Part shown: piece by piece, positions 1 to 64,000 of the stretch | Layout: each line of letters begins with the position of its first letter | Position numbering within the stretch: the stretch's first letter is position 1 | Source of the DNA: Candidatus Limnocylindria bacterium | Lineage (GTDB): Bacteria; Chloroflexota; Limnocylindria; QHBO01 | Length of the DNA: 64,000 bases | Assembly (NCBI GenBank): GCA_046717345.1 | Contig: JBKJVN010000134.1 | Location: 3,070-67,069, forward strand | Direction: 5' to 3' | Translations under genes and position numbers: made by a program | The notes under the pieces: model-generated | Told to the model about the DNA's origin: nothing | Database searches by the model: none | Seen by the model: only the letters and a program-made list of their open reading frames with translations

Positions 1-564
1 GAGGGGCACCATCCATACGAGTCACCCGCCTGGTCGTGGCTGCTCCTGAAACGCCCGGTCGCGTACTGGTTCGCAGCCGACGGGGTCTACCGCGAAGTCA
101 TGGCTCTGGGGAACCCGGCGGCCTGGTGGCCGGCAGTTGTGGCGGCCATCGGGTTGACCGTGGCCTGGCTGCGGCGAGGGGTTCGGGTGTTTGCACCGGA
201 GGCGGTCGTGGTGGTGGGGGTAGCGGCGACGTACGTGCCGTGGCTGGTCGTCGGCGCAACCTGGAACGGGCTCCTGTGGTACATCCTGCCCAGCATCCCG
301 TTCCTGTACCTGGGGCTGGGCCTGCTTACCGCGCGTGCATGGGGCAGTTTGCCGGGGCGGGTGCTGGCCGGGGTAGCGGGCGTTGTGGTCGTGGCGGCGT
401 TCCTGGTCTATTGGCCGCTGCTGGTGGCCGCCCCCCTGTCTCCCGACGACTGGCAGCGCCGCATGCTGTTCACCGACTGCGACCGTCCAGGGGCGCCCAC
501 CATGACCGTGCCGGATGCAATCACCAGCTCCGGGCTGCCGCCCGACGGTTGGTGCTGGATCTAG
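1..564 (+). CDS. C-terminal part of a PMT-family (GT-C, phospholipid-carrier-dependent) glycosyltransferase / protein O-mannosyltransferase-like membrane protein. 5'-truncated by the window edge.
   Basis: The frame is open from nt 1. Translation is ...HPYESPAWSWLLLKRPVAYWF...GNPAAWW... followed by hydrophobic TM segments, which is typical of the PMT C-terminal 4TM region. It converges on wecB with a 2-nt stop overlap. Confidence 0.55.
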   Translation, partial: EGHHPYESPAWSWLLLKRPVAYWFAADGVYREVMALGNPAAWWPAVVAAIGLTVAWLRRGVRVFAPEAVVVVGVAATYVPWLVVGATWNGLLWYILPSIPFLYLGLGLLTARAWGSLPGRVLAGVAGVVVVAAFLVYWPLLVAAPLSPDDWQRRMLFTDCDRPGAPTMTVPDAITSSGLPPDGWCWI

Positions 565-1748
565 GCCCCCGGGGCCACCGTCTCAGCGCCGCTGGATCCA
601 GCGACGCCACCGGCAGGGTTGCGTGGATTCGCCCTCGACCGCAGGGGAGTGAGCTTCGGGCGGCCCGCGGCGCCACCGCGAGTCAGGATCAGGTCGACGA
701 TCCGTTCCCCGCTGTGCCCGTCGCCGAACGGGTTGATCCACGTCCGCGGTGCCCGATGCATTGCCGTTGCGCCTTCGAGAATCCGGTCCGGATCCGCGCC
801 GACCAGCCGGTTGGCTCCGACCTCCACCGACTCGGGACGCTCGGTGTTGTCGCGGAGGGTGACGCACGGGACGCGGAGCGTGCACGCCTCCTCCTGAAGC
901 CCACCGGAGTCGGTCATCACGAGCCCTGCGCGCGATTGCAGGGCGAGGAACTCGTGGTAGCCCAAGGGCGGAAGCCGGCGAACCATCGGCGCGACGGCAA
1001 TGCCCAGCTCGGACAGGCGCTGCGTGGTCCGCGGGTGCAGGGCGACCAGCACGGGGAAGTCCAGCGCCGAGGCAACCCGTTCGAGGCCCTCGAAGATCCC
1101 GCGCAGCCGTCCGGGGTCGATCACGTTCTCAGCTCGATGCACCGTCGCGACTGCGTACCGCGACGGATGGACGCCGAACATCGCCAGCACCGGCTCGGGG
1201 TCAACACGGTCAAGCTGATAGAGCACCTCGTCGACCGCGGTGTTTCCGGTGACATGCACTCGCTCGGGCTCGATGCCCTCCCCCAGCAGGATGTCGCGGG
1301 CATGCTTCGTGGGGGCGAAGAGGTCCTCGGCCAGGTGGTCGACGAGGATGCGGTTGATCTCCTCGGGCATCGATCGGTCGTAGGAGCGCAATCCGGCCTC
1401 CACGTGGCCGACTCGAAGCCCCAGCTTGTTGGCAGCCAGCCCAGCAGCCAGGACGGAGTTCGTATCCCCCTCGACCAGCACCTCGTCCGGCCGCTCACCG
1501 ACGAGCACGCTCTCGATGGCGCTGATGATGGAGCTGATCTGCAGCACGTGCGAGCCAGAGCCCACGCCGAGGTTGTGCGTCGGTCGCGGCAGTTCGAGCT
1601 GCTCGAAGAAGACCCCGTCCATTTCAAACGAGTAGTGCTGGCCGGTGTGAAGCACCAGGAACGGCACGTCGCGCGCGACGCAGGCCCGGATGACCGGCGC
1701 CATCTTGATGATCTCGGGCCGCGTCCCCACCACGATGGCCACCTTCAT
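561..1748 (-). CDS. wecB: UDP-N-acetylglucosamine 2-epimerase (non-hydrolysing)
   Basis: 395-aa ORF. N-terminus MKVAIVVGTRPEIIKMAPV plus HTGQHY, the GSGSH/SNSVLAAG..., VEAGLRSYD and MTDSGGLQEEA blocks are diagnostic of WecB/MnaA. Its start overlaps the stop of the upstream GT2 gene by 4 nt. Confidence 0.85.
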   Translation of the reverse strand: MKVAIVVGTRPEIIKMAPVIRACVARDVPFLVLHTGQHYSFEMDGVFFEQLELPRPTHNLGVGSGSHVLQISSIISAIESVLVGERPDEVLVEGDTNSVLAAGLAANKLGLRVGHVEAGLRSYDRSMPEEINRILVDHLAEDLFAPTKHARDILLGEGIEPERVHVTGNTAVDEVLYQLDRVDPEPVLAMFGVHPSRYAVATVHRAENVIDPGRLRGIFEGLERVASALDFPVLVALHPRTTQRLSELGIAVAPMVRRLPPLGYHEFLALQSRAGLVMTDSGGLQEEACTLRVPCVTLRDNTERPESVEVGANRLVGADPDRILEGATAMHRAPRTWINPFGDGHSGERIVDLILTRGGAAGRPKLTPLRSRANPRNPAGGVAGSSGAETVAPGA

Positions 1749-2566
1749 GGCCCCACCGTCCCGTCGCGAGATTCGACACCGGCGAGCCGGCTTCGCACCC
1801 GCCTTTCGGAGTACGTCGTGAAGCGCTCAACGAAGCGACGGGCGAGCAGCGCCAGCGTGTTGCGGATGGTGCGGGCCACACGCATCTTGCTCTGTCCCAC
1901 GCGTTCGCTGTAGTCAAGCTGCAACGGGACCTCGGTGGCGCGGATGCCGACCTGGCGGAGTCGGAGCAACAGGTCCATCACGGCCTCGAAACCGCGGGCG
2001 GTACACAGCTCCTCGCCGTAGACCAGGCGTGCCCGCTGAAGCGGGGGGATCCGGTAGGCCCGGAAGCAGCAGGAATAGTCGCGCACGCCGCGAATTGGGA
2101 ACATGACCTGAAAGACGATTCGTCCGACGTCAGACAGCGCTCGTCGGTAGGCCGGTACGCCGTACACCTGTGATCCGGGCCGATAGCGGGATGCCACCAC
2201 CAGGTCGTAGCCCTGTGCCAACCGTTCCAGCATGATCGGGATGAGCCGCGGCGGATGGGTGTTGTCGCCATCGAGCATCACGATCACATCATCGGAATCC
2301 GCCCGCTCGAGGACCCAGTAGATGCCCGTGCGGACGCCGGCACCCAGTCCCAGGTTGGTGTCGTGACGGAGGACGTGCAAGGGTAGTGCGCCGCCCGTCT
2401 CGACGACCGCCGCCTCGGTCTGCGCAATCGTCTGGTCGGTACTGCCGTCATCAACCACGACTGCCAGGTAGCGATCGGGTCGCCCACGCATGGCGGCCTC
2501 CACGGCGATGAGCGTTGGCCGGATCGTCCGTTCCTCGTTGTAGGCGGGGACGATGACGTAGATCAT
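1745..2566 (-). CDS. GT2-family glycosyltransferase, polyprenol-phosphate sugar transferase type (DPM1/PpgS-like)
   Basis: 273 aa. MIYVIVPAYNEE...VVVDDGSTD...MLDGDNTHPP is the GT-A DxD fold pattern. It is translationally coupled to wecB (ATGA overlap). Confidence 0.8.
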   Translation of the reverse strand: MIYVIVPAYNEERTIRPTLIAVEAAMRGRPDRYLAVVVDDGSTDQTIAQTEAAVVETGGALPLHVLRHDTNLGLGAGVRTGIYWVLERADSDDVIVMLDGDNTHPPRLIPIMLERLAQGYDLVVASRYRPGSQVYGVPAYRRALSDVGRIVFQVMFPIRGVRDYSCCFRAYRIPPLQRARLVYGEELCTARGFEAVMDLLLRLRQVGIRATEVPLQLDYSERVGQSKMRVARTIRNTLALLARRFVERFTTYSERRVRSRLAGVESRDGTVGP

Positions 2567-2674
2567 GCGGGTGCCCCGACCGTGGGCACGGCGGCCGGAT
2601 CGGCCAGCGGCTCACGGAGGCGGATCAGCGCCGAGTCGTTCACCGGCGCATGGTAATCGGCGCCGACTTGGCAG

Positions 2675-3757
2675 ATGATCAGTGGGACTGGTCCGTATGC
2701 TCTCGTCAATGGGCGGTATCTCATAGCCAGTCCATCCCGTCCTCGCGGACGACGCCTCGCCGTCGGTCTGCTGGGGCCATTGATCAGCGCCGCGGCGATC
2801 GTGATCGTCCTGCAGTCGGTGGACATCGGGCAGACGGCTGAGGCGCTCGCTGATACCCAGTTACTGGTCCTCGCGCCTTGCCTTGTGTTGGTGGCCGCCG
2901 GGATCGCCTTGCGGGCATTGCGCTGGCAACGACTTGTGGTCCCAATCGCCGATCAAACACCGCCGGTGCGCCGCATCGCGCCGATCGTCTTGATCGGGTA
3001 TCTCGCGAACGCGGTCCTCCCCGCTCGTCTCGGCGAGCCGATCCGCGCGTACCTCTTAGCACGCCGCGAGAGCCTGAACGCATTCGAGGTCTTGGGGACC
3101 GTGCTCCTCGAGCGAATCCTTGACGTCGCGGTCCTCGCCGTGATGGCGTTCCTCGCGTCATTGGCCCTCGGCGCGCCGCCGTGGGTCGTGCAGCTCACTG
3201 GGGTCGCAGCGGCCGGCGGATTCCTCATCATCGGTGTGCTGACGCTGGGAGGCCTGCGGACGGTGCTGCGCTTCCTCCACCGATTAGCCGACCATGGCCG
3301 TTTCGCGGCCGCCAGGATGATCCTCACGAGGTTGGACCAGGTCGCCCAGGGATTCGGCGGGCGGTCCCAGCGCCTCCCGATTGCGGAAGCAGCTGGCCTC
3401 ACCGTCGTCATCTGGCTCGTGGATACAACGGTCTGCTGGCTCGCGGCCCGGAGCATTGGTTCGGACATAAGCATTGCCGCCGCGCTGCTCATCATCGGGG
3501 TCGGGGCTCTTGGGACTTCCATTCCATCGGCCCCCGGCGCCATCGGCACCTTCGAGCTCGCCGCATCTGCTGCGGCACGCGCCGTGGGCCTGGCGGCACC
3601 TGCCGCGCTGAGCCTCGCGATCGTGGTCCACGCCACCACGCTGCTCCCGGTGGCGCTGGCGGGTGCGGCTGCGATGCTCGCGATGGGCTTGGGCAGCCTC
3701 TCCGACCTTGCGGGGGCCGCGAGGAATAGCGTGGAGCCCATGAACGGCGAACGGTAG
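2675..3757 (+). CDS. Lysylphosphatidylglycerol-synthase-TM-like (MprF flippase-like domain) integral membrane protein
   Basis: 360 aa with about 8 TM helices. It has an Arg-rich N-terminus then LLGPLISAAAIVIVLQSVD.., and a conserved ..GYLANAVLPARLGEPIRAYLL.. block typical of the PF03706-type flippase-like domain. It is divergent from the GT2 gene. The exact start is uncertain. Confidence 0.6.
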   Translation: MISGTGPYALVNGRYLIASPSRPRGRRLAVGLLGPLISAAAIVIVLQSVDIGQTAEALADTQLLVLAPCLVLVAAGIALRALRWQRLVVPIADQTPPVRRIAPIVLIGYLANAVLPARLGEPIRAYLLARRESLNAFEVLGTVLLERILDVAVLAVMAFLASLALGAPPWVVQLTGVAAAGGFLIIGVLTLGGLRTVLRFLHRLADHGRFAAARMILTRLDQVAQGFGGRSQRLPIAEAAGLTVVIWLVDTTVCWLAARSIGSDISIAAALLIIGVGALGTSIPSAPGAIGTFELAASAAARAVGLAAPAALSLAIVVHATTLLPVALAGAAAMLAMGLGSLSDLAGAARNSVEPMNGER

Positions 3758-3795
3758 AAGGTGAGGCTCCTTCCGGGGCTGGCGCGACGACGCTG

Positions 3796-4138
3796 ATGTC
3801 GGCGATCGCTGATATCGTCATCGGCGGCCATCCGGCCTACTCGGTCACCGGTTCGGCGGGCAGCGGCTACGTCATCGACAGCGATGGACCGGGCGCCACG
3901 TTCGTAGTGGCGGGGACTCGAAGAGCTGCCCTCCGGCGAAATCTACGAGCTGTGGCTCCTCGACGCTGCTGAGATACCGCTGGCGGTGGGGACCATCGAG
4001 GTCGCCGATCCCGAGCTGGCGGTGGTCGCGCTTGAGCAGGATCTGTCCGGCTTCGCGCTGTTCGCGGTGACCGTCGAGGCGAAGCGGGTTGATGCCCCGA
4101 CCGGGGAGCCCGTGATGGCCGGCTCGATCGGCAGCTAG
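3796..4138 (+). pseudogene. Frameshifted remnant of an anti-sigma-K factor RskA-type C-terminal domain. The N-terminal anti-sigma/TM part is absent.
   Basis: Frame 1 reads ...HPAYSVTGSAGSGYVIDSDGPGATFVVAG, then runs into a stop. Frame 2 continues LEELPSGEIYELWLLDAAEIPLAVGTIEVADPELAVVALEQDLSGFALFAVTVEAKRVDAPTGEPVMAGSIGS to TAG at 4136-4138. The joined reading matches the RskA C-terminal domain pattern (..TVVV..LP..G.TYQLWLI...). Confidence 0.4.
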
Positions 4139-4150
4139 TCGTCGATGCGG

Positions 4151-4243
4151 TTAGGGATTCTGTCGTCGACGAAACCAGATGGCCACGGCGCCCCCGAGCA
4201 CCGCGATGACGATGACGGCGATGATGATCTGCGTTGTGTCCAT
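4151..4243 (-). CDS. Possible 30-aa single-TM small protein (MDTTQIIIAVIVIAVLGGAVAIWFRRRQNP)
   Basis: ATG is preceded by AGAGGACGAC (GAGGA Shine-Dalgarno about 6 nt upstream). The hydrophobic core is followed by RRR. No homology claim. Confidence 0.25.
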   Translation of the reverse strand: MDTTQIIIAVIVIAVLGGAVAIWFRRRQNP

Positions 4244-4323
4244 GTCGTCCTCTGTCTATTCGATTAGGCCCGGGTGCCACAGCCTGGCGGCAAGTATGCG
4301 GCGACGACGAGGCGCAATGGGCC

Positions 4324-4389
4324 ATTTCGTGCGTGAATGTGTGGCGTGCCCGAGAGGACTCGAACCTCCGACCTTTAGGTCCGCAACCT
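4324..4389. repeat. Left copy of a 66-bp direct repeat (attL/attR-type). It duplicates the 3' half of tRNA-Arg plus 17 bp of its downstream flank.
   Basis: tttcgtgcgtgaatgTgtggcgtgcccgagaggactcgaacctccgacctttaggtccgcaaccta here, against the same string with one mismatch at 14303-14368. Identity stops inside the anticodon-loop region of the tRNA. Confidence 0.75.
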
Positions 4390-4499
4390 AGTAGCCACAG
4401 TCCCGGGCCATCCCGATGCGTCCCGTTCTGCCCTCGTTCGAGCGTGAATCGGGGGTCCGGTCGGGCCAAACGTCCCGGTCCGTCCCGGCATGTAACCGG

Positions 4500-4522
4500 T
4501 AATCCGTGAGCATTCTGTGAGC
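4500..4522. repeat. 23-bp direct repeat TAATCCGTGAGCATTCTGTGAGC (tandem GTGAGC hexamers spaced 11 bp). Second copy at 14236-14258. Putative integrase/Xis arm-type sites.
   Basis: Exact 23-nt identity between 4500-4522 and 14236-14258. Both lie just inside the att repeats. Confidence 0.4.
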
Positions 4523-4524
4523 GT

Positions 4525-4992
4525 TCAGAGCCGACTGTCTGCAATCACGTCAGCAAGCTTGTCTCGGGGGATCGGGGAGCAATGGGCTTTGCCTTCCGCG
4601 TCCCACCAGCACGCTTCACGGATCGGGTTCTGGCGGTGGTACACCGCGATCTCGTCCGAGACGAATGTGGTCCAGGCTTCCTGGCCTTCCTCGAGGGTCG
4701 CGCGATCGGCGTCACCGCCTGCGTTACCACCTCGGAGTGGTCGATTCCTATCGCCCGCTAGACCGAATGCTTCAATCCGAATTCGATTGCGGCGGCATTT
4801 CACCCACATACGCAGCCACAGGGCGTCCGGTCGCTGCAACTCGCCGAACTCCTTGCGAAGCCGGACTGTCGTGCAGCGAATTTCCGCCAGCCGTCGCCCG
4901 CGAACCCATCCACGCCAGCCGAACAGGGCTCCGATTGCGGCGAACAGAAGGGCGCCACCCGCCAGGATGATCTGACCTTCTTGTTGGGTCAT
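4525..4992 (-). CDS. Hypothetical membrane-anchored protein (N-terminal TM helix, basic region, possible bacterial PH-like domain)
   Basis: 155 aa. MTQQEGQIILAGGALLFAAIGALFGWRGW... First gene at the distal end of the island. Confidence 0.45.
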   Translation of the reverse strand: MTQQEGQIILAGGALLFAAIGALFGWRGWVRGRRLAEIRCTTVRLRKEFGELQRPDALWLRMWVKCRRNRIRIEAFGLAGDRNRPLRGGNAGGDADRATLEEGQEAWTTFVSDEIAVYHRQNPIREACWWDAEGKAHCSPIPRDKLADVIADSRL

Positions 4993-5061
4993 GGCTCGGG
5001 AAGCGTAACCCCCACCGGAGGGTGAGATTCCGGCGGGGGTGTGAAGGCCAGGCGGGGCGGC

Positions 5062-5502
5062 TTACTGCGCCGTTACCAGCCCGCCTAACTGCGCGGTCAC
5101 GGTCGTGGCGAGATCCTCGGTCGGACCAATCGGTGCGCTGGCCAGCTCGCTCTTCACCCGGTCCAAGTCTTGGAGGTTTGGCAGGCGGCGCCCCCGCATG
5201 GCCTCCGACAGGGCCTTCGTGAACTCATCGTCGTCCCGCACGGGCCAGTCCTCGGACACCCGCACCCGCACCGCGTCAAGCCAAGAGGTGAAGTCCCGGA
5301 CCGCCCAAACGCCGGACCCGATCTCGGGATCACTCCAGGGCTCGCGTTGCCAATGCCACAGGATGCCCCCCATGGCCTCTGGTGGGGCGAGTTTCTGCTG
5401 TGGGTTGGCGGTGACGGTCAGCGGCGCGACCTTCACCTTCACCGACCCTTTGGCGTCTTCTGCCAACGGAGCCGGCTTGCCTCGGAGAGCAGGGGTGCTC
5501 AT
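5062..5502 (-). CDS. Hypothetical protein (island cargo)
   Basis: 146 aa beginning MSTPALRGKPAP. Preceded by the GGAGGCGCT-ATG-AGCACC start cassette shared with the ORF at 6660-6848. Confidence 0.45.
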   Translation of the reverse strand: MSTPALRGKPAPLAEDAKGSVKVKVAPLTVTANPQQKLAPPEAMGGILWHWQREPWSDPEIGSGVWAVRDFTSWLDAVRVRVSEDWPVRDDDEFTKALSEAMRGRRLPNLQDLDRVKSELASAPIGPTEDLATTVTAQLGGLVTAQ

Positions 5503-5774
5503 AGCGCCTCCAGCATCCGCCGCTCGGCCAGCTCGTCGGCCAGGGCAGCCTCAAGTTGGTCGGCAATCTGCGGAGCCAGCCGCGCGGCCACCACGTCGAC
5601 GGCGGCCTCGTACCAGTTGGCCGCCCCTTCTGGCAGCCCCGCGTTGTACTCGAACCGCCCGAAGCTGCTCTTGATGCCGTCGACGAGATCCTTCATCGCT
5701 TCAGCGTCCCGTGAGAGCCCGCTGATGATCGGCGTTGTGGTGCTCATGGCACCTCCCAAACTGATGGCCGCCAC
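5499..5774 (-). CDS. Hypothetical small protein (island cargo)
   Basis: 91 aa, MSTTTPIISGLSRDAEAMKDL... Preceded by GGAGGTGCC. Its stop overlaps the next gene start (ATGA). Confidence 0.45.
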   Translation of the reverse strand: MAAISLGGAMSTTTPIISGLSRDAEAMKDLVDGIKSSFGRFEYNAGLPEGAANWYEAAVDVVAARLAPQIADQLEAALADELAERRMLEAL

Positions 5775-5879
5775 CGTGGGCTTAGCACGATGACGGCCAC
5801 AAACGAAACGACCGCTAAGCCCGGTCAGGGGCAGCGTAACACTGCATTAGCCCCGCGCCACTCTTTCGCGTGCGAAGCG

Positions 5880-6260
5880 TCAGACGGTCACACCAGGTAT
5901 GAGGCCAGCGACGGCGCGGTCGTGGAAGTCCCGAATCTGGTCGCGGAGGCGCTTTGCACGCCTCAACGTCCCGACGTCAATGGTGTGTGCAGGAACGTAC
6001 CGCGCTCGGCGCGACATTCCTTGAAGGCTCAAGTAGAAACGGGCGATCGCCGGGAACTCACGGTCAAGTGCGGCTTCGAGCCTCATGTGGTCGAGGGCCT
6101 CGGTGTCAATTCCGCGCCTCGCCAGCAGAGCGCTAGCGTAGTGAAGTGCCTCGTAGAACGTGACGGTGACGGCCCAGTCGAAGTGGCCAGCGTCCTCAAG
6201 GACCTTGGCGACTCTTTCATTCGCCTCAGCTCGAGCGACGTGCTCAGCCGGGCTCCCCAC
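5880..6260 (-). CDS. HEPN-domain-like protein (candidate toxin of a HEPN/partner pair)
   Basis: 126 aa. The helix AVTVTFYEALHYASALLARRG resembles the HEPN core helix. C-terminal RLRDQIRDFH fits an R-x(4-6)-H motif. GTG start overlaps the stop of the upstream ORF by 1 nt. Confidence 0.4.
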   Translation of the reverse strand: MGSPAEHVARAEANERVAKVLEDAGHFDWAVTVTFYEALHYASALLARRGIDTEALDHMRLEAALDREFPAIARFYLSLQGMSRRARYVPAHTIDVGTLRRAKRLRDQIRDFHDRAVAGLIPGVTV

Positions 6261-6577
6261 TACCGAAAGCTGTAGACCGAGGCTTCCGGAGGCACCCTAA
6301 AAGTGCCCGCATCTGAGGGGGTCACACAGAGAAGGTCGATCGCCGAATCTGGGAATTCGCGCCTGACCTCTAGTAGGCGCCCGAAGGCCACCTCTTCGGA
6401 GTCGAGAAACTCGTCGGGCGATCCCTCGATGGCCAACACACCCTTGGTGCCTGAAGCGGAATTCGTCAGCGCTAGACCTACCGCCCCTGGGACGGTCGAA
6501 AGCGTCGCGGAGAGCCGCTGCGGAATGGTGCTCTTGTCCGCTGGCGCCGCTAGATAGTCAAGGAGCGTCATAGCCAC
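6260..6577 (-). CDS. Hypothetical protein, possible cognate partner (antitoxin/MNT-like, degenerate) of the HEPN-like gene
   Basis: 105 aa. It contains ...DSAIDLLCV..., weakly reminiscent of the minimal nucleotidyltransferase D-x-D strand, but there is no canonical GS motif. It sits immediately upstream of the HEPN-like ORF and is translationally coupled to it. Confidence 0.35.
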   Translation of the reverse strand: MAMTLLDYLAAPADKSTIPQRLSATLSTVPGAVGLALTNSASGTKGVLAIEGSPDEFLDSEEVAFGRLLEVRREFPDSAIDLLCVTPSDAGTFRVPPEASVYSFR

Positions 6578-6632
6578 GAGTAGTGTCCCAAGTCGTGGTT
6601 GCGAAGCCTCCTAGGTGGTCCGGGCTACCTAT

Positions 6633-6650
6633 CTAGTACCTAAGTACTAG
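6633..6650. promoter_or_regulatory. AT-rich perfect inverted repeat CTAGTAC-CTAA-GTACTAG upstream of the HEPN-pair operon (candidate operator)
   Basis: 7-bp arms with a 4-bp spacer, in a locally AT-rich stretch (ctatctagtacctaagtactaggtctgtcaac) of a roughly 70% GC genome. It lies between the stop of ORF 6660-6848 and the start of ORF 6260-6577. Confidence 0.3.
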
Positions 6651-6659
6651 GTCTGTCAA

Positions 6660-6848
6660 CTAGCGATGCGGGCGAAAAGGACCGTCGTGGCCGGCGTGAC
6701 GACCCGCCGGCTGCTCGTGTACGCGGGCAAGGCCCCGCGCCGGTCGCCCGCCCTTACCCAGCGCGCCAGAGGCGTTCTGGAGGCCGTAGATGAGCTGCTC
6801 GCGTGCCTCGGGAACCGTTAGGACCCGCGGGGGTGTAGTGGTGCTCAT
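6660..6848 (-). CDS. Small hypothetical protein (62 aa), possibly antitoxin-like
   Basis: MSTTTPPRVLTVPEAREQLIYGLQ... GGAGG lies 4 nt before the ATG. The first 9 codons and the SD are near-identical to the starts of two other island ORFs. Confidence 0.35.
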   Translation of the reverse strand: MSTTTPPRVLTVPEAREQLIYGLQNASGALGKGGRPARGLARVHEQPAGRHAGHDGPFRPHR

Positions 6849-6961
6849 AGCGCCTCCAGGTCGGCGCAGATCGGCCTCCCGGAGAGGTAGCGAACGTCTG
6901 GGTATGGTACGCAGTCCGTCGAGCGTCTTCCCCCTTTGGCGGGCCTGCCCTATCCTCGATC

Positions 6962-7534
6962 GTGATGTCCGTTCGAAGGCCGTGGCTGCGGGCCCTGCTC
7001 GGTGCCGCGTGCGTGATCGCCGCGTGTACGCCGACCCCGGCGCCGGCGACATCCGTGCCTGCGACCGAGAGTCCCGCGGCGGAGGTCGGCAATCTGCCCA
7101 CGGGCTGCGAGCCGATCGACCTGCGGTCTCCCGCCGGGGAACCCGTCGATCTCAACGGGATCTGGGTCCAGGATGACAAAGAAGGCCGTCGACCATCGAA
7201 ATGGTGGATCCGGACCCTCGGGGATTGCATCTGGGGCACCGGCATCTTCGATGAGTACACGGAAGTGGTTATCGCCGCCGACCCGGGCCACGTTCAGACG
7301 TTCCACGGAACGGTCGCCAACGATTTCACAATCGACAGCGACATCGTCTTGGTAGGCCCACGATTTGTGTACTTAGAATTGCCGATTTTCGCCGAGGTCC
7401 GACTGCTCATCGAGTTCGACCCGGCAGGCGAGATCATCCTCCGTGAGGACCGCATCCCCGGCGTCCAGGGCCCGCGGTGCCTGGATCCGCTTAGTTTCTG
7501 CCCCGCGCCGCTCCTCCTCCGACCCAGCCGCTGA
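6962..7534 (+). CDS. Predicted secreted lipoprotein of unknown function
   Basis: 190 aa. Signal peptide MMSVRRPWLRALLGAACVIAAC with lipobox IAA-C, then a Pro/Thr-rich linker and a globular domain. It is divergent from the small ORF at 6848. Confidence 0.55.
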   Translation: MMSVRRPWLRALLGAACVIAACTPTPAPATSVPATESPAAEVGNLPTGCEPIDLRSPAGEPVDLNGIWVQDDKEGRRPSKWWIRTLGDCIWGTGIFDEYTEVVIAADPGHVQTFHGTVANDFTIDSDIVLVGPRFVYLELPIFAEVRLLIEFDPAGEIILREDRIPGVQGPRCLDPLSFCPAPLLLRPSR

Positions 7535-7838
7535 CGTCTGCCGCGCTGCCCGGCGGAGAGCGCGTCAACGTACCGGGTCGGGTGGCGGTCGAACGTCCAA
7601 ACGCTGCCCTGGAACTCCACGTCACCCGTGGGCCACGACGTGATCGGCCCCGGGGGCGGCCAGGGCTGCGGTGGCGTCCCCGTAAGCGGTCCAGGAACCC
7701 CATCGCCCCCTCCCCGGCGTGGTTGGTCGGGGGACACGATACGCCGCTGTGCTGCTCGGGCTGATCCACGCGGCGTCGCCGAGGCGCCCGCCGCCTACTA
7801 GCCGACCGACTAGGAGGCCCGGCGGGGATAGCCGCGAT

Positions 7839-8363
7839 TCATCGCCTGACCTTGCCGTCGACGATCTTGTCGTCGCTGTAGCTGTACGGACGGGATTGGT
7901 CCTCCGGCACGCGCACCTCCGTCGAAGCGCGGGCGACAGACTGCCCGGACGGGAACTCGTTGCGCTGGACCCGGAGCGCCACTTCAGCCTGCTTCGCCTC
8001 GTCCAGGAGCGTGACCGCCGCGGCATGTTGCTGCCGGAGCTCCTGCAGAAGGCCGATGTTCGGCTTGCCGCCGACGACGATGCCGCCGGCAAGGAAACGC
8101 CGGTCAGCGCCAGCAGCGGCCTTGTCGATTTCCTCCGCGAGCCCCCGCTTTTTCAATGCCACCCGCTGTACCAGCAGCGCGGCGTCCTCGATGGCCGCGT
8201 CGAAGCGCGCCAGCATGTTTCGGGTGGCCTCTGACGGGCGACGGACGCCGGTCAGACGGCGCTCGGCGACCCTCCATTCCCACGCGGTCCATGCGGGGTT
8301 CAGGAAGCCATCAGGGCCGACCTTCGGCGGCTCCTGGTCGGTGATCGTGGTCTGTTCGGTCAC
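7839..8363 (-). CDS. Hypothetical protein (island, downstream of the TerS module)
   Basis: 174 aa. GTG start is preceded by AAGGAGAT. No recognisable motif. Confidence 0.45.
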   Translation of the reverse strand: MTEQTTITDQEPPKVGPDGFLNPAWTAWEWRVAERRLTGVRRPSEATRNMLARFDAAIEDAALLVQRVALKKRGLAEEIDKAAAGADRRFLAGGIVVGGKPNIGLLQELRQQHAAAVTLLDEAKQAEVALRVQRNEFPSGQSVARASTEVRVPEDQSRPYSYSDDKIVDGKVRR

Positions 8364-8380
8364 GGTGATCTCCTTATGGT

Positions 8381-8824
8381 CTACTGGAGGAGCCGGTCGC
8401 CGAGCTGGCGCCGGATTGCGTACAGGTCGTGGCGGTCATTCCCCAGCTCATCGAGCTCGATGGCGTCCGCTGTCATTCCGAGCCTCTTGGCCAGGGCCGC
8501 ATCGAGTTGGAGGCGGCCTGACAGGACGAGCTCACGCAATTTCTGATTGAAGCGGTTGCGCTTGTCGAGCTGCGCGCGGGCCCAGTCCCAGATCTCGCCG
8601 GACTTGACGTCCACGACTTCGCCGAGCCGGTCGGGGCCCATCTTTGTGCCCGGTGGGGTCCAGAGCAGGTCCTCGGGCTCCCAGCTGGCGACCGCGGGGT
8701 GCGGGACCCAGCCGACGACGCTCAGGCCGTCAGGGAGGAGCATCGCGGTTCGGGTGAAGCGGGCCGGGTAGACGCCGCTGACGCTGCGCGGCACGGTCGG
8801 GTCGTATTGAGGTCTGTAAGTCAT
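8381..8824 (-). CDS. Hypothetical protein (island)
   Basis: 147 aa. ATG preceded by AGGAGCACCTG. Confidence 0.45.
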   Translation of the reverse strand: MTYRPQYDPTVPRSVSGVYPARFTRTAMLLPDGLSVVGWVPHPAVASWEPEDLLWTPPGTKMGPDRLGEVVDVKSGEIWDWARAQLDKRNRFNQKLRELVLSGRLQLDAALAKRLGMTADAIELDELGNDRHDLYAIRRQLGDRLLQ

Positions 8825-8833
8825 CAGGTGCTC

Positions 8834-9271
8834 CTAACTCTTGAGGCGACGCGCGAAACGCGACGCGAATCCGACTGCGGCCGCCTCGTCGGCGGCTACA
8901 TCCGCGGTATAGGTGCGGCTTGACGGCCACGCCGTGCCGTAGGCGGCGTGCCAGGCGGCGTGGGCGCATTCGTGGGCCACGGTCTCGGCCAGCGCGGCGC
9001 GGTCCAGGTCGGCGCTGACCCAAATCTCACCTGGCCGCCACGACCGAAACTCCCCGTGGAGTTGCTGGTCATCGCTCCACGCTCGGAGGCTCCACAAAGC
9101 AGGCTTCTCGGCCCGAACGAAGAACTTGACCGTCGGCGTGGCGATGCCCAGCTCCGCAGCGGCCAGGCGCGCGATGTTCTCCGCGTAAATGCGGATCAGG
9201 CTGCCTGGTCCGGTGGGGATTTGGAGGTACTCGATGCGCTTCGTGGCGGTCGGCATGGGATCTTCCTTCAC
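8834..9271 (-). CDS. HExxH zinc-metallopeptidase-like protein (SprT-like / ImmA-like motif)
   Basis: 145 aa with ...LAETVAHECAHAAWHAAYG... (HExxH) near the C-terminus. Confidence 0.5.
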   Translation of the reverse strand: MKEDPMPTATKRIEYLQIPTGPGSLIRIYAENIARLAAAELGIATPTVKFFVRAEKPALWSLRAWSDDQQLHGEFRSWRPGEIWVSADLDRAALAETVAHECAHAAWHAAYGTAWPSSRTYTADVAADEAAAVGFASRFARRLKS

Positions 9272-9627
9272 TTGGTCAGGACGGCGGCCCGCCAGGCCCA
9301 GCGGCCCGGCTCCCGTTCCGTGGCCGCTTCGGCGCGGATGGTGTCGGCCTCAGCCGGCGATAGCTCGCCCGAGTCGATGAGGAACCGCAGCCGCGCGGAG
9401 GCGCGGGAGACGTAGGCGGCGTCTTCGCGGAGGTGGCAATACAGGTCGATGCCCGGCGATTCGGCCAGGTCAGGTCGGGTGGACTCGAAGAGCCACCACG
9501 AGTAGGGCCGTAGGCCGAGCCCGGTGACCATCCACGACGCGATCGCCTCCTGGCGCTGATCGGCCCACTGGCGCGCCTCATTGAGGTCGCGATTCGTCCG
9601 TCGCCGGCTGCGCCTCATCCGTGCCAC
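9268..9627 (-). CDS. Hypothetical protein (island)
   Basis: 119 aa. Overlaps its neighbours by 4 and 13 nt, suggesting operon coupling. Confidence 0.4.
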   Translation of the reverse strand: MARMRRSRRRTNRDLNEARQWADQRQEAIASWMVTGLGLRPYSWWLFESTRPDLAESPGIDLYCHLREDAAYVSRASARLRFLIDSGELSPAEADTIRAEAATEREPGRWAWRAAVLTK

Positions 9628-9971
9628 CTCGACGGTGCGCGGCTGATGGCCGGCGCTTCGAGGTCCAGGCCGAGCTCGCGGAGGGCCCGCATGTGGAGCG
9701 TGGTCGCATCGCGGGCCATCGCGACGGCGGGGTTCGGTTTCAGACCGAATCGGCCGTCGATCAGGATCCCGTACTTGGCGATCGCCGCCTGAGCGGCCCG
9801 GAGACGGTCGAGCTGCTCACACGCCCGCTCGAGGATGGCCAGGTGGTGCGCCTCGAGGGTGTAGTCGGTGGTCACGTCGCGCCACAGGCGTCGAGCCTCA
9901 GTCGAGAGGGTCTTCGGAGCCGGCGGAATGGTCACCGCGACGGGCTGGCGAACCGTTGCGGCTCTACTCAT
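9615..9971 (-). CDS. terS: Phage terminase small subunit, P27 family
   Basis: 118 aa. LSTEARRLWRDV...LEAHHLAILERACEQLDRLRAAQAAIAKYGILIDGRFGLKPNPAVAMARDATTLHMRALRELGLDLEAP matches the P27 TerS pattern (LS.EA...W......L.......L...C.....EA...I...G.....G..K.NP.......A......ELGLTP). Confidence 0.7.
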   Translation of the reverse strand: MSRAATVRQPVAVTIPPAPKTLSTEARRLWRDVTTDYTLEAHHLAILERACEQLDRLRAAQAAIAKYGILIDGRFGLKPNPAVAMARDATTLHMRALRELGLDLEAPAISRAPSRWHG

Positions 9972-10089
9972 GGTCGGTCCGGTGGTACCGATTCAACGGG
10001 CACCACGCATGTTGCGAATGCGGTAGGCCGGGGTGACGGCGCGACCGCCCCGCTGGTGATCCGATGCCGCCTGCCATACAGACCCCTGG

Positions 10090-11460
10090 TCACGCCGGCA
10101 CCCCCTCATCGAATGCCCAGTCCGCAGCCACCCGTTCGGCAACTGGCTCGCTGTGGTCAGGGTCCGTGGCACAGATATCGCAGCGCCAGGCGTCGCCGAC
10201 CTTGCGATGGCTGAGCTGGTGAGCCGAGTAGTCCTGACAGACGACGGTCGGACTTGAGGACACCGCCCGGAGCCCCGTCGCGTGCCCGTTACCGCTCCCC
10301 CCTGCTACGGGCCTTTCACCCGCTACCTTGCTACCGGCACGCTCAGTTTCGTGCTCAGTCGTAGCGGGGTAGCGAGTTAGAGGGGTCTCTGCGGGGGGAG
10401 AGAGGTAGCGGCTGAAGGCGTCGGTGAACTGGTCCGCCGGGTACCCCCGGACGTTGACCCCGTTGACCTTCATCTGCCGGGCACGGATGCGATATGGGCG
10501 AAGCAGATAGGCGAGCCCCTCCGCTTTCAGTGGGCGCCCGTGGCGGTAGTCTTCCGCCCAAGGCCGCTCTTCGAGAGCATGCAGCGCGTCGAGCAGCTCA
10601 GACGTCGGGATCCGTTCCGTCGCCTTCTCCGCGAGGACGTCCCGGATATCCGACAGCACCATGACCGATCGGCTCTCGTCTTCCACTTCGGCCGACCCTG
10701 CGAGAGTCAATGCGGCCTTGCGAGCGCGTGCCGGCCAATCCGCGCCCGCGGCGTCGGCCAGGGCCAGCAGCGGCTCCCAGCTATCGGCGGCGCGGTCATC
10801 GAGTGCATCGGGCACGTCGACCAGCTCGGGGAGGGTCAGGTCTACTAGCGATTCCCACCATTCGCGGACCGCCGTCGCCTCCAGCTCGGCGACACGGAAC
10901 CGGAACCGCTCTAGTGGCTCGTGGCGGGCACGACGCTGGAGGGAGATGACGACGGCCCGATCCTGGATCGTGTCGGGCAAGCGACCGATGCTGGCGACGG
11001 CTTTGGGGCAGTAGCAGTCAAAGCTTTCGACGCGCATCTTCTTTCCGTCGCCAACGACTCGATAGAACGGCACGCCGCGGCGGTACCCGTTATTCAGCAG
11101 ACCGCGGATATCCTCCGAGGCGTCCGATCCGCGCTTGTTGAAGATCGTGTCGGCTTCATCCAGAAGCAGGGTCGGGTGGCGCTCGTCGATGATGCGGAAC
11201 AGCGCGGCCAACGATGCGCCGGCCATCGGAACCGGCCCCCGGACAATCAGGCGCAGAGCCTCCAGGCACCTACTCTTGCCGGACCGTTTCTCGGGCGACT
11301 GAACCAGGAGATAGGCCGTCGTGTCGCCCTGGTCGAACAGCCAGGTATGGCCGACCCACAGCGCGACGGCATCGGCCTGCTCGGCATTAGCGAAGACGAC
11401 ATAACGGCGCAGGAAAGTGGCCGTGGCGTCGAGGGATTGGGCGGCGTCGGATCGAGTCAT
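10090..11460 (-). CDS. DUF3631-family P-loop NTPase (replication/primase-associated protein of actinobacterial integrated elements) with a C-terminal Cys-rich tail
   Basis: 456 aa. The N-terminus MTRSDAAQSLDATATFLRRYVVFANAEQADAVALWVGHTW is the typical DUF3631 start. Walker A is SPEKRSGKSR and Walker B is TLLLDEADT. The C-terminus has CQDY..H..H......C..C motifs. Confidence 0.65.
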   Translation of the reverse strand: MTRSDAAQSLDATATFLRRYVVFANAEQADAVALWVGHTWLFDQGDTTAYLLVQSPEKRSGKSRCLEALRLIVRGPVPMAGASLAALFRIIDERHPTLLLDEADTIFNKRGSDASEDIRGLLNNGYRRGVPFYRVVGDGKKMRVESFDCYCPKAVASIGRLPDTIQDRAVVISLQRRARHEPLERFRFRVAELEATAVREWWESLVDLTLPELVDVPDALDDRAADSWEPLLALADAAGADWPARARKAALTLAGSAEVEDESRSVMVLSDIRDVLAEKATERIPTSELLDALHALEERPWAEDYRHGRPLKAEGLAYLLRPYRIRARQMKVNGVNVRGYPADQFTDAFSRYLSPPAETPLTRYPATTEHETERAGSKVAGERPVAGGSGNGHATGLRAVSSSPTVVCQDYSAHQLSHRKVGDAWRCDICATDPDHSEPVAERVAADWAFDEGVPA

Positions 11461-11846
11461 TCAGGCCACCGGCTCAGAAGCCCTCGTGCCTCCCCGTGAC
11501 GACGATATGCGTCCCGACTTTCGAGCAGCCGAGTTACTCGCCACAGCCAAGCTTCGGCCCTGACGCTCCAGGGTGCGTAGCGGTCGGACGGGACATCGAG
11601 GCCAGCGGCACGGGCGGCCGCTCGAACGTCCTCAATGGCCAGAAACAAACGGCGTCGGGCTCGCGCCTCGGGGTCGGTCACAAGGGCACCCGTTCGCTGC
11701 GGCACCTGGCGGCCAACCGGAGGGCCCAAGCGGCCTCTCGCGGAGCGTCGACGTCGACCGCGGGCGGTATCAACTCGAGGCACCGGGCTCCGCTGGTCAG
11801 ATAGATTTCGGCGCGAAGGCGCTGCCGAGCCGCGTACGCGACCCAC
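11457..11846 (-). CDS. Hypothetical protein (Arg-rich N-terminus; the true start may be internal)
   Basis: ORF fills the gap between the Xis-like gene and the DUF3631 gene. Its stop overlaps the downstream start (ATGA). Confidence 0.3.
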   Translation of the reverse strand: MGRVRGSAAPSRRNLSDQRSPVPRVDTARGRRRRSARGRLGPPVGRQVPQRTGALVTDPEARARRRLFLAIEDVRAAARAAGLDVPSDRYAPWSVRAEAWLWRVTRLLESRDAYRRHGEARGLLSRWPE

Positions 11847-11861
11847 GATTCGCCGCGCGGT

Positions 11862-12134
11862 CTATGCTGCGGGGCGGTGGTCGGTCGTGGTCGTAACACG
11901 ATTCGATCCTTGGGCGCTCGCCTTCAGCGGGGCGGGCGCCCTCTTTGTTTCGGCCTGCGGCTCGTCGGCGAGGAACCGCTCAACGGAGCGGCGCGGCACG
12001 CGAATCGACCGTCCGACCCGGACGCCCCACAATTCGCCTGACTGGACGAGCGCGTAGGCGGCGTTCCGGCCCACGCGAAGCAGCTTCGCCACTTCAGTGA
12101 CGGTCAGAACGTCGGGTGCATCCGCGATGGTCAT
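11862..12134 (-). CDS. xis: Excisionase-family / AlpA-like helix-turn-helix DNA-binding protein
   Basis: 90 aa. LTVTEVAKLLRVGRNAAYALVQSGELWGVRVGRSIRVPRRSVERFL is the classical excisionase-type HTH_17 signature. Confidence 0.65.
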   Translation of the reverse strand: MTIADAPDVLTVTEVAKLLRVGRNAAYALVQSGELWGVRVGRSIRVPRRSVERFLADEPQAETKRAPAPLKASAQGSNRVTTTTDHRPAA

Positions 12135-12396
12135 GCAACGGCCGGTGCCCGTTCTGCCCGCCGTGGCGTTCGACGCTGGGCCACCAGTCCGGTGAGCAGC
12201 CGTCCGTAAGCCACCGCCGGCTCACCATGCGGGACCCGCTCACCATTCTCCCAGCGGAGGATCGTTCCCGGCGAAACGCCCACGCTCTTTGCCACTTCGC
12301 CGAGCGATAGCCCGGCGTTCAGTCGAATCGGCCGAGCTGCTCCCGTTCCGACCAGAGCCCGGACGCGGGCCAGCTCCTGGAGAGTCTCGATGTCCA
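12131..12396 (-). CDS. XRE-family HTH transcriptional regulator (candidate island repressor)
   Basis: IRLNAGLSLGEVAKSVGVSPGTILRWENGERVP is the XRE/Cro HTH. The start was chosen at MDIETLQ (88 aa). A longer ORF extends to 12451. Confidence 0.6.
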
Positions 12397-12423
12397 TGGG
12401 TGGCACACTACCCGATGCGGGCA

Positions 12424-12437
12424 CCTTTGTGCAAAGG
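12424..12437. promoter_or_regulatory. Perfect inverted repeat CCTTTG-TG-CAAAGG in the divergent XRE / int-operon control region (candidate operator)
   Basis: Seen directly in the sequence. A TTGACA hexamer lies at 12492-12497, 30 nt upstream of the ATG at 12527, which may indicate a leaderless promoter. Confidence 0.35.
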
Positions 12438-12526
12438 GTTGGCTTATCCATTGTTTCCGACTAATCGGGAACGTTCTGCTCAGACTATGTATTGACAGAG
12501 CATGCCCGCAGCGTCACCATGCCCCC

Positions 12527-13045
12527 ATGACGCCAGACGGCCCGCCGAACCCAAGCGTAGAAGAGGACTGGGGTACCTGGGAGGATGACACTGGAACGCG
12601 ACGGCCCTACATCCTTCGCTGGCGCTTCGTCGGAGACCGTTTCATGTGCTACTCCGTCGAGTTGCAGTCGACCGAGGACCAACCGATCACCGCGGCCCTG
12701 CTCCGCAAGTTTCCAGTCGGCGAGCTGATGGCTAGCGCCCGGCGCCACCACAAGGATCTCGAGCGGTGGATTGCGGAGTCGATTCCTGAGCAGCGTACTG
12801 AGGCGCTCGAACGTGCTGAGGCCTGGGAGGGGTCCATGGCCGGCCGGTCCGGGCCGAAAGGGTACGGCGCCGCCCACTTCGCGGAGGTGGCGGTCATCTA
12901 TCGGGAAGAGGCAATGCGGGGCAACAAGCCGACCCAGGCGGTTGCCGACCACTTCGTCGTGAGCAAGTCGGCGGCTGCGAAGTGGGTCGCCCGCGCACGC
13001 ACCATGGGCCTGTTGCCCGCGGCGCAGAAAGGGAAGGCCGGATGA
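12527..13045 (+). CDS. Hypothetical protein with a C-terminal HTH. First gene of the rightward int operon.
   Basis: 172 aa. C-terminal ..KPTQAVADHFVVSKSAAAKWVARARTMGLL.. is helix-turn-helix-like. Its stop overlaps the integrase ATG (ATGA). Confidence 0.45.
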   Translation: MTPDGPPNPSVEEDWGTWEDDTGTRRPYILRWRFVGDRFMCYSVELQSTEDQPITAALLRKFPVGELMASARRHHKDLERWIAESIPEQRTEALERAEAWEGSMAGRSGPKGYGAAHFAEVAVIYREEAMRGNKPTQAVADHFVVSKSAAAKWVARARTMGLLPAAQKGKAG

Positions 13046-14238
13046 GACAAGGCCGAGTGTTCCGACGCTGCACAAAGTGCGGCAGCGCCGTCCAGGAGCG
13101 CCACTGCCAGCGATGCGGCTCCGACCGCGCGACGTGGAGCTACATGGTCGATATCGGCCCGTCAGGGGCGACCCGCGACCAGCGCAGCCGGGGCGGCTTC
13201 CCGACGAAGGCTGAGGCGATCGCCGCGATGCACGGGCTCCAGGCGGCAGCCGCATCCGGCAGCTTTGTCGAGCCGTCGCGCCGGACTGTCGCCCACTACC
13301 TAGCCGAGTGGCTCCAGGCCGTCCGGCCGCCACTCGTCCGAGGCGGGACCTGGCGCGGCTACGAGCTCAACGTTCGCCGGCACCTCGTCCCGCGGCTCGG
13401 TGGCGTGCCGCTCCAGCAGCTCACCAGGGCGACGGTGAAGGCCGCCTACCAGGATCTCGCCCTCCATGGCTCCCCTACTGGCCGCCCGCTGAACCCGAAG
13501 ACGGTCCACAACATCCACCTGACGCTGAGAAAGGCGCTCAGGGATGCCGTTGAGGACCGACTCTTGTCACACAACTCGGCGGACGGTGCCCATCGGCTCC
13601 ACGCCGACCGCCCGGAGATGCGGACCTGGACCGCGGAGCAGGTATCAGCCTTCCTGACTGCCGTGGCCGACCGTGACGACTTTGCGCTCTGGCGCCTGGC
13701 AGCCACCACGGGGATGCGGCGCGGGGAGCTGGTCGGCGTGCGTCGAACCGATATCGACCTCGAGGCCGGCACCGTTCAGGTTCAGCAGCAGCGGGTCCGG
13801 GGCATGAGCGGCTACACCTACGGCCCACCGAAGACGGCCCGCGGCCGGCGCTCCATTCCGATTGACTCTGGCACGATCGCAGCCCTGCGCGCCCACCTAC
13901 GCGCCCAGGGCGTCATCCGGCCAGCTTTCGGCCTTGGCTACCAGGATGCCGGCCTCGTGTTCGCGCGGGCCGATGGGACGCCTCTGGATCCGGATTCGGT
14001 AAGCGGGGCGTTCGAGCAGATCGTGCGGCGGCTCGGGCTGCCGGTCATCCGGCTCCACGATCTCAGACACACCCACGCGACGCTCGCGCTCGCGGCGGGC
14101 GTGCATCCGAAGGTGGTACAGGAACGGCTGGGCCACTCCAGCGTGACTATGACCCTGGACCTCTACTCGCATTCGGTGCCTGGCATGCAGGCCGATGCGG
14201 CGGATCGGATCGCGGCCCTGATCGACGCCGCTGGGTAA
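13042..14238 (+). CDS. int: Tyrosine-type site-specific integrase with an N-terminal zinc-ribbon plus an AP2-like arm-binding domain
   Basis: N-terminal CTKCGSAVQERHCQRCG. Catalytic core carries R (GMRRGEL), HDLRHTHAT (HxxR) and a TLDLYSH tyrosine. It ends 82 nt from the intact tRNA-Arg. Confidence 0.85.
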   Translation: MRQGRVFRRCTKCGSAVQERHCQRCGSDRATWSYMVDIGPSGATRDQRSRGGFPTKAEAIAAMHGLQAAAASGSFVEPSRRTVAHYLAEWLQAVRPPLVRGGTWRGYELNVRRHLVPRLGGVPLQQLTRATVKAAYQDLALHGSPTGRPLNPKTVHNIHLTLRKALRDAVEDRLLSHNSADGAHRLHADRPEMRTWTAEQVSAFLTAVADRDDFALWRLAATTGMRRGELVGVRRTDIDLEAGTVQVQQQRVRGMSGYTYGPPKTARGRRSIPIDSGTIAALRAHLRAQGVIRPAFGLGYQDAGLVFARADGTPLDPDSVSGAFEQIVRRLGLPVIRLHDLRHTHATLALAAGVHPKVVQERLGHSSVTMTLDLYSHSVPGMQADAADRIAALIDAAG

Positions 14239-14269
14239 TCCGTGAGCATTCTGTGAGCATTCGGCTCAC
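14236..14269. repeat. Right copy of the 23-bp TAATCCGTGAGCATTCTGTGAGC repeat, plus an inverted GCTCAC hexamer 11 bp further on
   Basis: GTGAGC-attct-GTGAGC-attcg-GCTCAC at helical (11-bp) spacing. It overlaps the int stop codon. Confidence 0.4.
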
Positions 14270-14302
14270 CGGAGACACCGAACCGGCCCCGCCTAGGGCC
14301 GG

Positions 14303-14368
14303 TTTCGTGCGTGAATGGGTGGCGTGCCCGAGAGGACTCGAACCTCCGACCTTTAGGTCCGCAACCTA
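14303..14368. repeat. Right copy of the 66-bp att direct repeat (the 3' half of the intact tRNA-Arg plus flank)
   Basis: See 4324-4389. Confidence 0.75.
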
Positions 14369-14395
14369 ACGCTCTATCCGCTGAGCTACGGGCAC
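14320..14395 (-). tRNA. tRNA-Arg, anticodon read as GCG (G37, encoded CCA)
   Basis: Reverse complement GTGCCCG-TA-GCTC-AGCGGATA-GAGC-G-TTAGG-TTGCGGA-CCTAA-AGGTC-GGAGG-TTCGAGT-CCTCT-CGGGCAC-G-CCA folds as a canonical 76-nt cloverleaf. Confidence 0.8.
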
Positions 14396-14406
14396 CCGCC
14401 GCAAGC

Positions 14407-14498
14407 TGGCGGAGAGGGAGGGATTCGAACCCTCGGAAGAGGAAATCCCCTTCAACGGTTTAGCAAACCGCCGCACTAGGCCACTATGCGACCTCTCC
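14407..14498 (-). tRNA. tRNA-Ser (anticodon GCT), long variable arm, encoded CCA
   Basis: Reverse complement GGAGAGG-TC-GCAT-AGTGGCCTAGT-GCG-G-CGGTT-TGCTAAA-ACCGT-(long arm)-GAGGG-TTCGAAT-CCCTC-CCTCTCC-G-CCA. Confidence 0.8.
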
Positions 14499-14608
14499 GG
14501 AAGCGGCGCCGATGATAGCATCAGCTCCTCTGGAACCGACCTCCGACGGCCGGCCCGTACACGCCTCGCGAACGGCCGCTAACCGCCCCGCAATCGAGAC
14601 ACAGACCT

Positions 14609-15484
14609 GTGACGCGCCTACTCATCATCGGTAATCCCGTACCTGCCAGCCCGGCCGAAGCGGTCCAGCGGGCAGCGCTGCTGGCTGCGGGTCGGGACGT
14701 TGACATCGAGCGCTGGGAGCGGAAGCCGCACCAGCTCAGCGAGGCCCTGGGAGAGGTCGTCCACCCCGAGGTGATGGGAGCCATGATCGGCTCCCCGCAC
14801 AAGGAGAAGGCCGCGTCGCTCATCGGTCTGTTGTCCGACGAAGCCCGCGCCAGCGGCGCGGTCAACGCGGCCGTCAACCAGGACGGACGCCTGCACGGGT
14901 ACAACACCGATGTGGCCGGCGTGCGCGCCGGCCTGGAGTCCATCCTGCCCGAGGGCACCGCCCGGTGGCCGCGCCAGGCGGTGCTGCTGGGTGCCGGTGG
15001 GGGTGCCCGGGCGGTGGTATCGGTCCTGCTCGAGAGCGGGTTTGGCCGGATCGCCGTTTTCAACCGCCATCTGCACCGGGCCGAGGCGGTCGTCGCCCAC
15101 TTCGATCGCGTGTCGCGCGAGACGGACCTCCGGGCCCTGCCCTGGCACGAGACGATCATCGAGGCGGAGCTGTCCAAGGCTCGCCTGTTGGTGAACGCCT
15201 CAGGCGTTGGCGCCGATACCGACGCGAGCCCGATCTCCGCAGCGCTGTTGCCGTATGAGCTGTACGTCCTGGACCTGGTGCTGAACCGGTCCGAGACGCC
15301 GCTCATGCGGGAGGCGGCGGCGCGGGACGGGATTGTCGCCAACGGTCAGGGCTCGTTCCTGGTGGCCCAAGCGGCGGCTTTCCAGCTGTGGACCGGCGAG
15401 GACGCGCCGTCCGACGTGATGCGGACCGCCCTGGCGGACCACCTGGGCCTCCCCGAAGAGGGGCTCGCCGTCGTCGGCGACTGA
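14609..15484 (+). CDS. aroE: Shikimate dehydrogenase
   Basis: 291 aa. NTDVAGV and VLLGAGGGARAV (NADP-binding) blocks. Confidence 0.8.
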   Translation: MTRLLIIGNPVPASPAEAVQRAALLAAGRDVDIERWERKPHQLSEALGEVVHPEVMGAMIGSPHKEKAASLIGLLSDEARASGAVNAAVNQDGRLHGYNTDVAGVRAGLESILPEGTARWPRQAVLLGAGGGARAVVSVLLESGFGRIAVFNRHLHRAEAVVAHFDRVSRETDLRALPWHETIIEAELSKARLLVNASGVGADTDASPISAALLPYELYVLDLVLNRSETPLMREAAARDGIVANGQGSFLVAQAAAFQLWTGEDAPSDVMRTALADHLGLPEEGLAVVGD

Positions 15485-15507
15485 GTCGCTCCGGCGGCCG
15501 GACCGTG

Positions 15508-16089
15508 ATGTTCTACACGTCGGGCTGGGTCCACGTGATCTGCGGCTGCATGTTCTGCGGCAAGACCGACGAGATGCTCCGGCTCCTGCGTCGGTTCGCC
15601 ATCGCCGGGCGCCAGGTTGTGCTCGTGAAGCCGCGGGTCGACACTCGCACCGCGGAGAAAGCGGTGGTGTCGCGGTCGGGGGCGCAGCACGTGGCGGTCA
15701 CGGTGGACGCCTCGGCAGAGATCGAGGGCGTGGTGGGGAATGCCGATATCGTGGCCATCGAGGAGGGCCAGTTCTGGGATGACGGCCTGCCGGAGGTCGT
15801 CGAGCGCCTGGCCGATACCGGCAAGCAAGTCCTGGTCACGGGCTTGGACCAGGACTACCGAGGGAACCCCTTCGGACCGATGCCGCGCCTCATGGCGCTG
15901 GCCGACGAGGTCACCAAGCTGACCGCCATCTGCATGGTCTGTGGGGAGCCGGCGACGCGCACCCAGCGGCTGATTGATGGCCTGCCGGCCCCGGTCGATT
16001 CGCCGCTGATCATGGTCGGCGGCATGGGCGACGAGAAGTACGAGGCCCGCTGCCGCCTCCACCACGATGTGCCGTCAGCGGCGGAGTAA
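15508..16089 (+). CDS. tdk: Thymidine kinase
   Basis: MFYTSGWVHVICGCMFCGKTDEMLR (P-loop) ... C-terminal CMVCGEPATRTQR zinc ribbon. Confidence 0.85.
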   Translation: MFYTSGWVHVICGCMFCGKTDEMLRLLRRFAIAGRQVVLVKPRVDTRTAEKAVVSRSGAQHVAVTVDASAEIEGVVGNADIVAIEEGQFWDDGLPEVVERLADTGKQVLVTGLDQDYRGNPFGPMPRLMALADEVTKLTAICMVCGEPATRTQRLIDGLPAPVDSPLIMVGGMGDEKYEARCRLHHDVPSAAE

Positions 16090-16093
16090 TGAC

Positions 16094-16597
16094 ATGGACG
16101 TGAGAGTAATGCTCGACGTGGTCACCACCCTGGCGGTGGTGATCGGAGTGGCTTTCGGGCTGATCCAGCTCCGCCAGGCCCTTCAGAACCGGCGCGATCT
16201 CGCAGCCGTAGACATCGTTCGAACGGTCCAGACCCAGGACGTGCGCCGGGCGGTTGAGCGAATACTGAACCTGCCCATAGACGCCGATCCAGCCGCTATT
16301 CGCGACGATCCAGGCATGCTGGAGGCGGCGCTGGCGGTGGACAGCGCCTGCGAGATGTGGGGCTCGATGGTCTTTGAAGGTGTGGTCGACCATCGCCTTC
16401 TGGATCGGATGGTCGGCGGGTGGGTGCGCGGAACGTGGCTTCGGCTGAAGCCATGGGTCGAAGCCGAGCGCGCGGATGCCGCCAACCCGAACATTGGCGA
16501 GTGGTGGCAGTGGTTGTACGAGCTACTGGAAACCGACCCGGATCCTGGTAAGGCCCAGGGAGCGCACGTTTCATACCGAGGCCGACGGCGCGGCTAG
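16094..16597 (+). CDS. Hypothetical membrane-anchored protein
   Basis: Starts 5 nt after the tdk stop. Has an N-terminal TM helix (LDVVTTLAVVIGVAFGLIQL). Confidence 0.45.
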   Translation: MDVRVMLDVVTTLAVVIGVAFGLIQLRQALQNRRDLAAVDIVRTVQTQDVRRAVERILNLPIDADPAAIRDDPGMLEAALAVDSACEMWGSMVFEGVVDHRLLDRMVGGWVRGTWLRLKPWVEAERADAANPNIGEWWQWLYELLETDPDPGKAQGAHVSYRGRRRG

Positions 16598-16706
16598 TGG
16601 CGGAGGGGATCCAGCCGCAAGAAGGTGCGTTGTCGCACCGCCGAATGCGGCGTGGCGGTTGCCGGTCGCGCGATGCCAGGCGTAGGCTGCCGGGCGGAGG
16701 AGACCA

Positions 16707-18074
16707 CTGCGCACTCGAACCCGGATCGCCCGACCCGTCCTCGGCGCCTGCCTGGCGCTTCTGGTTGGCGTTTCCGCTGTATGGGCGGATCCGCCAGACT
16801 CGTTCACGAGCCCGATCAGGATCGGCTTCGAGGCTGGGGACGACTGGGAGCCTTCCATCGCGGCCGACGGATCCGGGAACGTCTACGCCCTGTGGACCCA
16901 CTACGTCGGGTTCGAAGGCGGCGACACCGGCGAGATCGACCCGTCGTGCGTCGAATGCCCAAGCCCGCACATGGTCATCCAGATCTCGAACGACAGCGGC
17001 GCCACGTGGGGTCTGCCCCATGCTCTTGCCCGATCCGAGGAGCGGCAGGACGACCCCCAGATCGTTGTCGATCCGGTCACGCAATTTGTCTACGCCGCGT
17101 ACATGGAGGGCGACAAGTCGAGCATTGTCGTAGCCCGCTCCGACGACTTTGGTCAGACGTTCGAGCCGGTCGTCGTCGAAGAGATCGAGCGTGGCCTGGA
17201 CAAGATCGCCCTTGCCGCCCGGAACGGCGAGGTGTACGTCGTCTACCACAGCCAGCAGAAGATCTTCGCGTCCGTCTCGCACGACGATGGGAAGACCTGG
17301 GAGGTCGTCCAGCCGATCCACAACACGAACAGCAAGTTCGGGGTCTCGCTGCCGTCCGGCGCGGCGATCGACTCGGACGGGGACGCTTACTTCGCCTGGA
17401 ATGGAGTGAACCGGCCCGGCCAGGCGAAGGGAACCGTCAACCTGTACGTGGCCAAGACCGACGACGACGGGGAGACATGGACGACCTCCGTCGTCGACCA
17501 GTCGGAGGCGGCTCCGCAGTGCGAATGCGGTGGATGGGCGTACTGGGGTTCGCAGATGGCGATCGGAGTCGACGATGAGGATCGCGTCTACGTCCTGTGG
17601 AACGCGAACCAGGCCAAGGACAGCCCGCACCGGATGTACTTCGCCGTCTCGACCGATGGCGCGGAAACGTGGAGTGCTCCGGTCGACGTATCGATGGCGC
17701 CAAGCGGCGCGAACAACCTCTTTCCAGCGCTCGTCGCCACCGGCGACGGCGACGTGCGGATTGCCTGGCAGGACGATCGGAACGGCTTCGACGCAGGTGG
17801 AGACGACCCAGACGCGCGGTGGAACACCTACTACCGAAGCTCGATCGATTTCGGGGGAACCTGGTCCGACGAGTGGCAGCTGTCGGCCTTCGTAGACGGA
17901 TACACCTACAAGTTCGACACACCGGTGCTCGAACCCCCTGTCGACGGCTACCTCCAGCCGTACGGGGATTACTTCGAGCTCGACATCGACAATGCCGGCA
18001 AGACCGTTGCCCTATGGGGCGAAGGGAATAGCTACGTCGGCCCCGGCAACGTGTGGTTCGCCCGCCAGCCATAA
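16707..18074 (+). CDS. Secreted BNR/Asp-box repeat protein (sialidase-like beta-propeller fold)
   Basis: Six S-x-D-x-G-x-T-W/F repeats (SNDSGATW, SDDFGQTF, SHDDGKTW, TDDDGETW, STDGAETW, SIDFGGTW). The frame stays open upstream through a signal-peptide-like RIARPVLGACLALLVGVSAVWA, but no ATG/GTG/TTG lies in frame there. The start is unresolved. Confidence 0.6.
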   Translation: MRTRTRIARPVLGACLALLVGVSAVWADPPDSFTSPIRIGFEAGDDWEPSIAADGSGNVYALWTHYVGFEGGDTGEIDPSCVECPSPHMVIQISNDSGATWGLPHALARSEERQDDPQIVVDPVTQFVYAAYMEGDKSSIVVARSDDFGQTFEPVVVEEIERGLDKIALAARNGEVYVVYHSQQKIFASVSHDDGKTWEVVQPIHNTNSKFGVSLPSGAAIDSDGDAYFAWNGVNRPGQAKGTVNLYVAKTDDDGETWTTSVVDQSEAAPQCECGGWAYWGSQMAIGVDDEDRVYVLWNANQAKDSPHRMYFAVSTDGAETWSAPVDVSMAPSGANNLFPALVATGDGDVRIAWQDDRNGFDAGGDDPDARWNTYYRSSIDFGGTWSDEWQLSAFVDGYTYKFDTPVLEPPVDGYLQPYGDYFELDIDNAGKTVALWGEGNSYVGPGNVWFARQP

Positions 18075-18095
18075 CGAGGGCGTCAGGGGCCTAGG

Positions 18096-18183
18096 TGGCG
18101 GAGGGGGTGGGATTCGAACCCACGGAGGCTTGCGCCTCAACGGTTTTCAAGACCGCCGCATTCGTCCGCTCTGCCACCCCTCC
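18096..18183 (-). tRNA. tRNA-Ser (anticodon TGA), long variable arm, encoded CCA
   Basis: Reverse complement GGAGGGG-TG-GCAG-AGCGGACGAAT-GCG-G-CGGT?-CTTGAAA-ACCGT-(long arm)-GTGGG-TTCGAAT-CCCAC-CCCCTCC-G-CCA. Confidence 0.8.
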
Positions 18184-18221
18184 TCGTCGCATTCTACGGA
18201 CACCCCGGCTAGGATCGGTGC

Positions 18222-18458
18222 GTGAAGGACAGCCCGCTCTACGCCCAGCTTCGCCGGGAAATGGAGACCGCGACCGACAACGAGCTGCTGGCCGACCTGG
18301 CGCAGTTCCTGGATTCCTTCGCCGACCACGACCCGGACTGTCCTGGCTTCGACGCCCACGGCCGGGATGCCGAGCTTGCGGCTTGCACCTGCGGGTTCGC
18401 GAGGCGGTACGACTTCCTCGATCAGCTCCAGCAGCGGCTGGACGGGTCGACCCGCTAG
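18222..18458 (+). CDS. Small hypothetical protein (78 aa)
   Basis: ORF only. Cys-containing (DPDCPGF...CTCGF). Converges on the serS 3' end. Confidence 0.3.
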   Translation: MKDSPLYAQLRREMETATDNELLADLAQFLDSFADHDPDCPGFDAHGRDAELAACTCGFARRYDFLDQLQQRLDGSTR

Positions 18459-18462
18459 CGCT

Positions 18463-19737
18463 TTAGCCGAGACGTTCGGCCCCCGGCAGGTATGGGCGCA
18501 GCACCTCCGGCACGCGGATGGACCCATCCGGCTGGAGGTGGGTCTCGAGCAGGGCCGCGACCGTCCGTGCCAGGGCCACCCCCGAGCCGTTGAGGGTGTG
18601 GACCAACTCGGGCCGGGCATCGGCTGAGGATCGGTATCGGACGTTCATCCGGCGCGCCTGGAAATCGGTGTAGTTCGAGCACGAGCTGACCTCCAGCCAG
18701 CGGCCCACCCCCGGCGCCCAGGCTTCCAGGTCGTAGCCGCGAGCCTGGGAGAACCCGACGTCGGCCGTGCAGCGCTCGACCGTCCGGTACGGCAGCTCGA
18801 GTGCCTCCAGCACGACCTCCGCATCGCGGGTCAGGGACTCGAGCTCATCGTCGCTGGACTCGGGAGCGACGAATTTGACCAGCTCCACCTTGTCGAACTG
18901 GTGGACCCGCAACAGGCCCCGCGTGTCCTTGCCGGCGGCGCCCGCTTCGCGCCGGAAGCAGGGGGTATACGCGACGTAGCGGACGGGCAGCGAGCCGGGG
19001 GGCAGGATCTCGTCGCGGTGGATGTTCGTGACCGGCACCTCGGCCGTGGGGGCCAGGTACAGGCCATCGCGCTCGACGACGTACATCTGGCCCTCCTTGT
19101 CCGGCAGCTGCCCCGTGCCCCGGGCCGACTCGGCGGTGACCAGGATCGGCGGCCAGACCTCGGTGTAGCCGCGAGAGGCAGCCATATCCAGGAACAGACC
19201 GATGAGCGCGCGCTGGAGGCGCGCGCCGGCCCCGGTGTAGAGCACGAATCCGGAGCCACCGATCTTGGCCCCGCGCTCGAGGTCGAAGAGCTTCAGGCGG
19301 GCACCAATCTCCCAATGCGGCGGGCGCTCCCCGGGAGGCAGCGGCTCGCCCCACGTGCGCACCACCGGGTTGTCCTCCGGGCCGCGGCCGTCCGGCACGG
19401 CGTCGCGGGGCGGATTGGGCACGAGCAGGAGGTCTGCTTCGATGGCCGCCTCCACCTCCGCCAGCTCACCGTCCAGGGCGTCGATCCGCTCGCCGAGCTG
19501 GCCGAGGGACGCCTTGCGCGCCTCCGCATCGGCGGCCTGCCCCGAGCGCATCAGCTCCCCCACCGACCGACTGCCCTCGTTGCGCTCGTGCTTGGCGGCG
19601 TCCGCCTCGGCCAGCAGGGAGCGGCGTCGCTCGTCCGCCGCGAGGAGCCGGTCGATCACCTGCGGCCCCTCGCCCTTGCGGGCGATGGCGCGCTTGACGG
19701 CCTCAGGGTCGTCCCGGATGAGCTGGATCGAGATCAC
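18463..19737 (-). CDS. serS: Seryl-tRNA synthetase
   Basis: GTG start is preceded by GGAGGGGTGGC. Class II motifs TPCFRREAG and GSGVALARTVAALLE. Its start overlaps the lysK stop (GTGA). Confidence 0.9.
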   Translation of the reverse strand: MISIQLIRDDPEAVKRAIARKGEGPQVIDRLLAADERRRSLLAEADAAKHERNEGSRSVGELMRSGQAADAEARKASLGQLGERIDALDGELAEVEAAIEADLLLVPNPPRDAVPDGRGPEDNPVVRTWGEPLPPGERPPHWEIGARLKLFDLERGAKIGGSGFVLYTGAGARLQRALIGLFLDMAASRGYTEVWPPILVTAESARGTGQLPDKEGQMYVVERDGLYLAPTAEVPVTNIHRDEILPPGSLPVRYVAYTPCFRREAGAAGKDTRGLLRVHQFDKVELVKFVAPESSDDELESLTRDAEVVLEALELPYRTVERCTADVGFSQARGYDLEAWAPGVGRWLEVSSCSNYTDFQARRMNVRYRSSADARPELVHTLNGSGVALARTVAALLETHLQPDGSIRVPEVLRPYLPGAERLG

Positions 19738-21341
19738 GCCACCCCTCCTGCGGCCCGGAGTCGCTCGACGACGAACGGCCGGTCCAGCGAGGCAAGGAGC
19801 CAACCGGCCCGAGGCCCGGAAGGCCGTCCGAGAAACGCAGCGTACAGGGCGGCAAACCCCGCCCCCGCCCCGAGGCCGCGCTCTGTGGCGGCCGCGAAGA
19901 TGGCCGACTGGAGACCCTCCCCCACCCATTCGGTGGCGGGCAGCAGGCCGAGGGCGTCGGCCAACGCCGCGAGGAACCCGCGCTGGTCCGGCGTCAGGTC
20001 GGCCACCGCCTCGGGCACCGCGTCGCGGCGGACCTCGACCCGCGCCTCGGGCGGGGCATACGTATCCAACCAGGCCCGGACGGCGCGGGTGCGCTCCTCC
20101 AGGATCGCGAGCTCGCGCTCGGTGAGCGGTCCACCCTTCTCCGCCGCCACGCGCTCCGGAACGTCGATCCCCGGCAGTTGGACGAGCAGCGCCAGGTGAG
20201 CGAACGCCGGCCGGTGGGCGGCGGCCTCAGTGGCCACGTCTGCCTCGGCATCGACCAGGGAGGCGGCGAAGATCCGATCGGCATCGGCAGGCAACTCGCC
20301 CCGGACGGGGCGGCCGGCGGTCGTGGCCGCCAAGCGGTCGAACTCGTCGACCAGGCGCGGGATGGCATCGGTCTGGTCCGGGTCGAAGTCGAACGCCACG
20401 TTGGGGCGGTGGCGCACGAAGAGCATCCGCAGCTCGTTGGGCGGCATGACGGCTGCGATCTCGTGGGCGGCCACGCCCCGCCCGCGAGACGTGCTCATCT
20501 TGCGGCCGCCGATGTTGATGAACTCGTACGGCACGTTGATCGGCGGCTCTCGCTCGAAGATCTGACGTGAAATCGCATCGGAGCGGTCGCGTGACCCGCC
20601 AGCCGTGGCAAGGTCCTTGCCGCAGCCCTCGATGGTGACCCCGAACAGGCTCCATCGGGCCGCCCAGTCGACGTTGAACAGAAGCTTGGAAGTGCCGCCG
20701 AACGGCGAGACCCGCCCCGCGTGGCCGCAGCCAGTCGCCCATTCCACAGCGTCCGGTTGGCAGGTGTACGCCACCCCGTCGCCATCCCAGTCGGTGGGCA
20801 CCGTGGTCCCGATCCGCCCGCAGGACTCGCAAATGACGGACAGGGGCAACCAGCCGGGCTCCTTGTCCACGTGGCTGACGTCGCGGTAGATGGTGCGGAT
20901 GGCGTCGGCGGCGTCCAGGGCGGCGCGGATGTATCGGTCCATCAATCCCCCGCCGTACACCTCGCTCATCCAGTACATCTCCGGGTGCAGGCCGAGCGGC
21001 TCGAAAGTGCCGAGGAACAGCTCCCCGACGAAGTGGCGGGCGTAGCTGGCGGCGTTGGAGCCGGCGGGCGGCGGCACGGCGGACAGCGGAACGCCCATGT
21101 ATCGGTCGACCGCGTCGGGGGTGAGGAGAGCCGCGGTATCCATGGGGTCGAGGTCGTCGACCCCGTACCGGAAGGTGGCCTCCACCCCCACTCGGCGCAG
21201 TGAGCGCCAGATCTCGTCGTGGATGACCGGGCCTCGGAGGCTGCCGACGTGGACCGTGCCGGAGGGGGTCTTCGAGTCGTTGACGACCTGTGAAGTCCCC
21301 GATTCAGCCGCCCTGGCCGCGATCTCGTCGGCCCAGAACAC
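19734..21341 (-). CDS. lysK: Lysyl-tRNA synthetase, class I (archaeal-type LysK)
   Basis: 535 aa. HIGH-like TVHVGSLRG and KMSKS-like RKMSTSRG. It has no class II motifs. Confidence 0.8.
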   Translation of the reverse strand: MFWADEIAARAAESGTSQVVNDSKTPSGTVHVGSLRGPVIHDEIWRSLRRVGVEATFRYGVDDLDPMDTAALLTPDAVDRYMGVPLSAVPPPAGSNAASYARHFVGELFLGTFEPLGLHPEMYWMSEVYGGGLMDRYIRAALDAADAIRTIYRDVSHVDKEPGWLPLSVICESCGRIGTTVPTDWDGDGVAYTCQPDAVEWATGCGHAGRVSPFGGTSKLLFNVDWAARWSLFGVTIEGCGKDLATAGGSRDRSDAISRQIFEREPPINVPYEFINIGGRKMSTSRGRGVAAHEIAAVMPPNELRMLFVRHRPNVAFDFDPDQTDAIPRLVDEFDRLAATTAGRPVRGELPADADRIFAASLVDAEADVATEAAAHRPAFAHLALLVQLPGIDVPERVAAEKGGPLTERELAILEERTRAVRAWLDTYAPPEARVEVRRDAVPEAVADLTPDQRGFLAALADALGLLPATEWVGEGLQSAIFAAATERGLGAGAGFAALYAAFLGRPSGPRAGWLLASLDRPFVVERLRAAGGVA

Positions 21342-21351
21342 AGCGGCGCGG

Positions 21352-21813
21352 TTAGCGGACGCTGACCAGCGTGTAGGTCACCGGTCCGGCCGGGGCCTGG
21401 ACGGTGACCGAATCCCCCTTCTTGTGGTCCATGAGCGCCACGCCGACCGGCGACTCGTTGCTGATCCGGCCCTCCCGCGGAGCGGCTTCGGCCGAGCCGA
21501 CGATGGTGAACGTCTCCTTGCCATCCGGGCCCTGGATGACGACGGTCGACCCGATGCGGACCTTGTCCCCGTTCGGATGCTCGATCACCTCGGCATTCTT
21601 GAGCTGCGACTCGATGGTCGCGATCCGCCCCTCCAGGAACGACTGCTCCTGCTTGGCGTCCTCGTACTCGGCGTTCTCGGTGATGTCGCCGTCGAGCTTG
21701 GCGTCATGGATGCGCTGGGCCACCCGCGGCCGCTCCTCGACGATGAGGTGGCGCAGCTCGGCGCTCAGTCGCTCGACGCCCTCAGGGGTCAGGTACACGG
21801 GCTTGTTGTTCAT
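21352..21813 (-). CDS. greA: Transcription elongation factor GreA
   Basis: 153 aa. VYLTPEGVERL...DITENAEYEDAKQEQ is the canonical GreA sequence. Confidence 0.9.
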   Translation of the reverse strand: MNNKPVYLTPEGVERLSAELRHLIVEERPRVAQRIHDAKLDGDITENAEYEDAKQEQSFLEGRIATIESQLKNAEVIEHPNGDKVRIGSTVVIQGPDGKETFTIVGSAEAAPREGRISNESPVGVALMDHKKGDSVTVQAPAGPVTYTLVSVR

Positions 21814-21840
21814 CGCCTCAGGCGGGTATCGCTCCCGATA

Positions 21841-21880
21841 ACAAAAAAGCCTCAGCTCCCGCCGTTCGGGAAGCTGGCTT
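21841..21880 (-). terminator. Putative intrinsic terminator downstream of uppP
   Basis: Hairpin AAGCCAGCTtCCCG-aacgg-CGGGaGCTGaGGCTT (minus strand) followed by TTTTTTGTT. Confidence 0.45.
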
Positions 21881-21937
21881 GTGCTGGCGTCGGCGGATTG
21901 TAGGCGTGGGGTGGGCCAGTGTCAAAGTCCGCGCAGG

Positions 21938-22783
21938 TCAGTGGCCGGCCGCGAGGAGGACCACCACCAGGGCCGCCAGCACGAGCCGCTCCAGGCAAAA
22001 GATGGCCACCGAACGGGTTCGCAGCCAGCGCAGCAGAAAGCCGATCGCGAGGGCTCCCGAGACAGCGGCGGCCACGAACCCGACGCCGATGGCCAGCCAT
22101 TCGGTCGAGGTGTGACTGGCGGTGAGCAGGTGCCGCGAGCCATATAACCCCGCCCCCAGGGTGATCGGCGTTGCAAGCAGGAAGCTGAAGCGGGCGGCGG
22201 TTTGGCGGGTCAGGCCGAATGCCAGGCCGGTGGCGATCGTCGCGCCCGACCGGCTGATGCCCGGCAGCAGGGCGGCGGCCTGCGACAGGCCGATGGCCAG
22301 CGCCGGACCGGTCCCGATCGCGCTCAGATCGCGCTGGCGAGTCCCCAACCGGTCGGCCAGGAACAGCACCGCGGCGCCGATCACCAGAAAGCCGGCGATG
22401 GCCAGCCGCGACTGGTCCGCGTCGCCGTGGAAGGCGGCCTCGATGGCATCCTCCAGCGCAAAGCCGATGAGCGCCGCCGGGATGGTGGCCACGACCAGGA
22501 GCCAGCCCAAACGTCGGTCGGGGTCGTCGCCGATGCGTCGTTCGGCGATGGACCGGCCCAGCGCGCCCAGCAGGCGCAGCCAGTCGCGGCCGACGTGGAC
22601 GAGGAGCGCGAGCAGCGTCCCCAGGTGGAGGAACACGTTGAACGACAGGCTCCCGATCAGCCCATCCTGCTCCCAGCCCAGGAGCCAGGGGGTCAGCTCC
22701 AGGTGGGCCGAGGAGCTGACCGGGATGAACTCGGTCAGGCCCTGGATGAGGCCGATCAGCGCGGCCTGGATGATGAGGTCCAT
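21938..22783 (-). CDS. uppP: Undecaprenyl-diphosphatase
   Basis: 281 aa. GLTEFIPVSSSAHL and GISRSGATI motifs. Confidence 0.85.
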   Translation of the reverse strand: MDLIIQAALIGLIQGLTEFIPVSSSAHLELTPWLLGWEQDGLIGSLSFNVFLHLGTLLALLVHVGRDWLRLLGALGRSIAERRIGDDPDRRLGWLLVVATIPAALIGFALEDAIEAAFHGDADQSRLAIAGFLVIGAAVLFLADRLGTRQRDLSAIGTGPALAIGLSQAAALLPGISRSGATIATGLAFGLTRQTAARFSFLLATPITLGAGLYGSRHLLTASHTSTEWLAIGVGFVAAAVSGALAIGFLLRWLRTRSVAIFCLERLVLAALVVVLLAAGH

Positions 22784-22807
22784 GCCAGCTCCCGGCAGCT
22801 TCTGCCG

Positions 22808-25009
22808 TCAGCGGATGAAGAGCGGCGCCAGGACGAGGGTGATGGTGGCCAGCAGCTTGACCAGGACGTGGAGCGACGGGCCCGCGGTGTCCTTGAACGG
22901 ATCACCCACCGTGTCGCCGACCACTGCGGCGGCATGGGCGGGCGTCTTCTTGCCGATCACGTTGCCCTCGTCATCCGTCAGGTGCCCGGACTCAATGTAC
23001 TTCTTGGCGTTGTCCCATGCTCCGCCGCCGTTGTTCAGGACGGTGGCCAGCAGGACGCCGGCAATGGTGCCGACCATGAGCATGCCGGCCATCGCCTCGT
23101 GGCCGAGGAGCAGGCCGACCAGGATGGGGGTGGCCACCGCCACCATGCCTGGCAGGATCATCTGGCGCAGCGCGGCGCGGGTCGTGATGTCCACCACCCG
23201 GGCGTAGTCTGGGCGCTGGGTGTAGTCCATGATCCCCGGCATCTCGCGGAACTGGCGCCTGACCTCGACGATGATTGACTGCGCCGTGGTGCCCACCGCG
23301 CGAATGGCGAGCGAGCTGAAGAAGTACACCAGCATGGCGCCGATCAGGGCCGCGATGAACACGTTGACGTCGGCCAGGTCGACCGATTCCATGAGCGGCC
23401 GCCCCTGGCGGGTGAAGATCAGGTTCACCTTATCGATGTAGGCGGAGAACAGGAGGAAGGCCGCCAGCGCCGCCGAGGCGATGGCGTATCCCTTGGTCAG
23501 GGCCTTGGTCGTGTTGCCCACCGCGTCCAGCCGGTCGGTGATCTCGCGGGCGCCACCCTCGGCCTTGGCGAATTGCGCGATCCCGCCGGCGTTGTCGGTG
23601 ATCGGTCCGAAGGTGTCCATGGCCAGGATATAGGCAGTCGTCATGAGCATGCCCATGGTCGCCACTGCGGTGCCGAAGATGCCGCCGACGTCACGGCCGG
23701 CCGCGTTCACCAGACCCGCCTGGGAACCCAGCCAGTGGCTGGCAAACAGGGCGAGGCTGATGGTGATGGCCGTGACGGCGGTGGTCTCGAAGCCGACCGC
23801 CGTGCCGCTGATGATGTTCGTGGCCGGGCCGGTCTTGCTGGCCTCCGCGATCTCCTTCACGGGCCGCCAGGCGCCCGACGTGTAGTACTGCGTGATGTAG
23901 ACGAACGCCACGCTGGTGGCCAGCCCGACCACCCCGCAGAAGAAGAACCAGACCCACACCGGGATGCCGTTGGCTCCGTTGGTGCCGCTGGTGTCCATCA
24001 TCACGAACGTGACCAGCGCCAGGGCCAGGACCGACAGGATGGTGGTGACCCAATAGCCCCGGTTCAGCATGTTCATGGGTTCTTCGGTCTCGCGACCGCG
24101 GACGAAGAAGATGGCCACGATGGTCGCCAACAGACCGAAGGCGCGGACCACGAGCGGGAAGAAGATCCACGCTTCGGGGTTGGGCCAGCCCGCTTCCCGG
24201 GCTATGACATAGACCCCGACCCCCAGGATCATGGCCCCGATGTTCTCGGCCGCGGTGGACTCGAACAGGTCCGCCCCACGGCCGGCGCAGTCGCCGACGT
24301 TATCGCCGACCAGGTCCGCGATCACCGCCGCGTTGCGGGGGTCATCCTCGGGGATGCCGGCCTCGATCTTGCCGACCAGGTCCGACCCGACATCGGCCGC
24401 CTTGGTGTAGATCCCACCCCCCAGCTGGGCGAACAGGGCCACGAAGCTGGCCCCGAAGCCGAACCCCACGATGAGGAACGGAGCCACGTCCGGGTTGGTG
24501 AAGCCGCCGTAGGTGACGAAGATGCCCCACACCCCGAGCAGCGAGAGGGCGACCACCAGGAACCCGGACACGGCCCCGCCCCGCATGGCGACCTGGACCG
24601 CCTCTACCAGGCTGTGGCGGGCGGCGGCCGCGGTGCGCACGTTCGACTTCACCGAGATGTACATCCCGATCACCCCGGAGGCCATGGAGCACAGGGCCCC
24701 GACCAGGAAGGCGACCGCGGTCATCACGCCCAGCTGGGCGCCGAAAACGTCGGTATCCGCCACCTCGGCTGTTTCGACCACCCCGATGACCAGGCCGATG
24801 ACGGCCGCTCCCGCGACCGCAAGCACGAGGATGGTCAGGTACTGGCGGCGAATGAAGGCGACCGCCCCTTCCATGATCGTCCCGGCCACGTCCTCCATGG
24901 CCGCCGTCCCCGTATCCCGGCGCAGGACATCGCGAGCGAGGTAGACCGCAAAGGCCACCGCGGCCAGGCCGGCGACAGGAATTACCCAGGTGATGGGCTG
25001 AATCGGCAT
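22808..25009 (-). CDS. hppA: Membrane-bound proton-translocating pyrophosphatase (H+-PPase)
   Basis: About 734 aa with multiple TM helices and conserved GGG.YTKAADVGSDL.GK.E and DNVGDCAG motifs. The start was chosen at MPIQPITW, which is preceded by GGAGGA. Confidence 0.85.
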   Translation of the reverse strand: MPIQPITWVIPVAGLAAVAFAVYLARDVLRRDTGTAAMEDVAGTIMEGAVAFIRRQYLTILVLAVAGAAVIGLVIGVVETAEVADTDVFGAQLGVMTAVAFLVGALCSMASGVIGMYISVKSNVRTAAAARHSLVEAVQVAMRGGAVSGFLVVALSLLGVWGIFVTYGGFTNPDVAPFLIVGFGFGASFVALFAQLGGGIYTKAADVGSDLVGKIEAGIPEDDPRNAAVIADLVGDNVGDCAGRGADLFESTAAENIGAMILGVGVYVIAREAGWPNPEAWIFFPLVVRAFGLLATIVAIFFVRGRETEEPMNMLNRGYWVTTILSVLALALVTFVMMDTSGTNGANGIPVWVWFFFCGVVGLATSVAFVYITQYYTSGAWRPVKEIAEASKTGPATNIISGTAVGFETTAVTAITISLALFASHWLGSQAGLVNAAGRDVGGIFGTAVATMGMLMTTAYILAMDTFGPITDNAGGIAQFAKAEGGAREITDRLDAVGNTTKALTKGYAIASAALAAFLLFSAYIDKVNLIFTRQGRPLMESVDLADVNVFIAALIGAMLVYFFSSLAIRAVGTTAQSIIVEVRRQFREMPGIMDYTQRPDYARVVDITTRAALRQMILPGMVAVATPILVGLLLGHEAMAGMLMVGTIAGVLLATVLNNGGGAWDNAKKYIESGHLTDDEGNVIGKKTPAHAAAVVGDTVGDPFKDTAGPSLHVLVKLLATITLVLAPLFIR

Positions 25010-25044
25010 GGGTCCTCCGTGGGGGGGTCGGGCGACGGCGCCGG

Positions 25045-25830
25045 ATGGTAGCGCGGGCTCGTTCGCAGGGTCAACCGCGTTATGCTTTCGCCCGTTTGAC
25101 CTACGTGCAGCCGACCGCGGGACCAACCGGCGCCGACCGTTCCGCGGCGCGGCGGGGTGGCGGCTGCCTGCTCGAGATCGTGGAGACGGTGGTCCTGACC
25201 GCGGTCATCTACCTCGTCATCCACAACTTCGTGGCCCAGCCATTCGAAGTCGAGCAGAACTCGATGGTGGCCACCATCCAGCCGGGCGACTACGTCCTGA
25301 TCGACAAGCTCACGCCGCGCTGGGACGACTACTCGCGAGGGGACGTCGTCGTCTTCAACCCGCCGGATGGCTACGAGCAGACTGGCGTCCCGTTCATCAA
25401 GCGCGTCATCGGTCTGCCCGGCGAGACGGTTCTGCTCGAGAACGGGGTGGTCTTCATCAAGCCGGCCGGTGGGGTGCCGGTGCGCCTGGACGAGCCGTAC
25501 CTGGTCACCGGTGCCGACGGGACTCCCGCTCCCACCCTGCCCCGCGACGCGCAGGGCACGATCGAGTGGATCGTTCCCGACGGGCACGTCTTCGTCATGG
25601 GTGACAACCGCCCCGACAGCCAGGATTCGCGGTTCTTTGGGCCCATCGAACGCGACCTGATCGTGGGACGCGCGTTCGTACGCTACTTCCCGCTGGATCG
25701 GATCACGCTGTTCGACTCGCCCCCCTACCCGGGCCTGATGGAGGCGCTAACGGACGACGGATCAGTCCGGGCGCATCAGCCGCGTGGCGGCTCTTCGGCC
25801 ATCACCCAGGTGTCGATCGCCCGCTCGTAG
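25045..25830 (+). CDS. lepB: Signal peptidase I
   Basis: LLEIVETVVLTAVIYLVIHNFVAQPFEVEQNSMVATIQPGDYVLIDKL ... GDNRPDSQDSRFFG. The start is uncertain (possibly the GTG near 25105). Confidence 0.8.
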   Translation: MVARARSQGQPRYAFARLTYVQPTAGPTGADRSAARRGGGCLLEIVETVVLTAVIYLVIHNFVAQPFEVEQNSMVATIQPGDYVLIDKLTPRWDDYSRGDVVVFNPPDGYEQTGVPFIKRVIGLPGETVLLENGVVFIKPAGGVPVRLDEPYLVTGADGTPAPTLPRDAQGTIEWIVPDGHVFVMGDNRPDSQDSRFFGPIERDLIVGRAFVRYFPLDRITLFDSPPYPGLMEALTDDGSVRAHQPRGGSSAITQVSIARS

Positions 25831-26243
25831 TCGACCACCGACCCGGCGTCGAACCACAGGGCAAGCTCCGCGTCGGCGGTTTCCGGCGCATCCGATGCGT
25901 GGATGAGGTTGCGCAGGCCGCTCACGCCGAGGTCGCCGCGGATGGTGCCCGGATCCGCCTGGTTGGGCATCGTTGCTCCGACGAGGCGCCGCACCACGGC
26001 CACCGCATCCGGCCCGGCAACCGCGATGGCCGCCACCGGTCCGGAGGTGATGAACTCCACCAGCTCGGCGTAGAAGTGCTTGCCGACGTGGATGGCGTAG
26101 TGGCGCTCGGCCATGTCGTGGGGCACCCACAGCAGGCGCAGGCCGACGACCTTGAGCCCCTTGCGCTCCAGCCGGCCGAGTATCTCGCCCACCAGCCCGC
26201 GCTGGACCCCATCCGGCTTGACCAGGACCAGGGTGCGCTCCAT
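25776..26243 (-). CDS. ndk: Nucleoside diphosphate kinase
   Basis: MERTLVLVKPDGVQRGLVGEI...NLIHASDAPETA. The 3' end overlaps lepB convergently by about 55 nt. Confidence 0.85.
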   Translation of the reverse strand: MERTLVLVKPDGVQRGLVGEILGRLERKGLKVVGLRLLWVPHDMAERHYAIHVGKHFYAELVEFITSGPVAAIAVAGPDAVAVVRRLVGATMPNQADPGTIRGDLGVSGLRNLIHASDAPETADAELALWFDAGSVVDYERAIDTWVMAEEPPRG

Positions 26244-26269
26244 GACGGTAGGGTCTCCTCAGGCGCGAG

Positions 26270-26974
26270 CTAGGTCCGAGCGGCTCGGTCGTAGGCGGCG
26301 GCTGCCTCGCGCTCCCGTCCCGCCGCGCGGAGAAGGTCGCCGTACAGTACCAGACGCTCGGCGCTGGGCTGCGTCCCCAGATTGGGCTCCAGCATGACCA
26401 CGCCAGCCGCCGCGATCCGGGGGTCGCGCCGCAGAGCCAGGGTCAGCTCCCGGTCGCCGGTTGCCAGGTCATTCTCCCCGTAGGCGATGGCCGCCGCGCC
26501 CAGCCGATCCTCGGCCGGGGAGGCTTCGGACCCGGCGCTGGGGCTTGGTCCGGCCCACGATGGGTTCGGCCACTCCAGCCGGCTCGGGGCGCCCCGGCGC
26601 AGGCGCCACGCCTCGTCCGCGCCGACCGCGTTGACGACCCGCTCCAGCAGCCCCTCCGCTTGGCGCATCTCCCCCATGGCGGCCAGACCCTCGGCTTCGA
26701 CCATCATCGTGATCGAGCGCCGGCGCTCCACGCCACGGGGCCGCACCGCCGTGACGGCCTCGTAGGCGGCCACCGGCCGGCCGGAGCGCCACAGGGACTC
26801 GGCCAGAAGCGCGCGCGCCGCGTCCAGCTCCTCGGGGTTGCGGCCGGTCGCCTCCAGGGTCGCGATCCGGCGCCGCAGGGTGCCTTCCACGACGCCGTAC
26901 TGGGCGGCGTCCATCTGGGCCCGGGCCAGGGCCAGCTGGTCCGGGACGAGGTCGATCCCGGTTTCGATGGTCAT
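26270..26974 (-). CDS. Hypothetical TPR-like helical-repeat protein
   Basis: 234 aa, Ala/Leu/Arg-rich helical repeats. Its stop overlaps the M16 peptidase gene. Confidence 0.4.
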   Translation of the reverse strand: MTIETGIDLVPDQLALARAQMDAAQYGVVEGTLRRRIATLEATGRNPEELDAARALLAESLWRSGRPVAAYEAVTAVRPRGVERRRSITMMVEAEGLAAMGEMRQAEGLLERVVNAVGADEAWRLRRGAPSRLEWPNPSWAGPSPSAGSEASPAEDRLGAAAIAYGENDLATGDRELTLALRRDPRIAAAGVVMLEPNLGTQPSAERLVLYGDLLRAAGREREAAAAYDRAART

Positions 26975-28263
26975 GCCGCGAGCAGGGCCTCAACCCGGCG
27001 TCGTCCTCGGAACGGCCCCAGCAGGACGATCCGCGCCAGGCTGGGTCGGAGGTAGGCGCGCGCGACGCGGAGCAAGTCGTCCGACGTGACCGACTCGAGG
27101 TGCTCCACCACCTCTTCGACACTGAGGATCCGCGGCAGGAGGCTCTCCCCGGTGCCCAGCCACCCGGCCACCGCGCTCGACTCCTCGAGGCGCAGCTCGA
27201 TCCGCCCGCGGGTGTAGGCCCGCGCCCGTTCGAGCTCGGACAGGGGTACGGGGTCCTGGACGACGCGCTCCAGCTGCTCGAGCGCGGCGCGGATGATGGC
27301 CGTCGACTGGGACGGGTCGAACCCGGCGTGAATGCCCACCGTGCCGCAATCGGCGTACGAGGTCGCAAAGGTCCCGATGTCGTACGCCAGCGAGCGCCGT
27401 TCCCGGAGCTCGACGAACAGGCGGCTGCTCATCCCATCGCCCAGGACCGCGCCCAGCAGGTCCAGCGCCCAGCGGTCGGGGTGGGTGCGTGAGACGCCGG
27501 GCATGCCCAGGCACAGGTTGCCCTGGGTCAGGCGTCGGAAGGCGACCCGCACGCTGCCCGCAGACGTTGGCCGCGGGGCGGAAAGGCCCGCCGACTTCCG
27601 GCGCCGAGCGCGCCGGCCGGAACCGACCCCGTCAGCCCGGCCATCCTCCGCTGCCCGGTCGAACCAGCTCCGGGCCGTGCGGCGCACCGTCCGGTGGTCA
27701 ATCGCCCCGGCCACCGCCAGCACCATGTGCTCAGGGGTGTACCAGCGGCGCCAGTGGCCGACGACGTCGGCATGCGTCGTGCGCCGCACGCTGCGCGGCG
27801 TGCCCGCGATCTCGCGACCCAGCGGGTGGGTGCCGAACAGGAGCTCATCGAACAGGGCAAAGACGTGGTCCGATGGGGAGTCGATATAGGCCCGGATCTC
27901 GTCGACCACGACCGGCTTCTCGGCCACCAGGTCCGCAGGCCGAAAAAGCGGGCGCAGGACCAGCTCGCCGACGACATCAAAGGCGCGGTCGGCGCGGGTC
28001 CGCGGGACCCGCGAGGAGTACACGGTCAGCTCGCGGTCCGTCGACGCGTTGACGGTCCCTCCGCACGCCTCGATGGCCTCTGACAGGGCACCCGGGGCGG
28101 GGTAGGCCCGGGTGCCTTTGAACGCGAGGTGCTCCACCATGTGCGACAACCCGGCCTCGCCATCGGCCTCGTGGCGCGAGCCGACGCCCACGAATAGGGC
28201 CACCGACACCGATCGGGCATGCGGCATCGCCTGGCTGACCACTCGGAGGCCGTTGGGGAGCAC
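26971..28263 (-). CDS. M16-family (insulinase/pitrilysin-like) zinc peptidase
   Basis: HxxEH motif SHMVEHLAFKGT. Start is taken at the GTG of VLPNGLRVV. An alternative ATG sits at about 28320. Confidence 0.75.
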   Translation of the reverse strand: MLPNGLRVVSQAMPHARSVSVALFVGVGSRHEADGEAGLSHMVEHLAFKGTRAYPAPGALSEAIEACGGTVNASTDRELTVYSSRVPRTRADRAFDVVGELVLRPLFRPADLVAEKPVVVDEIRAYIDSPSDHVFALFDELLFGTHPLGREIAGTPRSVRRTTHADVVGHWRRWYTPEHMVLAVAGAIDHRTVRRTARSWFDRAAEDGRADGVGSGRRARRRKSAGLSAPRPTSAGSVRVAFRRLTQGNLCLGMPGVSRTHPDRWALDLLGAVLGDGMSSRLFVELRERRSLAYDIGTFATSYADCGTVGIHAGFDPSQSTAIIRAALEQLERVVQDPVPLSELERARAYTRGRIELRLEESSAVAGWLGTGESLLPRILSVEEVVEHLESVTSDDLLRVARAYLRPSLARIVLLGPFRGRRRVEALLAA

Positions 28264-28291
28264 GCTGCGCTCGTGGGGTGGAGCGCCCCGC

Positions 28292-28765
28292 CTAGCCGTC
28301 CTCGTCCTCGTCGGGGGCATCGGGCGACTTGAGGAGCTCCATCTGGATGAAGTCCGGATCGAGCGCCAGGTCGTCCGGCGCGGTGGCCGGCGCCCGCATC
28401 GGCGCCTCATCCTCGATGCCGATCTCGGTCGCCGTCTGAGCGAACTCGATGACCACCTTCTCGGAGCCGATGACCAGGGTGTAGGTCAGCAGCTGGTCGG
28501 AGGTGGTGTCGAACTGAAGGTAGTCGAACGAATCGAGGTTGAGGCAAATGGCCAGCGGGGTGAAGTAGGACGCGATCTCGGGGTGGTCGACCACCAGCCG
28601 CTCGACCCAGCCGGTGCCGCCACTGGCGACCTGGTTGCCGCGAAAGTAGCTGTAGGTCACCGTCTGCTTCAGGAGCGGACGCAGGATGTTGTAGATGTCG
28701 CTTTTGTCGGTGACCAGACCGGTGTTGATATAGAGCTTGGCGCGCGGTTCGGGCGTGGGCTCCAT
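28292..28765 (-). CDS. Hypothetical acidic protein (157 aa)
   Basis: MEPTPEPRAKLYINTGLVTDKSDIYNILRPLL... with a very acidic C-terminus (DAPDEDEDG). The rest of this long ORF is antisense to coaX. Confidence 0.45.
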   Translation of the reverse strand: MEPTPEPRAKLYINTGLVTDKSDIYNILRPLLKQTVTYSYFRGNQVASGGTGWVERLVVDHPEIASYFTPLAICLNLDSFDYLQFDTTSDQLLTYTLVIGSEKVVIEFAQTATEIGIEDEAPMRAPATAPDDLALDPDFIQMELLKSPDAPDEDEDG

Positions 28766-28840
28766 CGGTCTCTCCTGCGGGGTCTGGCGGAGTCTAGCAT
28801 CGGAAGAAGCGGTCGAAACGGCTGTTACGATGTCCGACTG

Positions 28841-29683
28841 ATGCGACTGTTGGCCGCCGATATCGGCAACACGAACACCGGGGTTGGGCTCTTCGACGAC
28901 GCGGTCATGGTCGGCGCCTGGCAGGCCGAGACCGACTCGCAGGCCACCGAGGACGAGCTGGCCGCCATGCTGACGGGCCTGTTGGCCCTGGACGGGCATC
29001 GCCTGGAGGGGTTGGATGCAGCCGCCCTGGCCTGTGTCGTGCCCGCGCTGGTCCCCACCTGGCGCCGGATGCTGACCCGCCGCGCGGGCGTTGAGCCGGT
29101 GGTCGTGGACGCGGCCGGGCTGGGCGGCGTGCTGGCCATCGAGATCGACCGCCCGGCGGAAGCCGGCGCCGATCGGCTGGTGAACGCCCTGGCCGCCCGC
29201 CAGGAGTTCGGCGGCCCGGCCATCGTGGTGGACCTCGGAACGAGCACCAACTTCGACGTCGTGAGCGCGGAGGGCGCCTATCTCGGCGGAGCGATCGCGC
29301 CCGGGCTGGGGATCTCCGTCGACGCCCTGGTGGGGCGTGCGGCAAAGCTGCCGCGAATCGAGCTCCGGCGCCCACCGCGCGCCATCGGCACCAACACTGT
29401 GCATGCGATGCAGAGCGGAACGGTGAACGGCTACATCGGACTGCTGAGCGGTCTCCTTGCCGCCCTGCGCGGGGAGCTGGGCGAGCGCTCGCCGGCCGAC
29501 GCCCGGGTCACGGTGGTGGCGACCGGCGGCTTCTCGCTCCAGCCATGGCTGGCCGAGGTGCCCGGCATCGACCGCGTGGAGCCGGAGCTCACCCTGCGCG
29601 GGATCAGGTACGCGTACGAGCACATCACTACCCGGACGGGCGCGCGGGCCGGCGTGGCCGAGGCCGACGGGAGCCCGGCATGA
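28841..29683 (+). CDS. coaX: Type III pantothenate kinase
   Basis: MRLLAADIGNTNTGVGLF... plus the second DxGTxT-like block VVDLGTSTNFDVV. Confidence 0.85.
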   Translation: MRLLAADIGNTNTGVGLFDDAVMVGAWQAETDSQATEDELAAMLTGLLALDGHRLEGLDAAALACVVPALVPTWRRMLTRRAGVEPVVVDAAGLGGVLAIEIDRPAEAGADRLVNALAARQEFGGPAIVVDLGTSTNFDVVSAEGAYLGGAIAPGLGISVDALVGRAAKLPRIELRRPPRAIGTNTVHAMQSGTVNGYIGLLSGLLAALRGELGERSPADARVTVVATGGFSLQPWLAEVPGIDRVEPELTLRGIRYAYEHITTRTGARAGVAEADGSPA

Positions 29684-30984
29684 CGGAAGCGATGAACGGG
29701 ACGCTGGTCGGCCGCCGGGTGGTGGTCGGGGTCAGTGGCAGCATCGCCGCCTACAAGGCCGCGATCCTGGTCCGCAAGCTGATGAGCGCGGGGGCGATCG
29801 TGGACGTGGCCATGACGCCGGCCGCAACGGCATTCGTGACGCCCCTGACATTTGCCTCGCTCACCCACCGCCCGGTGATCACCGACGTCATGGCGCTCGA
29901 CCCCGACGAGCACATCGCGCACATCGACCTGGCCGAGGCAGCGGACGCCATCGTGCTGGCCCCGGCCACCGCCAACCTGGTGGGCAAGCTGGCGGCCGGG
30001 CTGGTGGACGATGCGGTGACTGCCATCGTGTGCGCCAGCCGGGCCCGGGTGGTCGTGGCGCCGGCCATGGACGCGGGGATGTGGACCCACCCGGCCACGC
30101 AACGCAACGTCGAGACCCTGCGCGGCTTCGGGTACCTGGTCGTGGAGCCGGAGGTCGGGGCGCTGGCGTCGGGCCTGACCGGGATCGGGCGCCTGGCGGA
30201 GCCGGAGACGGTGCTGGCCGCGGTCGAGCGCCTGTTCGCCCGAGCCGGCGACCTGGACGGGCTGCGGGTCGCGATCAGCGCCGGCGGGACGCGGGAGCCC
30301 ATCGACCCGGTGCGATTCATCGGCAACCGGAGCAGCGGCAAGATGGGGGTGGCGCTGGCCGAGGCGGCTCGTGACAGGGGCGCAGCGGTGACTCTGGTGG
30401 CGGGCAGCCTGTCGGTGACCGCACCGCGCGGAGTGAACGTGGTGGATGCCACGACCGCCGCGACCATGCGCGAGGCGGTGCTCCGCATCGCCCCGGCCGC
30501 CGACATCCTGGTCATGGCCGCCGCGGTGTCCGACTATGCCCCGGCCAAGCCCAGCGGCCGCAAGATCAAGCGCAGTGCCGGCAGCCTGCGCCTGGAGCTC
30601 GTCCCCAACCCGGACATCATCGCCGAGGTGGGTGAGATGCCGGACGGCGTTCGGCCGTTCCTGGTTGGCTTCGCGGCCGAGAGCGACGAGCTGGAGGCCA
30701 ACGCCACCGGCAAGCTGCGCGACAAGGGCCTGGACCTCATCGTCGCCAACAAGGTGGGTGGTCCGTTCGATGCGATCGGCTCCGAAGAGAACAAGGTCGT
30801 CGTGTTCGGCGCCGAGGGCACCCTCACCGACTGGCCGATGCTCCCCAAGCGCCAGGTCGCCGAGCGACTGTGGGACCTCATCGCCGATCGCTATCGGGCC
30901 CGTCGCCCGGTCCGCCCGACCTCAACCCCGGCCCGGTCTTCTCGCTCGCGCGCCGCGCGTCGCCCCCGCCAACAGGACGCGTAG
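29680..30984 (+). CDS. coaBC: Bifunctional phosphopantothenoylcysteine decarboxylase / phosphopantothenate-cysteine ligase
   Basis: ATGA overlap with coaX. Flavoprotein domain GVSGSIAAYKA, then the CoaB domain (ISAGGTREPIDPVRFIGNRSSGKMG). Confidence 0.85.
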   Translation: MTEAMNGTLVGRRVVVGVSGSIAAYKAAILVRKLMSAGAIVDVAMTPAATAFVTPLTFASLTHRPVITDVMALDPDEHIAHIDLAEAADAIVLAPATANLVGKLAAGLVDDAVTAIVCASRARVVVAPAMDAGMWTHPATQRNVETLRGFGYLVVEPEVGALASGLTGIGRLAEPETVLAAVERLFARAGDLDGLRVAISAGGTREPIDPVRFIGNRSSGKMGVALAEAARDRGAAVTLVAGSLSVTAPRGVNVVDATTAATMREAVLRIAPAADILVMAAAVSDYAPAKPSGRKIKRSAGSLRLELVPNPDIIAEVGEMPDGVRPFLVGFAAESDELEANATGKLRDKGLDLIVANKVGGPFDAIGSEENKVVVFGAEGTLTDWPMLPKRQVAERLWDLIADRYRARRPVRPTSTPARSSRSRAARRPRQQDA

Positions 30985-30986
30985 GG

Positions 30987-31799
30987 GTGGAGGTCGTCCG
31001 CGGCGTCGACGAGCTGCGGGACGCGATCCTCGAGCTCCGAAAGGCGGGGCACGCCATCGGCTTCATCCCCACCACGGGCCTGGTGCATTCGGGCCAGCTG
31101 TCGCTCGTGCGCCGCTCGCGTGAGTCCGACGGCGGAGTGGTGGTCAGCAACCAGGCCGACCCAACCGGTGCCGCCACCGAGGAGGATCGGCTGCTGGCGC
31201 TGCTGGAGATCGAGGGCGTGGACGTCGCGTTCCTGCCGTCGCACGAAACGGTGGACCCGCTGCACGTCACCCGGGTCACGGTGGACGGGCTGACCGGCCG
31301 CCTGGAGGGCGCGTCGCGACCGGGATACCTCGACGAGGTGGCCACCACGACCATGCGGCTCCTCCACCTGGTCGGGCCGGCGCGCCTGTACCTGGGCCAG
31401 AAGGACGCCCAGCGGGTGGTGGTCGTCCGGCGCATGTTGCGCGACCTGTTCGTCAACGTCGAGCTGGTGGTCTGCCCGGTCCTCCGCGACCCGGACGGCC
31501 TGGCGGTGTCCGCCGCCAACATGGGGCTGTCCATTGAAGAACGGCATGCGGCGACCTGCCTGTACGCGGCCATTGCCGCGGCTCAGGCCGCCCACGACGC
31601 CGGCGAACGTTCAGCCGAGGTTCTTCGGGCGCGGATGAATGAGAACATCAGCGCCGAATCCCTTGCCCGGGTCGACTACGTGAGCGTCGCGGACGCGGTC
31701 ACGCTGGCTGAGCTGTCGCGTCTCGACGGGCCGGCGCTGGCCATGACCGCGGTGTGGATCGGGCGCTCGCGCCTGACGGACAACGTGCCGCTCGGCTGA
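30987..31799 (+). CDS. panC: Pantoate--beta-alanine ligase
   Basis: GTG start 3 nt after the coaBC stop. FIPTTGLVHSGQLSLV (HxGH-like) and downstream conserved blocks. Confidence 0.8.
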   Translation: MEVVRGVDELRDAILELRKAGHAIGFIPTTGLVHSGQLSLVRRSRESDGGVVVSNQADPTGAATEEDRLLALLEIEGVDVAFLPSHETVDPLHVTRVTVDGLTGRLEGASRPGYLDEVATTTMRLLHLVGPARLYLGQKDAQRVVVVRRMLRDLFVNVELVVCPVLRDPDGLAVSAANMGLSIEERHAATCLYAAIAAAQAAHDAGERSAEVLRARMNENISAESLARVDYVSVADAVTLAELSRLDGPALAMTAVWIGRSRLTDNVPLG

Positions 31800-31867
31800 G
31801 GCTGGGCGGGCTGAGACGGAGCGAAAGTACTACTGACCGGTGCCCCGGGATGGGTAGGATGGGTTGG

Positions 31868-31904
31868 GGAGGCCGGCGAGTGCCCACGTCCGGCCTCCTT
31901 TTCT
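31868..31904 (+). terminator. Intrinsic terminator after panC
   Basis: GGAGGCCGG-cgagtgcccacgt-CCGGCCTCC followed by TTTTCT. Confidence 0.5.
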
Positions 31905-32505
31905 ATGGGCCGCGACGTGCTGCGCTCTTGGTAACGCCTCCGCCTTCTGCACCAGCCGCCCGGAGGGCCGCCTTGTACGCCCGCTTCTGGGACTGGTAGC
32001 GCTCCAGCGCCTCCGGCGTGTCCACGTCGCCCAGGGTGGGCCAGGTCGGCAGGTGCTCGGCCAGTCCCGGCAGCTGGACCCCAAACCGACGAGACAGGAT
32101 GGCGAGCAGCCCGTTCACCTTCAATTCGCCGATCGATGGCAGCGCGCGCAGGCGAGCCTCGAGATCGGCGCCGTCGCGGGCTTCGCGCCAGATCCGGCTC
32201 GCGTCGCCGTCGTAGGTGTCCACGATGACCCGGCACAGCGCGGCCACGCGGCCCGCCATCGAGGCGGGGTACCGATGCAACGCGGGGCGCTCGCGGAAGA
32301 CGCGCTCCAGCTCGGCCGGGTCCATGGTCGCGATCCGCGTCGGGTCCAGGTGCCCGATGCGGCGGCGCAGCTCCCACGGGCCATTGAACGCATGCTGGAC
32401 GGTGACCTGCTGGTCGAGGGCAAAGCCGATGAGCAGCGCGAGCGGGTCCTCCCCCAGCAGCCGGTTGGCTTCGGGGTTGTCCGTGAAGGGCAGCACAGGC
32501 GGCAC
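31903..32505 (-). CDS. Uncharacterised HhH-GPD-family base-excision-repair-like protein
   Basis: 200 aa. PFTDNPEANRLLGEDPLALLIGFALDQQVTVQHAF... pattern. Confidence 0.65.
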   Translation of the reverse strand: MPPVLPFTDNPEANRLLGEDPLALLIGFALDQQVTVQHAFNGPWELRRRIGHLDPTRIATMDPAELERVFRERPALHRYPASMAGRVAALCRVIVDTYDGDASRIWREARDGADLEARLRALPSIGELKVNGLLAILSRRFGVQLPGLAEHLPTWPTLGDVDTPEALERYQSQKRAYKAALRAAGAEGGGVTKSAARRGP

Positions 32506-32520
32506 CGGCAGGGTCCTCGC

Positions 32521-33171
32521 CTAGTCCTCGCGGCCGCCGCTGGATGCGCCACTGCCAGAGCCACCGCCGCCACTGGGGCCGGCGCGGCGCTCGATCCGTT
32601 CCACCGCCTCGCGGAGCCGGGCGACGAGCTCGGCGTCCACCATGTCCGACTCCAGGTGCTCCCCCAGCCGCTCCATGAGGTCGGCCGCGATATTGAGCAG
32701 GATGTCGGCGTCGGCGATGAAGAATTGCGGCTCGTTGTTGTAGCGGACGAGAGTCAGCCGTCCCTGGAGACTGGACCCGGCTTCGCCATGCAGAACCTGG
32801 GTCCCGAAGTTGTGGCCCTGGATCCCGTCCGGGTTGTTCAGGAAGTTCAGCGCGTTGTCGATGGCCAGCCCGAATCGGGCTCGCCAGCTGACAATCCGCT
32901 CGCCGATCTCCGGCGCCAGGCCGATCTGCCCCACTTCCTCGAACACCTCGCGGGTGACGGTCAACAGACCGATGAGGGTGGACCCGGCCCGGTTGCCGAG
33001 CATGACCTGGAGCGACCGCTCAAGGGTGAAGACGTCCGAGTCGAACCGCGGGCTGGTCGTGACATCCGCCAGCAGGTCCTCGACATTGTCGAGCTGGCCC
33101 GCTTCCGACAGTGCGTTGCTGAGGGTCAGGATCTCCTCCCGGAAAAGAAATCGCTCCTCGTGGTCGAGCAT
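32521..33171 (-). CDS. Hypothetical protein with a Gly/Ser-rich C-terminal tail
   Basis: ORF only (216 aa). Confidence 0.4.
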   Translation of the reverse strand: MLDHEERFLFREEILTLSNALSEAGQLDNVEDLLADVTTSPRFDSDVFTLERSLQVMLGNRAGSTLIGLLTVTREVFEEVGQIGLAPEIGERIVSWRARFGLAIDNALNFLNNPDGIQGHNFGTQVLHGEAGSSLQGRLTLVRYNNEPQFFIADADILLNIAADLMERLGEHLESDMVDAELVARLREAVERIERRAGPSGGGGSGSGASSGGRED

Positions 33172-33176
33172 GGGCT

Positions 33177-34445
33177 CTACGGGTACAGGCCCCGCAACGT
33201 GGTGGCCTCCGCGACCCGCGACACGGCGACCATGTAGGCGGCGGTCCGCATGTGGACCTCATGCAGGTCGCTCATCCGATGGACCGCCTCGAAGGCCCGA
33301 TCCATGATCTCCTTCAGGCTCTCGTTGATCCGAGCCTCGGTCCAGAAGAACGACTGCATGTCCTGGACCCATTCGAAGTAGCTCACCGTGACGCCACCCG
33401 CATTGCACAGGATGTCGGGGATCAGGAAGATCCCGCGCTCGTACAGGATCTCATCCGCCTCCGGGGTCGTCGGGCCGTTGGCGGCCTCGGCCACCACCTT
33501 GGCCTGGATCCGGTCCGCGATGCTGCGCGTGATCTGGTTCTCCAGCGCGGCGGGAATGAGAATGTCGCACGGGAGCGTCAGCAGCTCCTCGTTGCTGACC
33601 GCATCCGCGCTGGGGAACCCGGCCACCGTGCCGTGTTCCTGCTTCCACGCGCTGACCTTGGCCGGGTCGAGGCCTCTCGGGTTATGGATTGCGCCGGACG
33701 AGTCGCTGACCGCAACGATGGTCGACCCCTCGGCGGCGAGGAGCTGCGCGGCGATGGACCCGGCGTTGCCGTAGCCCTGGATGGCGACCCGTGCCTCGTC
33801 GAGGTGGAGGTGCAGCTGCCGGGAGGCCTGCTGGAGGGTGAACACCGCGCCCCGGGCGGTGGCCTCGTTGCGCCCCAGCGATCCGCCGATGGCGACCGGC
33901 TTGCCGGTCACGACGCCCGAGATGGTGTAGCCGTTGTGCATGGAGTAGGTGTCCATCATCCAGGCCATGACCTGGGCGTTGGTATTGACATCGGGGGCCG
34001 GGATGTCGCGATCCGGACCGATGAGCGGGCTGATCTCGGTCGTGAAGCGACGGGTCAGGCCTTCCAGCTCGCGCTGCGAAAGCTGCTTGGGATCGACGAT
34101 CACCCCGCCCTTGCCGCCGCCATACGGGATGTTCACGACCGAGCACTTCCAGGTCATCCACATGGCCAGGGCCCGGACCTCGTCCAGGGTGACGTCCTGG
34201 TGGTAGCGGATGCCGCCCTTGGCCGGCCCGCGCGAGAGGTTGTGCTGGACCCGGTAGCCGGTGAAGACCTCCACGTGGCGGTCGTCCATGGTCACCGGGA
34301 AGTGGACCGTCAGCTCGCGCTTGGGAACACGGAGGACTCGGCGCAGGCCCGGATCGAGGTCGAGCTTCTCGGCGGCCTCGTCGAACTGCTGCTGGGCCAC
34401 GGCCCAGATGTTCGGCGCCTCGGCGACAGACGAGTAGTCGGTCAT
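33177..34445 (-). CDS. gdhA: Glutamate dehydrogenase (Glu/Leu/Phe/Val dehydrogenase family), canonical active site
   Basis: GPAKGGIRYH, MTWKCSVVNIPYGGGKGGVIVDPK and the dinucleotide-binding GYGNAGSIAA. Confidence 0.85.
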   Translation of the reverse strand: MTDYSSVAEAPNIWAVAQQQFDEAAEKLDLDPGLRRVLRVPKRELTVHFPVTMDDRHVEVFTGYRVQHNLSRGPAKGGIRYHQDVTLDEVRALAMWMTWKCSVVNIPYGGGKGGVIVDPKQLSQRELEGLTRRFTTEISPLIGPDRDIPAPDVNTNAQVMAWMMDTYSMHNGYTISGVVTGKPVAIGGSLGRNEATARGAVFTLQQASRQLHLHLDEARVAIQGYGNAGSIAAQLLAAEGSTIVAVSDSSGAIHNPRGLDPAKVSAWKQEHGTVAGFPSADAVSNEELLTLPCDILIPAALENQITRSIADRIQAKVVAEAANGPTTPEADEILYERGIFLIPDILCNAGGVTVSYFEWVQDMQSFFWTEARINESLKEIMDRAFEAVHRMSDLHEVHMRTAAYMVAVSRVAEATTLRGLYP

Positions 34446-34551
34446 GGGTAGCGGACACGCTCCGTGGTGGCGGGGTGGAACGGGCGAAAAAGCGCGCCGA
34501 TTATACGGGCGGGGCCGCCGTACGCCTACGTTGCGCGGAGCCGAGCCCCGG

Positions 34552-35745
34552 CTACACCAGCTCGACAGCCAGGGCCACCGCTCCCCCGCCGCCCAGGCAC
34601 AGGGTGGCCAGGCCGCGCGTCCCGCCGCGGTGGCGCAGGGCGTACAGGAGCGTGGTCAGGACTCGCGCTCCCGACGCTCCGATGGGGTGGCCCAGGGCCA
34701 CTGCCCCTCCGTTGACGTTGACCTTGTCCCAGTCGAATCCCAGGGCGTTGCCGTCGGCCAGCACCTGGGCCGCGAAGGCCTCGTTGATCTCGATCAGGTC
34801 GAAATCGGTGAGGGGCACGCTCACCCGTTCGACCAGTCGTTGGACGCCCTCGATCGGCGCCTCGAACAGCCACTCGGGGGCGACGTCGGCCTGGGCGTAG
34901 CCCGTGATGCGGGCCATGGGGCGCAGTCCATCGCGCTCCACGACGTCGGACGAGGCCAGGACCAGGGCCGCGGCGCCATCGGTGATACCCGGTGAGTTGC
35001 CGGCGGTGACCGTGCCGTCATCGATCTGAAAGGCGGGCTTGAGCCTGGCCAGGGCCTCAGCGGACGTGTCGGAGCGGGGGCCCTCATCGGTGTCGACCAC
35101 CGTTGGTTCCTTCTTTCCTGGAACCTCGACCGGGACGATCTCATCGGCGAACGCGCCCGACGCGATGGCCGCCAGGGCGCGCTGGTGGGATCGCAGGGCG
35201 AAGGCGTCCTGCGCCTCCCGGCTGACACCGTGCTTGGCCGCCACCCGCTCGGCGTGGATGCCCATGTGGACGTCGCACGCGCTGCACCACAGCCCGTCGT
35301 ACACCGTCGCGTCCACCAACTCCTGGTTGCCGAGCCGGTATCCGGCCCGTGCGCCCGGCAGCAGATACGGCCCCAGGTTCATGTTCTCCATGCCGCCGGC
35401 GACGATCACGTTCGCGTCGCCAGCCCGGATGGCGGCCGCGCCCAGCATCACGGCCTTGAGGCCTGAGCCACACACCTTGTTGATCGTCGTGGCGCTGACT
35501 GAGTCCGGCAGGCCGGCCTTGCGCGCTGCCTGTCGGGCCGGGGCCTGCCCTGCGCCGGCCTGGATGACCTGGCCCATGAAGACCTCATCCACCTTCTCGC
35601 CGGCGATCCCCGCGCGCTCGACCGCGGCCCGAATGGCGACCGCCCCCAGATCGGTGGCGGGAACAGTGGACAGTCCCCCGCCGAACTTGCCGATCGGCGT
35701 CCGGGCGGCGGACAGGATGTACACGTCCGACGACATCGGCTTCAT
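34552..35745 (-). CDS. Acetyl-CoA C-acetyltransferase (thiolase)
   Basis: YILSAARTPIGKFGG... NKVCGSGLKAV ... C-terminal CLGGGGAVALAVE. Confidence 0.85.
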   Translation of the reverse strand: MKPMSSDVYILSAARTPIGKFGGGLSTVPATDLGAVAIRAAVERAGIAGEKVDEVFMGQVIQAGAGQAPARQAARKAGLPDSVSATTINKVCGSGLKAVMLGAAAIRAGDANVIVAGGMENMNLGPYLLPGARAGYRLGNQELVDATVYDGLWCSACDVHMGIHAERVAAKHGVSREAQDAFALRSHQRALAAIASGAFADEIVPVEVPGKKEPTVVDTDEGPRSDTSAEALARLKPAFQIDDGTVTAGNSPGITDGAAALVLASSDVVERDGLRPMARITGYAQADVAPEWLFEAPIEGVQRLVERVSVPLTDFDLIEINEAFAAQVLADGNALGFDWDKVNVNGGAVALGHPIGASGARVLTTLLYALRHRGGTRGLATLCLGGGGAVALAVELV

Positions 35746-35780
35746 GCTAGTCCGAAAGCCATTCCCAGGGTCGAATCCGC

Positions 35781-37688
35781 TCAGGCCGGGGTGCCCTCAT
35801 CCTCGAACAGCCGATCGATCTGGGTCGGCCAGTTGTCCTCGACCACCCGCAGCTTGGTCTTCAAGGTGGGCGTCAGCTCCCCGTTTTCCTCGTCCAGGGC
35901 GCGGGGCAGCAGCGCGACGCGCCGCGGGCGCTCGAAGACGGCGAAGTCGTCCAGCAGCGTCCGAACGTCACCCTCGATCAGCTGGCGGACCGCTCGCTCC
36001 TCGACCAGCTGCTCAGGCGGCATGCCGCCTAACCCATTGGCCTCGGCCCACGGACCCAGCTCGTCGAAGTTCGGTGCGATGAGCGCCCCGGTGTAGGGCT
36101 GACGGTCTCCCAGGATGACCGCCTGGGCGATGTACTTGCTGGCTGAGAGTGCCGCCTCCATGGGACCCGGCGACACGTTCTTGCCGTTGGCCAGGACGAT
36201 GATGTTCTTGAGCCGATCGGTGATCGTGATCCGCCCGATCGCATCCAGCTCCCCGATGTCGCCGGTATGGAACCAGCCGTCGGGATCGATGGCCTTGGCC
36301 GTCTCCTCGGGCTGGTTGAGATACCCGACCATGATCTGCGGTCCGCGGACCTGGATCTCCCCGGTCTCGGGGTCGATCCGGACCTCGGTCGCCGGCGAGG
36401 GGCGGCCGACCGTCCCGAATAAAAAGTCGCCCGGGCGGTTGATGCTGACCAGCGGGCTGGTCTCGGACAGGCCGTACCCCTCCAGGATGAGGATGCCGAG
36501 GGCGTAAAAGAACTCGCCCACCTCGCGGGACAGGGGTGCCGAGCCGGACACGAAGTAGCGGACGCGGCCGCCGGTCCGAGCCTTCACCTTGTGGTAAACG
36601 AGCCGGTCGGCGATGGCGTGCTGGATCTTCAGCCCCATCCCGTCGGACTTGCCGGCCATGTGGTTCAGGTACCGCTTGCGGCCGACCTCGATCGCCCAGT
36701 GGAAGATGCGACGCCGCAGCGGCGGCGAGGCCTCGACCGATGCCAGAACCCGGCCGTAGACGCGCTCGTAGAAGCGCGGCACGGCGGCCATCACCGTGGG
36801 ACGGACCTCGGCCATGTTGTCCGCCAGGCGCTCGATGAGCGGCTCGGCATAGGCGACCGTGGACCCATGGGCCAGCGGGATGACCTCGCCGGTCAGCCGC
36901 TCGAAGATGTGGGACAGCGGCAGCCACGACAGGAACAGGTCCGTCTCGTAGAAGTCGACGATCTGGACCGCGGCCTCGTAGTTGTACAGGACGCCGGCGT
37001 GGGTGAGCATCGCGCCCTTCGGGTTGGCCGTCGTCCCCGAGGTGTGAATGATCGTCATCAGATGATCGCGGGGGATGGCCCGCCAGCCCGCTTCCCAGGC
37101 CTCGCGCTGGGCCGCATCCGCCTGGCGCGTGGCCAGATCCTCGAGGGTCAGTGTCCCGGCGGGAAACTTGCCGGCTGAATCGAAGGTCACGATGTTGCGC
37201 AAGGTCGGGCACTGGGCACGGATGGATTCGATCTTGTTGGCGAGCTGGGCATTCTCGACAAAGATCAAGCTGGCCCCCACGTTGTTGATGATGAATGCGG
37301 CCTGTCCGGGCTCGGTCTGGGGATAGATCGGGCAGGTGACCGCACCGAGAGCCAGGCCGGCCATATCCGCGACCAGCCACTCGGGGCGCGTGCGGGACAT
37401 GATGCAGATGGTGTCGCCGTCGGCGATGTCCAGGCCCTGGAGGCCCAGCGAAACGCGAGTCACCCAGTCCCAGAATTCGGCGTAGGTCCGGCTCACCCAG
37501 CCGCCGTCCTTCGGCAGCTTCCAGCGCAGGGCCTCCTTGTCGGGCAGGCGCTCAACCGACCGATAGATGAGGTCCACCACGTTGCGGGCCTTCTGGTCGT
37601 CGGGCATCAGCAGCGGCTCGACTTCGTTCCACATGCGTCGCCCAGCCACCGCGGGGGGCTCGGGCGCAGCGGGTACCGCAGTCGTCAT
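35781..37688 (-). CDS. fadD: Long-chain-fatty-acid--CoA ligase (AMP-dependent synthetase)
   Basis: AMP-binding motif IIHTSGTTANPKGAML. Start taken at MTTAVPAAP, which is preceded by GGAGGAGAGGAG. Confidence 0.8.
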   Translation of the reverse strand: MTTAVPAAPEPPAVAGRRMWNEVEPLLMPDDQKARNVVDLIYRSVERLPDKEALRWKLPKDGGWVSRTYAEFWDWVTRVSLGLQGLDIADGDTICIMSRTRPEWLVADMAGLALGAVTCPIYPQTEPGQAAFIINNVGASLIFVENAQLANKIESIRAQCPTLRNIVTFDSAGKFPAGTLTLEDLATRQADAAQREAWEAGWRAIPRDHLMTIIHTSGTTANPKGAMLTHAGVLYNYEAAVQIVDFYETDLFLSWLPLSHIFERLTGEVIPLAHGSTVAYAEPLIERLADNMAEVRPTVMAAVPRFYERVYGRVLASVEASPPLRRRIFHWAIEVGRKRYLNHMAGKSDGMGLKIQHAIADRLVYHKVKARTGGRVRYFVSGSAPLSREVGEFFYALGILILEGYGLSETSPLVSINRPGDFLFGTVGRPSPATEVRIDPETGEIQVRGPQIMVGYLNQPEETAKAIDPDGWFHTGDIGELDAIGRITITDRLKNIIVLANGKNVSPGPMEAALSASKYIAQAVILGDRQPYTGALIAPNFDELGPWAEANGLGGMPPEQLVEERAVRQLIEGDVRTLLDDFAVFERPRRVALLPRALDEENGELTPTLKTKLRVVEDNWPTQIDRLFEDEGTPA

Positions 37689-37710
37689 CGATGTCTCCTC
37701 TCCTCCGGGG

Positions 37711-38583
37711 TCAGGCGATCTTATGTCCCTGCTCGTCGTACCGATAGAAGCCACGACCCGATTTTCGGCCCAGGTGCCCGGCCGCCACCATCTGGCGCAA
37801 CAGCGGGGCGGCCCGGAACTTCGGGTCGCCGAAGCCGCGATACAGGACATCGAGGATGCTCAGCATCACGTCGTTGCCGACGAAGTCAGACAGCTCGAGT
37901 GGGCCGATCGGGTGGTTCAGCCCCAGGCGGGCTCCGTTGTCGATCCCCTCGGCCGTTCCCGTCCCGTCCATGAGAGCGAAGACCGCCTCATTGATGAACG
38001 GCGCCAGCATCCGGTTCACGATGAAGCCCGGGTAGTCCCGGCTCTCAATCACGGTCTTGCCGAGCTGGCCGGCGAACTCATGGCAGGCGGAGGCGGTCGC
38101 CTCGGCGGTCTCCAGACCGCGAATGATCTCGATCAATCCCATGACCGGGACCGGCGAGAAGAAGTGGAGGCCGATGAACCGATCCGGCCGATCGGTGGCC
38201 GTGGCCAGGGCCGTGATGCTGATGGACGAGGTGTTGGTGGCGAAGATCGCCGCCGCGTCGGCGACGTCGGTGATGGCGGCCCAGCTCTCGCGCTTGAGGG
38301 CCTCGTCCTCGAACACCGCCTCGATGACGAGGTCGTGGCCGCCGGCTCCTTCGACCCCCACCCCGGTCTTCACGCGGCCCAGGACCGCGTCCGCGGCCGC
38401 CGGTTCGAGCTTGCCCTTCTCGACCTGGCGAGCCAGATTGCCGGCGATCCGCTGCCGCCCCTTGGCCGCCAGGTCCTCCGTCCGGTCGGCGAGGGTGACG
38501 GCCTTGCCGGCCGCGGCACTGACCTGGGCGATGCCGTGTCCCATCAAGCCCGCGCCGAGGACGAAGACCCGGTCCAGGCTCAT
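37711..38583 (-). CDS. hbd: 3-hydroxybutyryl-CoA dehydrogenase
   Basis: VFVLGAGLMGHGIAQV Rossmann motif and the 3-hydroxyacyl-CoA dehydrogenase fold blocks. Confidence 0.85.
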   Translation of the reverse strand: MSLDRVFVLGAGLMGHGIAQVSAAAGKAVTLADRTEDLAAKGRQRIAGNLARQVEKGKLEPAAADAVLGRVKTGVGVEGAGGHDLVIEAVFEDEALKRESWAAITDVADAAAIFATNTSSISITALATATDRPDRFIGLHFFSPVPVMGLIEIIRGLETAEATASACHEFAGQLGKTVIESRDYPGFIVNRMLAPFINEAVFALMDGTGTAEGIDNGARLGLNHPIGPLELSDFVGNDVMLSILDVLYRGFGDPKFRAAPLLRQMVAAGHLGRKSGRGFYRYDEQGHKIA

Positions 38584-38607
38584 GGCGCGAAAGCCTAGCA
38601 GCCGCCG

Positions 38608-39519
38608 TCAGCCGAGCAGACGGTCGGCGGCACTGAACGGATCCTCGCGTCGCTCGGCCACCGCGGTCACGGCCGCCGCCCAGTCCGCTGACCGAGCCGC
38701 TCGCTCGTATGCGCGGGCGGCCACGGCCCGGCGCAGCAGCTCCCCGGCGCGGGTGCGGACCTGCTCGAGCGTGCGGCCCGCGCGATGGGCCTCGATCGCC
38801 TCGCGCAGCGGCTCGACGCCTTCGCCGGCGACGGCGATGGAGACCAGCACCGGCGGCGCCGGGCGCGACACGCGGCCGCCCGCGGTGGAAAGCATGGCCC
38901 GCAGCTGGCGGGCGGCTCGGTCGGCGCCGGGCCGATCGCCCTTGTTGACCACGATCACGTCGGCGATCTCCAGAAGCCCGGCCTTGATCGCCTGCACCTC
39001 GTCGCCCATCTCGGGAACCTCGACCACGACCGTCGTCTCGGCAAGGGTCGCGATCTCGACCTCGGACTGCCCGGCGCCGACGGTCTCGATGACTACCGGG
39101 TCGTAGCCGGCCGCGTCCAGGGCGGCAGCCGTGAGCCAGGTCGTGGCCGCCAGCCCGCCCAGCGCGCCCCGCGAGGCCATGGACCGCACGAACACGCCGT
39201 CATCGCCGGCGTGGTCCATCATCCGGATCCGGTCACCCATGATCGCGCCGCCGGTCATCGGGGAGCTGGGATCGACGGCGATGACGCCCACCCGCCGGCC
39301 GCGGCTCCGCCACGCTGCCACGAGGGCATTGACGAGAGTCGACTTGCCGCTTCCCGGAGGCCCGGTGATCCCCACCAGGTGGGCGTCACGTCCGGCGGCG
39401 ATGAGGGCTCCGAGCTCGGACGGCGCCAGCGCCCCGTCCTCGAGATCGGTCAGCAGCCGGGCCAGCGCCCGGCGGTCGCCGGCCTGCGCGTCGCGCAGCC
39501 GCTCCGCCAGCTCAGGCAC
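38608..39519 (-). CDS. meaB: Methylmalonyl-CoA-mutase-associated G-protein chaperone (MeaB/ArgK family)
   Basis: [13 protein letters not shown]-loop, [21 protein letters not shown] start 2 nt after the stop of the B12-binding subunit gene. Confidence 0.8.
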
Positions 39520-39928
39520 GCCGACGGGCGTGCTCCCGGAAGTAGGCCGCCACCTGGCCGATGGTCGTCCCCGGGCCGAACACCTCCGCCACGCCGGCCG
39601 CCTTGAGCTTGGCGACATCGGCGTCCGGGATGATCCCGCCGGCCGCCACCAGCACGTCGTCAAGCCCCTTCCCTCGGACGAGCTCCACGATCCGGGGCAG
39701 CAGGGTCATGTGGGCACCGGACAGGATGGACAGGCCGACCACGTCGACGTCCTCCTGCTCGGCGGCATCGGCCACCATCTCCGGGGTCTGGCGCAGGCCG
39801 GTGTAGATGACCTCGAACCCCTCGTCGCGAAGGCCGCGCGCCAGCACCTTGGCTCCGCGGTCGTGACCGTCCAGGCCGGGCTTGGCGAGCAGGACGCGGA
39901 TCGGGCGGGAGGACGCGTCGGCGGTCAT
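39512..39928 (-). CDS. Acyl-CoA mutase small subunit (cobalamin-binding domain)
   Basis: 138 aa. [29 protein letters not shown]...[11 protein letters not shown] (the DxHxxG B12-binding signature). Confidence 0.8.
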
Positions 39929-40248
39929 CGACCCGGCGATTCTAGCCCGGTCGCGTCGCCCGGCACGAGCCCGTCGATCGTGGCCGCCATGTCGACGTCA
40001 CGCCCGGTCAAGCCCCCGGCGGCCTTGGTGGTGAGCCGAAACGTGACCCGTCGCCAGCGGATGTCGAAATCGGGATGGTGATCGGCCGCCTCGGCGGCAT
40101 CGGCCACTGCGTTGACCAGGGCCATCGCGTCCCGGAAGGAGGGGCAACGGACCGTCCGGACCAGGGTCTCCCCCTCGCGTTGCCATTCCGGCAGTGCCCG
40201 GAGTGCGCCGCCGATCTCATCGGAGGACAGCAGCGGGGCGTACGGCAT
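39925..40248 (-). CDS. Pterin-4-alpha-carbinolamine dehydratase
   Basis: ...[47 protein letters not shown]. Start is taken at MPYAPLL. The longer ORF overlaps folE. Confidence 0.7.
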
Positions 40249-40264
40249 CGGTTCGGCGGTCGGC

Positions 40265-40846
40265 CTACCGCTCGGACGAGCGGCCAATGAAGGTCAGGAA
40301 CTCGGCCCGGGTCTTGGGGTCGCTCCGAAATGTGCCGAGCATGGCGGAGGTGACCATGGTGGCGCCGGGCCGGCGCACCCCGCGCATGGCGATGCACAGG
40401 TGGGTCGTCTCGAGCACGACCCCCACCCCCTTGGGTTCCAGTCGGGTCATCAGGAAATCGGCGATCTGCTGGGTCAGCCGCTCCTGGATCTGGAGCCGGT
40501 GGGCGAACAGGTCCACCACACGCGGAATCTTCGACAGACCGATGACCGTGCCCCGCGGCAGGTATCCGACGTGGGCGCGACCAAAGAACGGGATCAGGTG
40601 GTGCTCGCACAGGGAGTACAGCTCGATGTCGCGGACGACGACCATCTCGTCGTAGTCGACGTCGAAGGCTGCGCCTTGCAGGAGCGTGTCGGGGTCAGTC
40701 CGATACCCTGCGGTCAGCTGCTCCAGGGTGCGCCGCACCCGACCCGGCGTGCCGCGCAGACCGTCGCGGTCGGGGTCCTCGCCGATCTCGGCCAGGAGGG
40801 TCCGCACCGCCGCCTCGAGTGGAGATGTCCGCGCATCGGGGTCCAT
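40265..40846 (-). CDS. folE: GTP cyclohydrolase I
   Basis: ELYSLCEHHLIPFFGRAHVGYLP and the following FolE blocks. Confidence 0.85.
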   Translation of the reverse strand: MDPDARTSPLEAAVRTLLAEIGEDPDRDGLRGTPGRVRRTLEQLTAGYRTDPDTLLQGAAFDVDYDEMVVVRDIELYSLCEHHLIPFFGRAHVGYLPRGTVIGLSKIPRVVDLFAHRLQIQERLTQQIADFLMTRLEPKGVGVVLETTHLCIAMRGVRRPGATMVTSAMLGTFRSDPKTRAEFLTFIGRSSER

Positions 40847-40932
40847 GCGCCGATGCTAGCAGCCGATCATGGAGCCCCGGCCGGGCTGGCCCGCTCTTGG
40901 GGGCCGCGCTATCGTCAGGTCGTGATCACTGG

Positions 40933-42945
40933 ATGAGCGCCCTGCGCGCGACCTTCGCCGCCGGCGCGGTCGGGATCGGCCTCCTGGCGGGCTGGATCTG
41001 GCCACCCCTGGCGGTCGTGACCGTCTGGCCGTTCCTGCTGGTCGTCCCCGGCTGGGCCCTGGTGGCGTGGGGGTGCCGGGGCAGGGCTCGGGTCCCCGCC
41101 ACCGGCCGGCTCGGGCTGGCCGTCGTCCTGTCGGTGGCGATCTCAGCTCACCTGGCCTGGTGGCTGGCCACCGTGACCGGGGACTATGGGCGCGAGGTCG
41201 TGTTTGCCACCGCCGCCGTGCTCGCGGTTCCCGTGCCGCTCGCAGTATGGAAGGCGACGACCCATCCTGGGACGTGGGTGTCGGCCGCGGTGACGCGCGT
41301 CCTGCGGGTCGCGCATCGGCATCCCGGCGGCTTGGGGCTCGGCATCGCCACCGCCGCGTGGGTGGGCCTGGTCCTGGCCCGCGGGCTGTGGCAGGTCAAC
41401 CCACGTGGGATTGACGTGGGCGGGTCGAACTGGAGCGACCTCGGCGTGCACCTGTCGATCGCCCAGTCGGTCAACGCCGGGAACTTCCCGCCCCAGGTCC
41501 CGTTCTTCGCCGGCGAGCCGCTGATTTACCACTGGTTCGCCGACTTTCATGCTGCCCTGCTGGCCGCCGCAGCCGGATTCTTCGCGGTGCCCGTCTTCGT
41601 CGCCCAGTCCGCGGTGCTGGCAGGATCGCTGGCTTTGGTCGTCCACGGGCTGACGCTGGCCCTCGTCCGCGACTGGTCCGCCCGCCGCACCGCATTCCTG
41701 GCCACCCTCCTGGTCGTGCTGGGCGGCGGACTGGGTTGGATGCGGCTCGTGGGTGACCTGGCAAACGGTTACGGGGCGCCCTGGGATCTCCTGATGACCC
41801 ATGCCTACGACAACCAGTGGCTGACCGACTGGCCGTACTTCTCGATCCCGTCGGTGATGACCACCGGGCTCCTGGTCCACCGGGCCACGACCGCGGGCCT
41901 GCCGCTGTTGGTCGGAGCCATCCTGCTCATCGTGGCGGGACTGCCGTCCGCACGGCGTCGGCGCGCGGGCTATACGGACCATCCGCGCCCCATCATCCTG
42001 TCTGGGGTGGCGGGCGCACTGCTGGCGCCGTTCCACTTCTTCTTCTTCCCGGTCGTCCCCCTCCTGGTCCTCGGTTGGGTGGTGGTCAGTGGACGACTCC
42101 TGGACCGAACCGCGCCGCTCCATGCGCTGCGCTTCGCAGTGCCGTTCCTGCTGGCCATCCCGTTCGCGTTGGCGGCGTTCAGCCAGGCCACCGGTTCGGG
42201 CTGGCTCCGGCTGGTGGCGGGCTGGCCCACCGCGCCGGTGGGCGATGGCCCTGGCGCCGTCCTCTTCTTCTACGCCACCAACCTGGGGGTCCCGTTCGCG
42301 TTGGCCCTGCTGGCCCTCGCCCTGCGCCAGACACCGGCGCGCGCCTTCCTGGCCCTGTGGATCGCGATCCTGTTCCTGATCCCGAACGTGGTGCAGGTCA
42401 GCTTCGTGTCGTTCGACATGAACAAGTACTTCCAGGCGATGTGGATCGCGGTCGCCGTCCTGGCCGGCTGGCTCCTGGCTCGCGCGGGTGGCCTGGTCGT
42501 CGCGGGGGTTCTGGTCGTGACCCTCGCTTCACCGGTGCTGGCGTCGGTGCATACGGCGTTCTCGCAGAACTTTCTGATGAGCTCCGACCAGCTGGCCGCC
42601 GCGACCTGGATCGCGGAGGAAACGCCGGAGCGGGCGGTCTTCGTGACCGACGACTGGATCATCGCTCCCACCGACCCGGTGGGCCGTCTGCGCCTGACCA
42701 GCTTCGGGCCGTACATCGCGAACCTCGGCTACCACCCGGGGGCGCGCCAGGCTGCGGTCCGCGCGATCCGATGCGGGGGCGATGCGGCGCGGGCGGCGGA
42801 ATTGATGCGCTCGTTCGGAGCCGAATACGTCATCGCGGAGGAGGGCCCCAACTGCGAGGCACCCGTGGATTTCGCGGCCAGCGACGAGTTCACGGAGGCC
42901 TACACCAACCGGACGGTCAGGGTATTCCGCCTCCTGCCTCGGTAG
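40933..42945 (+). CDS. Large polytopic membrane protein, probable GT-C-type glycosyltransferase
   Basis: About 670 aa with at least 12 TM helices and a C-terminal extracytoplasmic domain. Start chosen at MSALRATF. Confidence 0.45.
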   Translation: MSALRATFAAGAVGIGLLAGWIWPPLAVVTVWPFLLVVPGWALVAWGCRGRARVPATGRLGLAVVLSVAISAHLAWWLATVTGDYGREVVFATAAVLAVPVPLAVWKATTHPGTWVSAAVTRVLRVAHRHPGGLGLGIATAAWVGLVLARGLWQVNPRGIDVGGSNWSDLGVHLSIAQSVNAGNFPPQVPFFAGEPLIYHWFADFHAALLAAAAGFFAVPVFVAQSAVLAGSLALVVHGLTLALVRDWSARRTAFLATLLVVLGGGLGWMRLVGDLANGYGAPWDLLMTHAYDNQWLTDWPYFSIPSVMTTGLLVHRATTAGLPLLVGAILLIVAGLPSARRRRAGYTDHPRPIILSGVAGALLAPFHFFFFPVVPLLVLGWVVVSGRLLDRTAPLHALRFAVPFLLAIPFALAAFSQATGSGWLRLVAGWPTAPVGDGPGAVLFFYATNLGVPFALALLALALRQTPARAFLALWIAILFLIPNVVQVSFVSFDMNKYFQAMWIAVAVLAGWLLARAGGLVVAGVLVVTLASPVLASVHTAFSQNFLMSSDQLAAATWIAEETPERAVFVTDDWIIAPTDPVGRLRLTSFGPYIANLGYHPGARQAAVRAIRCGGDAARAAELMRSFGAEYVIAEEGPNCEAPVDFAASDEFTEAYTNRTVRVFRLLPR

Positions 42946-45175
42946 ATGCGCCGACCCGCGCCCGCGGGCGACGCGGCCACAGCGCCCACGCCACGCCGAG
43001 GACCAGGCCAAGAGCGCCGATCATCGCACCGAGTCGCACCTCCCACAGCGTGAGCTCACTGACCAGCATGTGACTCCCCGCCGGCACCGGCACGAGACGG
43101 CCCCCGAGCGCCTCGTACTGCCGGGCTTCCTCACCGTCGAGCGTAACCTGCCAGCCGGGCCACCACGCGCTGTCGAAGAATACCCAGCCCGGGGCCGGCG
43201 CCTCCAGCGTCACGTCGTGACGCAGCGCCGATCGGTCGATTGTGCGCACCGACTGCGCCGCGTCGACCACCGCCTCCGCATCGAGGTCCACATGGATGGC
43301 ATCGGTGGACGCTTCGTTGGCCGGGATGGAGGCCAGGGCCTCGGGAATCCAATACGGCGGACTGGTCGTCCCGACGACGGCGCACACGTACGCGCGCTGT
43401 GATCGATCGATGGCCACCACCCGTCCGGAACAGGGCGCCTCGAAGGTCACCACCCGGTCAATCCCGACCGCCCGCCGCAACGGGCCTGCCGGGCCCTCGG
43501 CGCGAAGGCCCCGAACGAGATCATCAACCGCGTCGATGTTCAGCGATGTGAACATCGCGATGTCCGGGACGCCCGCCGCGGCCAATTGGTCCGGCATGCC
43601 CGGATAAAACGACGGAGCTCCCATGGTCAGGACCCGATGCGCACGCTGCGCCTGGAGCATCGCGACGAAGGACGAGTCGGCGCCGCTGAACTCGGCCTCC
43701 GGACGCAGCGGATTGACGGTCGGCGATAGCAGGGCCAACGGCGCCGCGGCCAGCAGGACGGCCATGAACGGCACCGCGGGCGAGCGGGGACGACTGATCA
43801 GGATGGCCGCCGCGAGACCCAGGCCAAGCTCGAGGAGCATGGGCCACGGGGTCGACAATGCGGCAATGGCGAGACCTCGAATGCCATCCACGGCATCCGG
43901 ACCGACCTGCCACCAGGAAAGGACGGTGAGCCAGTCGAAGGCGGTCGGAGCAAATTGCGCCAAGGCGGTCGCGACGATGTAAGCCCCCACCACCCCACCC
44001 ATGACCAGCAAGCCCCACCGCCAGCTGGCGGGGTGGCGACCCATGCGAGACACGCCAATGGCAGCCAGGACCCCGATCGCGACGGAAACCACCATGTACG
44101 AGCGCACCGGAGAACGGAGACCGTTCAGCACCGGAGCGTCTTGCCAGAATGCGGGCTGGAGAGCGGCGATCGCCGGGATCAGGACCATGAGGCCGGCTAG
44201 CGCCAGCCACCGCCTGGCGCGCCTGGTTGGGGCTCCCGCCCCCGCCAGGGCCAACACCGGCAGGCCGACGTACAGGCCCGCGTTGAGGAGCGGAAAATGG
44301 CCGTCCGGGTACCACGTCGTGGAGTAGTCCCAATCGCCGCCGGAGGTCTGAAGGAATGCATTCGCGAATCCCAGACCCAGGACGTCGAACACGGTCCAGG
44401 CATTGCCGAACAGCTCATTGGCGGGCAGACCGCTCGCCCGATCGGAGATCTCGAGCAGGAGGTAGGTCGGAATGAGCTGCGCCGCTCCCACCGCGACACC
44501 GATCCCGCCGAACACCGCCATGCGGCCAAGTGACGGCAGCCACGGTTGGCGCGCGAGCATGACCACGGACGCGAGGCCCGTGAGCAGCCAAGTCTGCGGA
44601 TGCCCGGCAAACGCCTGAATCCCCCAAAGGAGGCCGGCGGCGAGGACCTCCGTCCGTCGCGGTGGCCGCCGGGCAGAGAGCGGCAGGAGCACCCACGGCA
44701 GCCAAGCGAAGGACGCCGTCAGATTCCACCACTCGAGCTTGGTGACCGTGGCTCCGCACAGGACGACAACCACCGCCGCCACCAGGGCGCCGGCCCGAGA
44801 ACCGGCCACCCGCAGCGACAGCACACCGACGCCGACCCCGGTCATGGTCAGGTGCAGGAGACGTGTCACGTCAATCGCGACTAGCGGCTCCAGCTGGAAG
44901 ATGAGCCAGTTGGGGGGATAGAAGGCGCCGATCTGACCTTCGGCGTACAGCGGGAACCCGAGGCCGAGGTCGTTCTCCCATAGCGGCAGCTGGCCCTGCC
45001 GGAGTGCCTCGTGGAAGAAGGCGGCCAGCGGATAGTGGATCTTCGGCATGTCCAGGTTCCACAACCACCCGTCGGCACCAAAGCTGACGCGAGCGGCCAG
45101 GACGGCAGCGGCCGCGCTGACCGCGACGAGGGCCACTCCGGTGAGCACGGCAGGCCGGGCTACCAGCGCTTGCAC
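42917..45175 (-). CDS. YfhO-family membrane protein (GT-C-like glycosyltransferase)
   Basis: 752 aa. N-terminal ..FFHEALRQGQLPLWENDLGLGFPLYAEGQIGAFYP.. is characteristic of YfhO. It overlaps convergently with the previous gene by about 29 nt. Confidence 0.6.
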   Translation of the reverse strand: MQALVARPAVLTGVALVAVSAAAAVLAARVSFGADGWLWNLDMPKIHYPLAAFFHEALRQGQLPLWENDLGLGFPLYAEGQIGAFYPPNWLIFQLEPLVAIDVTRLLHLTMTGVGVGVLSLRVAGSRAGALVAAVVVVLCGATVTKLEWWNLTASFAWLPWVLLPLSARRPPRRTEVLAAGLLWGIQAFAGHPQTWLLTGLASVVMLARQPWLPSLGRMAVFGGIGVAVGAAQLIPTYLLLEISDRASGLPANELFGNAWTVFDVLGLGFANAFLQTSGGDWDYSTTWYPDGHFPLLNAGLYVGLPVLALAGAGAPTRRARRWLALAGLMVLIPAIAALQPAFWQDAPVLNGLRSPVRSYMVVSVAIGVLAAIGVSRMGRHPASWRWGLLVMGGVVGAYIVATALAQFAPTAFDWLTVLSWWQVGPDAVDGIRGLAIAALSTPWPMLLELGLGLAAAILISRPRSPAVPFMAVLLAAAPLALLSPTVNPLRPEAEFSGADSSFVAMLQAQRAHRVLTMGAPSFYPGMPDQLAAAGVPDIAMFTSLNIDAVDDLVRGLRAEGPAGPLRRAVGIDRVVTFEAPCSGRVVAIDRSQRAYVCAVVGTTSPPYWIPEALASIPANEASTDAIHVDLDAEAVVDAAQSVRTIDRSALRHDVTLEAPAPGWVFFDSAWWPGWQVTLDGEEARQYEALGGRLVPVPAGSHMLVSELTLWEVRLGAMIGALGLVLGVAWALWPRRPRARVGASTEAGGGIP

Positions 45176-45182
45176 GCCTCGT

Positions 45183-46367
45183 ATGATGGCTCAGGTGAGC
45201 CTCCCGCCACGCGACCGCCCGCTCGAGGCGTCTCTGGTCGCCAGCGGCTCCGTTGTCGCCTTCGAGCACGTCACCAAGCGCTACGGGAACGGCCCGCCGG
45301 CGGTGACCGATCTCTCGCTCGAGATCCGCGCCGGGGAGATCTGCGTCCTGGTCGGCCCGTCGGGGTGCGGCAAGACGACGACCATGAAGATGGTCAACCG
45401 CCTGGTAGAGCCGACATCGGGTCGGGTAACGATTGATGGGGCCGATGTCGCGTCCCTGCCGCCGGTCGACCTGCGGCGCCGGATCGGCTATGTCATCCAG
45501 CAGGTGGGGCTCTTCCCGCATCTGACGGTCGCCGAGAACGTGGCCGTCGTGCCGCGCCTGCTGGGCTGGGGGGAGGCCCGAATCAGGGCCCGGGTGGAGG
45601 AGCTCCTGGAGCTGGTCGGGCTCGATCCGGGCGCCTACCGGTCCCGCTATGCCGCGGCCCTGTCCGGCGGCGAGCGCCAGCGGGTGGGAGTGGCGCGGGC
45701 GATGGCCGCCGATCCCAGCGTCCTGCTCATGGACGAGCCGTTCGGGGCGGTGGATCCAATCCGCCGCGAGCGCCTCCAGAACGAGTTCCTCCGCCTGCAG
45801 GCGCGGCTGCGCAAGACGATCGTGTTCGTCACCCACGACGTGGATGAGGCGATCAAGATGGCCGACCGGATCGCGATCCTGCAGGTAGGTGGCGTCTTGG
45901 CCCAGTACGACAGCCCCGATCGCCTGCTGGCTGCCCCCGCCAGTCCGTTCGTCGAGCACTTCGTTGGCGCTGACCGCGGACTGAAGCGCTTGTCCCTGGC
46001 TCGCGTCCGCGATCTCCCGCTCGAATCGCCGGTCACGGTCGCCGTCGGCGAGTCCTTCGCCGCGGCCCGTCGGCGACTGCCGGATAGGACGACGTGGGCC
46101 CTGGTCATCGACGCCCAACACAGGCCGCTGGGCTGGATCGCGGCCGACGACCTGGCCGGCGAGGGCACGGTCGACGCGGCCATGGCCGTCCCCGGATCCA
46201 CACTCCTCCAACCCGAGTCGACCCTGCGCGACGCGTTGTCGGCCATGCTGGTCTCCTCGGTCCAGCTGGGCGTGGTGGTGGACGAGCACGACGCGGTGCT
46301 CGGGGTCATCAGCGTGGCCGCCATTTCGCGGACCCTGCAGGACGGCGCCGGGAGCCCGCCGCTATGA
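45183..46367 (+). CDS. opuCA: Glycine-betaine/osmoprotectant ABC transporter ATP-binding protein with tandem CBS domains
   Basis: Walker A GPSGCGKTT, LSGGERQRVGVARA signature, a C-terminal CBS pair. Confidence 0.8.
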   Translation: MMAQVSLPPRDRPLEASLVASGSVVAFEHVTKRYGNGPPAVTDLSLEIRAGEICVLVGPSGCGKTTTMKMVNRLVEPTSGRVTIDGADVASLPPVDLRRRIGYVIQQVGLFPHLTVAENVAVVPRLLGWGEARIRARVEELLELVGLDPGAYRSRYAAALSGGERQRVGVARAMAADPSVLLMDEPFGAVDPIRRERLQNEFLRLQARLRKTIVFVTHDVDEAIKMADRIAILQVGGVLAQYDSPDRLLAAPASPFVEHFVGADRGLKRLSLARVRDLPLESPVTVAVGESFAAARRRLPDRTTWALVIDAQHRPLGWIAADDLAGEGTVDAAMAVPGSTLLQPESTLRDALSAMLVSSVQLGVVVDEHDAVLGVISVAAISRTLQDGAGSPPL

Positions 46368-47032
46368 CCGAAGAGGCGCCCTTCTTCCGCCTGGACTGGG
46401 TCCTCGACAACCTGGACATGCTGGCCCAGCGCACCGCGGAGCACGTGGTGCTGACCCTCATCGGTGTCGGGTTCGGCGTCCTCATCGCGTTTCCGGTGAC
46501 CCTGCTCATCCATCGGCGCCGGCGGCTCATCGGCCCGGTCCTCGGCTTCGCGGGCGTCCTGTACGCCATTCCCAGTCTCGCCCTGTTCGGCCTCCTGATC
46601 CCGGTGACCGGCATCGGGCTCGTGACGGCCGAGATCGCGCTGGTCAGCTACACGCTCCTGATCCTCATTCGCAACGGGCTGGCCGGACTGGACGGCGTCG
46701 CGCCCGAGATCGTGGAGGCGGCGACGGGGATGGGCCACACCCGCATCCAGCAGCTGTGGCGTGTCCAGCTTCCGCTGGCCATCCCGGTCATCGTCGCCGG
46801 CATCCGGATCGCAACCGTGACCACCATCGGGCTGGTGGCCGTGACCGCCCTCATCGGCCAGGGTGGTCTGGGATTTGTGATCATCACCATCGGCATCAAC
46901 CGCTTCTTCCCGACCGCCATCCTGGTGGGCGTCGGGCTGTCCGTCGTGCTGGCCGTGCTTGCCGATCGCGGCCTGGTGCTCGCCGAACGGGCGCTGACGC
47001 CCTGGGCGCGCGCCGGATCCGGAGAGGGCTGA
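46364..47032 (+). CDS. opuCB: Osmoprotectant ABC transporter permease
   Basis: ATGA overlap with opuCA. Six TM helices and an EAA-like loop. Confidence 0.8.
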   Translation: MTEEAPFFRLDWVLDNLDMLAQRTAEHVVLTLIGVGFGVLIAFPVTLLIHRRRRLIGPVLGFAGVLYAIPSLALFGLLIPVTGIGLVTAEIALVSYTLLILIRNGLAGLDGVAPEIVEAATGMGHTRIQQLWRVQLPLAIPVIVAGIRIATVTTIGLVAVTALIGQGGLGFVIITIGINRFFPTAILVGVGLSVVLAVLADRGLVLAERALTPWARAGSGEG

Positions 47033-47036
47033 CGGG

Positions 47037-47759
47037 ATGGACTTCCTGGCCGAGGTGGCCGCCTGGTTCACCGACCCGGCCAGCTGGTCTGGCCGCGACG
47101 CCATCCCGGCCCGGGTTGGCGAGCACGTGGCCCTGTCGGGCGTCTCCCTCCTGGCGGGCCTGGCCATCGCCCTGCCCCTGGGACTGTTCATCGGCCACAC
47201 CCGGCGCTGGGCCGGCGCCGTGGTCGCCATCACCAACGTGGGGCGGGCGGTCCCATCGGTGGGAATTCTCGGTCTCGCCCTCCCGCTCACCCTCCAGCTG
47301 GGCTGGGGCATCGGGGTGCCTCCCACGCTCCTGGCGCTGACCGTGCTGGCGATCCCGCCCATCGTCCTGAACGCCTACGTGGGCATTCGCGACGTCGAAC
47401 CGGACCTGGTGGAGGCGGCTCGTGGAATGGGGATGCGCGAGTCCCAGGTCCTGCGTCGAGTGGAGCTGCCCATCGGGCTGCCGGTCATCCTGGCCGGGGT
47501 CCGGACCGCGTCGATCCAGGTCATCGCCACTGCCACCCTGGGCGCCATCCTGTCCACCGGCGGCCTGGGCCGCTACGTCGCTGACGGCCTCGCCCGTCAG
47601 GATTACCCCCTGATGTTCGGCGGGGCGCTTCTGGTCATGACCCTGGCTCTGACCAGCGAGGCGCTCTTCGCGCTCGCGCAGCGCTCCGCCGTGTCACCGG
47701 GACTGCGGGGCGCCTCCGCTCGCCTTCCCGAGACGGGAGCAGCGGGCCTCGCCCTGTAA
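47037..47759 (+). CDS. opuCD: Osmoprotectant ABC transporter permease
   Basis: Paralogous permease with the EAARGMG motif. Confidence 0.8.
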   Translation: MDFLAEVAAWFTDPASWSGRDAIPARVGEHVALSGVSLLAGLAIALPLGLFIGHTRRWAGAVVAITNVGRAVPSVGILGLALPLTLQLGWGIGVPPTLLALTVLAIPPIVLNAYVGIRDVEPDLVEAARGMGMRESQVLRRVELPIGLPVILAGVRTASIQVIATATLGAILSTGGLGRYVADGLARQDYPLMFGGALLVMTLALTSEALFALAQRSAVSPGLRGASARLPETGAAGLAL

Positions 47760-47864
47760 CCGCCGTCCGGCGAACGGTGGTAACTGCTAAACTCCGCGGG
47801 CGGGCACGCGTTGGGCGGAGCCCGGGTCGGCGCGAACCGATCGAGAACCATAGAGGAGGACCCA

Positions 47865-48806
47865 ATGCGGAAGATCCGCATGCTCGCCGTCGGGGCGACT
47901 GCGCTGGCGCTGCTGCTCAGTGCCTGCCAGCCGGGTGACGGCAGCAGCCCAAGACCGAGTTCCGGCGCACCCTCGACACCCGCGGAACTCCCCACCGTGA
48001 TCGTCGGCTCGGCCGACTTCGACGAGTCGGCCATCGTGGCCGAGATTTACGCTCAGGCCCTGGAGGCCGCCGGATTCACCGTCGAGCGCCACCTGTTCTT
48101 CGGGACCCGGGAGACGACCCTGCCGGCCCTGGAGAGTGGCGAGCTGAACCTCATGCCGGAGTACATCGGTTCCCTGACCGAGGCGCTGGAGGCGACCGCG
48201 GACGCCGACCCGGCGGTCACGTTTTCTAACCTGAATGCCGCTCTGGCGGACCGCGGCCTGGCAGCCTTCAACTTCTCGCCCGGGCAGGACTCGGACGGGT
48301 TTGCGGTGACCGCCGAGACGGCCCAGGCGTTCGACCTGGCGACGATGAGCGACGTCGCGCCGATAGCCGACCAGTTCACCTGGGGGCTGCCCCCGGAGTG
48401 TGCCGAGCGGCCGCTCTGCGGGATCGGCTTGGAATCTGTGTACGGCATCGACGTGACCGCCATCCGGGTTGAAAACCTGGCGCCCTGCAGTGCCGCCATG
48501 GCCGAGGCGCTCAACGCCGGAGCCATCGGCGTCGCGCGGGTGTGCACGACCCAGGCGCAGATCGCGCAGTACAACCTCGTCGTGCTGGAGGACGACCAGG
48601 GCTTGAATCCGGCTCAAAACCTGGCCCCCGTGGTGACGGAGGATCTGGCGGCCGCCGGGGGCGACCTGCTGGAGTCCACCCTGAACGCTGTTTCGGGCGA
48701 ATTGACCACGAAGGAGCTGAGCGAGCTCAATCTCCTGGTCAGCGTCGAACTCCAAGACCTGGCGGAGGTGGCTCAGGCCTGGCTGGAGGACCGCGGGTTG
48801 ATCTGA
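47865..48806 (+). CDS. opuCC: Glycine-betaine/choline-binding lipoprotein (ABC substrate-binding protein)
   Basis: SD GAGGAGGA. Signal peptide MRKIRMLAVGATALALLLSAC with a lipobox. Confidence 0.8.
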   Translation: MRKIRMLAVGATALALLLSACQPGDGSSPRPSSGAPSTPAELPTVIVGSADFDESAIVAEIYAQALEAAGFTVERHLFFGTRETTLPALESGELNLMPEYIGSLTEALEATADADPAVTFSNLNAALADRGLAAFNFSPGQDSDGFAVTAETAQAFDLATMSDVAPIADQFTWGLPPECAERPLCGIGLESVYGIDVTAIRVENLAPCSAAMAEALNAGAIGVARVCTTQAQIAQYNLVVLEDDQGLNPAQNLAPVVTEDLAAAGGDLLESTLNAVSGELTTKELSELNLLVSVELQDLAEVAQAWLEDRGLI

Positions 48807-48833
48807 CGGCTGCGCTCAGAGCAGCCCAGACCG

Positions 48834-48870
48834 ATGGTGGCCGGCCGCGAGGCCGGCCACCTTTATGCTT
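48834..48870 (+). terminator. Intrinsic terminator after the opuC operon
   Basis: Perfect 11-bp stem GGTGGCCGGCC-gcga-GGCCGGCCACC followed by TTTATGCTTGT. Confidence 0.55.
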
Positions 48871-48898
48871 GTAACGATGGATCAGCGATGGGTCGCCG

Positions 48899-49534
48899 AT
48901 GAACGAGCACCTGGATCTCGCTGACTGGAGACGGCGGGTATCGGCCCTGTACGCCGAGCTGCGCGCCGACGCGGATCCAGGCCCGGATAACCTGGCGGTA
49001 TTCCGGGGCGTAAAGGACGAGCTGTTCCGCAACCATCCCCAATCACCGATCCCCGCGGCCGAGCGCCCGGCTTTCAGCGGGCTCGCCTACTGGCCGCACG
49101 ACCCGGCGCTCCGGCTGACGGCCACCCTGGAGCCCGATCCGAAGGGGCCACCGCTCGACCTGCCGGTGTCCACCGGAGACCCGTTCGCGTTCAGCCGGAT
49201 CGGCTGGGTGAGCTTCGAGGTGAGCGGGTCGGTCCAGCGCCTGGGGGTCTACTGGCTGGCGGGATACGGGGGCGGGATCTTCATCCCGTTCCGCGACGCG
49301 ACCAGCGGGGTGGGCACGTACGGCGGCGGGCGCTACCTGTGGGACTCGGTCAAGGGCGCCGACCTCGGGTCAGACGGGGATCGGCTGGTGCTTGACTTCA
49401 ACTATGCATTCCACCCTTCGTGCACGTACGACCCCCGATGGAGCTGCCCGCTCGCGCCGCGCGACAACTGGCTCGCCGTGGCCATTCAGGCCGGCGAGCG
49501 GCTCGACACCGGCTTGGACGGCCGTCTGCCATGA
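48899..49534 (+). CDS. DUF1684-domain protein
   Basis: 211 aa. ...VGTYGGGRYLWD... fits the conserved DUF1684 core. Confidence 0.65.
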   Translation: MNEHLDLADWRRRVSALYAELRADADPGPDNLAVFRGVKDELFRNHPQSPIPAAERPAFSGLAYWPHDPALRLTATLEPDPKGPPLDLPVSTGDPFAFSRIGWVSFEVSGSVQRLGVYWLAGYGGGIFIPFRDATSGVGTYGGGRYLWDSVKGADLGSDGDRLVLDFNYAFHPSCTYDPRWSCPLAPRDNWLAVAIQAGERLDTGLDGRLP

Positions 49535-50007
49535 GCCAGGCGCCGGGCGAGCTTCCCGCCTTCGGCACGCCCGGGCGGTGCCTGAAGTGCGGACGCCCGA
49601 TCGACCTCCAGGAGACGATGTGCGATGTCTGCAACCGCGCCGGCATGACGGCGCCGGCCGCGACCCAGATGCACGGAACGGTGGCGGTGGCGATCGTGGG
49701 CTCGGTCGTCGCCATGGGCGTGGTGGCCTCGATCCTGGTGGGTGGGGTCGGGCCGTTCACCAGTGACGTGCTGGCGGTGGGCCCGGTGGCCGAGGCATCG
49801 GTCGTGGTGACGCTGCAGGTCAACAACCAGGGATCGCGGGCGGGACGCGCTCGGTGTGAGCTGACCGCCGTCAACGGAGCGGGCAGCCCGGTGGCGCGGA
49901 CGGTGGCCCTGTCGCCGCAGGTGCCGGCCGGGGGCTCCGTTCCCTTCGACGCCCAGATCCCGGGATTGACCACCGACCCGTCCCGGGTCGTGGTCCGCTG
50001 CCAGTGA
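49531..50007 (+). CDS. Zinc-ribbon plus single-TM membrane protein
   Basis: ATGA overlap with the previous gene. CLKCGRPIDLQETMCDVCN zinc ribbon, then a TM helix VAVAIVGSVVAMGVVASILVG. Confidence 0.5.
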   Translation: MSQAPGELPAFGTPGRCLKCGRPIDLQETMCDVCNRAGMTAPAATQMHGTVAVAIVGSVVAMGVVASILVGGVGPFTSDVLAVGPVAEASVVVTLQVNNQGSRAGRARCELTAVNGAGSPVARTVALSPQVPAGGSVPFDAQIPGLTTDPSRVVVRCQ

Positions 50008-51695
50008 CAGCTCTTCGCGCCATCCTCATTGGCGGAGTCGCGATCGTGGCGGCCATCGCCGTCATTTCCCAGCTCTTCGGCGCCAGCCCGTCACTGTTTC
50101 CCGACCCGGTGTTCGACCAGGCGGTGTACGACGAAGCGGGGGTGCTGGACGCCGCCACCGAAACGATCCTCGAGCAGCGGATCGATGCCCTCGAGGCGCG
50201 GAGCGGAGCGGAGGTCGCCATCTACCTCCAGGTCGACCCGAGCCAGGACTTCGAGACCAATGTCGCCTTGGCTGAGGCCCTGATGAACGAGTGGGGCGTC
50301 GGCCGCGCCGGATACGACGATGGATTCGTGATCCTGGTCAGCTTCGAAGAGGACCTGGTCCACGGGGTGATCAGCACCTATGCCGGCAGCGGCTTCAAGG
50401 CCGCGTACCTGTCGGTCGATGACCAGGAGCGTCTCATCAATCAGGTCATGGCGCCCGACTTTCGCGCGGGGCAGGTGGGGGCCGGCCTGATGGCTGCCCT
50501 AGAGGAGGCGGAGGCCGCCGTGACCCCCGCAGCCACCGAGCGCCTGGAGACGTACCGGCAGGTCAACGCCCTCATCGGCATCCCGGGCGGGATCCTGGCC
50601 CTGGTCCTGACCGGCGGGACGGCGTTCGTCGCCTGGCGCCGTCACGGGGATGATCCGGAGCTCATCGATTCGCGTTCGGTGCTCATGGCCGGGCCGCCCG
50701 CCGAAATGACTCCGCCGCTGGCGACGGTCCTCCGTGAGGGGCGGGCCGGATCGAACGCCCTTCGCACACTCCTCGTGGAGCTCGCTGGCGGCGGCCTCAT
50801 CCGGTTCCGGAACCTGGATCGAGCCAAGGAGGTCAAGTCCACCGACAATCCGGATCCCCTGACCGATCCAGCCCTGGACGTGCTGGACCCGCCAGTCGAC
50901 CGGCCACTGCCGTCGGGCCCACTGGGCGAGGCCTACCGCGAGCTTGTGGTCCGCGGCGGGTCCATGCGGTCACTGCGCCGGGAAGCGCTGTGGGGGGTCA
51001 ACCAGGCGCTCGATCCGATGAAGCGTCAGCTCGAGCAGGAGGCGGTCCGCCTGGGGTGGCTGACGCGCCTCCCGACCCCGGAAATCACCCGCTGGGTGTT
51101 CCTCGGGGTCGTTGAGGCCGCCGTCGGCGTCGGAGCCATCTTCCTGGGCAACACGATCCCGATGAGCGGGCTGACCCTGGTTGGAGGCGCGCTCGTCGCC
51201 GGAGGATTGGTGACGGGGGCCTTCGGCCTTCAGATGTCCAAGCGAACGCCGAACGGAGCGTACGTGGACGCCATGCTGAAGGCTTACCGCCGCACTCTCG
51301 AGAAGACCTTGGAGCAGGCGCGGTCCATGGCCGAAGTGGTGCAGGATCCGACCGTGCGGGTGCTGGCCGACACGCCCGACAAGGCCGTGGTGTGGGGCGT
51401 GGCACTCGGACTGCACCAGGAGGTGGGCGAGGTCCTGGCCCGTGAGATGGCCGACCCCCAGACCCAGGCCATGAGCCAATCCTCGGGCGCCTATTACCCG
51501 ATGTGGTTGGGCTCATCCACAGCGTCGGGGGCCGGCGATGGCGGCGGAGGCCTCTTCTCGGGGTCGGGCATCCCCGACATCGGAGGCATGTTGGGGACCG
51601 TGGGCAGCATCGGGTCCGCCCCGTCGTCGTCCAGCGGCGGAGGCTTCGGTGGCGGCGGAGGCGGCGGGGGCGGGGGCGCCAGCGGCGGCTTCTAG
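50004..51695 (+). CDS. TPM-domain / DUF2207-type membrane protein with a Gly-rich C-terminal tail
   Basis: GTGA overlap with the previous gene. The N-terminal TPM domain has YDEAGVL...IDALEARSGAEVAIYLQ. There are internal TM helices. Confidence 0.6.
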   Translation: MTALRAILIGGVAIVAAIAVISQLFGASPSLFPDPVFDQAVYDEAGVLDAATETILEQRIDALEARSGAEVAIYLQVDPSQDFETNVALAEALMNEWGVGRAGYDDGFVILVSFEEDLVHGVISTYAGSGFKAAYLSVDDQERLINQVMAPDFRAGQVGAGLMAALEEAEAAVTPAATERLETYRQVNALIGIPGGILALVLTGGTAFVAWRRHGDDPELIDSRSVLMAGPPAEMTPPLATVLREGRAGSNALRTLLVELAGGGLIRFRNLDRAKEVKSTDNPDPLTDPALDVLDPPVDRPLPSGPLGEAYRELVVRGGSMRSLRREALWGVNQALDPMKRQLEQEAVRLGWLTRLPTPEITRWVFLGVVEAAVGVGAIFLGNTIPMSGLTLVGGALVAGGLVTGAFGLQMSKRTPNGAYVDAMLKAYRRTLEKTLEQARSMAEVVQDPTVRVLADTPDKAVVWGVALGLHQEVGEVLAREMADPQTQAMSQSSGAYYPMWLGSSTASGAGDGGGGLFSGSGIPDIGGMLGTVGSIGSAPSSSSGGGFGGGGGGGGGGASGGF

Positions 51696-51713
51696 GCGCG
51701 CATTACAAACTGA

Positions 51714-52529
51714 GTGGCGCGTTTTTCAAACTTTGGGTATCGTGGCTGCATGACATATGACCGCGACCGCCGGCCCCGCCGGCCAGACGACCGTCGGCCG
51801 GGCCCCGACCGCTATCGGCCAAGCGACCGGCCTGGCCCGCGCCGCGGACGGCCGCCGTTCCAGTCCGGGCCGCGACCGCCATTCGACTCCGGACCCCGAC
51901 CTCCGCGGCCCGGCGGCCCCGACGAGGGCGCCATGTCGCTTCGCCTCGATCCGCGGCACCTGGGCACCCTGCGCGCCCTCGCCTCCGAGGCCGGGGTGCG
52001 CCCCGGGGAGCTGGTGACGCTGTGGGTCACCGAGCGGCTCGACGCCGAGCGCCGCGGGGCTCCGTCCCCCATCGACGTCGGGCCGGTGCTCGAGTCGTTG
52101 AACGATCGAATCGAAGCATTGACCCGGCGCGTCGACGGGCTGGCGTCCCGCGACGCCACTCCAGCCGCCAGTGGCGCGACGAGCGCCGCGGCCGGCACGG
52201 CCGATCCGGTGATGGCCGAACCGGCGCCGCCCCGGCGCCGCGGCCGCCCGCCAAAGTCCGCATCCACCCCGGCCGCGACGAGGAAGGTCAACCGCGCCCG
52301 GGGCAAGAACCCAGCGATCCCGTTGCACGAGGAGATCGCGGCTGTTCTGGCCGAGCGCGGACCGCTGAGTGCGGGCGAGCTGGCGGAGGCTGTGATCGCC
52401 CGCGGCATCTACGCACCGCCTCGCAGCGGCAAGCCGTTGGACGCGACCGCGGTCAGCGTCCGGGTCTCGAACCCCCGCTATCGGAGCCGATTCACGCGCC
52501 GCGAGGGAAAGATCGGCCTCGCCGGCTAG
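51714..52529 (+). CDS. Hypothetical DNA-binding protein (Arg/Pro-rich N-terminus, AT-hook RRRGRPPK, C-terminal HARE-HTH-like winged helix)
   Basis: ORF translation only. The start is uncertain. Confidence 0.4.
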   Translation: MARFSNFGYRGCMTYDRDRRPRRPDDRRPGPDRYRPSDRPGPRRGRPPFQSGPRPPFDSGPRPPRPGGPDEGAMSLRLDPRHLGTLRALASEAGVRPGELVTLWVTERLDAERRGAPSPIDVGPVLESLNDRIEALTRRVDGLASRDATPAASGATSAAAGTADPVMAEPAPPRRRGRPPKSASTPAATRKVNRARGKNPAIPLHEEIAAVLAERGPLSAGELAEAVIARGIYAPPRSGKPLDATAVSVRVSNPRYRSRFTRREGKIGLAG

Positions 52530-52729
52530 TCCTCCAGGACGAACGTCACCAGGATATTGACCTGGAACTCCAGTTCCCCATCCGCGCCGACGCTGACCCT
52601 CATTTCCTTGATCCACGCGCTCTTCACGCCCCGCAAGGTGCGTCGCGCGCGGGCAATGCCCTGCCGCACCGCGTCCTCGAAGCTCTCATTCGAGGTGCAG
52701 CTGAGCTCGGTAACCCTGGCAACCGACAT
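52526..52729 (-). CDS. Dodecin (flavin-binding)
   Basis: About 67 aa. MSVARVTELSCTSNESFEDAVRQGIARARRTLRGVKSAWIKEMRVSVGADGELEFQVNILVTFVLED aligns end-to-end with dodecins. Confidence 0.7.
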   Translation of the reverse strand: MSVARVTELSCTSNESFEDAVRQGIARARRTLRGVKSAWIKEMRVSVGADGELEFQVNILVTFVLED

Positions 52730-52777
52730 CGGTTCCTCCTCCACAGACACTGGCGCCTGGTCTTGGCCGACCCGAGT

Positions 52778-53743
52778 CTAGCCCGACCCGGGCTCGGCGA
52801 TGGTCAGGATGCGGGCCGGGTTCTCGACCGTCATCCGCTCCAGCTCGCCCTCCCCGACGGCCGCCGTCCGGAGCGCCGGCAGGAAATGCTGCTGGAGGTA
52901 GGTGTACCCAAAGCCGCCATTCACCTTGAGCTGCATGTCATGGCATACGTCCTGGCTTAGCAGGATCTGCGCGCCGAAACCGCGGTCCAGCAACTCGACC
53001 AGCAGCTCCACGATCCGCGGCTCGCGTGGCTCGTCCACCGGGTCGAACCGATGACCGAGAAAATCGAACTCGAGGTTCGCGCCACGCTCGAGGATGGCGA
53101 GGTAGTGATCGAGGTCCGGCCACGAGTCGGCGTGACCGATCACGACCCGCTGCGGATCAACTCCCTCGTCCAGGAAGATCTGCAGCTGCGCGCGGCCAAC
53201 CGCGGACTGGACGCCATGGGTGGTGATCGCCATCCCCGTTCGCTGGGCGGCGCGGGCGGCTGCCCGGTGCACCCGCTCCTCGATGGCGCTGACCCAGGGC
53301 TTGTCCGTTCCGATCTCACCGATGATGCCGGGCCGGACGCCCGTCTCGCCGACCCCCTGCTCGAACTCGCCCACCAGCTCATCGGCCAGGTCGTCCACGG
53401 TGCGCCGATCGATCCCGGCCTCAACCGGGTAGTACGGCGCGTGATACCAGCCACATCCCATCACGATCTGAACGCCGGTGCGGTTTGCCAGGCGCCGCAG
53501 CCGCTCTGGATCGCGGCCGATGCCGGGCAGCGTGACATCGACCAGCGTGTGTCCGCCTCGGCGCCGAAAGTCGCGTAGCTCCTCGGCCACCGTCAGTTCG
53601 TCGGCGGCCAGCTCCCAGTAATCGAACCGGCCCGGGATGTGCCACAGCGATATCGTCGTGTGCTCGTGGGGAAGCGCAAACCCGACTCGCTCCGCGGGGA
53701 TCGGTCCAGAAACGGTCATCACCCGGGGGGCCATGGCTGTACC
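52778..53743 (-). CDS. Phosphotriesterase-family (PTER/Php-like) amidohydrolase
   Basis: FALPHEHT (metal-binding HxH), GIIGEIG, HGVQSA...HAD blocks. The upstream remainder of the 1090-aa ORF is antisense to other genes. Confidence 0.8.
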   Translation of the reverse strand, partial: GTAMAPRVMTVSGPIPAERVGFALPHEHTTISLWHIPGRFDYWELAADELTVAEELRDFRRRGGHTLVDVTLPGIGRDPERLRRLANRTGVQIVMGCGWYHAPYYPVEAGIDRRTVDDLADELVGEFEQGVGETGVRPGIIGEIGTDKPWVSAIEERVHRAAARAAQRTGMAITTHGVQSAVGRAQLQIFLDEGVDPQRVVIGHADSWPDLDHYLAILERGANLEFDFLGHRFDPVDEPREPRIVELLVELLDRGFGAQILLSQDVCHDMQLKVNGGFGYTYLQQHFLPALRTAAVGEGELERMTVENPARILTIAEPGSG

Positions 53744-53926
53744 TCGGTTGGGGGCGTCGGTCGGGATCAGCGAGCCGCCGACGTCTCGGTGAAGGTTGGC
53801 GCGGCCATGTTGCCACTCCGCGCCCGCGACGCGCAAAAGGGCTACCCCGGAGTATCGGCAAGTGCTACAACACCCCGGACGGCCGCCCAAGTCTGACGGC
53901 CCACACCATTGGAGGTCCGTGGAGCC

Positions 53927-54562
53927 ATGAACCAGCGGCCAACAGGGGTCACCATCCTCGCTATCCTGGCGTTTGTAGGAGGCATCCTCTCGATACTCGG
54001 CGCTCTTGCCCTGCTGGGTCTCGGTGGCTTCCTGGCAGGTGCCGAGTTCGGAGGACTGGCGGTCTTCTTCGGAATATATGCGTTGGTCTGGGGAGCGCTG
54101 GCGCTCTGGATCGGTTGGGGCTTCTGGCAGCTGCGGCCGTCCGCGTGGCGATGGGGCATCATCCTGATGGTGATCGGGGCAGTGATCACGATCATCCAGA
54201 TCCCCCTCGGTTACAGCGGCGGCATTGCCAGCGCGGCTATCTCGGTCGCCATCGACCTGGCAGTCATCTACTACCTGACCACGCCCGCCGTCCGCGCCGC
54301 CTTCGGACAGTCGACTTCTGGCGGCATGATGGACGCGGTCATGGGGGCCTTTGGCATGGGCGGGGGAGGATCGGCCGCGGCAACTTCGGCTCCGACCGCG
54401 GCCCCGTCGGCCGAACCGCCGGCCATCAGCGCGCCGCCCGAACCGCCGGCCATGAGCCCGCCAGCGGCCAGCTCGTGGAGTGGCTCGGCCGGGTCGTCGA
54501 CCGGCGGCGAGACGTCGTCTGGCGGCGAGGCGGCCGCGCGCGATGAGGACGAAAAACTCTAG
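53927..54562 (+). CDS. Hypothetical 4-TM membrane protein with an Ala/Pro/Ser-rich C-terminal tail
   Basis: ORF. GGAGG lies 11 nt upstream of the ATG (MNQRPTGVTILAILAF...). Confidence 0.5.
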   Translation: MNQRPTGVTILAILAFVGGILSILGALALLGLGGFLAGAEFGGLAVFFGIYALVWGALALWIGWGFWQLRPSAWRWGIILMVIGAVITIIQIPLGYSGGIASAAISVAIDLAVIYYLTTPAVRAAFGQSTSGGMMDAVMGAFGMGGGGSAAATSAPTAAPSAEPPAISAPPEPPAMSPPAASSWSGSAGSSTGGETSSGGEAAARDEDEKL

Positions 54563-54658
54563 CGATTCCATCCACCCCGCACACGACACCTCTCGTGGGC
54601 GCCCGGCGGTCCGCCGCCGAGGCGCCCACAATGGTTCTGTGACCGTCGCCGTCGCCAT

Positions 54659-55927
54659 ATGACCGCCGACCGGCCCACCGACAACGGCGCCCAGCTGTGG
54701 GCGGGCGCCCAGGCCGAGCTCGACGCCGTGGCCGAGCGCCTGGGCCTGGACGACGGGATGCACCGCGTCCTGCGCGTCCCGAAGCGCGAGCTGGAGGTCC
54801 ACTTCCCGGTGCGCTTCGATGATGCCCACGTGGAGGCGGTCACCGGCTGGCGCGTCCACCACAACATCAACCGCGGACCCTCCACCGGTGGCGTGCGCTA
54901 CACCGCCGACCTGACCCTGGACATTGTCCGCGCCAACGCGATGTGGAACACCTGGAAGGCGGCCCTGGTCGAGATCCCGTACGGGGGCGCCTTCGGCGGC
55001 GTGGTGATCAACCCCAAGAAGCTGTCCGCCCACGAGCGGGAGGGCTTGACGCGCCGCTACACGACCGAGATCAGCCCCCTCATCGGTCCCAGCCAGGACA
55101 TCCCCATGCCGGACGTCAACACCGACGAGCAGACCATGGCCTGGATGATGGACACCTTCTCGATGCATCGCGGCTACACGATCCGCGGCGTGGTGACCGG
55201 CAAGCCTCCGTCCATCGGCGGCTCGCGCGGACAGCGGGAGGCCGTCAGCCGCGGGGCGCTGCGGGCGATCCAGGCCGTGGCTGGCCAGCACGCGGTGGCA
55301 CTGGACGGGGCCCGCGTCGTGGTGCAGGGCTTCGGGCGGGTGGGCACCATCCTGGCCGAGATGCTGGCCGCGGCCGGCGCCCGGGTCGTGGCCCTTGCGG
55401 ACGACCGCCACGCGGTCCGGAATGCCAACGGCATCGCCATCGGGTCGGCCGTCGCGCACATGGCCGAGCGGGATACGATCGCTGAGCTGCGGGGTGCCGA
55501 AGCCATGGACCGCCGCGAGGTCTTCGCAGAGCCATGCGAGATCCTCATCAGCGCCGGCCTCTCGCACCAGATCACCCGGGCCAACGCACCCGGGATCCAG
55601 GCCCGGATCGTGGCCGAGGCCGCGAATGGGCCGACCACGCCGGAGGCGGATCGCATCCTGCGCGACAAGGGGGTCATCGTCATCCCCGACATCCTGGGAA
55701 CGGCGGGTGGCTTCGTGGTCGGCTACTTCGAGTGGGTGCAGGACCTGCAGTCCTTCTTCTGGACCGATGCCGAAGTGGCGGCTGAGCTCGACCGCGTGAT
55801 GGATGACGCCGCGCGCGCGGTGATGGCGGCCGCCGAGCAGCACCACGCGGACCTGCGCACGGCCGCCCTGATGGTGGCCGTGGGGCGCACGGCCGACGCG
55901 ACCACCCTCCGCGGCCTCTACCCGTAG
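54659..55927 (+). CDS. Glu/Leu/Phe/Val-dehydrogenase-family paralog with substituted active-site lysines (probable pseudo-enzyme)
   Basis: Full-length GDH fold (422 aa). [10 protein letters not shown] stands in place of GPxKGGxRxH, and [15 protein letters not shown] in place of the catalytic GGGKGG motif. The nucleotide sequence at about 54985-55000 was checked by hand. Confidence 0.75.
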
Positions 55928-55985
55928 GGGTGGGTGGCGACGTCGCGGAGTTGCCACTCGAAGAGCCAGCCTCGAAGATGACAGC

Positions 55986-57602
55986 GTGAGCGAAGGACCG
56001 GGCCCCGAGCGCAAGCCACGCTTCACGACCCAGTCGGGGGTCGAGATCAATCGCGTCTACACCGCTGCCGACCTGCCCGATTGGGATCCCGCGCGCGACT
56101 TGGGCGAGCCAGGCCAGCCACCGTTCACACGGGGTATCCACGCCACCGGCCACCGGGGGCGGCTGTGGACGATGCGGATGTTCGCCGGGTTCGGCGCGGC
56201 CGAAGATACGAATGCCCGCTTCCGGCGCCTCATCGCGGAGGGTGGGACCGGTCTATCAATCGCGTACGACATGCCAACCCTGTACGGGTACGACCACGAC
56301 GACCCGCATGCCGCGGGCGAGTTCGGGACCTGCGGCGTGGCGGTCAGCAGCCTGGCCGACATGGAAATCCTGTTGTCGGGGCTGCCGATCGGCGAGATCA
56401 GCACCTCGATGACCATCAACTCGCCGGCGGCCATGATCTGGGCCATGTACCTGGTCGCCGCCGAGAAGGCAGGCGTCCCCCGCGCCGAGCTCACCGGCAC
56501 GCTCCAGAACGACATCCTCAAGGAGTTCATCGCCCAGAAGGAGTACATCTTCCCGCCTGCCCCCTCGCTGCGCCTGGTCACCGACACGGTCGAGTTCGGG
56601 ACCCGCGAGATGCCGCGCTGGAACACGATCAGCATCAGCGGCTATCACATCCGGGAGGCGGGCTCGACGGCGGTCCAGGAGCTGGCGTTCACGATCGCCG
56701 ACGGGATCGCGTACGTGGAGGACGCCCGGGCCCGCGGACTGCGCTTCGACGACTTCGCGCCACGCCTGTCGTTCTTCTTCAACAGCCACAACGACTTCTT
56801 CGAGGAGGTCGCGAAGTTCCGGGCCGCGCGCCGGATGTGGCACCGGTTGTGCGTCGAGCGCTTCGGGGCCGAGAACGAGCGCTCGACCTGGATGCGGTTC
56901 CACACCCAGACCGCGGGCGTGTCGCTGACGGCCCAACAGCCGCTGAACAACCTGACCCGGGTCGCGATCCAGGCCCTGGCCGCGGTCCTGGGTGGCACCC
57001 AGTCGCTGCATACCGATGCGTACGACGAGGCGTGGGCGGTTCCCTCGGAAGCGGCCGCCCTGCTCGCTCTGCGCCAGCAGCAGATCCTGGCCGAGGAGTC
57101 GGGGGTGGCGAACACGGTGGACCCGTTGGGGGGCTCGTACTTCGTGGAGGCACTCACCAACCAGACCGAGGCCGCTGCCTGGGACTACATCCGGCGCATC
57201 GACGAGATGGGCGGCATGCTGCGGGCCGTGGAGGACGGGTTCCCGCAGGCCGAGATCGCGGACGCGGCCTATGTCCAGAGCCGCGCCCTGGAAGACGGGG
57301 AGCACCAGATCGTGGGGGTCACCCGGTACGTCGACCGCGACGAGGAGCTGGGCGTCCCGCTGCTGGAGATCACTCAGGACATGGAGCGGCGCCACCTGGA
57401 CCGGTTGGCGCGGGTCCGGGCCGAGCGTGACGCGGACGCGCATGCGCGGGCCGTGACCCGGTTGCAGGAGGAGGCGGCCCGACCGGCCGTCAATCTCATG
57501 CCGGCCATCGTCGAGGCGGTCGAGGCCTACGCCACCATCGGCGAGATGTGCGGCGTTCTACGCGGTGTCTTCGGGGAGTACCGCGAGCCCCTCGCCGTCT
57601 GA
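55986..57602 (+). CDS. Acyl-CoA mutase large (substrate-binding TIM-barrel) subunit, with isobutyryl-CoA-mutase-like signature residues
   Basis: 538 aa. [12 protein letters not shown] has Phe where MCM has the substrate Tyr. [12 protein letters not shown] has Gln where MCM has Arg. No fused B12 domain. Confidence 0.85.
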
Positions 57603-57608
57603 GCGCCG

Positions 57609-58480
57609 TGGACGTTCACCTCGTCGACGCCACCTTCGAGCTGTTCCGCGCCTACCACTCCCGGCCGGCTGAGCGCGGCCCGGATGGCCGCCCGGTCAAC
57701 GCCGTCCGCGGCCTGGTCGACTCCCTGCTCAGCCTGCTGCGCGAGCCGGATGTGACCCACGTCGGTGCCGCCACCGACCACGTCATCGAAAGCTGGCGCA
57801 ATGACGTGTATCCGGGCTACAAATCCAGCGCCGGGGTCCCGCGCGATCTGCTGGCCCAATTCGCCGATGCCGAGCGCGCCATTCGGGCGCTGGGCATCAC
57901 CTGCTGGGCCATGGTCGAGGATGAGGCCGACGACGCCCTGGCCACGGTCACCGCCCGGCTGGCGACCGACCCTGGGGTCGAGCGGATCGTGATCTGCAGC
58001 GTGGACAAGGATCTTGCCCAGTGTGTCCGCGGGGATCGGATCGTCCTCCGCGACCGGATGCGCAAGATCACCTACGACGAGGCGGGGGTGGTCTCCAAGT
58101 TCGGCGTCCGCCCGACCAGCATCCCCGACTACCTGGCCCTCGTCGGCGACAGCTCCGATGGCTATCCGGGCCTCCCCGGTTGGGGCGCCCGGAGCGCGGC
58201 CGCGGTCTTGGCCCGGTGGGAGCACCTGGAGTCCATCCCCGACGATCCGCTGACCTGGGAGGTCGACGTGCGCCGGACGGGACGGTTGGCCGCGACCCTG
58301 CGCCAGCACCGGGACGATGCCCTCCTATACCGCCGGCTGGCCATCCTGGGCACCGATTCGGATGCTCCCGGCACGCTGGCCGACCTCGCTTGGCGCGGCG
58401 TGCCGCGCGAGCCATTCCTGGCCCTGTGCGCGGAGTTCGGCTTCGAGTCGGTTCCGGGGCGCGTCCACCGCTGGGCCTGA
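57609..58480 (+). CDS. 5'-3' exonuclease (FEN / Pol I N-terminal-domain-like)
   Basis: GTG start 6 nt after the mutase stop. Conserved acidic clusters (DATFELFRAYH, DEADD, SVDKDL, GDSSDGYPGLPG H3TH). Confidence 0.7.
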
Positions 58481-58563
58481 TCGGATCGGTACCCTCGCCG
58501 CCTCAGAGCCCGGACCTTTGACCCGGCTGACCCCGGCGCTGCCCGCCGATACCGTGGGAGGCG

Positions 58564-59691
58564 ATGCTGCGCCGTGCTTTGGCGGCGTCGCTGCTGGCCG
58601 CGGCCACCCTCCTGGGCAGCGGGTTCCCGGGGCAGATCGCTCCTGCGACCGCATCCTCGTGCAGTGGTTGGACCAGCCAAGCGACCCCGCCCCCCACCAT
58701 CCGTGTGTTTCGGGCTGCCACCGGAGCGGTCGACACGGTCGACTTCAAGGTCTACACCAAGAACGTCCTGAGCCGCGAGTGGATCGGTTGGTGGACGACC
58801 GAGTCGCTGCGCTCCGGCGGGGTGGCGGTGAAGATGTACGCCTGGTACCACGTTCTCCATTGGCGCGGTCTGACCAACGCCGAGGGCGCCTGCTTCGACG
58901 TCTACGACGACACCCGGGACCAGGTCTACAACCCGGCCCAGCCCACGTGGACCAGCGCCGCGGCGGCGGTCGACGCCACCTGGGGCACCCGGGCCCTGAA
59001 GGACGGAAGCATCTACCCGACCTACTACAACGCCGGCGCGGCGAATGAGGCCTGCGGCGCCAACGCCAACGGCTGGCGGATGTACCAGTGGGGCACCCAG
59101 GCCTGCGGCCTGGCCGGCCTGAGCGCGGCCCAGATCCTGCTCACGTACTACTACCCCAACTGGACGGTGACCGATGCCCCGCCACCGCCGCCCGCGCCAA
59201 CGCCGGTACCCACACCCGTCCCGACCCCCTCCCCGCCCGCGCCACCGACCCCGTCCCCCGTGCCAAGCCTGCCACCCGCCGGGCCGCCGGCCCCCACGGC
59301 CACCCCTCAGCCCACGCCCCAGCCCACCCCCGCACCCACGGCCGCGCCGACTCCGGCCCCGACCCCGGGTGGCAACCCCGGCGGCGGGCAATCGGGCATC
59401 GTCGGTCAGTCCACTCCCCCGCCACCGCCGGCGGCCAACCCGGGGGAGGTGACGGTCGCGGTCGCTGCCTCAGCCGCACCCAGCCAGGGAGCATCCCGGC
59501 CGGCGCCATGGCTCCGCCGGCCGGCCTCGCCAGGTCCGGCGGCGACCCACGAGTCTCCGATGTTCCGCGCCCTGGCGGCGGCGGCGATTCGCGACCTGGC
59601 CGTCCGGCTGGCCATCCCGTTGTTCGTCGGGCGTTCCGACCCGGGAATGGCCGCGCCACCGGTGGAGCTTCCGGCCGTCATCGGTCGCTAG
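58564..59691 (+). CDS. Secreted SpoIID/LytB-domain protein with a Pro/Thr-rich linker
   Basis: Signal peptide. ..GGVAVKMYAWYHVLHW...ACFDVYDDTRDQVYNPA.. fits the SpoIID/LytB core. PT-rich linker. Confidence 0.5.
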   Translation: MLRRALAASLLAAATLLGSGFPGQIAPATASSCSGWTSQATPPPTIRVFRAATGAVDTVDFKVYTKNVLSREWIGWWTTESLRSGGVAVKMYAWYHVLHWRGLTNAEGACFDVYDDTRDQVYNPAQPTWTSAAAAVDATWGTRALKDGSIYPTYYNAGAANEACGANANGWRMYQWGTQACGLAGLSAAQILLTYYYPNWTVTDAPPPPPAPTPVPTPVPTPSPPAPPTPSPVPSLPPAGPPAPTATPQPTPQPTPAPTAAPTPAPTPGGNPGGGQSGIVGQSTPPPPPAANPGEVTVAVAASAAPSQGASRPAPWLRRPASPGPAATHESPMFRALAAAAIRDLAVRLAIPLFVGRSDPGMAAPPVELPAVIGR

Positions 59692-59706
59692 GCCGAACGC
59701 GCCCGC

Positions 59707-60666
59707 CTACCCCGCTGCCCGGGCCTCCCGCCACGCGGTCACCGCCAGGTCGGCGGTGGCCAGGTCCTGGATCGCCAGTCCCACGCTCTTGAAGATGGTG
59801 ATGGCCGCCGGGTCACGGCTCGCGGCCCAGCCGGGCGCCAGGCTCCCGATCTCGACGTACGCGTCGGCGTCCAGCTGGCCGGCGGCAACCGCGGCGGCCA
59901 GGTCGCCCGCCTCGGCGGCGGCCGCAGCGCGCGAGTCCACGGCCACCAGCGCGGCGCGGCCAAAGGCCTCGGGCGGGACTTCGACCATCCCCATCCGGAA
60001 CGACCCGATGGCGTTGACATGGGCACCTGGCTCCAGCCACGCGGCTTCGAACACCGGCGTCTGGGACGGTGTGACGCAGCACACGATGTCGGCGCCACGG
60101 ACCGCCGCCTCGGGCGAGTCCACCGCCCGCACCGTGGCGGGCACCTGCGCATCCATCGACGCCGCGAACGCCTCTCGGGGCGCCGGAGTGCGGGAATAGA
60201 CGCGGACCTCGCGGATCGGCCGCGCGGCGAGCACGGCCCTGATCTGCCACTCGGCCTGCACCCCGGCGCCGAACAGGGCCATCACGGTGGCGTCGGAACG
60301 GGCCATGAGCCGCGCGCCGACCCCGGACGCGGCGCCGGTCCGCATGGCCGTCACGGTCGGTGCGTCGAGCTGGAACGCAGGTTCGCCGGTTTGGGCGTCG
60401 AACCAGGTCACGATGCCCTGGATGGTGGGCAGACCCCGCTCCGGGTTGCCCGGGACCCAGCTGATGAGCTTGACGGCGGCCCCGGACCCACCCTCGCGCA
60501 CGGCGGGCATGAGAACCAGCAACCCGCCACCACCGAGCTCGACGTGGTGACGCAACGGGGAGCGGTCCCGGCCGGCCGCCACGTCACGGTACGCGGCATC
60601 GACCGCGTCGAGCAGGCGCTCGATGGGAACCAGCGAGCGCAGGCTGGCGGCGTCAATCAGCTCCAT
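59707..60666 (-). CDS. Ornithine cyclodeaminase / mu-crystallin family protein
   Basis: 319 aa. Rossmann ALFGAGVQAE and OCD-family conserved blocks. Confidence 0.7.
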   Translation of the reverse strand: MELIDAASLRSLVPIERLLDAVDAAYRDVAAGRDRSPLRHHVELGGGGLLVLMPAVREGGSGAAVKLISWVPGNPERGLPTIQGIVTWFDAQTGEPAFQLDAPTVTAMRTGAASGVGARLMARSDATVMALFGAGVQAEWQIRAVLAARPIREVRVYSRTPAPREAFAASMDAQVPATVRAVDSPEAAVRGADIVCCVTPSQTPVFEAAWLEPGAHVNAIGSFRMGMVEVPPEAFGRAALVAVDSRAAAAAEAGDLAAAVAAGQLDADAYVEIGSLAPGWAASRDPAAITIFKSVGLAIQDLATADLAVTAWREARAAG

Positions 60667-60713
60667 CGGCCCCGGAGTCTACCCGCCCCCGGTGCGCTAG
60701 CATCGGTCCGCCC

Positions 60714-61163
60714 ATGAGCCCCGTCCCGCTGATCATCGCCCACGTCAGCCTGGCCATCCTGCTCCTGCTGCCGAACCTGCTGGCACCGTTCGTCCTGCGC
60801 CGTGACTCCGCGACCCGAGGCCAGGGCCGCCTGGCTCGACTGGTGCTCACGCTCCAGGGTCCGGGCTCGTTCTGGATCGGGCTCGGCGTGGCCATCACCG
60901 GGATCGGGCTGCTGGTGGTCATCGGCCTGGAGCTGCTGACCCAGCCCTGGCTGTTGGTGGCGCTCGGCCTGTATGGCGCCAACCTGGTCGTCGCGGCGGT
61001 CGTGGCGCGGCCAAACCTGCGGCGGTTGCTCGGCCTATCGGGGGCGCTGGACCAGGAGACCTGGGCCCGCCTGGCGCGACGGCAGCGCTACTTAGCGTAC
61101 GGGATGGCGGGTGCCATCGGCGTCATCGGGCTGTTGATGATGACCAAGCCCCAGCTGTGGTGA
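60714..61163 (+). CDS. Hypothetical 4-TM membrane protein (DUF2269-like)
   Basis: ORF translation. Confidence 0.45.
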   Translation: MSPVPLIIAHVSLAILLLLPNLLAPFVLRRDSATRGQGRLARLVLTLQGPGSFWIGLGVAITGIGLLVVIGLELLTQPWLLVALGLYGANLVVAAVVARPNLRRLLGLSGALDQETWARLARRQRYLAYGMAGAIGVIGLLMMTKPQLW

Positions 61164-61181
61164 GTCTGCCGGGACCGTCGG

Positions 61182-61291
61182 TCAGAAGAGTCGATCGAGC
61201 GGATTCGGCGTGCCCAGCACAAATGATGCCCCGACGATGATGACGAGCAGGGCGACTGCAAAGACGCCCAGCCACTTCAAGACTTCCCACA
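61182..61291 (-). CDS. Possible 36-aa single-TM small protein (MWEVLKWLGVFAVALLVIIVGASFVLGTPNPLDRLF)
   Basis: Short ORF with a hydrophobic core. No clear SD. Confidence 0.2.
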
Positions 61292-61321
61292 TGGTCCACG
61301 GATTCTAGGGCCGCGGCGCAA

Positions 61322-62587
61322 GTGCCCCCTCCGCGCCAGCTCAACCTGCGCCTGTACGACACCCGTCGGGCCGGAGTCTTGCCACTCGAGCCGATTGGCG
61401 ACGGACCCCTCGGGCTGTACGTGTGCGGCATCACCCCGTACGACACGACCCACCTGGGCCATGCCTTCACCTACCTGGCGTTCGACGTCCTGCACCGGTA
61501 CCTGGAGTACCTCGGCCACCCGGTCCGCTACGTCCAGAACCTGACCGATGTCGACGACGACATGCTCCGCCACGCCCGCGATCAGGGCGAGGACTACCTG
61601 GCCATGGGCCGCCGGCACACGGACCGCTTCCGAGCCGACATGGCGGCCCTGAACTGGCTCGCGCCGAGCGCATACCCGCGCGCCACGGAGCACATCCCGA
61701 ACATGGTGGCGATGATCGAGCCGCTGCTGGCGGCCGGCCTCGCGTATCGGGCAGGCCAACACGTGTTCCTGTCGGTGGCCGCCGACCCGGAGTTCGGGTC
61801 GCTGGCTCACGTGCCGGCGGCGGATCGCCTGGCGCTGGCCAATGAGCGCGGCAACGATCCGGACCTGCCCGGCAAGCGCGACCCGCTGGACCCGGTGCTG
61901 TGGCAGCCGTCGCTCCCCGACGAGCCAGCCTGGCCCTCCCCCTGGGGCGGCGGGCGGCCGGGTTGGCACATCGAGTGCTCCGCCATGAGCGTGACCCACC
62001 TCGGACCCCGGTTCGAGATCCACGGCGGGGGGCGGGACCTCGCCTTCCCTCACCACGAGACCGAACGCACGCAGTCGGAGGGCGCGACCGGCATCCGGCC
62101 CGTGGTCCGTCACTGGGTCCACACCGGCATGGTCCACTACGCCGATGAGAAGATGAGCAAGTCGGTGGGCAACCTGGTCATGATCCGAGACCTGCTCGAG
62201 CGCTGGCCGGCGGATGCGATCCGGCTGGCGCTCACCCGCCGTCACTACCGCGCTGATCTGAGCTGGACCGATGGGTTGGCGGCGGAGGCCCAACTGACGG
62301 TGCGGCGCTGGGCGCAAGCGGCAGCGGTTGCGCCGGGGGCGCCGGCGACCCCGACGGTGACGGGCGACCGGATGCAGGTTCCCGAAGGGGTGGCCGCGCT
62401 GCGAGAGAGCGCTTTGGCTGCCCTGGACGATGACCTCGACACACCTCTCGTCGTGACCACCCTTGATCAGCTGGCCGGGCTGGCGCTCGGATCGGACCGG
62501 GGCCCGGCCGATCAGGAAGCCGCTGGAGCGGTCCTGCGCGATCTTGCGACCCGGATCCTGGGCCTGCGCCTGGAGCCGGCCGCATGA
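61322..62587 (+). CDS. mshC: L-cysteine:1D-myo-inositol 2-amino-2-deoxy-alpha-D-glucopyranoside ligase (mycothiol ligase)
   Basis: 421 aa, CysRS-like catalytic domain (CGITPYDTTHLGHA, KMSKSVGN) without an anticodon-binding domain. LRLYDTRR...YVQNLTDVDD and ..HYRADLSW.. closely follow MshC. Confidence 0.8.
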   Translation: MPPPRQLNLRLYDTRRAGVLPLEPIGDGPLGLYVCGITPYDTTHLGHAFTYLAFDVLHRYLEYLGHPVRYVQNLTDVDDDMLRHARDQGEDYLAMGRRHTDRFRADMAALNWLAPSAYPRATEHIPNMVAMIEPLLAAGLAYRAGQHVFLSVAADPEFGSLAHVPAADRLALANERGNDPDLPGKRDPLDPVLWQPSLPDEPAWPSPWGGGRPGWHIECSAMSVTHLGPRFEIHGGGRDLAFPHHETERTQSEGATGIRPVVRHWVHTGMVHYADEKMSKSVGNLVMIRDLLERWPADAIRLALTRRHYRADLSWTDGLAAEAQLTVRRWAQAAAVAPGAPATPTVTGDRMQVPEGVAALRESALAALDDDLDTPLVVTTLDQLAGLALGSDRGPADQEAAGAVLRDLATRILGLRLEPAA

Positions 62588-63093
62588 CGGCCTCGCCTCA
62601 CATCCCGCCCAGCGTCCAGTTGGGGGAGGTCGTCCCGCCCGAGGACCCGGAGGACTGGCGTCGGCCGCTCACCTGGGTCGTGGCCGGCGGCATGCTGGCC
62701 GCGCCGGCGGTGGCCGCCGGGTGGTTCATCGCCGCCCCGCCGACCGATCCGTATGCGGCGATTCCCGGCATTTCAGCCCTCGCGGCCACGCTGGCCGCCG
62801 GCGCGGCCGTCACCGGAGCCAGCCAGCGGGGAGGCTGGAGGGCGGTGCTGGTGACCCTGGGAGCCGGTCTCTTCGGTGCCCTGGGCGTGGTGGCCCTTGG
62901 CACCATCCTCGCCGACGGGTCCGCACTCGGTAGCGCGGCGGCGGCTTCGGCAGCCGGGACGGGAGGCGCCCTGGCCGCGGCGGCGCTGGCCGGCCTCCTC
63001 GCGACGGCCGGGCGGCTGCGGCGCTACCTGTCTCCGGCTATGGCGGGCGGGTTCGCCGCCGTCCTGCTGACGGAGCTCCTGTTCAGCCTGTGA
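62584..63093 (+). CDS. Hypothetical membrane protein
   Basis: ATGA overlap with mshC. Ala/Gly-rich TM helices. Confidence 0.4.
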   Translation: MTASPHIPPSVQLGEVVPPEDPEDWRRPLTWVVAGGMLAAPAVAAGWFIAAPPTDPYAAIPGISALAATLAAGAAVTGASQRGGWRAVLVTLGAGLFGALGVVALGTILADGSALGSAAAASAAGTGGALAAAALAGLLATAGRLRRYLSPAMAGGFAAVLLTELLFSL

Positions 63094-63136
63094 GAGGGCC
63101 CTCCACCGGGGCGCCGCCGGGCGGCGGGGGCATCGG

Positions 63137-63703
63137 TCAGCCGGAAGGCGACGGCGGGACGGGCGGCGACTTCCGCGCCAGCCGTTGGGCCAACCCGCCA
63201 ACGGTCAACGCCAGGCCCAGGCCGATGATCGCCAGCGCCCCGATCAGGCGGAATGCCTCACCGCCAAAGGCGGTCGCCAGGGCCATGTAGGCGACCACAC
63301 CGGCAATCGCCACCGCGGCGCCGATCCATTTGAAGGCCGGCGCATCGGCCAGCCAGCCGGCGGCATACAGGCCCAGGCCCAGGCTGAAGGGAACCACCGT
63401 CCACAGCGTGGCCCAATCCGACCATCGGTCGGTCAGGCTGGTGTACAGGAGTGCCAGACCCACCAGCAGCAGCAGGACGCCGGGGATCACCATGCCGGCC
63501 CGGAGCCGGCGCGACAACCGCGAGAACAGGATGGGGATCAGGAAGAACAGCGACAGGAACACGAGGAACAGCGGCCACCAGGCCAGCAGGTCGGCATCCA
63601 GGCCGTGGGAAGCGAACCAGTCGCCGATCCAGGTCGAGCTCAGCACGATGATCCCGATCACGAGCAGCATCAGGCCCACCGTCAGCTCCAGGGTCCGGCT
63701 CAC
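63137..63703 (-). CDS. Hypothetical polytopic membrane protein
   Basis: 188 aa, 5-6 TM helices. Confidence 0.45.
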   Translation of the reverse strand: MSRTLELTVGLMLLVIGIIVLSSTWIGDWFASHGLDADLLAWWPLFLVFLSLFFLIPILFSRLSRRLRAGMVIPGVLLLLVGLALLYTSLTDRWSDWATLWTVVPFSLGLGLYAAGWLADAPAFKWIGAAVAIAGVVAYMALATAFGGEAFRLIGALAIIGLGLALTVGGLAQRLARKSPPVPPSPSG

Positions 63704-63803
63704 GGGGCGGAGTATGCGGCCGATACCCTGCGGTCGCCAACCACGGGGCCGGCGATACGCGGGCAGTCACGGCGCGATAGGGGCCGCCCGGGACCATACG
63801 CGC

Positions 63804-64000
63804 ATGGACGATCAGCGGTTGGGCGCGGCGATTCGAAGCCTCCGTCACGCCCGGGGCTGGCGCCAGGCGGACATCGCGCGCCGCGCCGGCGTCAGCCGGA
63901 CCTCCGTCTGGCTCGTCGAGCGCGGCCAAGCCGAGCGACTGACGATTCGCACCGTTAGGCGAGTAGCGTCAGCGGCAGGACTTTTCCTAGGCTGGGACAC
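63804..64000 (+). CDS. XRE-family HTH regulator (3'-truncated by the window edge)
   Basis: MDDQRLGAAIRSLRHARGWRQADIARRAGVSRTSVWLVERGQ is the XRE HTH. Confidence 0.5.
   Translation, partial: MDDQRLGAAIRSLRHARGWRQADIARRAGVSRTSVWLVERGQAERLTIRTVRRVASAAGLFLGWD

Follow-up and report, generated by a model that had tools for sequence, protein, structure and literature searches.

The 64-kb window, by which we mean the whole stretch of DNA that was analysed, carries a discrete element of 9,978 bp that entered the anticodon-to-3' part of a tRNA-Arg(GCG) gene through recombination of the tyrosine-integrase type. The island holds about 17 genes and is flanked by housekeeping genes. Judging from its gene content, we are inclined, with some reserve, to regard it as a PICI-type phage satellite, integrative and self-replicating, in the chromosome of Candidatus Limnocylindria (Chloroflexota). 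Because the island integrates and replicates yet has only one phage morphogenesis gene, that for a Terminase_4 small terminase (TerS), it would most likely spread by taking over the apparatus with which a putative helper phage packages its DNA. The host was identified through the GreA, UppP, and UDP-GlcNAc 2-epimerase of the window. The named members of the clusters formed with these proteins at an identity of at least 90% were all Candidatus Limnocylindria/Chloroflexota MAGs, and a Chloroflexi MAG contig was syntenic with the host region of the window at 70-79% nucleotide identity. These results refute the Actinomycetota host assumed in a preliminary description of the sequence.

The ends of the island are marked by a 66-nt direct repeat that extends no further on either side. 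Its proximal copy (14303-14368) lies inside the intact tRNA-Arg(GCG) gene that served as the integration target (attB; 14320-14395, minus strand; ARAGORN; Rfam tRNA, 69 bits) and that adjoins a tRNA-Ser(GCT) gene (ARAGORN, Rfam). The distal copy (4325-4390) duplicates tRNA positions 28-76 together with 17 nt downstream of the tRNA and is identical at 65/66 positions, the sole mismatch (T at 4340, G at 14318) falling outside the tRNA. Re-alignment thus bore out the 66-bp repeat with one mismatch that had been reported earlier, with the left copy moved by one base from 4324-4389. The integrase gene is also near the tRNA as claimed, the distance from its stop codon (14238) to the tRNA 3' end being 81 nt instead of 82 nt, and with repeat, tRNA, and integrase all verified, the att duplication at tRNA-Arg stands. 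An empty site, which had been proposed as a check on the integration, was found in metagenome contig L043 of a close relative. Its flanks, 93.6% identical to those of the window, are joined across a single core copy within tRNA-Arg, with window positions 1-3751 and 4073-4390 running straight into 14297-16073. The same tRNA-Arg occurs in the unoccupied relatives L043-L047, and across relatives the gene holds other inserts or none. On each arm of the island, a repeat search further detected a 29-nt sequence with two GTGAGC units (4498-4526 in the distal arm and 14234-14262, overlapping the int stop codon, in the integrase-proximal arm; both plus strand; 28/29 identical). Since a 20-mer from this sequence gave 0 matches in 100 shuffles, the repeats did not arise by chance, and they are candidate arm-type binding sites of the integrase.

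Profile searches upheld all five gene assignments of the preliminary description, namely, an integrase, an XRE regulator, an excisionase-type HTH_17 (Xis-like) protein, a DUF3631 (RepAM) initiator, and a P27-like TerS. The tyrosine integrase (12982-14238, plus strand) matched PF00589 (Phage_integrase, 3.5e-23), Phage_int_SAM_3, phrog_1 (2.8e-74), and weakly Arm-DNA-bind_4. The ATG at 13042 is probably its true start and overlaps, as ATGA, the stop codon of the co-directional and coupled orf172 (12527-13045, plus strand; GC3 0.80). No match to orf172 was found in Pfam, PHROG, NCBIfam, PADLOC, or PDB; a 215-aa ORF lies at the equivalent position in L129. In SaPIs, the corresponding position is occupied by the Stl master repressor, and by this positional analogy orf172 is a candidate master repressor. 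A divergent intergenic region of 75 bp (12452-12526), presumably the control region, separates the orf172-int operon from the xre operon. No sigma-70 consensus was found in this region, and an imperfect palindrome, GTTTCCGA-ctaa-TCGGGAAC, was spotted in it by eye. The leftward operon (minus strand) has the order xre, xis, orfA-like, repAM, terS, orf119, HExxH, orf147, and orf174. Its first gene encodes an XRE-family HTH regulator (12131-12451; HTH_3, 3.3e-9; HTH_31, 1.4e-8; phrog_8), and the next one an excisionase/AlpA-like HTH_17 protein (11862-12134; PF12728, 1.5e-13), which scored 48.2 bits against TIGR01764 'excise' (cutoff 28.8) and matched phrog_66 'excisionase and transcriptional regulator'.

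The small terminase (9615-9971, minus strand) matched PF05119 (Terminase_4; 6.8e-11; 42.9 bits against a cutoff of 24.7) and phrog_83 'terminase small subunit' (2.4e-14), while its score against TIGR01558 (sm_term_P27) in NCBIfam, 36.8 bits, was below the equivalog cutoff of 45.6. All 28 homologues belonged to PF05119. With dN/dS values of 0.07-0.41 against six relatives, TerS is under purifying selection; dN/dS of RepAM was also below 1. The C-terminal tail has the consensus RPPTRWR (SRWH in the window), and across elements with unrelated backbones the Trp is invariant and the Arg nearly invariant, which would fit a common partner. Relatives 43-79% identical to TerS were found in about 13 different small-element contexts that have integrases of the tyrosine or serine type and RepAM, D5_N primase, AAA_25, or wHTH replication genes; by this comparison, the island is one of many mosaic islands around one TerS clade. 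Neither TerL nor portal was found in the sequence present in these contexts, many of the contigs being short. The sole relative confirmed directly upstream of TerL and portal, on IMG/VR contig L036, is more distant (39% identical), and the best match among isolated phages was 31%. In the siblings, terS is followed by Phage_capsid (L001, L038) or an S78/S49 protease (L039, L123), adjoins a tail-like gene (L123), or is overlapped by an HNH gene (L012). HNH and terS form the canonical cos-type pairing, and in HK97-type cos phages an HNH protein acts together with a P27-family TerS.

The non-coding sequence and some of the genes around terS also recur in its clade. Directly upstream, a conserved block (9972-10050, minus strand) keeps the motif CGCGCCGTYACCC...GCGTGGYGYC...TTSRAT...GTAC in L001, L009, L007, and L039 despite differing upstream genes. 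No consensus RNA fold was obtained for this block, and no cos/pac site, origin, or promoter was demonstrable in the island; the block is a candidate for the site of packaging (cos/pac) or of operon control. Downstream, orf119 (9268-9627, minus strand), which encodes an orphan all-helical protein and overlaps the terS stop by 13 nt (9615-9627), accompanies TerS in five contexts. It is followed by a gene for a putative small zinc-metallopeptidase-like HExxH protein (8834-9271, minus strand; motif HECAH; SprT/M78 matches sub-threshold only), whose counterpart in L007/L008, at 41% identity, lies two ORFs downstream of TerS, and by orf147 (8381-8824, minus strand), 43% identical to an ORF downstream of TerS in the same contigs. 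Because of these homologues downstream of TerS in L007, both may be part of the TerS module rather than cargo. Neither orf147 nor the last gene of the operon, orf174 (7839-8363, minus strand; GC3 0.83), had a family match in Pfam, PHROG, PADLOC, or NCBIfam.

The RepAM-type initiator (10090-11460, minus strand; PF12307 (DUF3631), 6.3e-44; no PHROG match) has a P-loop N-terminal half followed by DUF3631 and by a C-terminal tail rich in Cys and His, and it shows the Walker A motif EKRSGKS and the Walker B motif LLLDEAD. DUF3631 corresponds to RepAM of pMEA300 (PMC3218068). A 74-aa orfA-like ORF (11457-11681, minus strand; GTG start at 11681) overlaps the repAM start by 4 nt. Directly upstream of RepAM, L128 has a 63-aa ORF that is 56% identical to it, and L129 has one that is 40% identical; in the 129-aa form of the island ORF, conservation was confined to the C-terminal part. 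OrfA of pMEA300, in which orfA-repAM coupling has been described (PMC2440964), has the same position. The DUF3631 protein encoded on a Streptomyces AICE plasmid, in which int-HTH-DUF3631 is followed by FtsK/SpoIIIE and SpdB, shared 43% identity with RepAM. Identity of RepAM to Rv2655c of Mycobacterium tuberculosis phiRv2, which sits upstream of xis and int, is 34-41% (PMC2440964). The published phiRv2 order, int-xis-RepAM-TerS, is that of the island. Int-xis-RepAM is also shared with AICEs (actinomycete conjugative elements), whereas the island has a packaging module where AICEs have a transfer module. We thus propose that it combines a pMEA300-type AICE/phiRv2 int-xis-RepAM backbone with a phage packaging module replacing the FtsK/Spd conjugation module.

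Such a backbone could alternatively belong to a non-conjugative integrative and replicative island, whose transfer gene was lost or never present. It would be maintained by integrating and now and then being mobilised in trans, or by vertical inheritance alone, and its TerS-like protein would be a DNA-binding regulator or partition-like factor instead of a packaging hijacker. We consider this unlikely. Gene order agrees with it, as in the Streptomyces AICE plasmid and the pMEA elements (PMC2440964, PMC3218068), and so do L128 and L129, islands that have 69-71% identical RepAM but no TerS and thus indicate that the backbone persists without a packaging gene; the score of TerS under the strict P27 cutoff points the same way. 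However, FtsK/SpoIIIE and any other transfer gene are absent, Pfam and PHROG both place TerS among small terminases, and its clade moves across unrelated backbones beside capsid, prohead protease, or HNH genes, which ties it to capsid packaging and not to regulation. The host, moreover, is of the Chloroflexota, a phylum outside the coverage of the survey by Ghinet et al. (2011), in which AICEs occurred only within Actinomycetales among the Actinobacteria examined (PMC3218068). Searches of IMG/VR viral contigs found neither the island nor orf119 nor any close relative of RepAM; these contigs accordingly give no evidence of encapsidation and are in keeping with the non-conjugative island.

The satellite reading agrees with published definitions. 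The PICI core comprises five components according to de Sousa et al. (2023), of which the island has four, with none of the forbidden ones, and its 9.98 kb and about 17 genes compare with a PICI median of 9.5 kb and 15 proteins (PMC10085698). Profile searches found no large terminase, portal, capsid, protease, tail, lysis, or FtsK-like genes in the island, and tblastn with Pfam-verified examples of TerL, portal, capsid, S78 protease, and tape-measure proteins found nothing anywhere in the 64-kb window, in agreement with the earlier statement that structural and conjugation genes are lacking. Besides the integrase and RepAM, no island ORF with GC3 support exceeds 190 aa. The architecture of a PICI-type satellite claimed earlier is thus supported, and its satellite function is predicted from sequence. 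Counting against the satellite reading are the score of TerS under the P27 equivalog cutoff, the best match of 31% among isolated phages, the lack of matches to the island in IMG/VR viral contigs, the RepAM islands L128 and L129 that have no TerS, and the tail-like gene beside TerS in L123. Such satellites had been called poorly described in Actinomycetota, but phiRv2, phiRv1, and other Mycobacterium candidate PICIs have already been published (PMC10085698, PMC10654092, PMC2440964), phiRv1 and phiRv2 being classed as PICI-like (PMC10085698, PMC10654092).

As a satellite, the island would remain quiescent while the divergent control region (12452-12526) holds the long leftward operon off, and helper phage infection or induction would derepress it. 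Int, acting on the paired GTGAGC arm repeats that flank the core, and the HTH_17 excisionase would then excise a circle, which RepAM would amplify. The island TerS would bind its cognate site, for which the conserved block immediately before terS is a candidate, and recruit the large terminase and probably also the HNH nuclease of the helper, in the manner of HK97-type cos phages, so that helper capsids would be filled with island DNA instead of helper DNA. In this scheme, orf119 might be an accessory of packaging redirection.

The cargo end bears on two further alternatives. Lower GC3 and several doubtful ORFs at 4525-7800, the small ORFs of the window where siblings have capsid or protease genes after terS, and decayed 1.7-kb remnants at the same tRNA-Arg in L048 and L053 would fit a decaying and now immobile leftover from a larger element that lost its capsid and protease genes, be it a capsid-encoding island like phiRv or a small prophage. 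This is decidedly improbable, however, given the near-identical att repeats and intact arm repeats, the full-length Int, Xis, RepAM, and TerS with end-to-end profile matches, the dN/dS values of TerS and RepAM, the recurrence of TerS-only islands (L010, L012, L125), and the empty site in L043, whose 93.6% identical flanks argue for recent gain. It is very unlikely that the island serves mainly for defence, carrying anti-phage genes by means of its integrase, with TerS as a decoy aborting helper packaging and no island transfer. Siblings do carry DarT-Macro (DarTG; L012), BglII (L011), or an RM system with PycTM and HEPN (L128) and the window has a HEPN-like protein, but PADLOC gave no match for any of the ten unannotated/cargo proteins tested, the HEPN match is borderline (PF05168, 1.5e-4; 22.4 bits against a cutoff of 22), and a replication module with intact att and arm sites would be superfluous for pure defence. 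The anti-phage or helper-interference functions suggested earlier for the cargo are therefore almost unsupported. Three cargo ORFs (4525-5774, minus strand), orf91, orf146, and the membrane-anchored orf155, had no match in any library searched (GC3 0.67 for orf155, 0.81-0.82 for the other two). The HEPN-like gene and its partner orf105, which had no match (5880-6577, minus strand; GC3 only 0.70-0.72), might conceivably form a toxin-antitoxin pair. The remaining cargo gene, orf190 (6962-7534, plus strand), encodes a predicted lipoprotein with the lipobox ...IAAC and has about 30% identical paralogues in the chromosomes of the related Limnocylindria contigs L043, L044, and L051.

The 66-bp direct repeat that the preliminary description had placed at both ends of the island was confirmed by alignment, with 65 of 66 positions identical between 4325–4390 and 14303–14368, once its left copy was shifted by one base. 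The target gene at 14320–14395, already described as a tRNA-Arg, was called by both ARAGORN and Rfam as tRNA-Arg(GCG) on the minus strand, and it is followed by tRNA-Ser(GCT). The repeat covers positions 28–76 of the tRNA-Arg and 17 nt past its 3' end, the sole mismatch between the copies lies outside the tRNA, and the integrase gene, already noted to be close to the tRNA, ends 81 nt from it. We also found a second repeat that had been missed, a 29-nt sequence with two GTGAGC units at 4498–4526 and 14234–14262 (28 of 29 identical), whose 20-mer core had no chance match in 100 shuffles. In the excised circle its copies would sit on both arms around the core, and they are candidate arm-type integrase sites. 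A 14-nt inverted repeat (14276–14309; 86% complementary, 6-nt loop) crosses the island/core boundary just downstream of int and may be the int terminator or part of attP. The GCG anticodon, the same in all seven related contigs examined (within L043–L053), is unusual among bacteria, in which the usual anticodon of this tRNA-Arg is ACG, read as ICG.

Scanning metagenomes with the shikimate-dehydrogenase-like protein of the flank retrieved contigs of close relatives (numbered with L here). The unoccupied site (attB), which had been proposed as something to look for in related strains, is present in L043, where window positions 1–3751 and 4073–4390 are joined straight to 14297–16073 and the flanks share 93.6% nucleotide identity with those of the window. 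In a three-way alignment, L043 consists of the left flank of the left junction, a single core copy located in an intact tRNA-Arg(GCG), and the right flank of the right junction, and the element is 9,978 bp long when one core copy is counted. It is close to certain that the island is a discrete, recently acquired integrative element. The site is also unoccupied in L044, L045, and L047, whereas in the close relatives L048 (2126–3847) and L053 (3666–5387) this tRNA-Arg holds another insert, of 1.7 kb; the gene is therefore an insertion hotspot. A partial copy of the att core bounds the 1.7-kb insert (L048, 2148–2215; L053, 3688–3755), which is probably a decayed island. In L047, approximately 5.5 kb of unrelated DNA (477–5955) lies between the LPG-synthase gene and a segment homologous to window 3786–4136, suggesting an independent insertion immediately to the left of the tRNA locus.

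The gene map was drawn from GC3 analysis and profile searches, which supported the earlier assignments of an integrase, an Xis-type HTH protein, an XRE regulator, a DUF3631 protein, and a P27-type small terminase. Two genes run rightward, towards the tRNA: orf172, which matched nothing in any library, and the tyrosine integrase gene (PF00589, 3.5e-23; phrog_1, 2.8e-74), whose start is probably the ATG at 13042, overlapping the orf172 stop. From a divergent intergenic region of 75 bp, the leftward genes start with those of the XRE HTH protein, an HTH_17 protein scoring above the TIGR01764 'excise' cutoff, and a 74-aa ORF, which we regard as real because it is conserved upstream of the replication initiator gene in L128 and L129. 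These are followed by the gene of the initiator itself (RepAM; DUF3631, PF12307, 6.3e-44), with visible Walker A and B motifs, and, after a gap of 118 bp, by that of the small terminase (TerS; Terminase_4, 6.8e-11; phrog_83, 2.4e-14), orf119, an HExxH protein gene, orf147, and orf174. The distal 3.3 kb contains a lipoprotein gene on the other strand, the genes of a borderline HEPN protein and its unassigned partner, and three further ORFs without assignment. Besides the integrase and RepAM, all ORFs of the island are of 190 aa or less. A scan for promoters and terminators detected no sigma-70-like promoter and terminators only at chance level, and a search for iterons and hairpins around repAM gave nothing convincing, including no pMEA-type hairpin with 8-bp repeats. 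An exact-sequence look-up of the window proteins in a contig index gave no match, nor did a PDB sequence search with orf119, the HExxH protein, orf172, and RepAM.

The stated lack of structural and conjugation genes was upheld: Pfam and PHROGs searches of the island gave no match to TerL, portal, capsid, protease, tail, holin, or FtsK/SpoIIIE proteins. No capsid-related match was obtained in the island by tblastn either, and tblastn with Pfam-verified examples (TerL, portal, capsid, and the like) returned nothing across the whole 64-kb window. Neither the island nor the window contains virion structural, large terminase, or lysis genes of the kind expected of a prophage. The island is flanked on one side by genes of a UDP-GlcNAc 2-epimerase, a glycosyltransferase, and LPG synthase, and on the other by those of thymidine kinase, SerRS, class-I LysRS, GreA, UppP, and an H+-pyrophosphatase. 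Because both flanks are housekeeping genes, we rejected the possibility of a prophage end running past the region. The lysyl-tRNA synthetase of the host (19734–21341; PF01921, 3.3e-74) is of class I, a minority type among bacteria.

The preliminary description had discussed the element as one of Actinomycetota, and this host was ruled out by three lines of evidence. The four nearest TerS relatives, in a scan with one genome per species, are all from Candidatus Limnocylindria or Chloroflexota MAGs; one of the contigs of these relatives (Chloroflexi bacterium UBA5189) is syntenic with the window host genes at 23.6–28.3 kb (70–79% nucleotide identity); and the clusters of at least 90% identity that include the GreA, UppP, and epimerase of the window have named members only from Limnocylindria or Chloroflexota MAGs. 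Limnocylindria is a widespread uncultured class of Chloroflexota. A literature search found no paper that mentions phage satellites along with Chloroflexi, or prophages along with Limnocylindria.

TerS scored 42.9 bits against the Pfam Terminase_4 model (PF05119; cutoff, 24.7) and 36.8 bits against the NCBIfam equivalog model TIGR01558 (cutoff, 45.6), that is, below the strict P27 threshold. Its best match in an isolated-phage database was only 31% identical (Corynebacterium phage EmiRose). All 28 TerS homologues found have PF05119. We took the genomic contexts from metagenome contigs and MAGs and found TerS in other small elements with various backbones. In L001–L006, approximately 8.5 kb between host genes encodes SSB, a serine recombinase, RepAM (47% identical), TerS (71%), an orf119 homologue, and a capsid protein. 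L038 has a serine recombinase, AAA_25, TerS (74%), an orf119 homologue (57%), and a capsid fragment, and L039–L042 have AAA_25, TerS, and an S78 prohead protease. Tyrosine integrases occur in L007/L008 (with a D5_N primase and TerS, after which come HExxH-protein and orf147 homologues), in L010 (with a wHTH protein and TerS), and in L125, where the integrase gene follows those of HTH_17, a 394-aa protein, TerS, and an orf119 homologue. TerS is followed by a BglII endonuclease in L011; in L012 a serine recombinase gene is accompanied by an HNH gene overlapping terS and then by genes of DarT and a DarG-like macro-domain protein. TerL or portal genes followed terS in none of approximately 13 contexts, an absence not established for each of them, as several contigs are short. 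In this survey the TerS clade was found in small islands without TerL, and the only relative confirmed directly upstream of TerL and portal, more distant at 39% identity, is on a phage contig of IMG/VR (L036). In L123, an S49 protease gene and a tail-like gene lie alongside terS. The partial head-tail sets of L123 (958–6963) and L032 (10001–14721), in which TerS is followed by a protease or capsid protein and a tape-measure or minor-tail protein with no TerL or portal, are odd in that they match neither phages nor classic PICIs, the class of phage satellites considered below. The L012 island of UBA5189 (approximately 4845–16790) has an insertion point that is uninterrupted in the window (26240–26989), giving another natural occupied/empty pair.

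TerS evolves under purifying selection (dN/dS, 0.07–0.41). Across unrelated backbones, a Trp in its C-terminal tail is invariant and an Arg nearly so (tail consensus, RPPTRWR; in the window, SRWH). Elements with differing upstream genes also share a non-coding block of approximately 80 bp that immediately precedes terS; RNAalifold gave no consensus fold for it, so an RNA element was dropped in favor of a DNA site, and we propose the block as a candidate packaging site or control site. The gene orf119, which overlaps the terS stop, recurs with TerS in 5 of the approximately 13 contexts. In a full HMMER search of 1.84 billion representatives, the orf119 family amounted to only 37 clusters, and an AlphaFold2 model from a 31-sequence alignment predicted a seven-helix bundle (pLDDT 92.7) with no significant structural neighbor and no Pfam or PDB sequence match. 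From its position, orf119 may be an accessory protein of TerS. IMG/VR scans gave no match to the arm repeat, to orf119, or to close relatives of RepAM.

We compared the island with the five core components of PICIs defined by de Sousa et al. 2023 (PMC10085698). It is an att-bounded element with an integrase (PF00589), 66-bp att repeats, and an empty site in L043; as candidates for the regulation module, defined by homology to AlpA, MerR, or Stl, it has the HTH_17/'excise' protein, of the AlpA/MerR-like HTH class, and the XRE protein, both divergent from int and orf172; and it has a small terminase (PF05119, phrog_83). RepAM is not a homologue of the primase-replicase (Pri-Rep), and no primase domain was found; it is a functional analogue of that module. 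The capsid-morphogenesis component is missing from the island, as it often is from PICIs of Gram-positive bacteria, SaPIs among them (PMC10085698). Genes that PICIs should lack (tail, holin, portal, and head-tail connector) were not found in the island by Pfam, PHROGs, or tblastn. In SaPIs, the element's own TerS is established to redirect helper packaging. SaPIs such as SaPI1 and SaPIbov1 share with the island a size of approximately 10–15 kb, the lack of capsid, tail, and lysis genes, and a layout in which a divergent control region separates int and a co-directional gene from a long operon of regulator, xis, replication, and then terS genes (PMC10085698). However, detectable homology between them is limited to the generic int and HTH families, SaPIs replicate by Pri-Rep instead of RepAM, the SaPI TerS is of the pac type whereas that of the island is of the Terminase_4/P27 (cos/HNH-associated) type, and no cpmA/B or ppi homologue was found in the island. 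Capsid-forming PICIs (cfPICIs) resemble the island as integrative satellites with packaging genes of the HK97/cos type (HNH, P27-like TerS), and some siblings, as we call the other small elements with this TerS clade, resemble cfPICIs further in encoding a capsid protein or protease. The window element has none of the genes that define cfPICIs, namely those of TerL, portal, head-tail adaptor and connector, protease, and capsid (PMC10085698), and no sibling examined has TerL or portal.

These comparisons incline us, at somewhat better than even confidence, to read the island as a PICI-like satellite that would rely on its own TerS and on the cos-type packaging machinery of a helper, which this TerS would redirect. 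The satellite reading is a well-supported hypothesis, predicted from sequence. The architecture fits PICIs and phiRv2, an element of Mycobacterium tuberculosis; the differences lie in the host phylum, the combination of RepAM with TerS only, and the orphan partner of TerS.

The main alternatives are a RepAM island that is not conjugative and uses its TerS-like protein otherwise, which we consider unlikely, and a decayed phiRv-like element, which we judge to be rather improbable.

The backbone relates the island to the pMEA300 group of actinomycete conjugative elements (AICEs), whose initiator, RepAM, is the DUF3631 protein (PMC3218068, PMC2440964). The island RepAM had one match among isolated phages, a hypothetical protein of a Pseudomonas phage (36%). 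A Streptomyces AICE of 13.5 kb is the nearest plasmid match; its RepAM is 43% identical to that of the island, and its genes run int, HTH, DUF3631, Prim-Pol, FtsK/SpoIIIE, SpdB, and GntR, an order of which the island shares the int-HTH-DUF3631 part. AICEs and the island share a tyrosine integrase at a tRNA gene, an excisionase, the RepAM/DUF3631 initiator, a small ORF coupled upstream of repAM (cf. orfA of pMEA300), and an XRE or GntR regulator (PMC2440964, PMC3218068). Of the features that define an AICE, the island thus has an integrase with an AICE-type replication protein (RepSA, RepAM, or Prim-Pol; here PF00589 and PF12307), but it lacks the FtsK/SpoIIIE-domain Tra (PMC3218068) that the Streptomyces plasmid has: PF01580 gave no match in the island and no ORF is of sufficient size. 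Spd proteins, Nudix, and Kor genes are also lacking, and the AICE hosts are Actinomycetales, to which the island host does not belong. RepAM backbones without TerS do exist (L128, L129), and the layout of L129 (int with a co-directional ORF, HTH_17, and RepAM) is that of the window. In the island, the place of the AICE transfer genes is taken by a phage small-terminase module.

Along with SaPI-type PICIs, cfPICIs, and AICEs, the closest known systems are phiRv1, phiRv2, and other Mycobacterium candidate PICIs. phiRv1 and phiRv2 share with the island a size of approximately 10 kb and att repeats at both ends; phiRv2 further shares the tRNA gene as the site and a tyrosine integrase (PMC3986857), and the order of int, excisionase, a RepAM homologue (Rv2655c), and a terminase-like gene (Rv2652c) (PMC2440964, PMC11378267, PMC11302280). 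RepAM is reported to be 34–41% identical to Rv2655c, which lies upstream of excisionase and integrase genes at a tRNA gene (te Poele et al., PMC2440964), and the locus tags of phiRv2 go on with Rv2654c/53c (antitoxin, toxin), Rv2652c (terminase-like, PMC11378267), and, further on, Rv2650c, a 'prophage protein' (PMC11302280). The island differs in having no prohead protease, no capsid, and no toxin-antitoxin pair of the Rv2653c/54c type, and in its host (Chloroflexota, not Mycobacterium). From the H37Rv annotation, we take Rv2651c to be the protease and Rv2650c the capsid protein. The gene order of the window is thus that of phiRv2 minus protease and capsid; such genes after the terminase gene are present in siblings L001, L038, and L039, and the serine-recombinase siblings with a capsid gene (L001, L038) resemble phiRv1. 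The link between island and phiRv is indirect, by way of Pfam DUF3631, the literature, and an 'Rv2655c' annotation note on the 36%-identical phage homologue. SatelliteFinder and Hatfull's group both placed phiRv1, phiRv2, and other Mycobacterium elements among the PICI-like ones (PMC10085698, PMC10654092). According to PMC10654092, these Mycobacterium candidates have not been demonstrated to be inducible, and the phiRv literature cited here reports no helper phage or mobilisation.

If the satellite reading holds, phage satellites reach into Chloroflexota, and a satellite can arise from an integration-replication backbone of the AICE/phiRv2 type plus a terS module, which would link AICEs, phiRv elements, and PICIs, usually treated apart. 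More tentatively, Limnocylindria might harbor a guild of phage satellites built on a satellite-specific P27-like TerS clade, partnered by orf119 in the contexts where the two recur, with the module swapped between backbones, the block upstream of terS serving as the packaging site, and the island bridging AICEs and phage satellites by an exchange of conjugation for capsid hijacking. The clean attB/attL/attR set, the TerS clade itself, the conserved candidate packaging site, and an orphan protein associated with TerS, whose structure is predicted with confidence, offer handles on these ideas.

The anti-phage cargo proposed in the preliminary description was unsupported, as none of the ten unannotated or cargo proteins tested matched PADLOC and the HEPN protein is just at threshold; a defence island is accordingly a very improbable reading, even with DarTG, restriction, and Pycsar-like genes in sibling islands. 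Given this sibling cargo, the family would also serve environmental bacteria as a carrier of defence genes.

Several minor observations concern RepAM and the cargo. The Cys/His-rich C-terminal tail of RepAM (10171–10239, residues approximately 405–433; CQDYSAHQLSHRKVGDAWRCDIC) shares 52–55% identity with two sequences encoded just upstream of TerS, the N-terminal region of the HNH protein in L012 and the end of the first ORF in L123, so that the tail may be a small mobile zinc-ribbon-like module. L128 (2438–13889) encodes a RepAM 69% identical to that of the island, a large serine recombinase, and no TerS, together with a ResIII helicase, an N6_N4 methyltransferase, and weak matches to PycTM (Pycsar effector-like) and HEPN_RiboL-PSP; it is a defence-loaded relative of the RepAM backbone. 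The lipoprotein gene (6962–7534) has approximately 30% identical paralogues in the chromosomes of related strains, one of them directly beside the same tRNA-Arg in L051, which suggests that this cargo was captured from the host. Three minus-strand genes, orf146, orf91, and a 62-aa ORF (6660–6848), have a near-identical ribosome-binding site and start, GGAGGYGCYATGAGCACC (5484–5513, 5731–5756, and 6830–6859), and N-termini of MSTP or MSTTTP; one possibility is a duplicated translation-initiation cassette.

Follow-up and report, generated by a model that had tools for sequence, protein, structure and literature searches.

A putative PICI-like phage satellite with a lone small terminase in a tRNA-Arg gene of a Limnocylindria genome

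The island and its features

The window, meaning the whole 64,000-nt stretch of DNA that was analysed, comes from one contig of a Candidatus Limnocylindria genome. It contains a 9.98-kb island delimited by two 66-nt direct repeats, which are identical at 65 of 66 nt and lie 9,978 nt apart. The gene order is integrase, divergent regulatory region, XRE, Xis-like HTH, RepAM (DUF3631) and then the TerS operon. The features are given below.

4325..4390, no strand: attL, a 66-nt direct repeat that duplicates the 3' part of tRNA-Arg and adds 17 nt of flank
4498..4526, plus: tandem GTGAGCATTC pair, inside the island near attL
4525..7534, no strand: cargo end of the island, six ORFs (the next five lines)
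4525-4992, minus: membrane-anchored ORF
5062-5502 and 5499-5774, minus: two small ORFs
5880-6260, minus: HEPN protein (22.4 bits, cut-off 22)
6260-6577, minus: 105-aa ORF
6962-7534, plus: predicted lipoprotein
7839..8363, minus: ORF D, charged and rich in Ala, Glu and Arg, the final gene of the operon
8381..8824, minus: ORF C, with a homologue (43%) in the equivalent module of island L001
8834..9271, minus: ORF B, putative small zinc metallopeptidase (profile matches to four zincin families, all below cut-off)
9268..9627, minus: ORF A, all-helical protein with an Arg-rich N-terminus, conserved and translationally coupled to TerS
9615..9971, minus: small terminase subunit (TerS), Terminase_4 / P27 type (Pfam PF05119, PHROG 83)
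9985..10034, minus: conserved non-coding element upstream of terS, made of box 2 and box 1
9985-10006, minus: box 2, GTGGTGCCCGTTGAATCGGTAC, 22 nt, ending 13 nt before the terS ATG
10023-10034, minus: box 1, ACCCCGGCCTAC, part of the same element
10090..11460, minus: RepAM-type replication initiator (DUF3631; PF12307, 6.3e-44)
11862..12134, minus: HTH_17 DNA-binding protein, excisionase / AlpA-like (PF12728, 1.5e-13; phrog_66, 6.3e-10)
12131..12451, minus: XRE-family HTH regulator heading the long minus-strand operon (HTH_3, 3.3e-9; HTH_31, 1.4e-8)
12527..13045, plus: 172-aa ORF, 5' of int and divergent from the XRE gene (GC3 0.80, coding-type)
12982..14238, plus: tyrosine integrase (Phage_integrase, 3.5e-23; SAM_3; Arm-DNA-bind_4; phrog_1, 2.8e-74)
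14234..14262, plus: second tandem GTGAGCATTC pair, at the integrase stop codon near attR
14303..14368, no strand: attR, a 66-nt direct repeat overlapping the 3' part of tRNA-Arg(gcg)
14320-14395, minus: tRNA-Arg(gcg), the target of the island, with the attR repeat in its 3' part

The real start of the integrase is probably near 13042. The GTGAGCATTC pairs stand near both att ends and may be arm-type integrase-binding sites. No family matched the 172-aa ORF over its cut-off; from its position it may regulate or repress the switch region. The family matched by the Xis-like protein, phrog_66, is annotated as 'excisionase and transcriptional regulator'. RepAM (456 aa) and the integrase (418 aa) are the biggest ORFs of the island. 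DUF3631 has been equated with the RepAM of pMEA300, an actinomycete integrative conjugative element or AICE (PMC3218068). Two Streptomyces plasmids of 13.5-14.3 kb have DUF3631 proteins with 41-43% identity to that of the island, and the one of these that was examined (NZ_CP108827) is an excised AICE. Scans of the island for sigma-70 consensus promoters, terminators and iterons gave nothing over chance level.

A PICI-like satellite should be a discrete integrated element, about 5-20 kb long, that has an integrase and att sites; the island is one. It also has its own regulator(s), an autonomous replication initiator and a packaging-hijack determinant (TerS) unaccompanied by TerL, capsid, portal, tail or lysis genes.

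A small terminase with a constant partner

The preliminary description of this DNA read 9615-9971 as a P27 small terminase, and that assignment holds. The protein scores 42.9 bits against Pfam Terminase_4 (PF05119; gathering cut-off 24.7, E=6.8e-11), with residues 27-105 aligned to positions 6-86 of the 98 in the profile, and it matches PHROG 83 'terminase small subunit' at 2.4e-14. Failure in a profile search had been named as grounds for dropping the assignment; the Pfam threshold was passed. The score for TIGR01558 (sm_term_P27) is under the NCBIfam equivalog cut-off, 36.8 versus 45.6 bits. By these profile scores TerS is a family-level relative of TIGR01558 and no strict equivalog. A sequence-profile search of the PDB gave no match. 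Among 350,542 PDB chains the top two for the AlphaFold2 model (pLDDT 85) are the HK97 small terminase 8pop, with TM 0.44-0.57 and a probability of 0.77 at a non-significant E of 1.1-1.7. The best TM, 0.57, extends over 101 columns, and identity is 11-14%.

TerS and the four ORFs that we call A to D are all present where the preliminary description put them. It had called the four co-directional and overlapping or tightly spaced, which agrees with the overlaps and SD sites at their starts. The terS stop overlaps the start of A (ATGA at 9618-9615, or GTG at 9627), and the stop of A overlaps the GTG start of B at 9271. An equally plausible start for B is the ATG at 9256, behind GAAGGAAG. C and D each start 7 nt behind AGGAG or AAGGAG. 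A to D have a GC3 of 0.82-0.87 and a GC2 of 0.45-0.58, resembling the epimerase gene of the flanking host DNA, and this coding-type pattern is not seen in the alternative frames. We argue from this codon signature, together with the overlaps and SD sites, that the four ORFs downstream of terS are real genes.

ORF A lies directly downstream of TerS in 11/11 informative distinct loci. Wherever the terS-A junction is legible in gene calls or at alignment ends, the two genes share 1-4 nt or stand no more than about 10 nt apart. Structure prediction had been proposed as a check on the four ORFs. For A it gave a confident model (pLDDT 92), with no match in the PDB or BFVD; Pfam and PHROG had none either, and there is no detectable similarity to any packaging protein. 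The family is rare: among 1.84 billion representatives, 31 belong to it, and a metagenome scan with A found only four short contigs. Its confident fold with no structural match makes A a clear-cut candidate for a packaging or interference factor of a new kind. The identities of TerS and of A across loci show no significant correlation (Spearman 0.35, p=0.07). Judged by gene neighbourhood, the better label for A is obligate genomic partner of the TerS clade.

The 22-nt box 2 is found at the same position before terS in nine distinct islands, whichever gene lies upstream. A matrix for the element scores 26.0 at L009 and 26.8 at L042/L044, loci that were left out of its building, and the top off-target score in 569 kb is 20.6. 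An IMG/VR scan with the element gave no match. It is a candidate cos/pac recognition site, or else a promoter/operator of the operon.

A terminase operon with no large terminase

No TerL, capsid or portal gene was found in the island or in the scanned part of the window. Outside the island the scan covered ten ORFs of at least 400 aa, picked by coding-type codon-position GC; four further coding-type ORFs of 421-523 aa were left out. The ten are eight housekeeping genes and two polytopic membrane proteins. No ORF of the island and none of these ten matched a structural or lysis family. The identical scan detects TerL beside a more distant TerS homologue at locus L039, which means that the method finds TerL where it is present. 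Across the island and the scanned ORFs, then, the claim of a TerS without TerL is borne out. The preliminary description would have taken the region for an ordinary prophage fragment had its ORFs been found beside TerL in a complete phage. A to D are absent from 50,697 GenBank phage genomes, and A, B and C have no match in IMG/VR.

One can still picture an eroded prophage that kept terS by chance. Cryptic prophage fragments are common beside tRNA genes, and the island contains an integrase and a single phage packaging gene. We consider this very unlikely. The att repeats are intact, and so are all genes of the operon, with their coding-type codon signature and SD sites. The replication initiator is of plasmid or AICE type instead of a set of phage replication genes. 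Many independent loci have the same compact architecture without TerL, and A to D occur in none of the phage genomes searched.

We argue that the TerS region is the packaging operon of an integrated 9.98-kb PICI-like phage satellite in tRNA-Arg, and we give this reading a probability of roughly 0.6. Because a small terminase is present and the other genes for building a virus are absent, the island most likely spreads by hijacking a helper phage, as far as gene content can tell.

Relatives of the island

Wherever flanking DNA could be recovered for a TerS relative with 49% identity or more, the gene lies in a small TerL-less element. The integrases of these elements are interchangeable (tyrosine or serine) and so are the replicases (RepAM, D5 primase, Prim-Pol/DUF3987 or AAA_25). 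The TerS-A cassette and its upstream element recur in many unrelated island backbones. Some islands of the clade add a capsid gene (L003 and L049) or an S78 prohead protease (L048 and L009), as in phiRv1. In L003 and L049 a serine integrase and a RepAM or AAA_25 gene precede TerS and A, and an HK97-family capsid gene comes after them, which we take to be the phiRv1 layout.

A search for the TerS clade in complete actinophage genomes had been suggested as a way to find the helper. This was probably misdirected, since Ca. Limnocylindria / Limnocylindrales MAGs (Chloroflexota), not Actinobacteria, are the closest genomes with a name, and the best match in a sequenced phage is 31% identical over half of the protein.

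Another scenario has no phage in it. The island would be an integrative replicative element spreading on its own, and its Terminase_4 protein would be only a DNA-binding regulator or a partition-like factor. The int-Xis-RepAM genes are the backbone of AICEs, TerS proteins are small HTH-like DNA binders, and this one misses the NCBIfam equivalog cut-off. No helper phage was found, and the best phage TerS is the distant one just mentioned. We nonetheless regard this scenario as quite unlikely. No island ORF has an FtsK/SpoIIIE-type Tra domain, the mark of an AICE, and no Spd, relaxase or other transfer gene was found among them. The Pfam and PHROG assignments of TerS are over threshold. The clade is linked to virion assembly by its sister islands, where the same TerS stands together with a capsid gene of HK97 type or a prohead-protease gene. 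In the Streptomyces AICE the same int-HTH-RepAM backbone carries FtsK/Spd conjugation genes, so the transfer module is the part that was swapped. A satellite can arise, on the satellite reading, by exchanging the transfer module on a conjugative-element backbone.

The genes behind TerS and A

ORF B was noted at the outset for an HExxH motif, and the motif is there, as HECAH at residues 100-104. H100, E101, H104 and E129 are invariant in B and its homologues at L041 and L001, which are 41-65% identical to it. A conserved HExxH with a third ligand downstream is a mark of the zincins (M78 ImmA/IrrE-like or SprT-like), and B has it. The curated thresholds are not reached (SprT-like 16.6 versus 25.6, Peptidase_M78 16.5 versus 22), members of the family match four different zincin families weakly, and a PDB sequence search found nothing for B. 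We call it a putative small zinc peptidase. It lies about 2.9 kb from the XRE gene, within the terS operon, and so does not form an adjacent pair of ImmR/ImmA type.

ORF C has no family, phage or PDB match, and a word-indexed homology search returned only C itself. A weak match at L045, and inspection by eye, first suggested that C is a degenerate HK97-type (S78) prohead protease. We rejected this: hhalign gave a probability of 15.7% over 28 columns, neither C nor its L001 homologue has a Pfam S78 match, and the L045 ORF is itself below Pfam S78. Neither Phage_capsid nor Peptidase_S78 matches anywhere in the island, so it does not belong with own-capsid elements (phiRv1-like or cf-PICI). No homologue of D was found in the searches, phage genomes included. 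The same module in island L001 has a 162-aa charged protein that is non-homologous to D.

A capsid-size-redirection or helper-interference role had been proposed for the four ORFs, and our analysis lends it no support. An alternative is that B to D, and perhaps A too, are accessory cargo that is co-transcribed with terS and serves, for instance, anti-phage functions or competition, in an island that is a satellite all the same. This is a serious possibility, at less than even odds. Defence and accessory genes are common downstream of packaging genes in satellites. D has no homologue at all, and no head-morphogenesis family is matched by B, C or D. The sister islands count on both sides: different genes replace B-D there, as expected of cargo, but what fills the slot is the capsid gene of L003/L049 or the S78 protease of L048/L009. 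PADLOC defence models match neither A-D nor the cargo genes. B follows A in four islands, and the genes are tightly coupled to terS through SD sites and overlaps. In L001, B, C and a charged protein occur together at about 41-43% identity behind another integrase and replicase. This recurrence behind a different backbone suggests a functional unit tied to TerS-A.

A model for the satellite

The satellite reading can be put as a sequence of steps. The island would provide its own integration, excision, regulation and replication through the integrase, the Xis-like HTH, the XRE protein with the divergent ORF, and RepAM. Upon induction, presumably by a helper phage, it would excise and replicate. 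The P27/HK97-type TerS, probably with the translationally coupled A, would recognise a site on the island DNA, for which the conserved element directly upstream of terS is the best candidate. TerS (with A) would then recruit the helper's TerL and send island DNA into capsids that the helper has made. B as a putative zinc peptidase, C and D may be co-expressed accessory factors that target the helper or its assembly. We infer the dependence on a helper and the packaging specificity, as well as the pairing of A with TerS, the cos/pac function of the element and any morphogenetic role of B-D. The kind of element is already known; the terminase-linked partner genes A to D have not been described before. 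The cis element, TerS and A would make a compact and testable cassette for re-targeting HK97/P27-type terminases.

A more ambitious reading combines all of this, and we think it unlikely. TerS-A and the upstream element would be a self-contained, portable packaging-specificity cassette that moves between unrelated integrative backbones and makes phage satellites of them. A would be a co-factor of new fold that completes the satellite's small terminase or blocks that of the helper. B (the zinc peptidase), C and D would be a novel, protease-based manipulation of the helper's capsid assembly or of its induction. The whole would give Limnocylindria (Chloroflexota) their first described satellite system.

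Comparison with known systems

HK97 gp1 (PDB 8pop) is the top structural match of the TerS model, at an E-value above 1, but no HNH endonuclease or TerL gene accompanies TerS in the island. P27-type TerS proteins are typically found in HK97-like cos/HNH packaging systems, as Kala et al. (2014) are cited in PMC10085698. AICEs such as pMEA300 and the Streptomyces plasmid NZ_CP108827 share the backbone of int, HTH/Xis and RepAM (DUF3631), and the RepAM identity to the Streptomyces proteins is 41-43%. They carry FtsK/SpoIIIE TraB and Spd spread genes, and the island has its terminase operon in that place.

The island resembles the PICIs and SaPIs of pac type that have their own TerS. They too are att-bounded islands of about 10 kb beside a tRNA gene, with an integrase and divergent regulatory region, an Xis-like gene and an autonomous replication initiator, and with a TerS that is co-transcribed with small unknown genes and lacks TerL or virion genes. 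The differences are that the replication protein is RepAM/DUF3631 (AICE-type) and not the PICI Pri-Rep, that TerS is of P27/HK97 type, and that CpmA/B, Ppi, PtiA/B/M and Rpp have no homologues here. In the island terS also heads the late block rather than ending it, and the host lineage is probably Chloroflexota (Limnocylindria).

The phiRv1/phiRv2-type elements of Mycobacterium have been classed as PICIs by SatelliteFinder (PMC10085698; PMC10654092). They are small integrated elements as well, but the island has B, C and D where they have the capsid and prohead protease, and its integrase is of the tyrosine type, with a tRNA gene as target. We take phiRv1 to have a DUF3631-type replication protein and a P27-type TerS with no TerL.

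The marine, minimalist PICMIs/VEIMEs are alike in having an integrase, an AlpA/Xis-like HTH, a replicase and their own TerS, and in being small and free of recognised capsid-remodelling genes. By analogy with the model for these elements, redirection of packaging by TerS alone is plausible here. They belong to other host phyla and protein families, and here TerS is always coupled to A, with a putative peptidase behind it. To our knowledge phage satellites are well characterised only in a few Proteobacteria and Firmicutes, and descriptions from Actinobacteria are just starting. With the island and its relatives, hijacking by way of TerS would reach lineages of soil and freshwater that are uncultured and high in GC.

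Gene layout of the island

We argue that the island at tRNA-Arg is probably a phage satellite of the PICI kind that is integrated and replicates itself, and we put the chance of this at roughly 60%. Its small terminase (TerS) would redirect the large terminase (TerL) and capsids of a helper phage to island DNA. We infer all the functional steps of this scenario. The preliminary description had also proposed a satellite, and comparative evidence backs that interpretation. The island, 10 kb long, lies between two copies of a 66-nt direct repeat that differ at one position (4325-4390 and 14303-14368). The copy at 14303-14368, attR, overlaps the 3' part of tRNA-Arg(gcg), 14320-14395. The features inward from attR are these.

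Features of the island
4498-4526 and 14234-14262, direct orientation: tandem GTGAGCATTC pair, just inside each island end
12982-14238, plus strand: tyrosine integrase, first gene inward from attR
12527-13045, plus strand: 172-aa ORF preceding the integrase
minus strand, divergent from these two: XRE HTH regulator
minus strand, after the XRE gene: HTH_17/excisionase-like protein
11457-11861: 129-aa ORF, the sole ORF of a ~400-nt stretch between the Xis-like gene and RepAM
minus strand: DUF3631 (RepAM) protein, 456 aa, E=6.3e-44, followed by 118 nt and the TerS operon
9615-9971, minus strand: TerS
9268-9627, minus strand: ORF A
8834-9271, minus strand: ORF B
8381-8824, minus strand: ORF C
7839-8363, minus strand: ORF D
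6962-7534, plus strand: 190-aa protein with a signal peptide and a lipobox-like IAAC
5880-6577, minus strand: HEPN protein (Pfam 22.4 bits, cut-off 22) and 105-aa ORF

We regard the tandem GTGAGCATTC repeats as candidate arm-type sites for the integrase. In the actinomycete element pMEA300 the DUF3631 protein is the replication initiator RepAM (PMC3218068). The 129-aa ORF has a non-coding codon-position pattern (GC3 of 0.62, below GC1 of 0.79). The stretch of ~400 nt may not be coding at all and could, for instance, serve as an origin or as a regulatory region; a search for iterons found none. The remaining 3 kb at the cargo end hold a predicted lipoprotein, a HEPN protein with its 105-aa partner upstream and three small ORFs, and PADLOC models matched none of these genes. 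The lipoprotein is predicted from the signal peptide and IAAC at 6962-7534. It is encoded by the only plus-strand gene within the cargo half, convergent with ORF D, and could be a surface or exclusion factor. The HEPN gene lies directly downstream of the 105-aa ORF with a 1-nt overlap, and the two are possibly a HEPN/MNT-type toxin-antitoxin pair carried as cargo.

The TerS operon

The window has a G+C content of ~68%. ORFs A-D have GC3 of 0.82-0.87 and GC2 of 0.45-0.58, resembling a host epimerase gene, and this signature is absent from the alternative frames that overlap them. They are real genes. TerS and A share an ATGA overlap and A and B a GTGA overlap, with an alternative B start at ATG 9256 behind GAAGGAAG. 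The starts of C and D each have a ribosome-binding-like motif 7 nt before them (AGGAG and AAGGAG, respectively). Such junctions are typical of an operon with translational coupling. The lone TerS and four overlapping or tightly spaced downstream ORFs of the preliminary description are all present on the minus strand at the same coordinates, and the junctions and codon GC agree with it, as does its HExxH in 8834-9271, which reads HECAH at residues 100-104 of B.

Failure in a profile search would have counted against the preliminary description; TerS passed, with 42.9 bits to Pfam Terminase_4 (PF05119; gathering cut-off 24.7). PHROG 83, "terminase small subunit", matches too (2.4e-14), and the NCBIfam equivalog cut-off for TIGR01558, which is stricter than Pfam, is missed (36.8 vs 45.6). 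A sequence-profile search for solved structures matched none. An AlphaFold2 model built with 27 homologues as input has a pLDDT of 85. Against 350,542 PDB chains its top two hits are the HK97 small terminase 8pop (TM 0.44-0.57, probability up to 0.77), at E values of 1.1-1.7 that are not significant. These results lead us to accept TerS as a predicted small terminase at the family level, and the non-significant fold match is compatible with that.

None of the TerL, portal, capsid, tail and lysis families matched any island ORF. Outside the island the scan covered ten ORFs no shorter than 400 aa, picked by coding-type codon-position GC; another four of that type, 421-523 aa long, lay outside it. 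The ten comprise eight housekeeping genes (SerRS, class I LysRS, H+-PPase, Dfp, GDH and methylmalonyl-CoA mutase among them) and two genes for polytopic membrane proteins. TerS therefore stands without a TerL match in either set, as first described. It is very improbable that the element is a decayed prophage.

Two features of the flanking sequence deserve mention. The host class I lysyl-tRNA synthetase (19734-21341, minus strand; tRNA-synt_1f, 3.3e-74) adjoins SerRS, and the taxonomic distribution of this enzyme type is patchy, which might be of use in placing the host. At 40819-45175 strong AT-skew peaks of opposite sign (-0.28, +0.28) reflect a convergent gene pair whose products are large polytopic membrane proteins of 708 and 752 aa. 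Neither has a Pfam match, and they are not phage-related.

Sister islands

A collection of 5.8 billion proteins holds 27 relatives of TerS, nearly all metagenomic. Actinophages had been proposed for the helper search, but the closest relatives among named genomes are in Ca. Limnocylindria/Limnocylindrales MAGs (72%, 53% and 51% identity). The host thus probably belongs to Chloroflexota and not to Actinobacteria, and an actinophage helper is not supported. Among 50,697 GenBank phage genomes only Corynebacterium phage EmiRose gave a match, with 31% identity across 53% of the protein. Where flanking DNA was recovered, all relatives with 49% identity or more lie in small TerL-less elements.

Gene order in loci carrying TerS relatives
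L003-L006: serine integrase, RepAM, TerS, A, 84-aa ORF, HK97-family capsid
L049: serine integrase, AAA_25, TerS, A, 137-aa ORF, capsid
L001/L002: tyrosine integrase, D5 primase, TerS, A-like, B, 162-aa charged protein, C, 105-aa ORF
L046: Prim-Pol/DUF3987, TerS, A
L048: TerS, A, 213-aa ORF, S78 protease
L009: AAA_25, TerS, then S78 protease
L007: TerS, then S49 peptidase and tape-measure protein

L013, L014 and L028 likewise have no TerL. TerS homologues further removed (35-43% identity) served as a control. Among them, L039 has TerL in an ordinary phage arrangement and L040 has a portal gene, and L035 and L038 are again TerL-less elements with TerS and capsid. One can imagine an element that does not depend on phage, with the TerS-like protein only a DNA-binding factor. 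Beside the terminase family matches and the capsid genes of the sister islands, we consider this unlikely.

In L009 (2367-5125) and L048 (360-2313) the TerS clade occurs with an S78 prohead protease, and no capsid gene can be recognised in the DNA available, which is unusual for a satellite. In L007 (958-6963) and L016 (10001-13102) a TerS relative is followed by a tape-measure protein with no TerL, an arrangement that recalls the EPIP satellites recently described from Mycolicibacterium (PMC12822802).

ORF A

When 1.84 billion representatives were searched exhaustively with HMMER, only 31 relatives of A emerged. The family has an Arg-rich N-terminus and the conserved motifs G-x-G-x-RP-x2-WW-x2-ES-x-RPDL, RLR-x-L-x3-GEL-x3-E and a C-terminal WR. 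A lies directly 3' of TerS in all 11 distinct loci with upstream sequence (the window, L001, L003, L012, L041, where TerS is a C-terminal fragment, L042, L044, L045, L046, L048 and L049). Wherever the junction is readable the genes overlap by 1-4 nt or are separated by ~10 nt at most. In the close clade A identities are 42-58% vs 68-79% for TerS, so A diverges faster; the correlation between the two is not significant.

The AlphaFold2 model of A is confident and all-helical (pLDDT 92.4, pTM 0.80), with no significant structural match in PDB (best E=2.1) or BFVD (best E=3.7) and no PDB match by sequence. None of the 32 family members matches PHROG, and one of 32 weakly matches a Pfam DUF. The preliminary description had allowed that the four ORFs might adjoin TerL in a complete phage; A-D are present in none of the 50,697 GenBank phage genomes, and searches of IMG/VR for A, B and C gave no match. 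Most simply, A would assist the island TerS as a co-factor or else inhibit that of the helper.

In L018 (10317-10673), from a Bacillota MAG, a distant TerS homologue of 41% identity is directly followed by an ORF with a weak match to the A-family profile (E=1.7e-4). TerS and A may therefore also be paired outside the high-GC clade.

ORFs B, C and D

Homologues of B follow A in L041 (66%), L042 and L001 (41%), with H100, E101, H104 and E129 invariant. Members weakly match the zincin peptidases SprT-like, Peptidase_M78, DUF6782 and DUF2268, all below cut-off, and B is a putative small zinc metallopeptidase. In the ImmR/ImmA pair the protease gene adjoins the XRE gene, whereas B is not beside the island XRE gene. 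C has a single clear homologue, in the L001 module (43%). Kinship of C to the S78 prohead protease is unsupported (hhalign probability 15.7%). D is charged and Ala/Glu/Arg-rich and has no homologue anywhere we searched; the 162-aa charged protein of L001, encoded in the same module there, is non-homologous to it.

In the best-supported reading B-D are accessory factors expressed together with TerS. They may plausibly act in helper assembly or helper control, since sister islands have capsid or protease genes in this slot. That B-D are unrelated cargo is a serious possibility, though the lesser one. The specific capsid-redirection role first suggested for the four ORFs is not supported.

A conserved element upstream of terS

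Aligning the DNA upstream of terS across islands with differing upstream genes reveals a conserved block. Box 2, GTGGnGtCg..TGaA.cgGTAC (9985-10006), ends 13 nt before the ATG. Box 1, ACCCcg.C.CAC (10023-10034), lies 17-29 nt upstream of box 2. A position matrix from six sites finds the element at the expected place in non-training loci (L009-L011, 26.0; L042/L044, 26.8; L007 weakly, 15.8), and the best off-target score in 569 kb, both strands, is 20.6. An exact degenerate search of IMG/VR gave no match. In cos-type phages the sequences that TerS recognises are located close to where terS begins. The element is associated with terS and not with the replicase, and by analogy it is a candidate packaging-recognition site. 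The alternative is a promoter or operator of the operon.

Comparison with known systems

We take the layout of phiRv1/phiRv2 to be that of the capsid-bearing sister islands. SatelliteFinder classifies phiRv1 and phiRv2 as PICIs (PMC10085698; PMC10654092). The nearest plasmid relatives of RepAM are on two Streptomyces "plasmids" of 13.5-14.3 kb (41-43% identity). One of them, NZ_CP108827 (L050, 13.5 kb), is an excised AICE with int, HTH, DUF3631, Prim-Pol, FtsK/SpoIIIE and SpdB. The int-HTH-RepAM backbone is common to both elements, but the conjugation genes FtsK/SpoIIIE and SpdB are found only in the AICE. The window island therefore has an AICE-type backbone with a terminase operon in place of the conjugation module. 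The pair illustrates a swap of transfer modules, conjugation for packaging, on a common backbone. TerS-bearing satellites are an established kind, to which this island adds a member from an unusual lineage, built on an AICE-type backbone. What is new here is an undescribed TerS partner family, A, and a conserved cis element.

Follow-up and report, generated by a model that had tools for sequence, protein, structure and literature searches.

DEG, a second glutamate dehydrogenase (GDH) paralog of a Limnocylindria genome, raises the question of what a full-length member of this family does once its catalytic lysine is gone. A preliminary description of the locus had considered the gene a likely pseudo-enzyme with a new regulatory or binding role, located next to an acyl-CoA mutase gene. 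We asked whether the gene is decaying, encodes a different enzyme or encodes a regulator, and what it might regulate. The analysis covered the window, that is, the whole stretch of 64,000 nucleotides, together with homologous proteins and genome loci. A literature search for work connecting Limnocylindria with GDH found none.

Domain architecture and motifs of DEG

The two paralogs in the window and the motifs of DEG (degenerate GDH paralog) are as follows. Residues are compared with those of canonical GDHs and of GdhA from T. thermophilus.

54659 to 55927, plus strand: DEG, 422 amino acids with an ATG start; ELFV_dehydrog_N and ELFV_dehydrog domains.
33177 to 34445, minus strand: canonical GDH paralog, 422 amino acids, all catalytic residues present; proposed catalytic partner.
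54875 to 54904, plus strand: gamma-carboxylate motif; the binding Lys is replaced by Thr76, and His82 by Thr.
54944 to 54958, plus strand: WNTWK; the alpha-carboxylate Lys100 is kept and invariant, and canonical Met97 is replaced by Asn (94%).
54974 to 55000, plus strand: IPYGGAFGG; Phe112 occupies the position of the catalytic Lys in PROSITE PS00074.
55052 to 55057, plus strand: Arg132-Arg133, both invariant; the first aligns with R134 of the reconstructed GdhA.
55103 to 55123, plus strand: PMPDVNT; the catalytic Asp152 is kept, and Met (S/M/T in the subfamily) stands at the pocket position of canonical Ala150.
55151 to 55153, plus strand: Asp165, equivalent of the GdhA leucine-site residue D166 (PMC9570180); 100% invariant.
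55325 to 55345, plus strand: QGFGRVG; the Rossmann GxGxxG is fully conserved, and an invariant Arg227 stands where canonical GDHs have Asn.
55397 to 55405, plus strand: A-D248-D249, where beta2 ends; the Asp that binds ribose is kept (99%), and the second Asp is invariant where canonical GDHs have Ser.
55550 to 55558, plus strand: SAG; Ser takes the place of canonical Pro298, and Gly (100%) that of Ala300.
55700 to 55723, plus strand: TAGGFVVG, which makes up the second half of the pocket; Thr stands in place of canonical Asn348, Phe (F/L/M) in place of Val352 and Gly in place of Ser355.
55901 to 55924, plus strand: C-terminal TTLRGLYP, shared without change by the two paralog families; the GdhA leucine-site residues R415, Y418 and P419 correspond to its R418, Y421 and P422 (PMC9570180).

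DEG is a member of the ELFV (Glu/Leu/Phe/Val) dehydrogenase superfamily, as both Pfam domains exceeded the gathering threshold (PF02812, 155.8 bits with a cut-off of 25.3; PF00208, 199.5 bits with a cut-off of 23.4), and it shares 58% identity with the canonical paralog. The codons confirmed the loss of two canonical lysines that had been reported for this full-length protein: T76 is ACC (54884-54886), T82 is ACC, K100 is AAG, F112 is TTC (54992-54994), and D152 is GAC. DEG has lost the Lys residues for gamma-carboxylate binding and for catalysis but still has the middle Lys and the catalytic Asp. The PROSITE PS00074 regular expression matched the canonical paralog (IPYGGGKGGVIVDP) and failed in DEG at the Lys alone, a residue equivalent to bovine K126 and C. 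symbiosum K125. Position 112 was F, M, or A in 155 subfamily sequences (F 62%, M 29%, and A 8% in the subfamily), whereas it was K in 100% of the canonical sets; some subfamily members read GGAAGG. Position 76 was T, S, A, N, or Y across the subfamily.

The gamma-carboxylate binders of catalytically competent GDHs (EC 1.4.1.2-4) are the Lys of GPxKGG and the Ser of VSYFEW, present in 100% and 98-100% of canonical sequences, respectively, and both are gone in DEG (T76 and G355). The alpha-carboxylate Lys of MTWK and the catalytic Asp of PAPD are present as the invariant K100 and D152. Of the four substrate-carboxylate-binding positions, three (K76, N348, and S355) are replaced and only K100 is kept. 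Altogether, 12 canonical-invariant positions are altered in DEG, most of them in the substrate pocket; the preliminary description had overlooked ten further altered positions of this kind. It had also listed a change of His to Thr; the change is real, but the His of RYH is found in only ~60% of canonical representatives and is not diagnostic. Its view that the Rossmann region is retained holds for GxGxxG but missed the replacement of Asn by Arg inside the motif.

Several replacements are fixed in the DEG subfamily, namely Arg227, Gly300, and Asp249 (100%), Asn97 (94%), and Thr348 (90%). At the sequence level, the dinucleotide signature of the subfamily consists of GxGxxG (100%), D248 (99%), and D249 (100%). 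The leucine-site equivalents Arg132/133, Asp165, Arg418, Tyr421, and Pro422 were 100% invariant in both paralog families; by alignment, R134 of the reconstructed GdhA is likely the equivalent of the published leucine-site 'R135' (PMC9570180). The N-terminal oligomerisation domain was 70% identical between the paralogs, compared with 50% for the NAD domain. Ordinary GDH orthologs, too, typically conserve the N-domain more strongly; this difference therefore argues only mildly for a regulatory subunit.

Conservation and selection

We compared DEG with its orthologs. The lysine losses were common to all of the 120 closest database proteins and to 35/35 species-level Limnocylindria/Chloroflexota genome loci, at 58-95% identity. 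This loss pattern is far beyond chance, and its presence in all orthologs down to 58% identity bears out the description of DEG as a likely pseudo-enzyme. Stop codons were absent from all 18 orthologous DEG coding sequences. The NG86 dN/dS values were 0.08-0.21 for DEG and 0.07-0.17 for the canonical paralog, in which dS is probably underestimated and omega overestimated owing to ~69% GC and strong codon bias. About 110 positions were invariant across the subfamily. DEG is maintained under purifying selection.

A recent lesion or a decaying pseudogene, in which a redundant second GDH copy has suffered strain-specific damage, would agree with the faster evolution of DEG: for the same genome pairs, its identity was 79-80% vs 86-87% for the canonical gene, and its dN was about 1.6-2.3 times the canonical dN. 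However, the losses shared by 35 species-level genomes and 120 homologs, the reading frame intact everywhere, the low dN/dS, the invariant positions, and the monophyly of the subfamily described below all stand against decay. A recent strain-specific lesion, which the preliminary description had named as the case that would overturn its view, is excluded by the ortholog comparison, and we consider decay in general extremely improbable, in line with the earlier statement that the gene is not decaying.

In a representative search with 50% clustering, the DEG subfamily was not separable from canonical GDHs; the top representative was itself canonical, with 52% identity. Other lineages without the Lys also turned up, and the search suggests that approximately one in ten diverse GDH-like clusters lacks the catalytic lysine.

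Phylogeny and origin

The DEG subfamily was monophyletic with 100% bootstrap support. In the neighbor-joining tree, it grouped with the canonical GDH of its own lineage in 94/100 bootstraps and with GdhA in 0/100. The first tree had supported the former grouping at only 57%, as other long-branch sequences without the Lys interfered; the value of 94% was obtained without them. On this topology, DEG appears to have arisen by duplication of the GDH of the Limnocylindria lineage itself. Since DEG groups with its own canonical GDH and never with GdhA, the origin of the subfamily is independent of T. thermophilus GdhA.

Predicted structure

The AF2 model of DEG had a pTM of 0.78 and a pLDDT of 75.5. 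Confidence was low for the active-site loops and for residues 135-186; the modest confidence is probably due to the shallow alignment of 34 rows. A Foldseek search with the model gave TM values of 0.74-0.81 to many GDH structures, the best being 3aoe_A (TM 0.81). The GDH two-domain fold is intact in the predicted structure of DEG. The entry of the best match, 3aoe_A, is that of the T. thermophilus hetero-hexamer, of which it is a chain.

Gene neighbourhood

The genes considered around the two paralogs are as follows.

55986 to 57602, plus strand: acyl-CoA (methylmalonyl-CoA-type) mutase large subunit, with the N-terminal substrate domain only and no B12 domain (PF01642; TIGR00641, 725 bits).
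38608 to 39928, minus strand: mutase B12-binding small subunit (39512-39928) and MeaB GTPase (ORF 38608-39663), in a same-strand cluster ending with the canonical GDH.
52778 to 53719, minus strand: phosphotriesterase-family (PTE) gene, lying upstream of DEG in divergent orientation in most species and no more than 450 bp away in 26/35.
53909 to 54562, plus strand: small protein, predicted to be a membrane protein and matching no family; its gene separates PTE from DEG in this clade alone.

In the window, the mutase large subunit begins 58 bp downstream of DEG on the same strand, directly adjacent as originally described, and no terminator-like site was found in this gap. The further claim that DEG is conserved next to the mutase is only loosely true: the large subunit was located downstream on the same strand within less than 5 kb in 34/35 loci with enough sequence, the exception being locus L027, where no mutase was found within 6 kb of DEG. 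However, it directly adjoins DEG in only 13/34 species, and 1.2-4.9 kb are inserted in the remaining 21. In the loci inspected, the inserts were unrelated genes, some of them on the opposite strand, encoding a cyclase, a desaturase, an S9 peptidase, and LuxR/AraC regulators. A DEG-mutase operon was therefore down-weighted as a candidate, as opposite-strand inserts break co-transcription. The entire 15-kb neighbourhood is collinear in the class; thus, the adjacency mostly reflects inherited gene order and is no evidence of coupling, and the link between DEG and the mutase is weak.

The cluster of the B12 subunit, MeaB, and the canonical GDH was also present in locus L092 and absent in L091, and its link to the canonical GDH was lost in the OY969424 clade. 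The genes for the two halves of the split mutase each lie next to a different GDH paralog. The canonical GDH was found on the same contig as DEG in 4/4 genomes checked (the window and three others), and the co-occurrence of the two paralogs is based on these four genomes.

Possible roles of DEG

The explanation that we favor, with moderate confidence, is that DEG is an inactive GDH paralog that works like GdhA, forming mixed hexamers with the canonical GDH and tuning its activity. T. thermophilus GdhA is a regulatory GDH subunit whose inactivity has been established by experiment (PMC9570180; bioRxiv 10.1101/2025.10.31.685773). As GdhA likewise lacks the catalytic Lys, a regulatory role of DEG is plausible, and the same precedent means that such a role is not new in kind, contrary to the preliminary description. 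In the proposed sequence of events, the Limnocylindria GDH would have duplicated, and one copy would have lost catalysis yet stayed under purifying selection. DEG would retain the scaffold for hexamer formation and the leucine-type allosteric site between subunits, co-assemble into mixed hexamers with the canonical GDH of 33177-34445, and tune the activity of that enzyme rather than catalyse. Because its dinucleotide-binding fingerprint is intact, unlike that of GdhA, DEG may in addition sense NAD(H). In favor of this explanation are the replacement of the catalytic Lys and of three carboxylate-binding positions, the GdhA-like lesion, the shared losses and low dN/dS, the canonical GDH on the same contig, the invariant leucine-site residues, and the intact fold with its match to the hetero-hexamer entry. 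We infer the inactivity of DEG, the formation of hetero-oligomers, and the regulatory effect. Two points count against the favored explanation: the paralog genes are 20-28 kb apart and share no operon, and the new fixed pocket residues look like something that a purely structural subunit would not need.

ADLP (TT_C1082) of T. thermophilus is an alanine-dehydrogenase-like, NAD+-sensing regulator whose NAD+-loaded form binds and inhibits the adjacent CoA transferase. DEG might similarly keep NAD(H) binding and act as a redox-sensing accessory of another enzyme, the neighboring acyl-CoA mutase being the obvious candidate; this is possible but rather unlikely. The precedent is close in that ADLP lost the catalytic Lys (to Ala), kept NAD(H) binding, has its gene next to that of its target, an acyl-CoA enzyme, and joins this target in a hexamer-tetramer complex, and the GxGxxG, Asp248, and Asp249 of DEG are 99-100% conserved, the Asp being lost in GdhA. 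The mutase large subunit near DEG in 34/35 loci, the short gap in the window, and the clustering of the B12 subunit and MeaB with the canonical GDH in the window and L092 agree with this as well. Nevertheless, direct adjacency in a minority of species, opposite-strand inserts, locus L027, and the loss in the OY969424 clade speak against it, and proximity is expected by descent in a collinear block. A related idea starts from the pocket changes, which are fixed to specific residues and thus look like selection for a new ligand site rather than simple loss. Such a site would comprise Arg227 in GxGRxG, Asp249, Gly300, Asn97, and Thr348, with hydrophobic filling at 112, 150, and 352 and the NAD fingerprint intact, and the cleft may have been rebuilt as a sensor of redox state (NAD+/NADH) or of a hydrophobic amino acid that controls the split methylmalonyl-CoA mutase. 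We regard this as unlikely; if true, DEG would regulate a B12 enzyme in the manner of ADLP but descend from another family of dehydrogenases.

The same fixed replacements, type-II-like and at 90-100%, could instead belong to a neofunctionalised enzyme, as could the strong purifying selection and the kept cofactor fingerprint. Here, the remodelled, more hydrophobic pocket, containing Lys100, Asp152, and the new Arg227, would catalyse a different NAD(P)-dependent reaction without the classical Lys, for example imine or oxo-acid reduction, or would act on a non-glutamate substrate. To our knowledge, no active ELFV-family enzyme lacks the catalytic Lys. GdhA, the one characterised homolog that lacks it, has no activity (PMC9570180). 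Moreover, the constraint is loose at positions 112 (F/M/A), 76 (T/S/A/N/Y), 150 (S/M/T), and 352 (F/L/M), so that hydrophobic filling fits better than a precise catalytic site. A new catalytic function is thus an improbable explanation in our estimate.

The DEG subfamily is most likely a new, convergent case of a known kind of pseudo-enzyme, the GdhA type. We know of no other inactive GDH regulatory subunit that has been characterised besides T. thermophilus GdhA. If DEG works as we favor, an abundant, uncultured soil and freshwater class of Chloroflexota evolved the same solution independently: GDH was duplicated, the catalytic lysine was removed, and the scaffold and allosteric site were kept. 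Given the share of GDH-like clusters without the lysine, dead GDH paralogs may be a common, overlooked control of the carbon-nitrogen branch point. DEG-type genes carry the annotation 'glutamate dehydrogenase (NAD(P)+)' or 'Glu/Leu/Phe/Val dehydrogenase', and metabolic reconstructions of these organisms would consequently over-count GDH activity. The NAD fingerprint, the invariant new Arg, and the nearby split B12 mutase provide concrete testable hypotheses.

Comparison with known systems

The GdhA sequence was recovered from PDB queries with the P0189 motif segment and then with full-length P0189; P0145 was considered as a GdhA-like protein and rejected by the PDB search. GdhA (PDB 3AOE chains E-H; GdhA4-GdhB2 hexamer) is, like DEG, a full-length GDH paralog without the Lys of GGxKGG, and it reads GGAAGG where DEG reads GGAFGG (F/M/A in the subfamily). 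Its leucine allosteric site consists of R135, D166, R415, Y418, and the C-terminal Pro (PMC9570180). Both proteins carry further changes at the equivalents of 150, 227, 298, 348, and 352. The middle Lys, the catalytic Asp, and the leucine-site residues including the C-terminal RGxYP are intact in both, and each coexists with a catalytically complete paralog. However, they are only 40% identical, have independent origins, and do not belong to the same orthologous group. The gamma-carboxylate binders Lys76 and Ser355 are lost in DEG and kept in GdhA, whereas the beta2 Rossmann Asp is kept in DEG and lost in GdhA; the invariant Arg227 and Asp249 are added in DEG. The paralog genes also differ in arrangement, as T. 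thermophilus gdhA and gdhB are reported to be adjacent (Tomita et al. 2010), unlike the genes compared here, which are 20-28 kb apart.

ADLP resembles DEG as a pseudo-enzyme derived from an amino-acid dehydrogenase in which the catalytic Lys is replaced and the NAD signature kept. It likewise belongs to a clade with varied residues in place of the Lys, and its gene is near that of an acyl-CoA-metabolising enzyme. The families differ (AlaDH for ADLP, ELFV for DEG), and the domain search with DEG gave no AlaDH match. The adjacency of the ADLP and CoA transferase genes is reported to be conserved and co-transcribed, whereas that of DEG and the mutase varies between species.

The best sequence and structure matches of DEG were canonical hexameric GDHs of Thermotoga maritima, T. 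thermophilus GdhB, and the Burkholderia type (1B26, 3AOG, and 4XGI; E ~1e-116, TM ~0.8). These enzymes share the two-domain architecture, the length, and the C-terminal tail of DEG, but have an intact set of the catalytic and substrate-binding residues replaced in it. Bacillus subtilis RocG and GudB combine GDH activity with a second role as regulators or as partners of other proteins. In these, too, the GDH hexamer serves as a protein-binding regulatory scaffold, although RocG and GudB are still active enzymes; 7MFM, by its PDB title a GltAB-GudB counter-enzyme complex, and 9A5J were among the PDB matches of DEG.

Sequence and predicted structure of the degenerate paralog

We compared two paralogs of the glutamate dehydrogenase (GDH) family:

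33177-34445 (-), canonical GDH
54659-55927 (+), GDH-like gene (degenerate paralog), encoding 422 aa, with the two ELFV dehydrogenase domains both present

The two proteins are about 57–58% identical over their full length, and the top solved-structure matches of the degenerate paralog were hexameric GDHs from Thermotoga maritima, Burkholderia and Thermus thermophilus (GdhB) (E ~1e-116). Its first-lysine motif (canonical counterpart, GPAKGGIRYH) is altered, and its catalytic-lysine motif reads IPYGGAFGG versus IPYGGGKGG. The middle lysine (MWNTWK) and the catalytic aspartate (PMPDVNT) are present. The canonical paralog matches PROSITE PS00074, which the degenerate paralog mismatches at the lysine only. 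The codons for T76 (ACC) and F112 (TTC) agree with a preliminary description of the gene, whose motif readings were exact.

Very long antisense ORFs, such as one of 1090 aa (52778-56050, minus strand) across the GDH-like gene, are artefacts of the 69% G+C. The one real gene within this ORF is its 3' third (52778-53719), which encodes a phosphotriesterase (PTE) family protein.

An AF2 model of the degenerate paralog was built from a 34-row alignment (pTM 0.78, pLDDT 75.5). The pLDDT exceeded 90 in the NAD domain and fell below 50 at residues 72–81 and 109–115, both mutated glycine-rich loops, and at 135–186. The low confidence at the former active site may reflect only the shallow alignment, or the site itself could be rearranged or mobile. 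Foldseek matched the model to GDHs at a TM of ~0.8, with 3aoe_A first; as modelled, the GDH fold is intact.

Replaced and retained residues

Residues in 153 subfamily sequences were compared with those in 121 canonical GDHs from Limnocylindria and in 109 diverse canonical representatives. The subfamily departs from the canonical enzymes at twelve positions, each near-invariant among the latter.

Table. Positions differing between canonical GDHs and the subfamily (position, canonical, subfamily)
76, K, T/S/A
89, E, L/V
93, L, N
97, M, N
112, K, F/M/A
150, A, S/M/T
227, N, R (100%)
298, P, S
300, A, G (100%)
348, N, T/S
352, V, F/L/M
355, S, G

From GDH and LeuDH structures, we take positions 76, 112, 150, 348, 352 and 355 to line the substrate pocket, with C. 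symbiosum K89, K125, A163, V377, S380 and the 'NAGG' Asn as their presumed counterparts. As these positions are replaced, the glutamate site is dismantled and more hydrophobic. The Rossmann fingerprint Q-G-F-G-R-V-G is 99–100% conserved in the subfamily, as is Asp248 at the end of beta2 (99%), which is followed by a new and invariant Asp249. The degenerate and canonical families share an identical C-terminal TxLRGLYP.

Conservation and selection

All of the best 120 matches in a search of 5.8 billion proteins (64–100% identity) have T/S/A at the first lysine, F/M/A at the catalytic lysine and Thr at the His position, and all keep the middle lysine and the aspartate. Scanning GTDB species representatives gave 35 loci (58–95% identity) with identical losses in 35/35. 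Except for a few in oddly labelled bins, these loci belong to Limnocylindria/Chloroflexota MAGs; the loci ranking next (46–51% identity) were canonical GDHs from other phyla. The lysine losses are thus class-wide and not a recent strain-specific lesion.

Four loci (L003, L024, L036 and L040) carry the degenerate paralog in a Limnocylindria-type syntenic block, yet bear the labels Zixibacteria, Methylomirabilota, Pleomorphomonadaceae or Gemmatimonadales; mis-binning of the contigs or mislabelling of the MAGs is the probable cause.

No stop codon was found in 18 orthologous coding sequences. The NG86 dN/dS was 0.08–0.13 for close pairs of degenerate orthologs; for matched genome pairs it was 0.17–0.21, versus 0.13–0.17 for the canonical gene, and dN was 1.6–2.3 times that of the canonical gene. 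Purifying selection on the degenerate gene is therefore clear, although its evolution is somewhat faster. The shared losses, the absence of stops and this selection (NG86 0.08–0.21 overall) refute gene decay, which is scarcely credible, and uphold the earlier view that the gene is not decaying.

Both paralogs lie on one contig in all four genomes checked, including the window. The canonical proteins P0280, P0281 and P0283 share contigs with the degenerate P0027, P0024 (locus L009) and locus L011, respectively; these are a 323,922-bp contig, a 43,055-bp contig and the 2.09-Mb chromosome OY969424, with the paralogs ~22–28 kb apart.

Gene neighbourhood and the mutase

The features around the two paralogs are as follows:

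33177-40846 (-), same-strand run: GTP cyclohydrolase I, pterin-4a-carbinolamine dehydratase, B12 subunit, MeaB, 3-hydroxyacyl-CoA dehydrogenase, acyl-CoA synthetase, thiolase and, last, canonical GDH
38608-39663 (-), MeaB GTPase ORF
39512-39928 (-), B12-binding mutase subunit
50004-51695, TPM_phosphatase/DUF2207 membrane protein
53909-54562, small predicted membrane protein
55986-57602 (+), acyl-CoA mutase large subunit (PF01642; TIGR00641)
57548-58480, listed 5'-3' exonuclease ORF
59707-60666 (-), ornithine cyclodeaminase/mu-crystallin family gene

As previously described, the GDH-like gene lies directly upstream of the mutase large subunit, on the same strand; no terminator-like site was found in the 58-bp gap. 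A single long collinear block contains all divergent subfamily members: OpuAC, DUF1684, TPM/DUF2207, Bac_luciferase, dodecin, PHP, PTE (divergent), GDH-like gene, mutase, 5'-3' exonuclease, SpoIID and OCD (opposite strand). Conserved adjacency to the mutase held only in part. The mutase is a direct neighbour (<450 bp) in 13 of the 34 species loci showing it and is separated by 1.2–4.9 kb in 21 (1.2–2 kb in 8, 3.4–4.9 kb in 13), and one further locus had no mutase within 6 kb. Inserts at the loci inspected encode an adenylate/guanylate cyclase, an acyl-ACP-type desaturase, an opposite-strand S9 peptidase or LuxR/AraC-type regulators. The adjacency is thus mostly inherited gene order rather than a maintained operon.

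The mutase is split, with the B12-binding subunit and MeaB 16 kb from the large subunit. The same-strand run that ends with the canonical GDH is conserved in locus L092 and rearranged in L091 (OY969424 clade), so that each GDH paralog adjoins one mutase half in at least two lineages. This arrangement keeps the link between the GDH-like gene and the mutase alive, and may reflect either coincidence or co-regulation.

At 538 aa, the mutase ORF has a shorter N-terminus than most orthologs, which run to 582–585 aa (L006, 474 aa). The exonuclease probably starts further downstream, because its listed ORF overlaps the mutase by 55 nt. The TPM_phosphatase/DUF2207 protein, a conserved block member, has a long Gly/Ser-rich C-terminal tail (…GGGFGGGGGGGGGGASGGF). 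The protein at 53909-54562, between PTE and the GDH-like gene, has an Ala/Pro/Ser-rich tail, gave no match in Pfam or NCBIfam, and is restricted to the window's own clade (204-aa counterpart in L006); in most other species the GDH-like gene directly adjoins the divergent PTE gene. The ornithine cyclodeaminase family gene, another NAD-dependent amino-acid-metabolising enzyme, is conserved downstream of the mutase and exonuclease.

Possible function and comparison with T. thermophilus GdhA

PDB 3AOE is the T. thermophilus hetero-hexamer. Its GdhA is a catalytically inactive regulatory subunit that assembles as four GdhA with two GdhB and mediates leucine activation (PMC9570180; bioRxiv 10.1101/2025.10.31.685773). 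We consider it an even chance that the degenerate paralog is a regulatory GDH subunit of this kind. By analogy with GdhA and from the role of the lost lysine, it would be unable to catalyse deamination. It would preserve the scaffold for hexamer assembly together with the allosteric site between subunits, and might co-assemble with the canonical GDH and modulate its activity.

The main alternative, an NAD(H) sensor controlling another enzyme, most obviously the mutase, draws on the T. thermophilus alanine-dehydrogenase-like protein ADLP, a Lys-less dehydrogenase homolog that regulates a neighbouring CoA transferase. The cofactor signature, lost in GdhA but retained here, fits this reading, which we nevertheless find unlikely. 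Invariant Arg227, Gly300 and Asp249 would suit a neofunctionalised enzyme, but the former catalytic position is only loosely constrained, which weakens that idea; we consider it quite improbable.

The GdhA sequence was reconstructed from the PDB, with a Lys-less representative as the query. It contains GPAKGG, WMTLK, LPFGGAAGG and LGPDLG, and therefore shares the defining lesion, with the catalytic lysine replaced by Ala; GGAAGG also occurs in part of the subfamily. Residues equivalent to 150, 227 (to Gln), 298, 348 and 352 are altered in GdhA as well. The published leucine site comprises R135, D166, R415/R420, Y418/Y423 and the C-terminal Pro (PMC9570180). GdhA D166, R415, Y418 and P419 align with Asp165, Arg418, Tyr421 and Pro422 of the degenerate paralog. 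In reconstructed GdhA, residue 135 is Tyr, and Arg occupies 133 and 134. The published numbering of R135 is thus probably shifted by one, and the alignment pairs GdhA R134 with Arg132, the first of an invariant Arg132-Arg133 pair. The leucine-site equivalents are 100% invariant in both Limnocylindria families.

The degenerate paralog shares only 40% identity with GdhA, versus 57% with the canonical GDH of its own genome. In NJ bootstrap analysis the subfamily was monophyletic (100%) and grouped with the canonical Limnocylindria clade in 94% when other long branches were removed; its grouping with GdhA received 0%. This pattern indicates a convergent pseudo-GDH, duplicated within the lineage before the class diversified.

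Among the 150 best representatives of GDH-like proteins clustered at 50% identity, 16 have M, A, Q, S, G, W, C or R in place of the catalytic lysine (P0126, P0138, P0140, P0153, P0189, P0191, P0194, P0196, P0205, P0228, P0238, P0248, P0249, P0260, P0269 and P0270). P0189 is a GdhA relative, and the first lysine is Leu, Ile, Met, Tyr or Gln in most of them. Dead GDH paralogs appear recurrent and polyphyletic across prokaryotes, since these representatives lie on separate long branches. The Limnocylindria protein is a class-wide, conserved pseudo-GDH convergent with the already known inactive regulatory GDH paralog. Its distinctive features, which merit testing, are the NAD fingerprint that it keeps, the invariant Arg227 and the loose linkage of its gene to a split B12 mutase.
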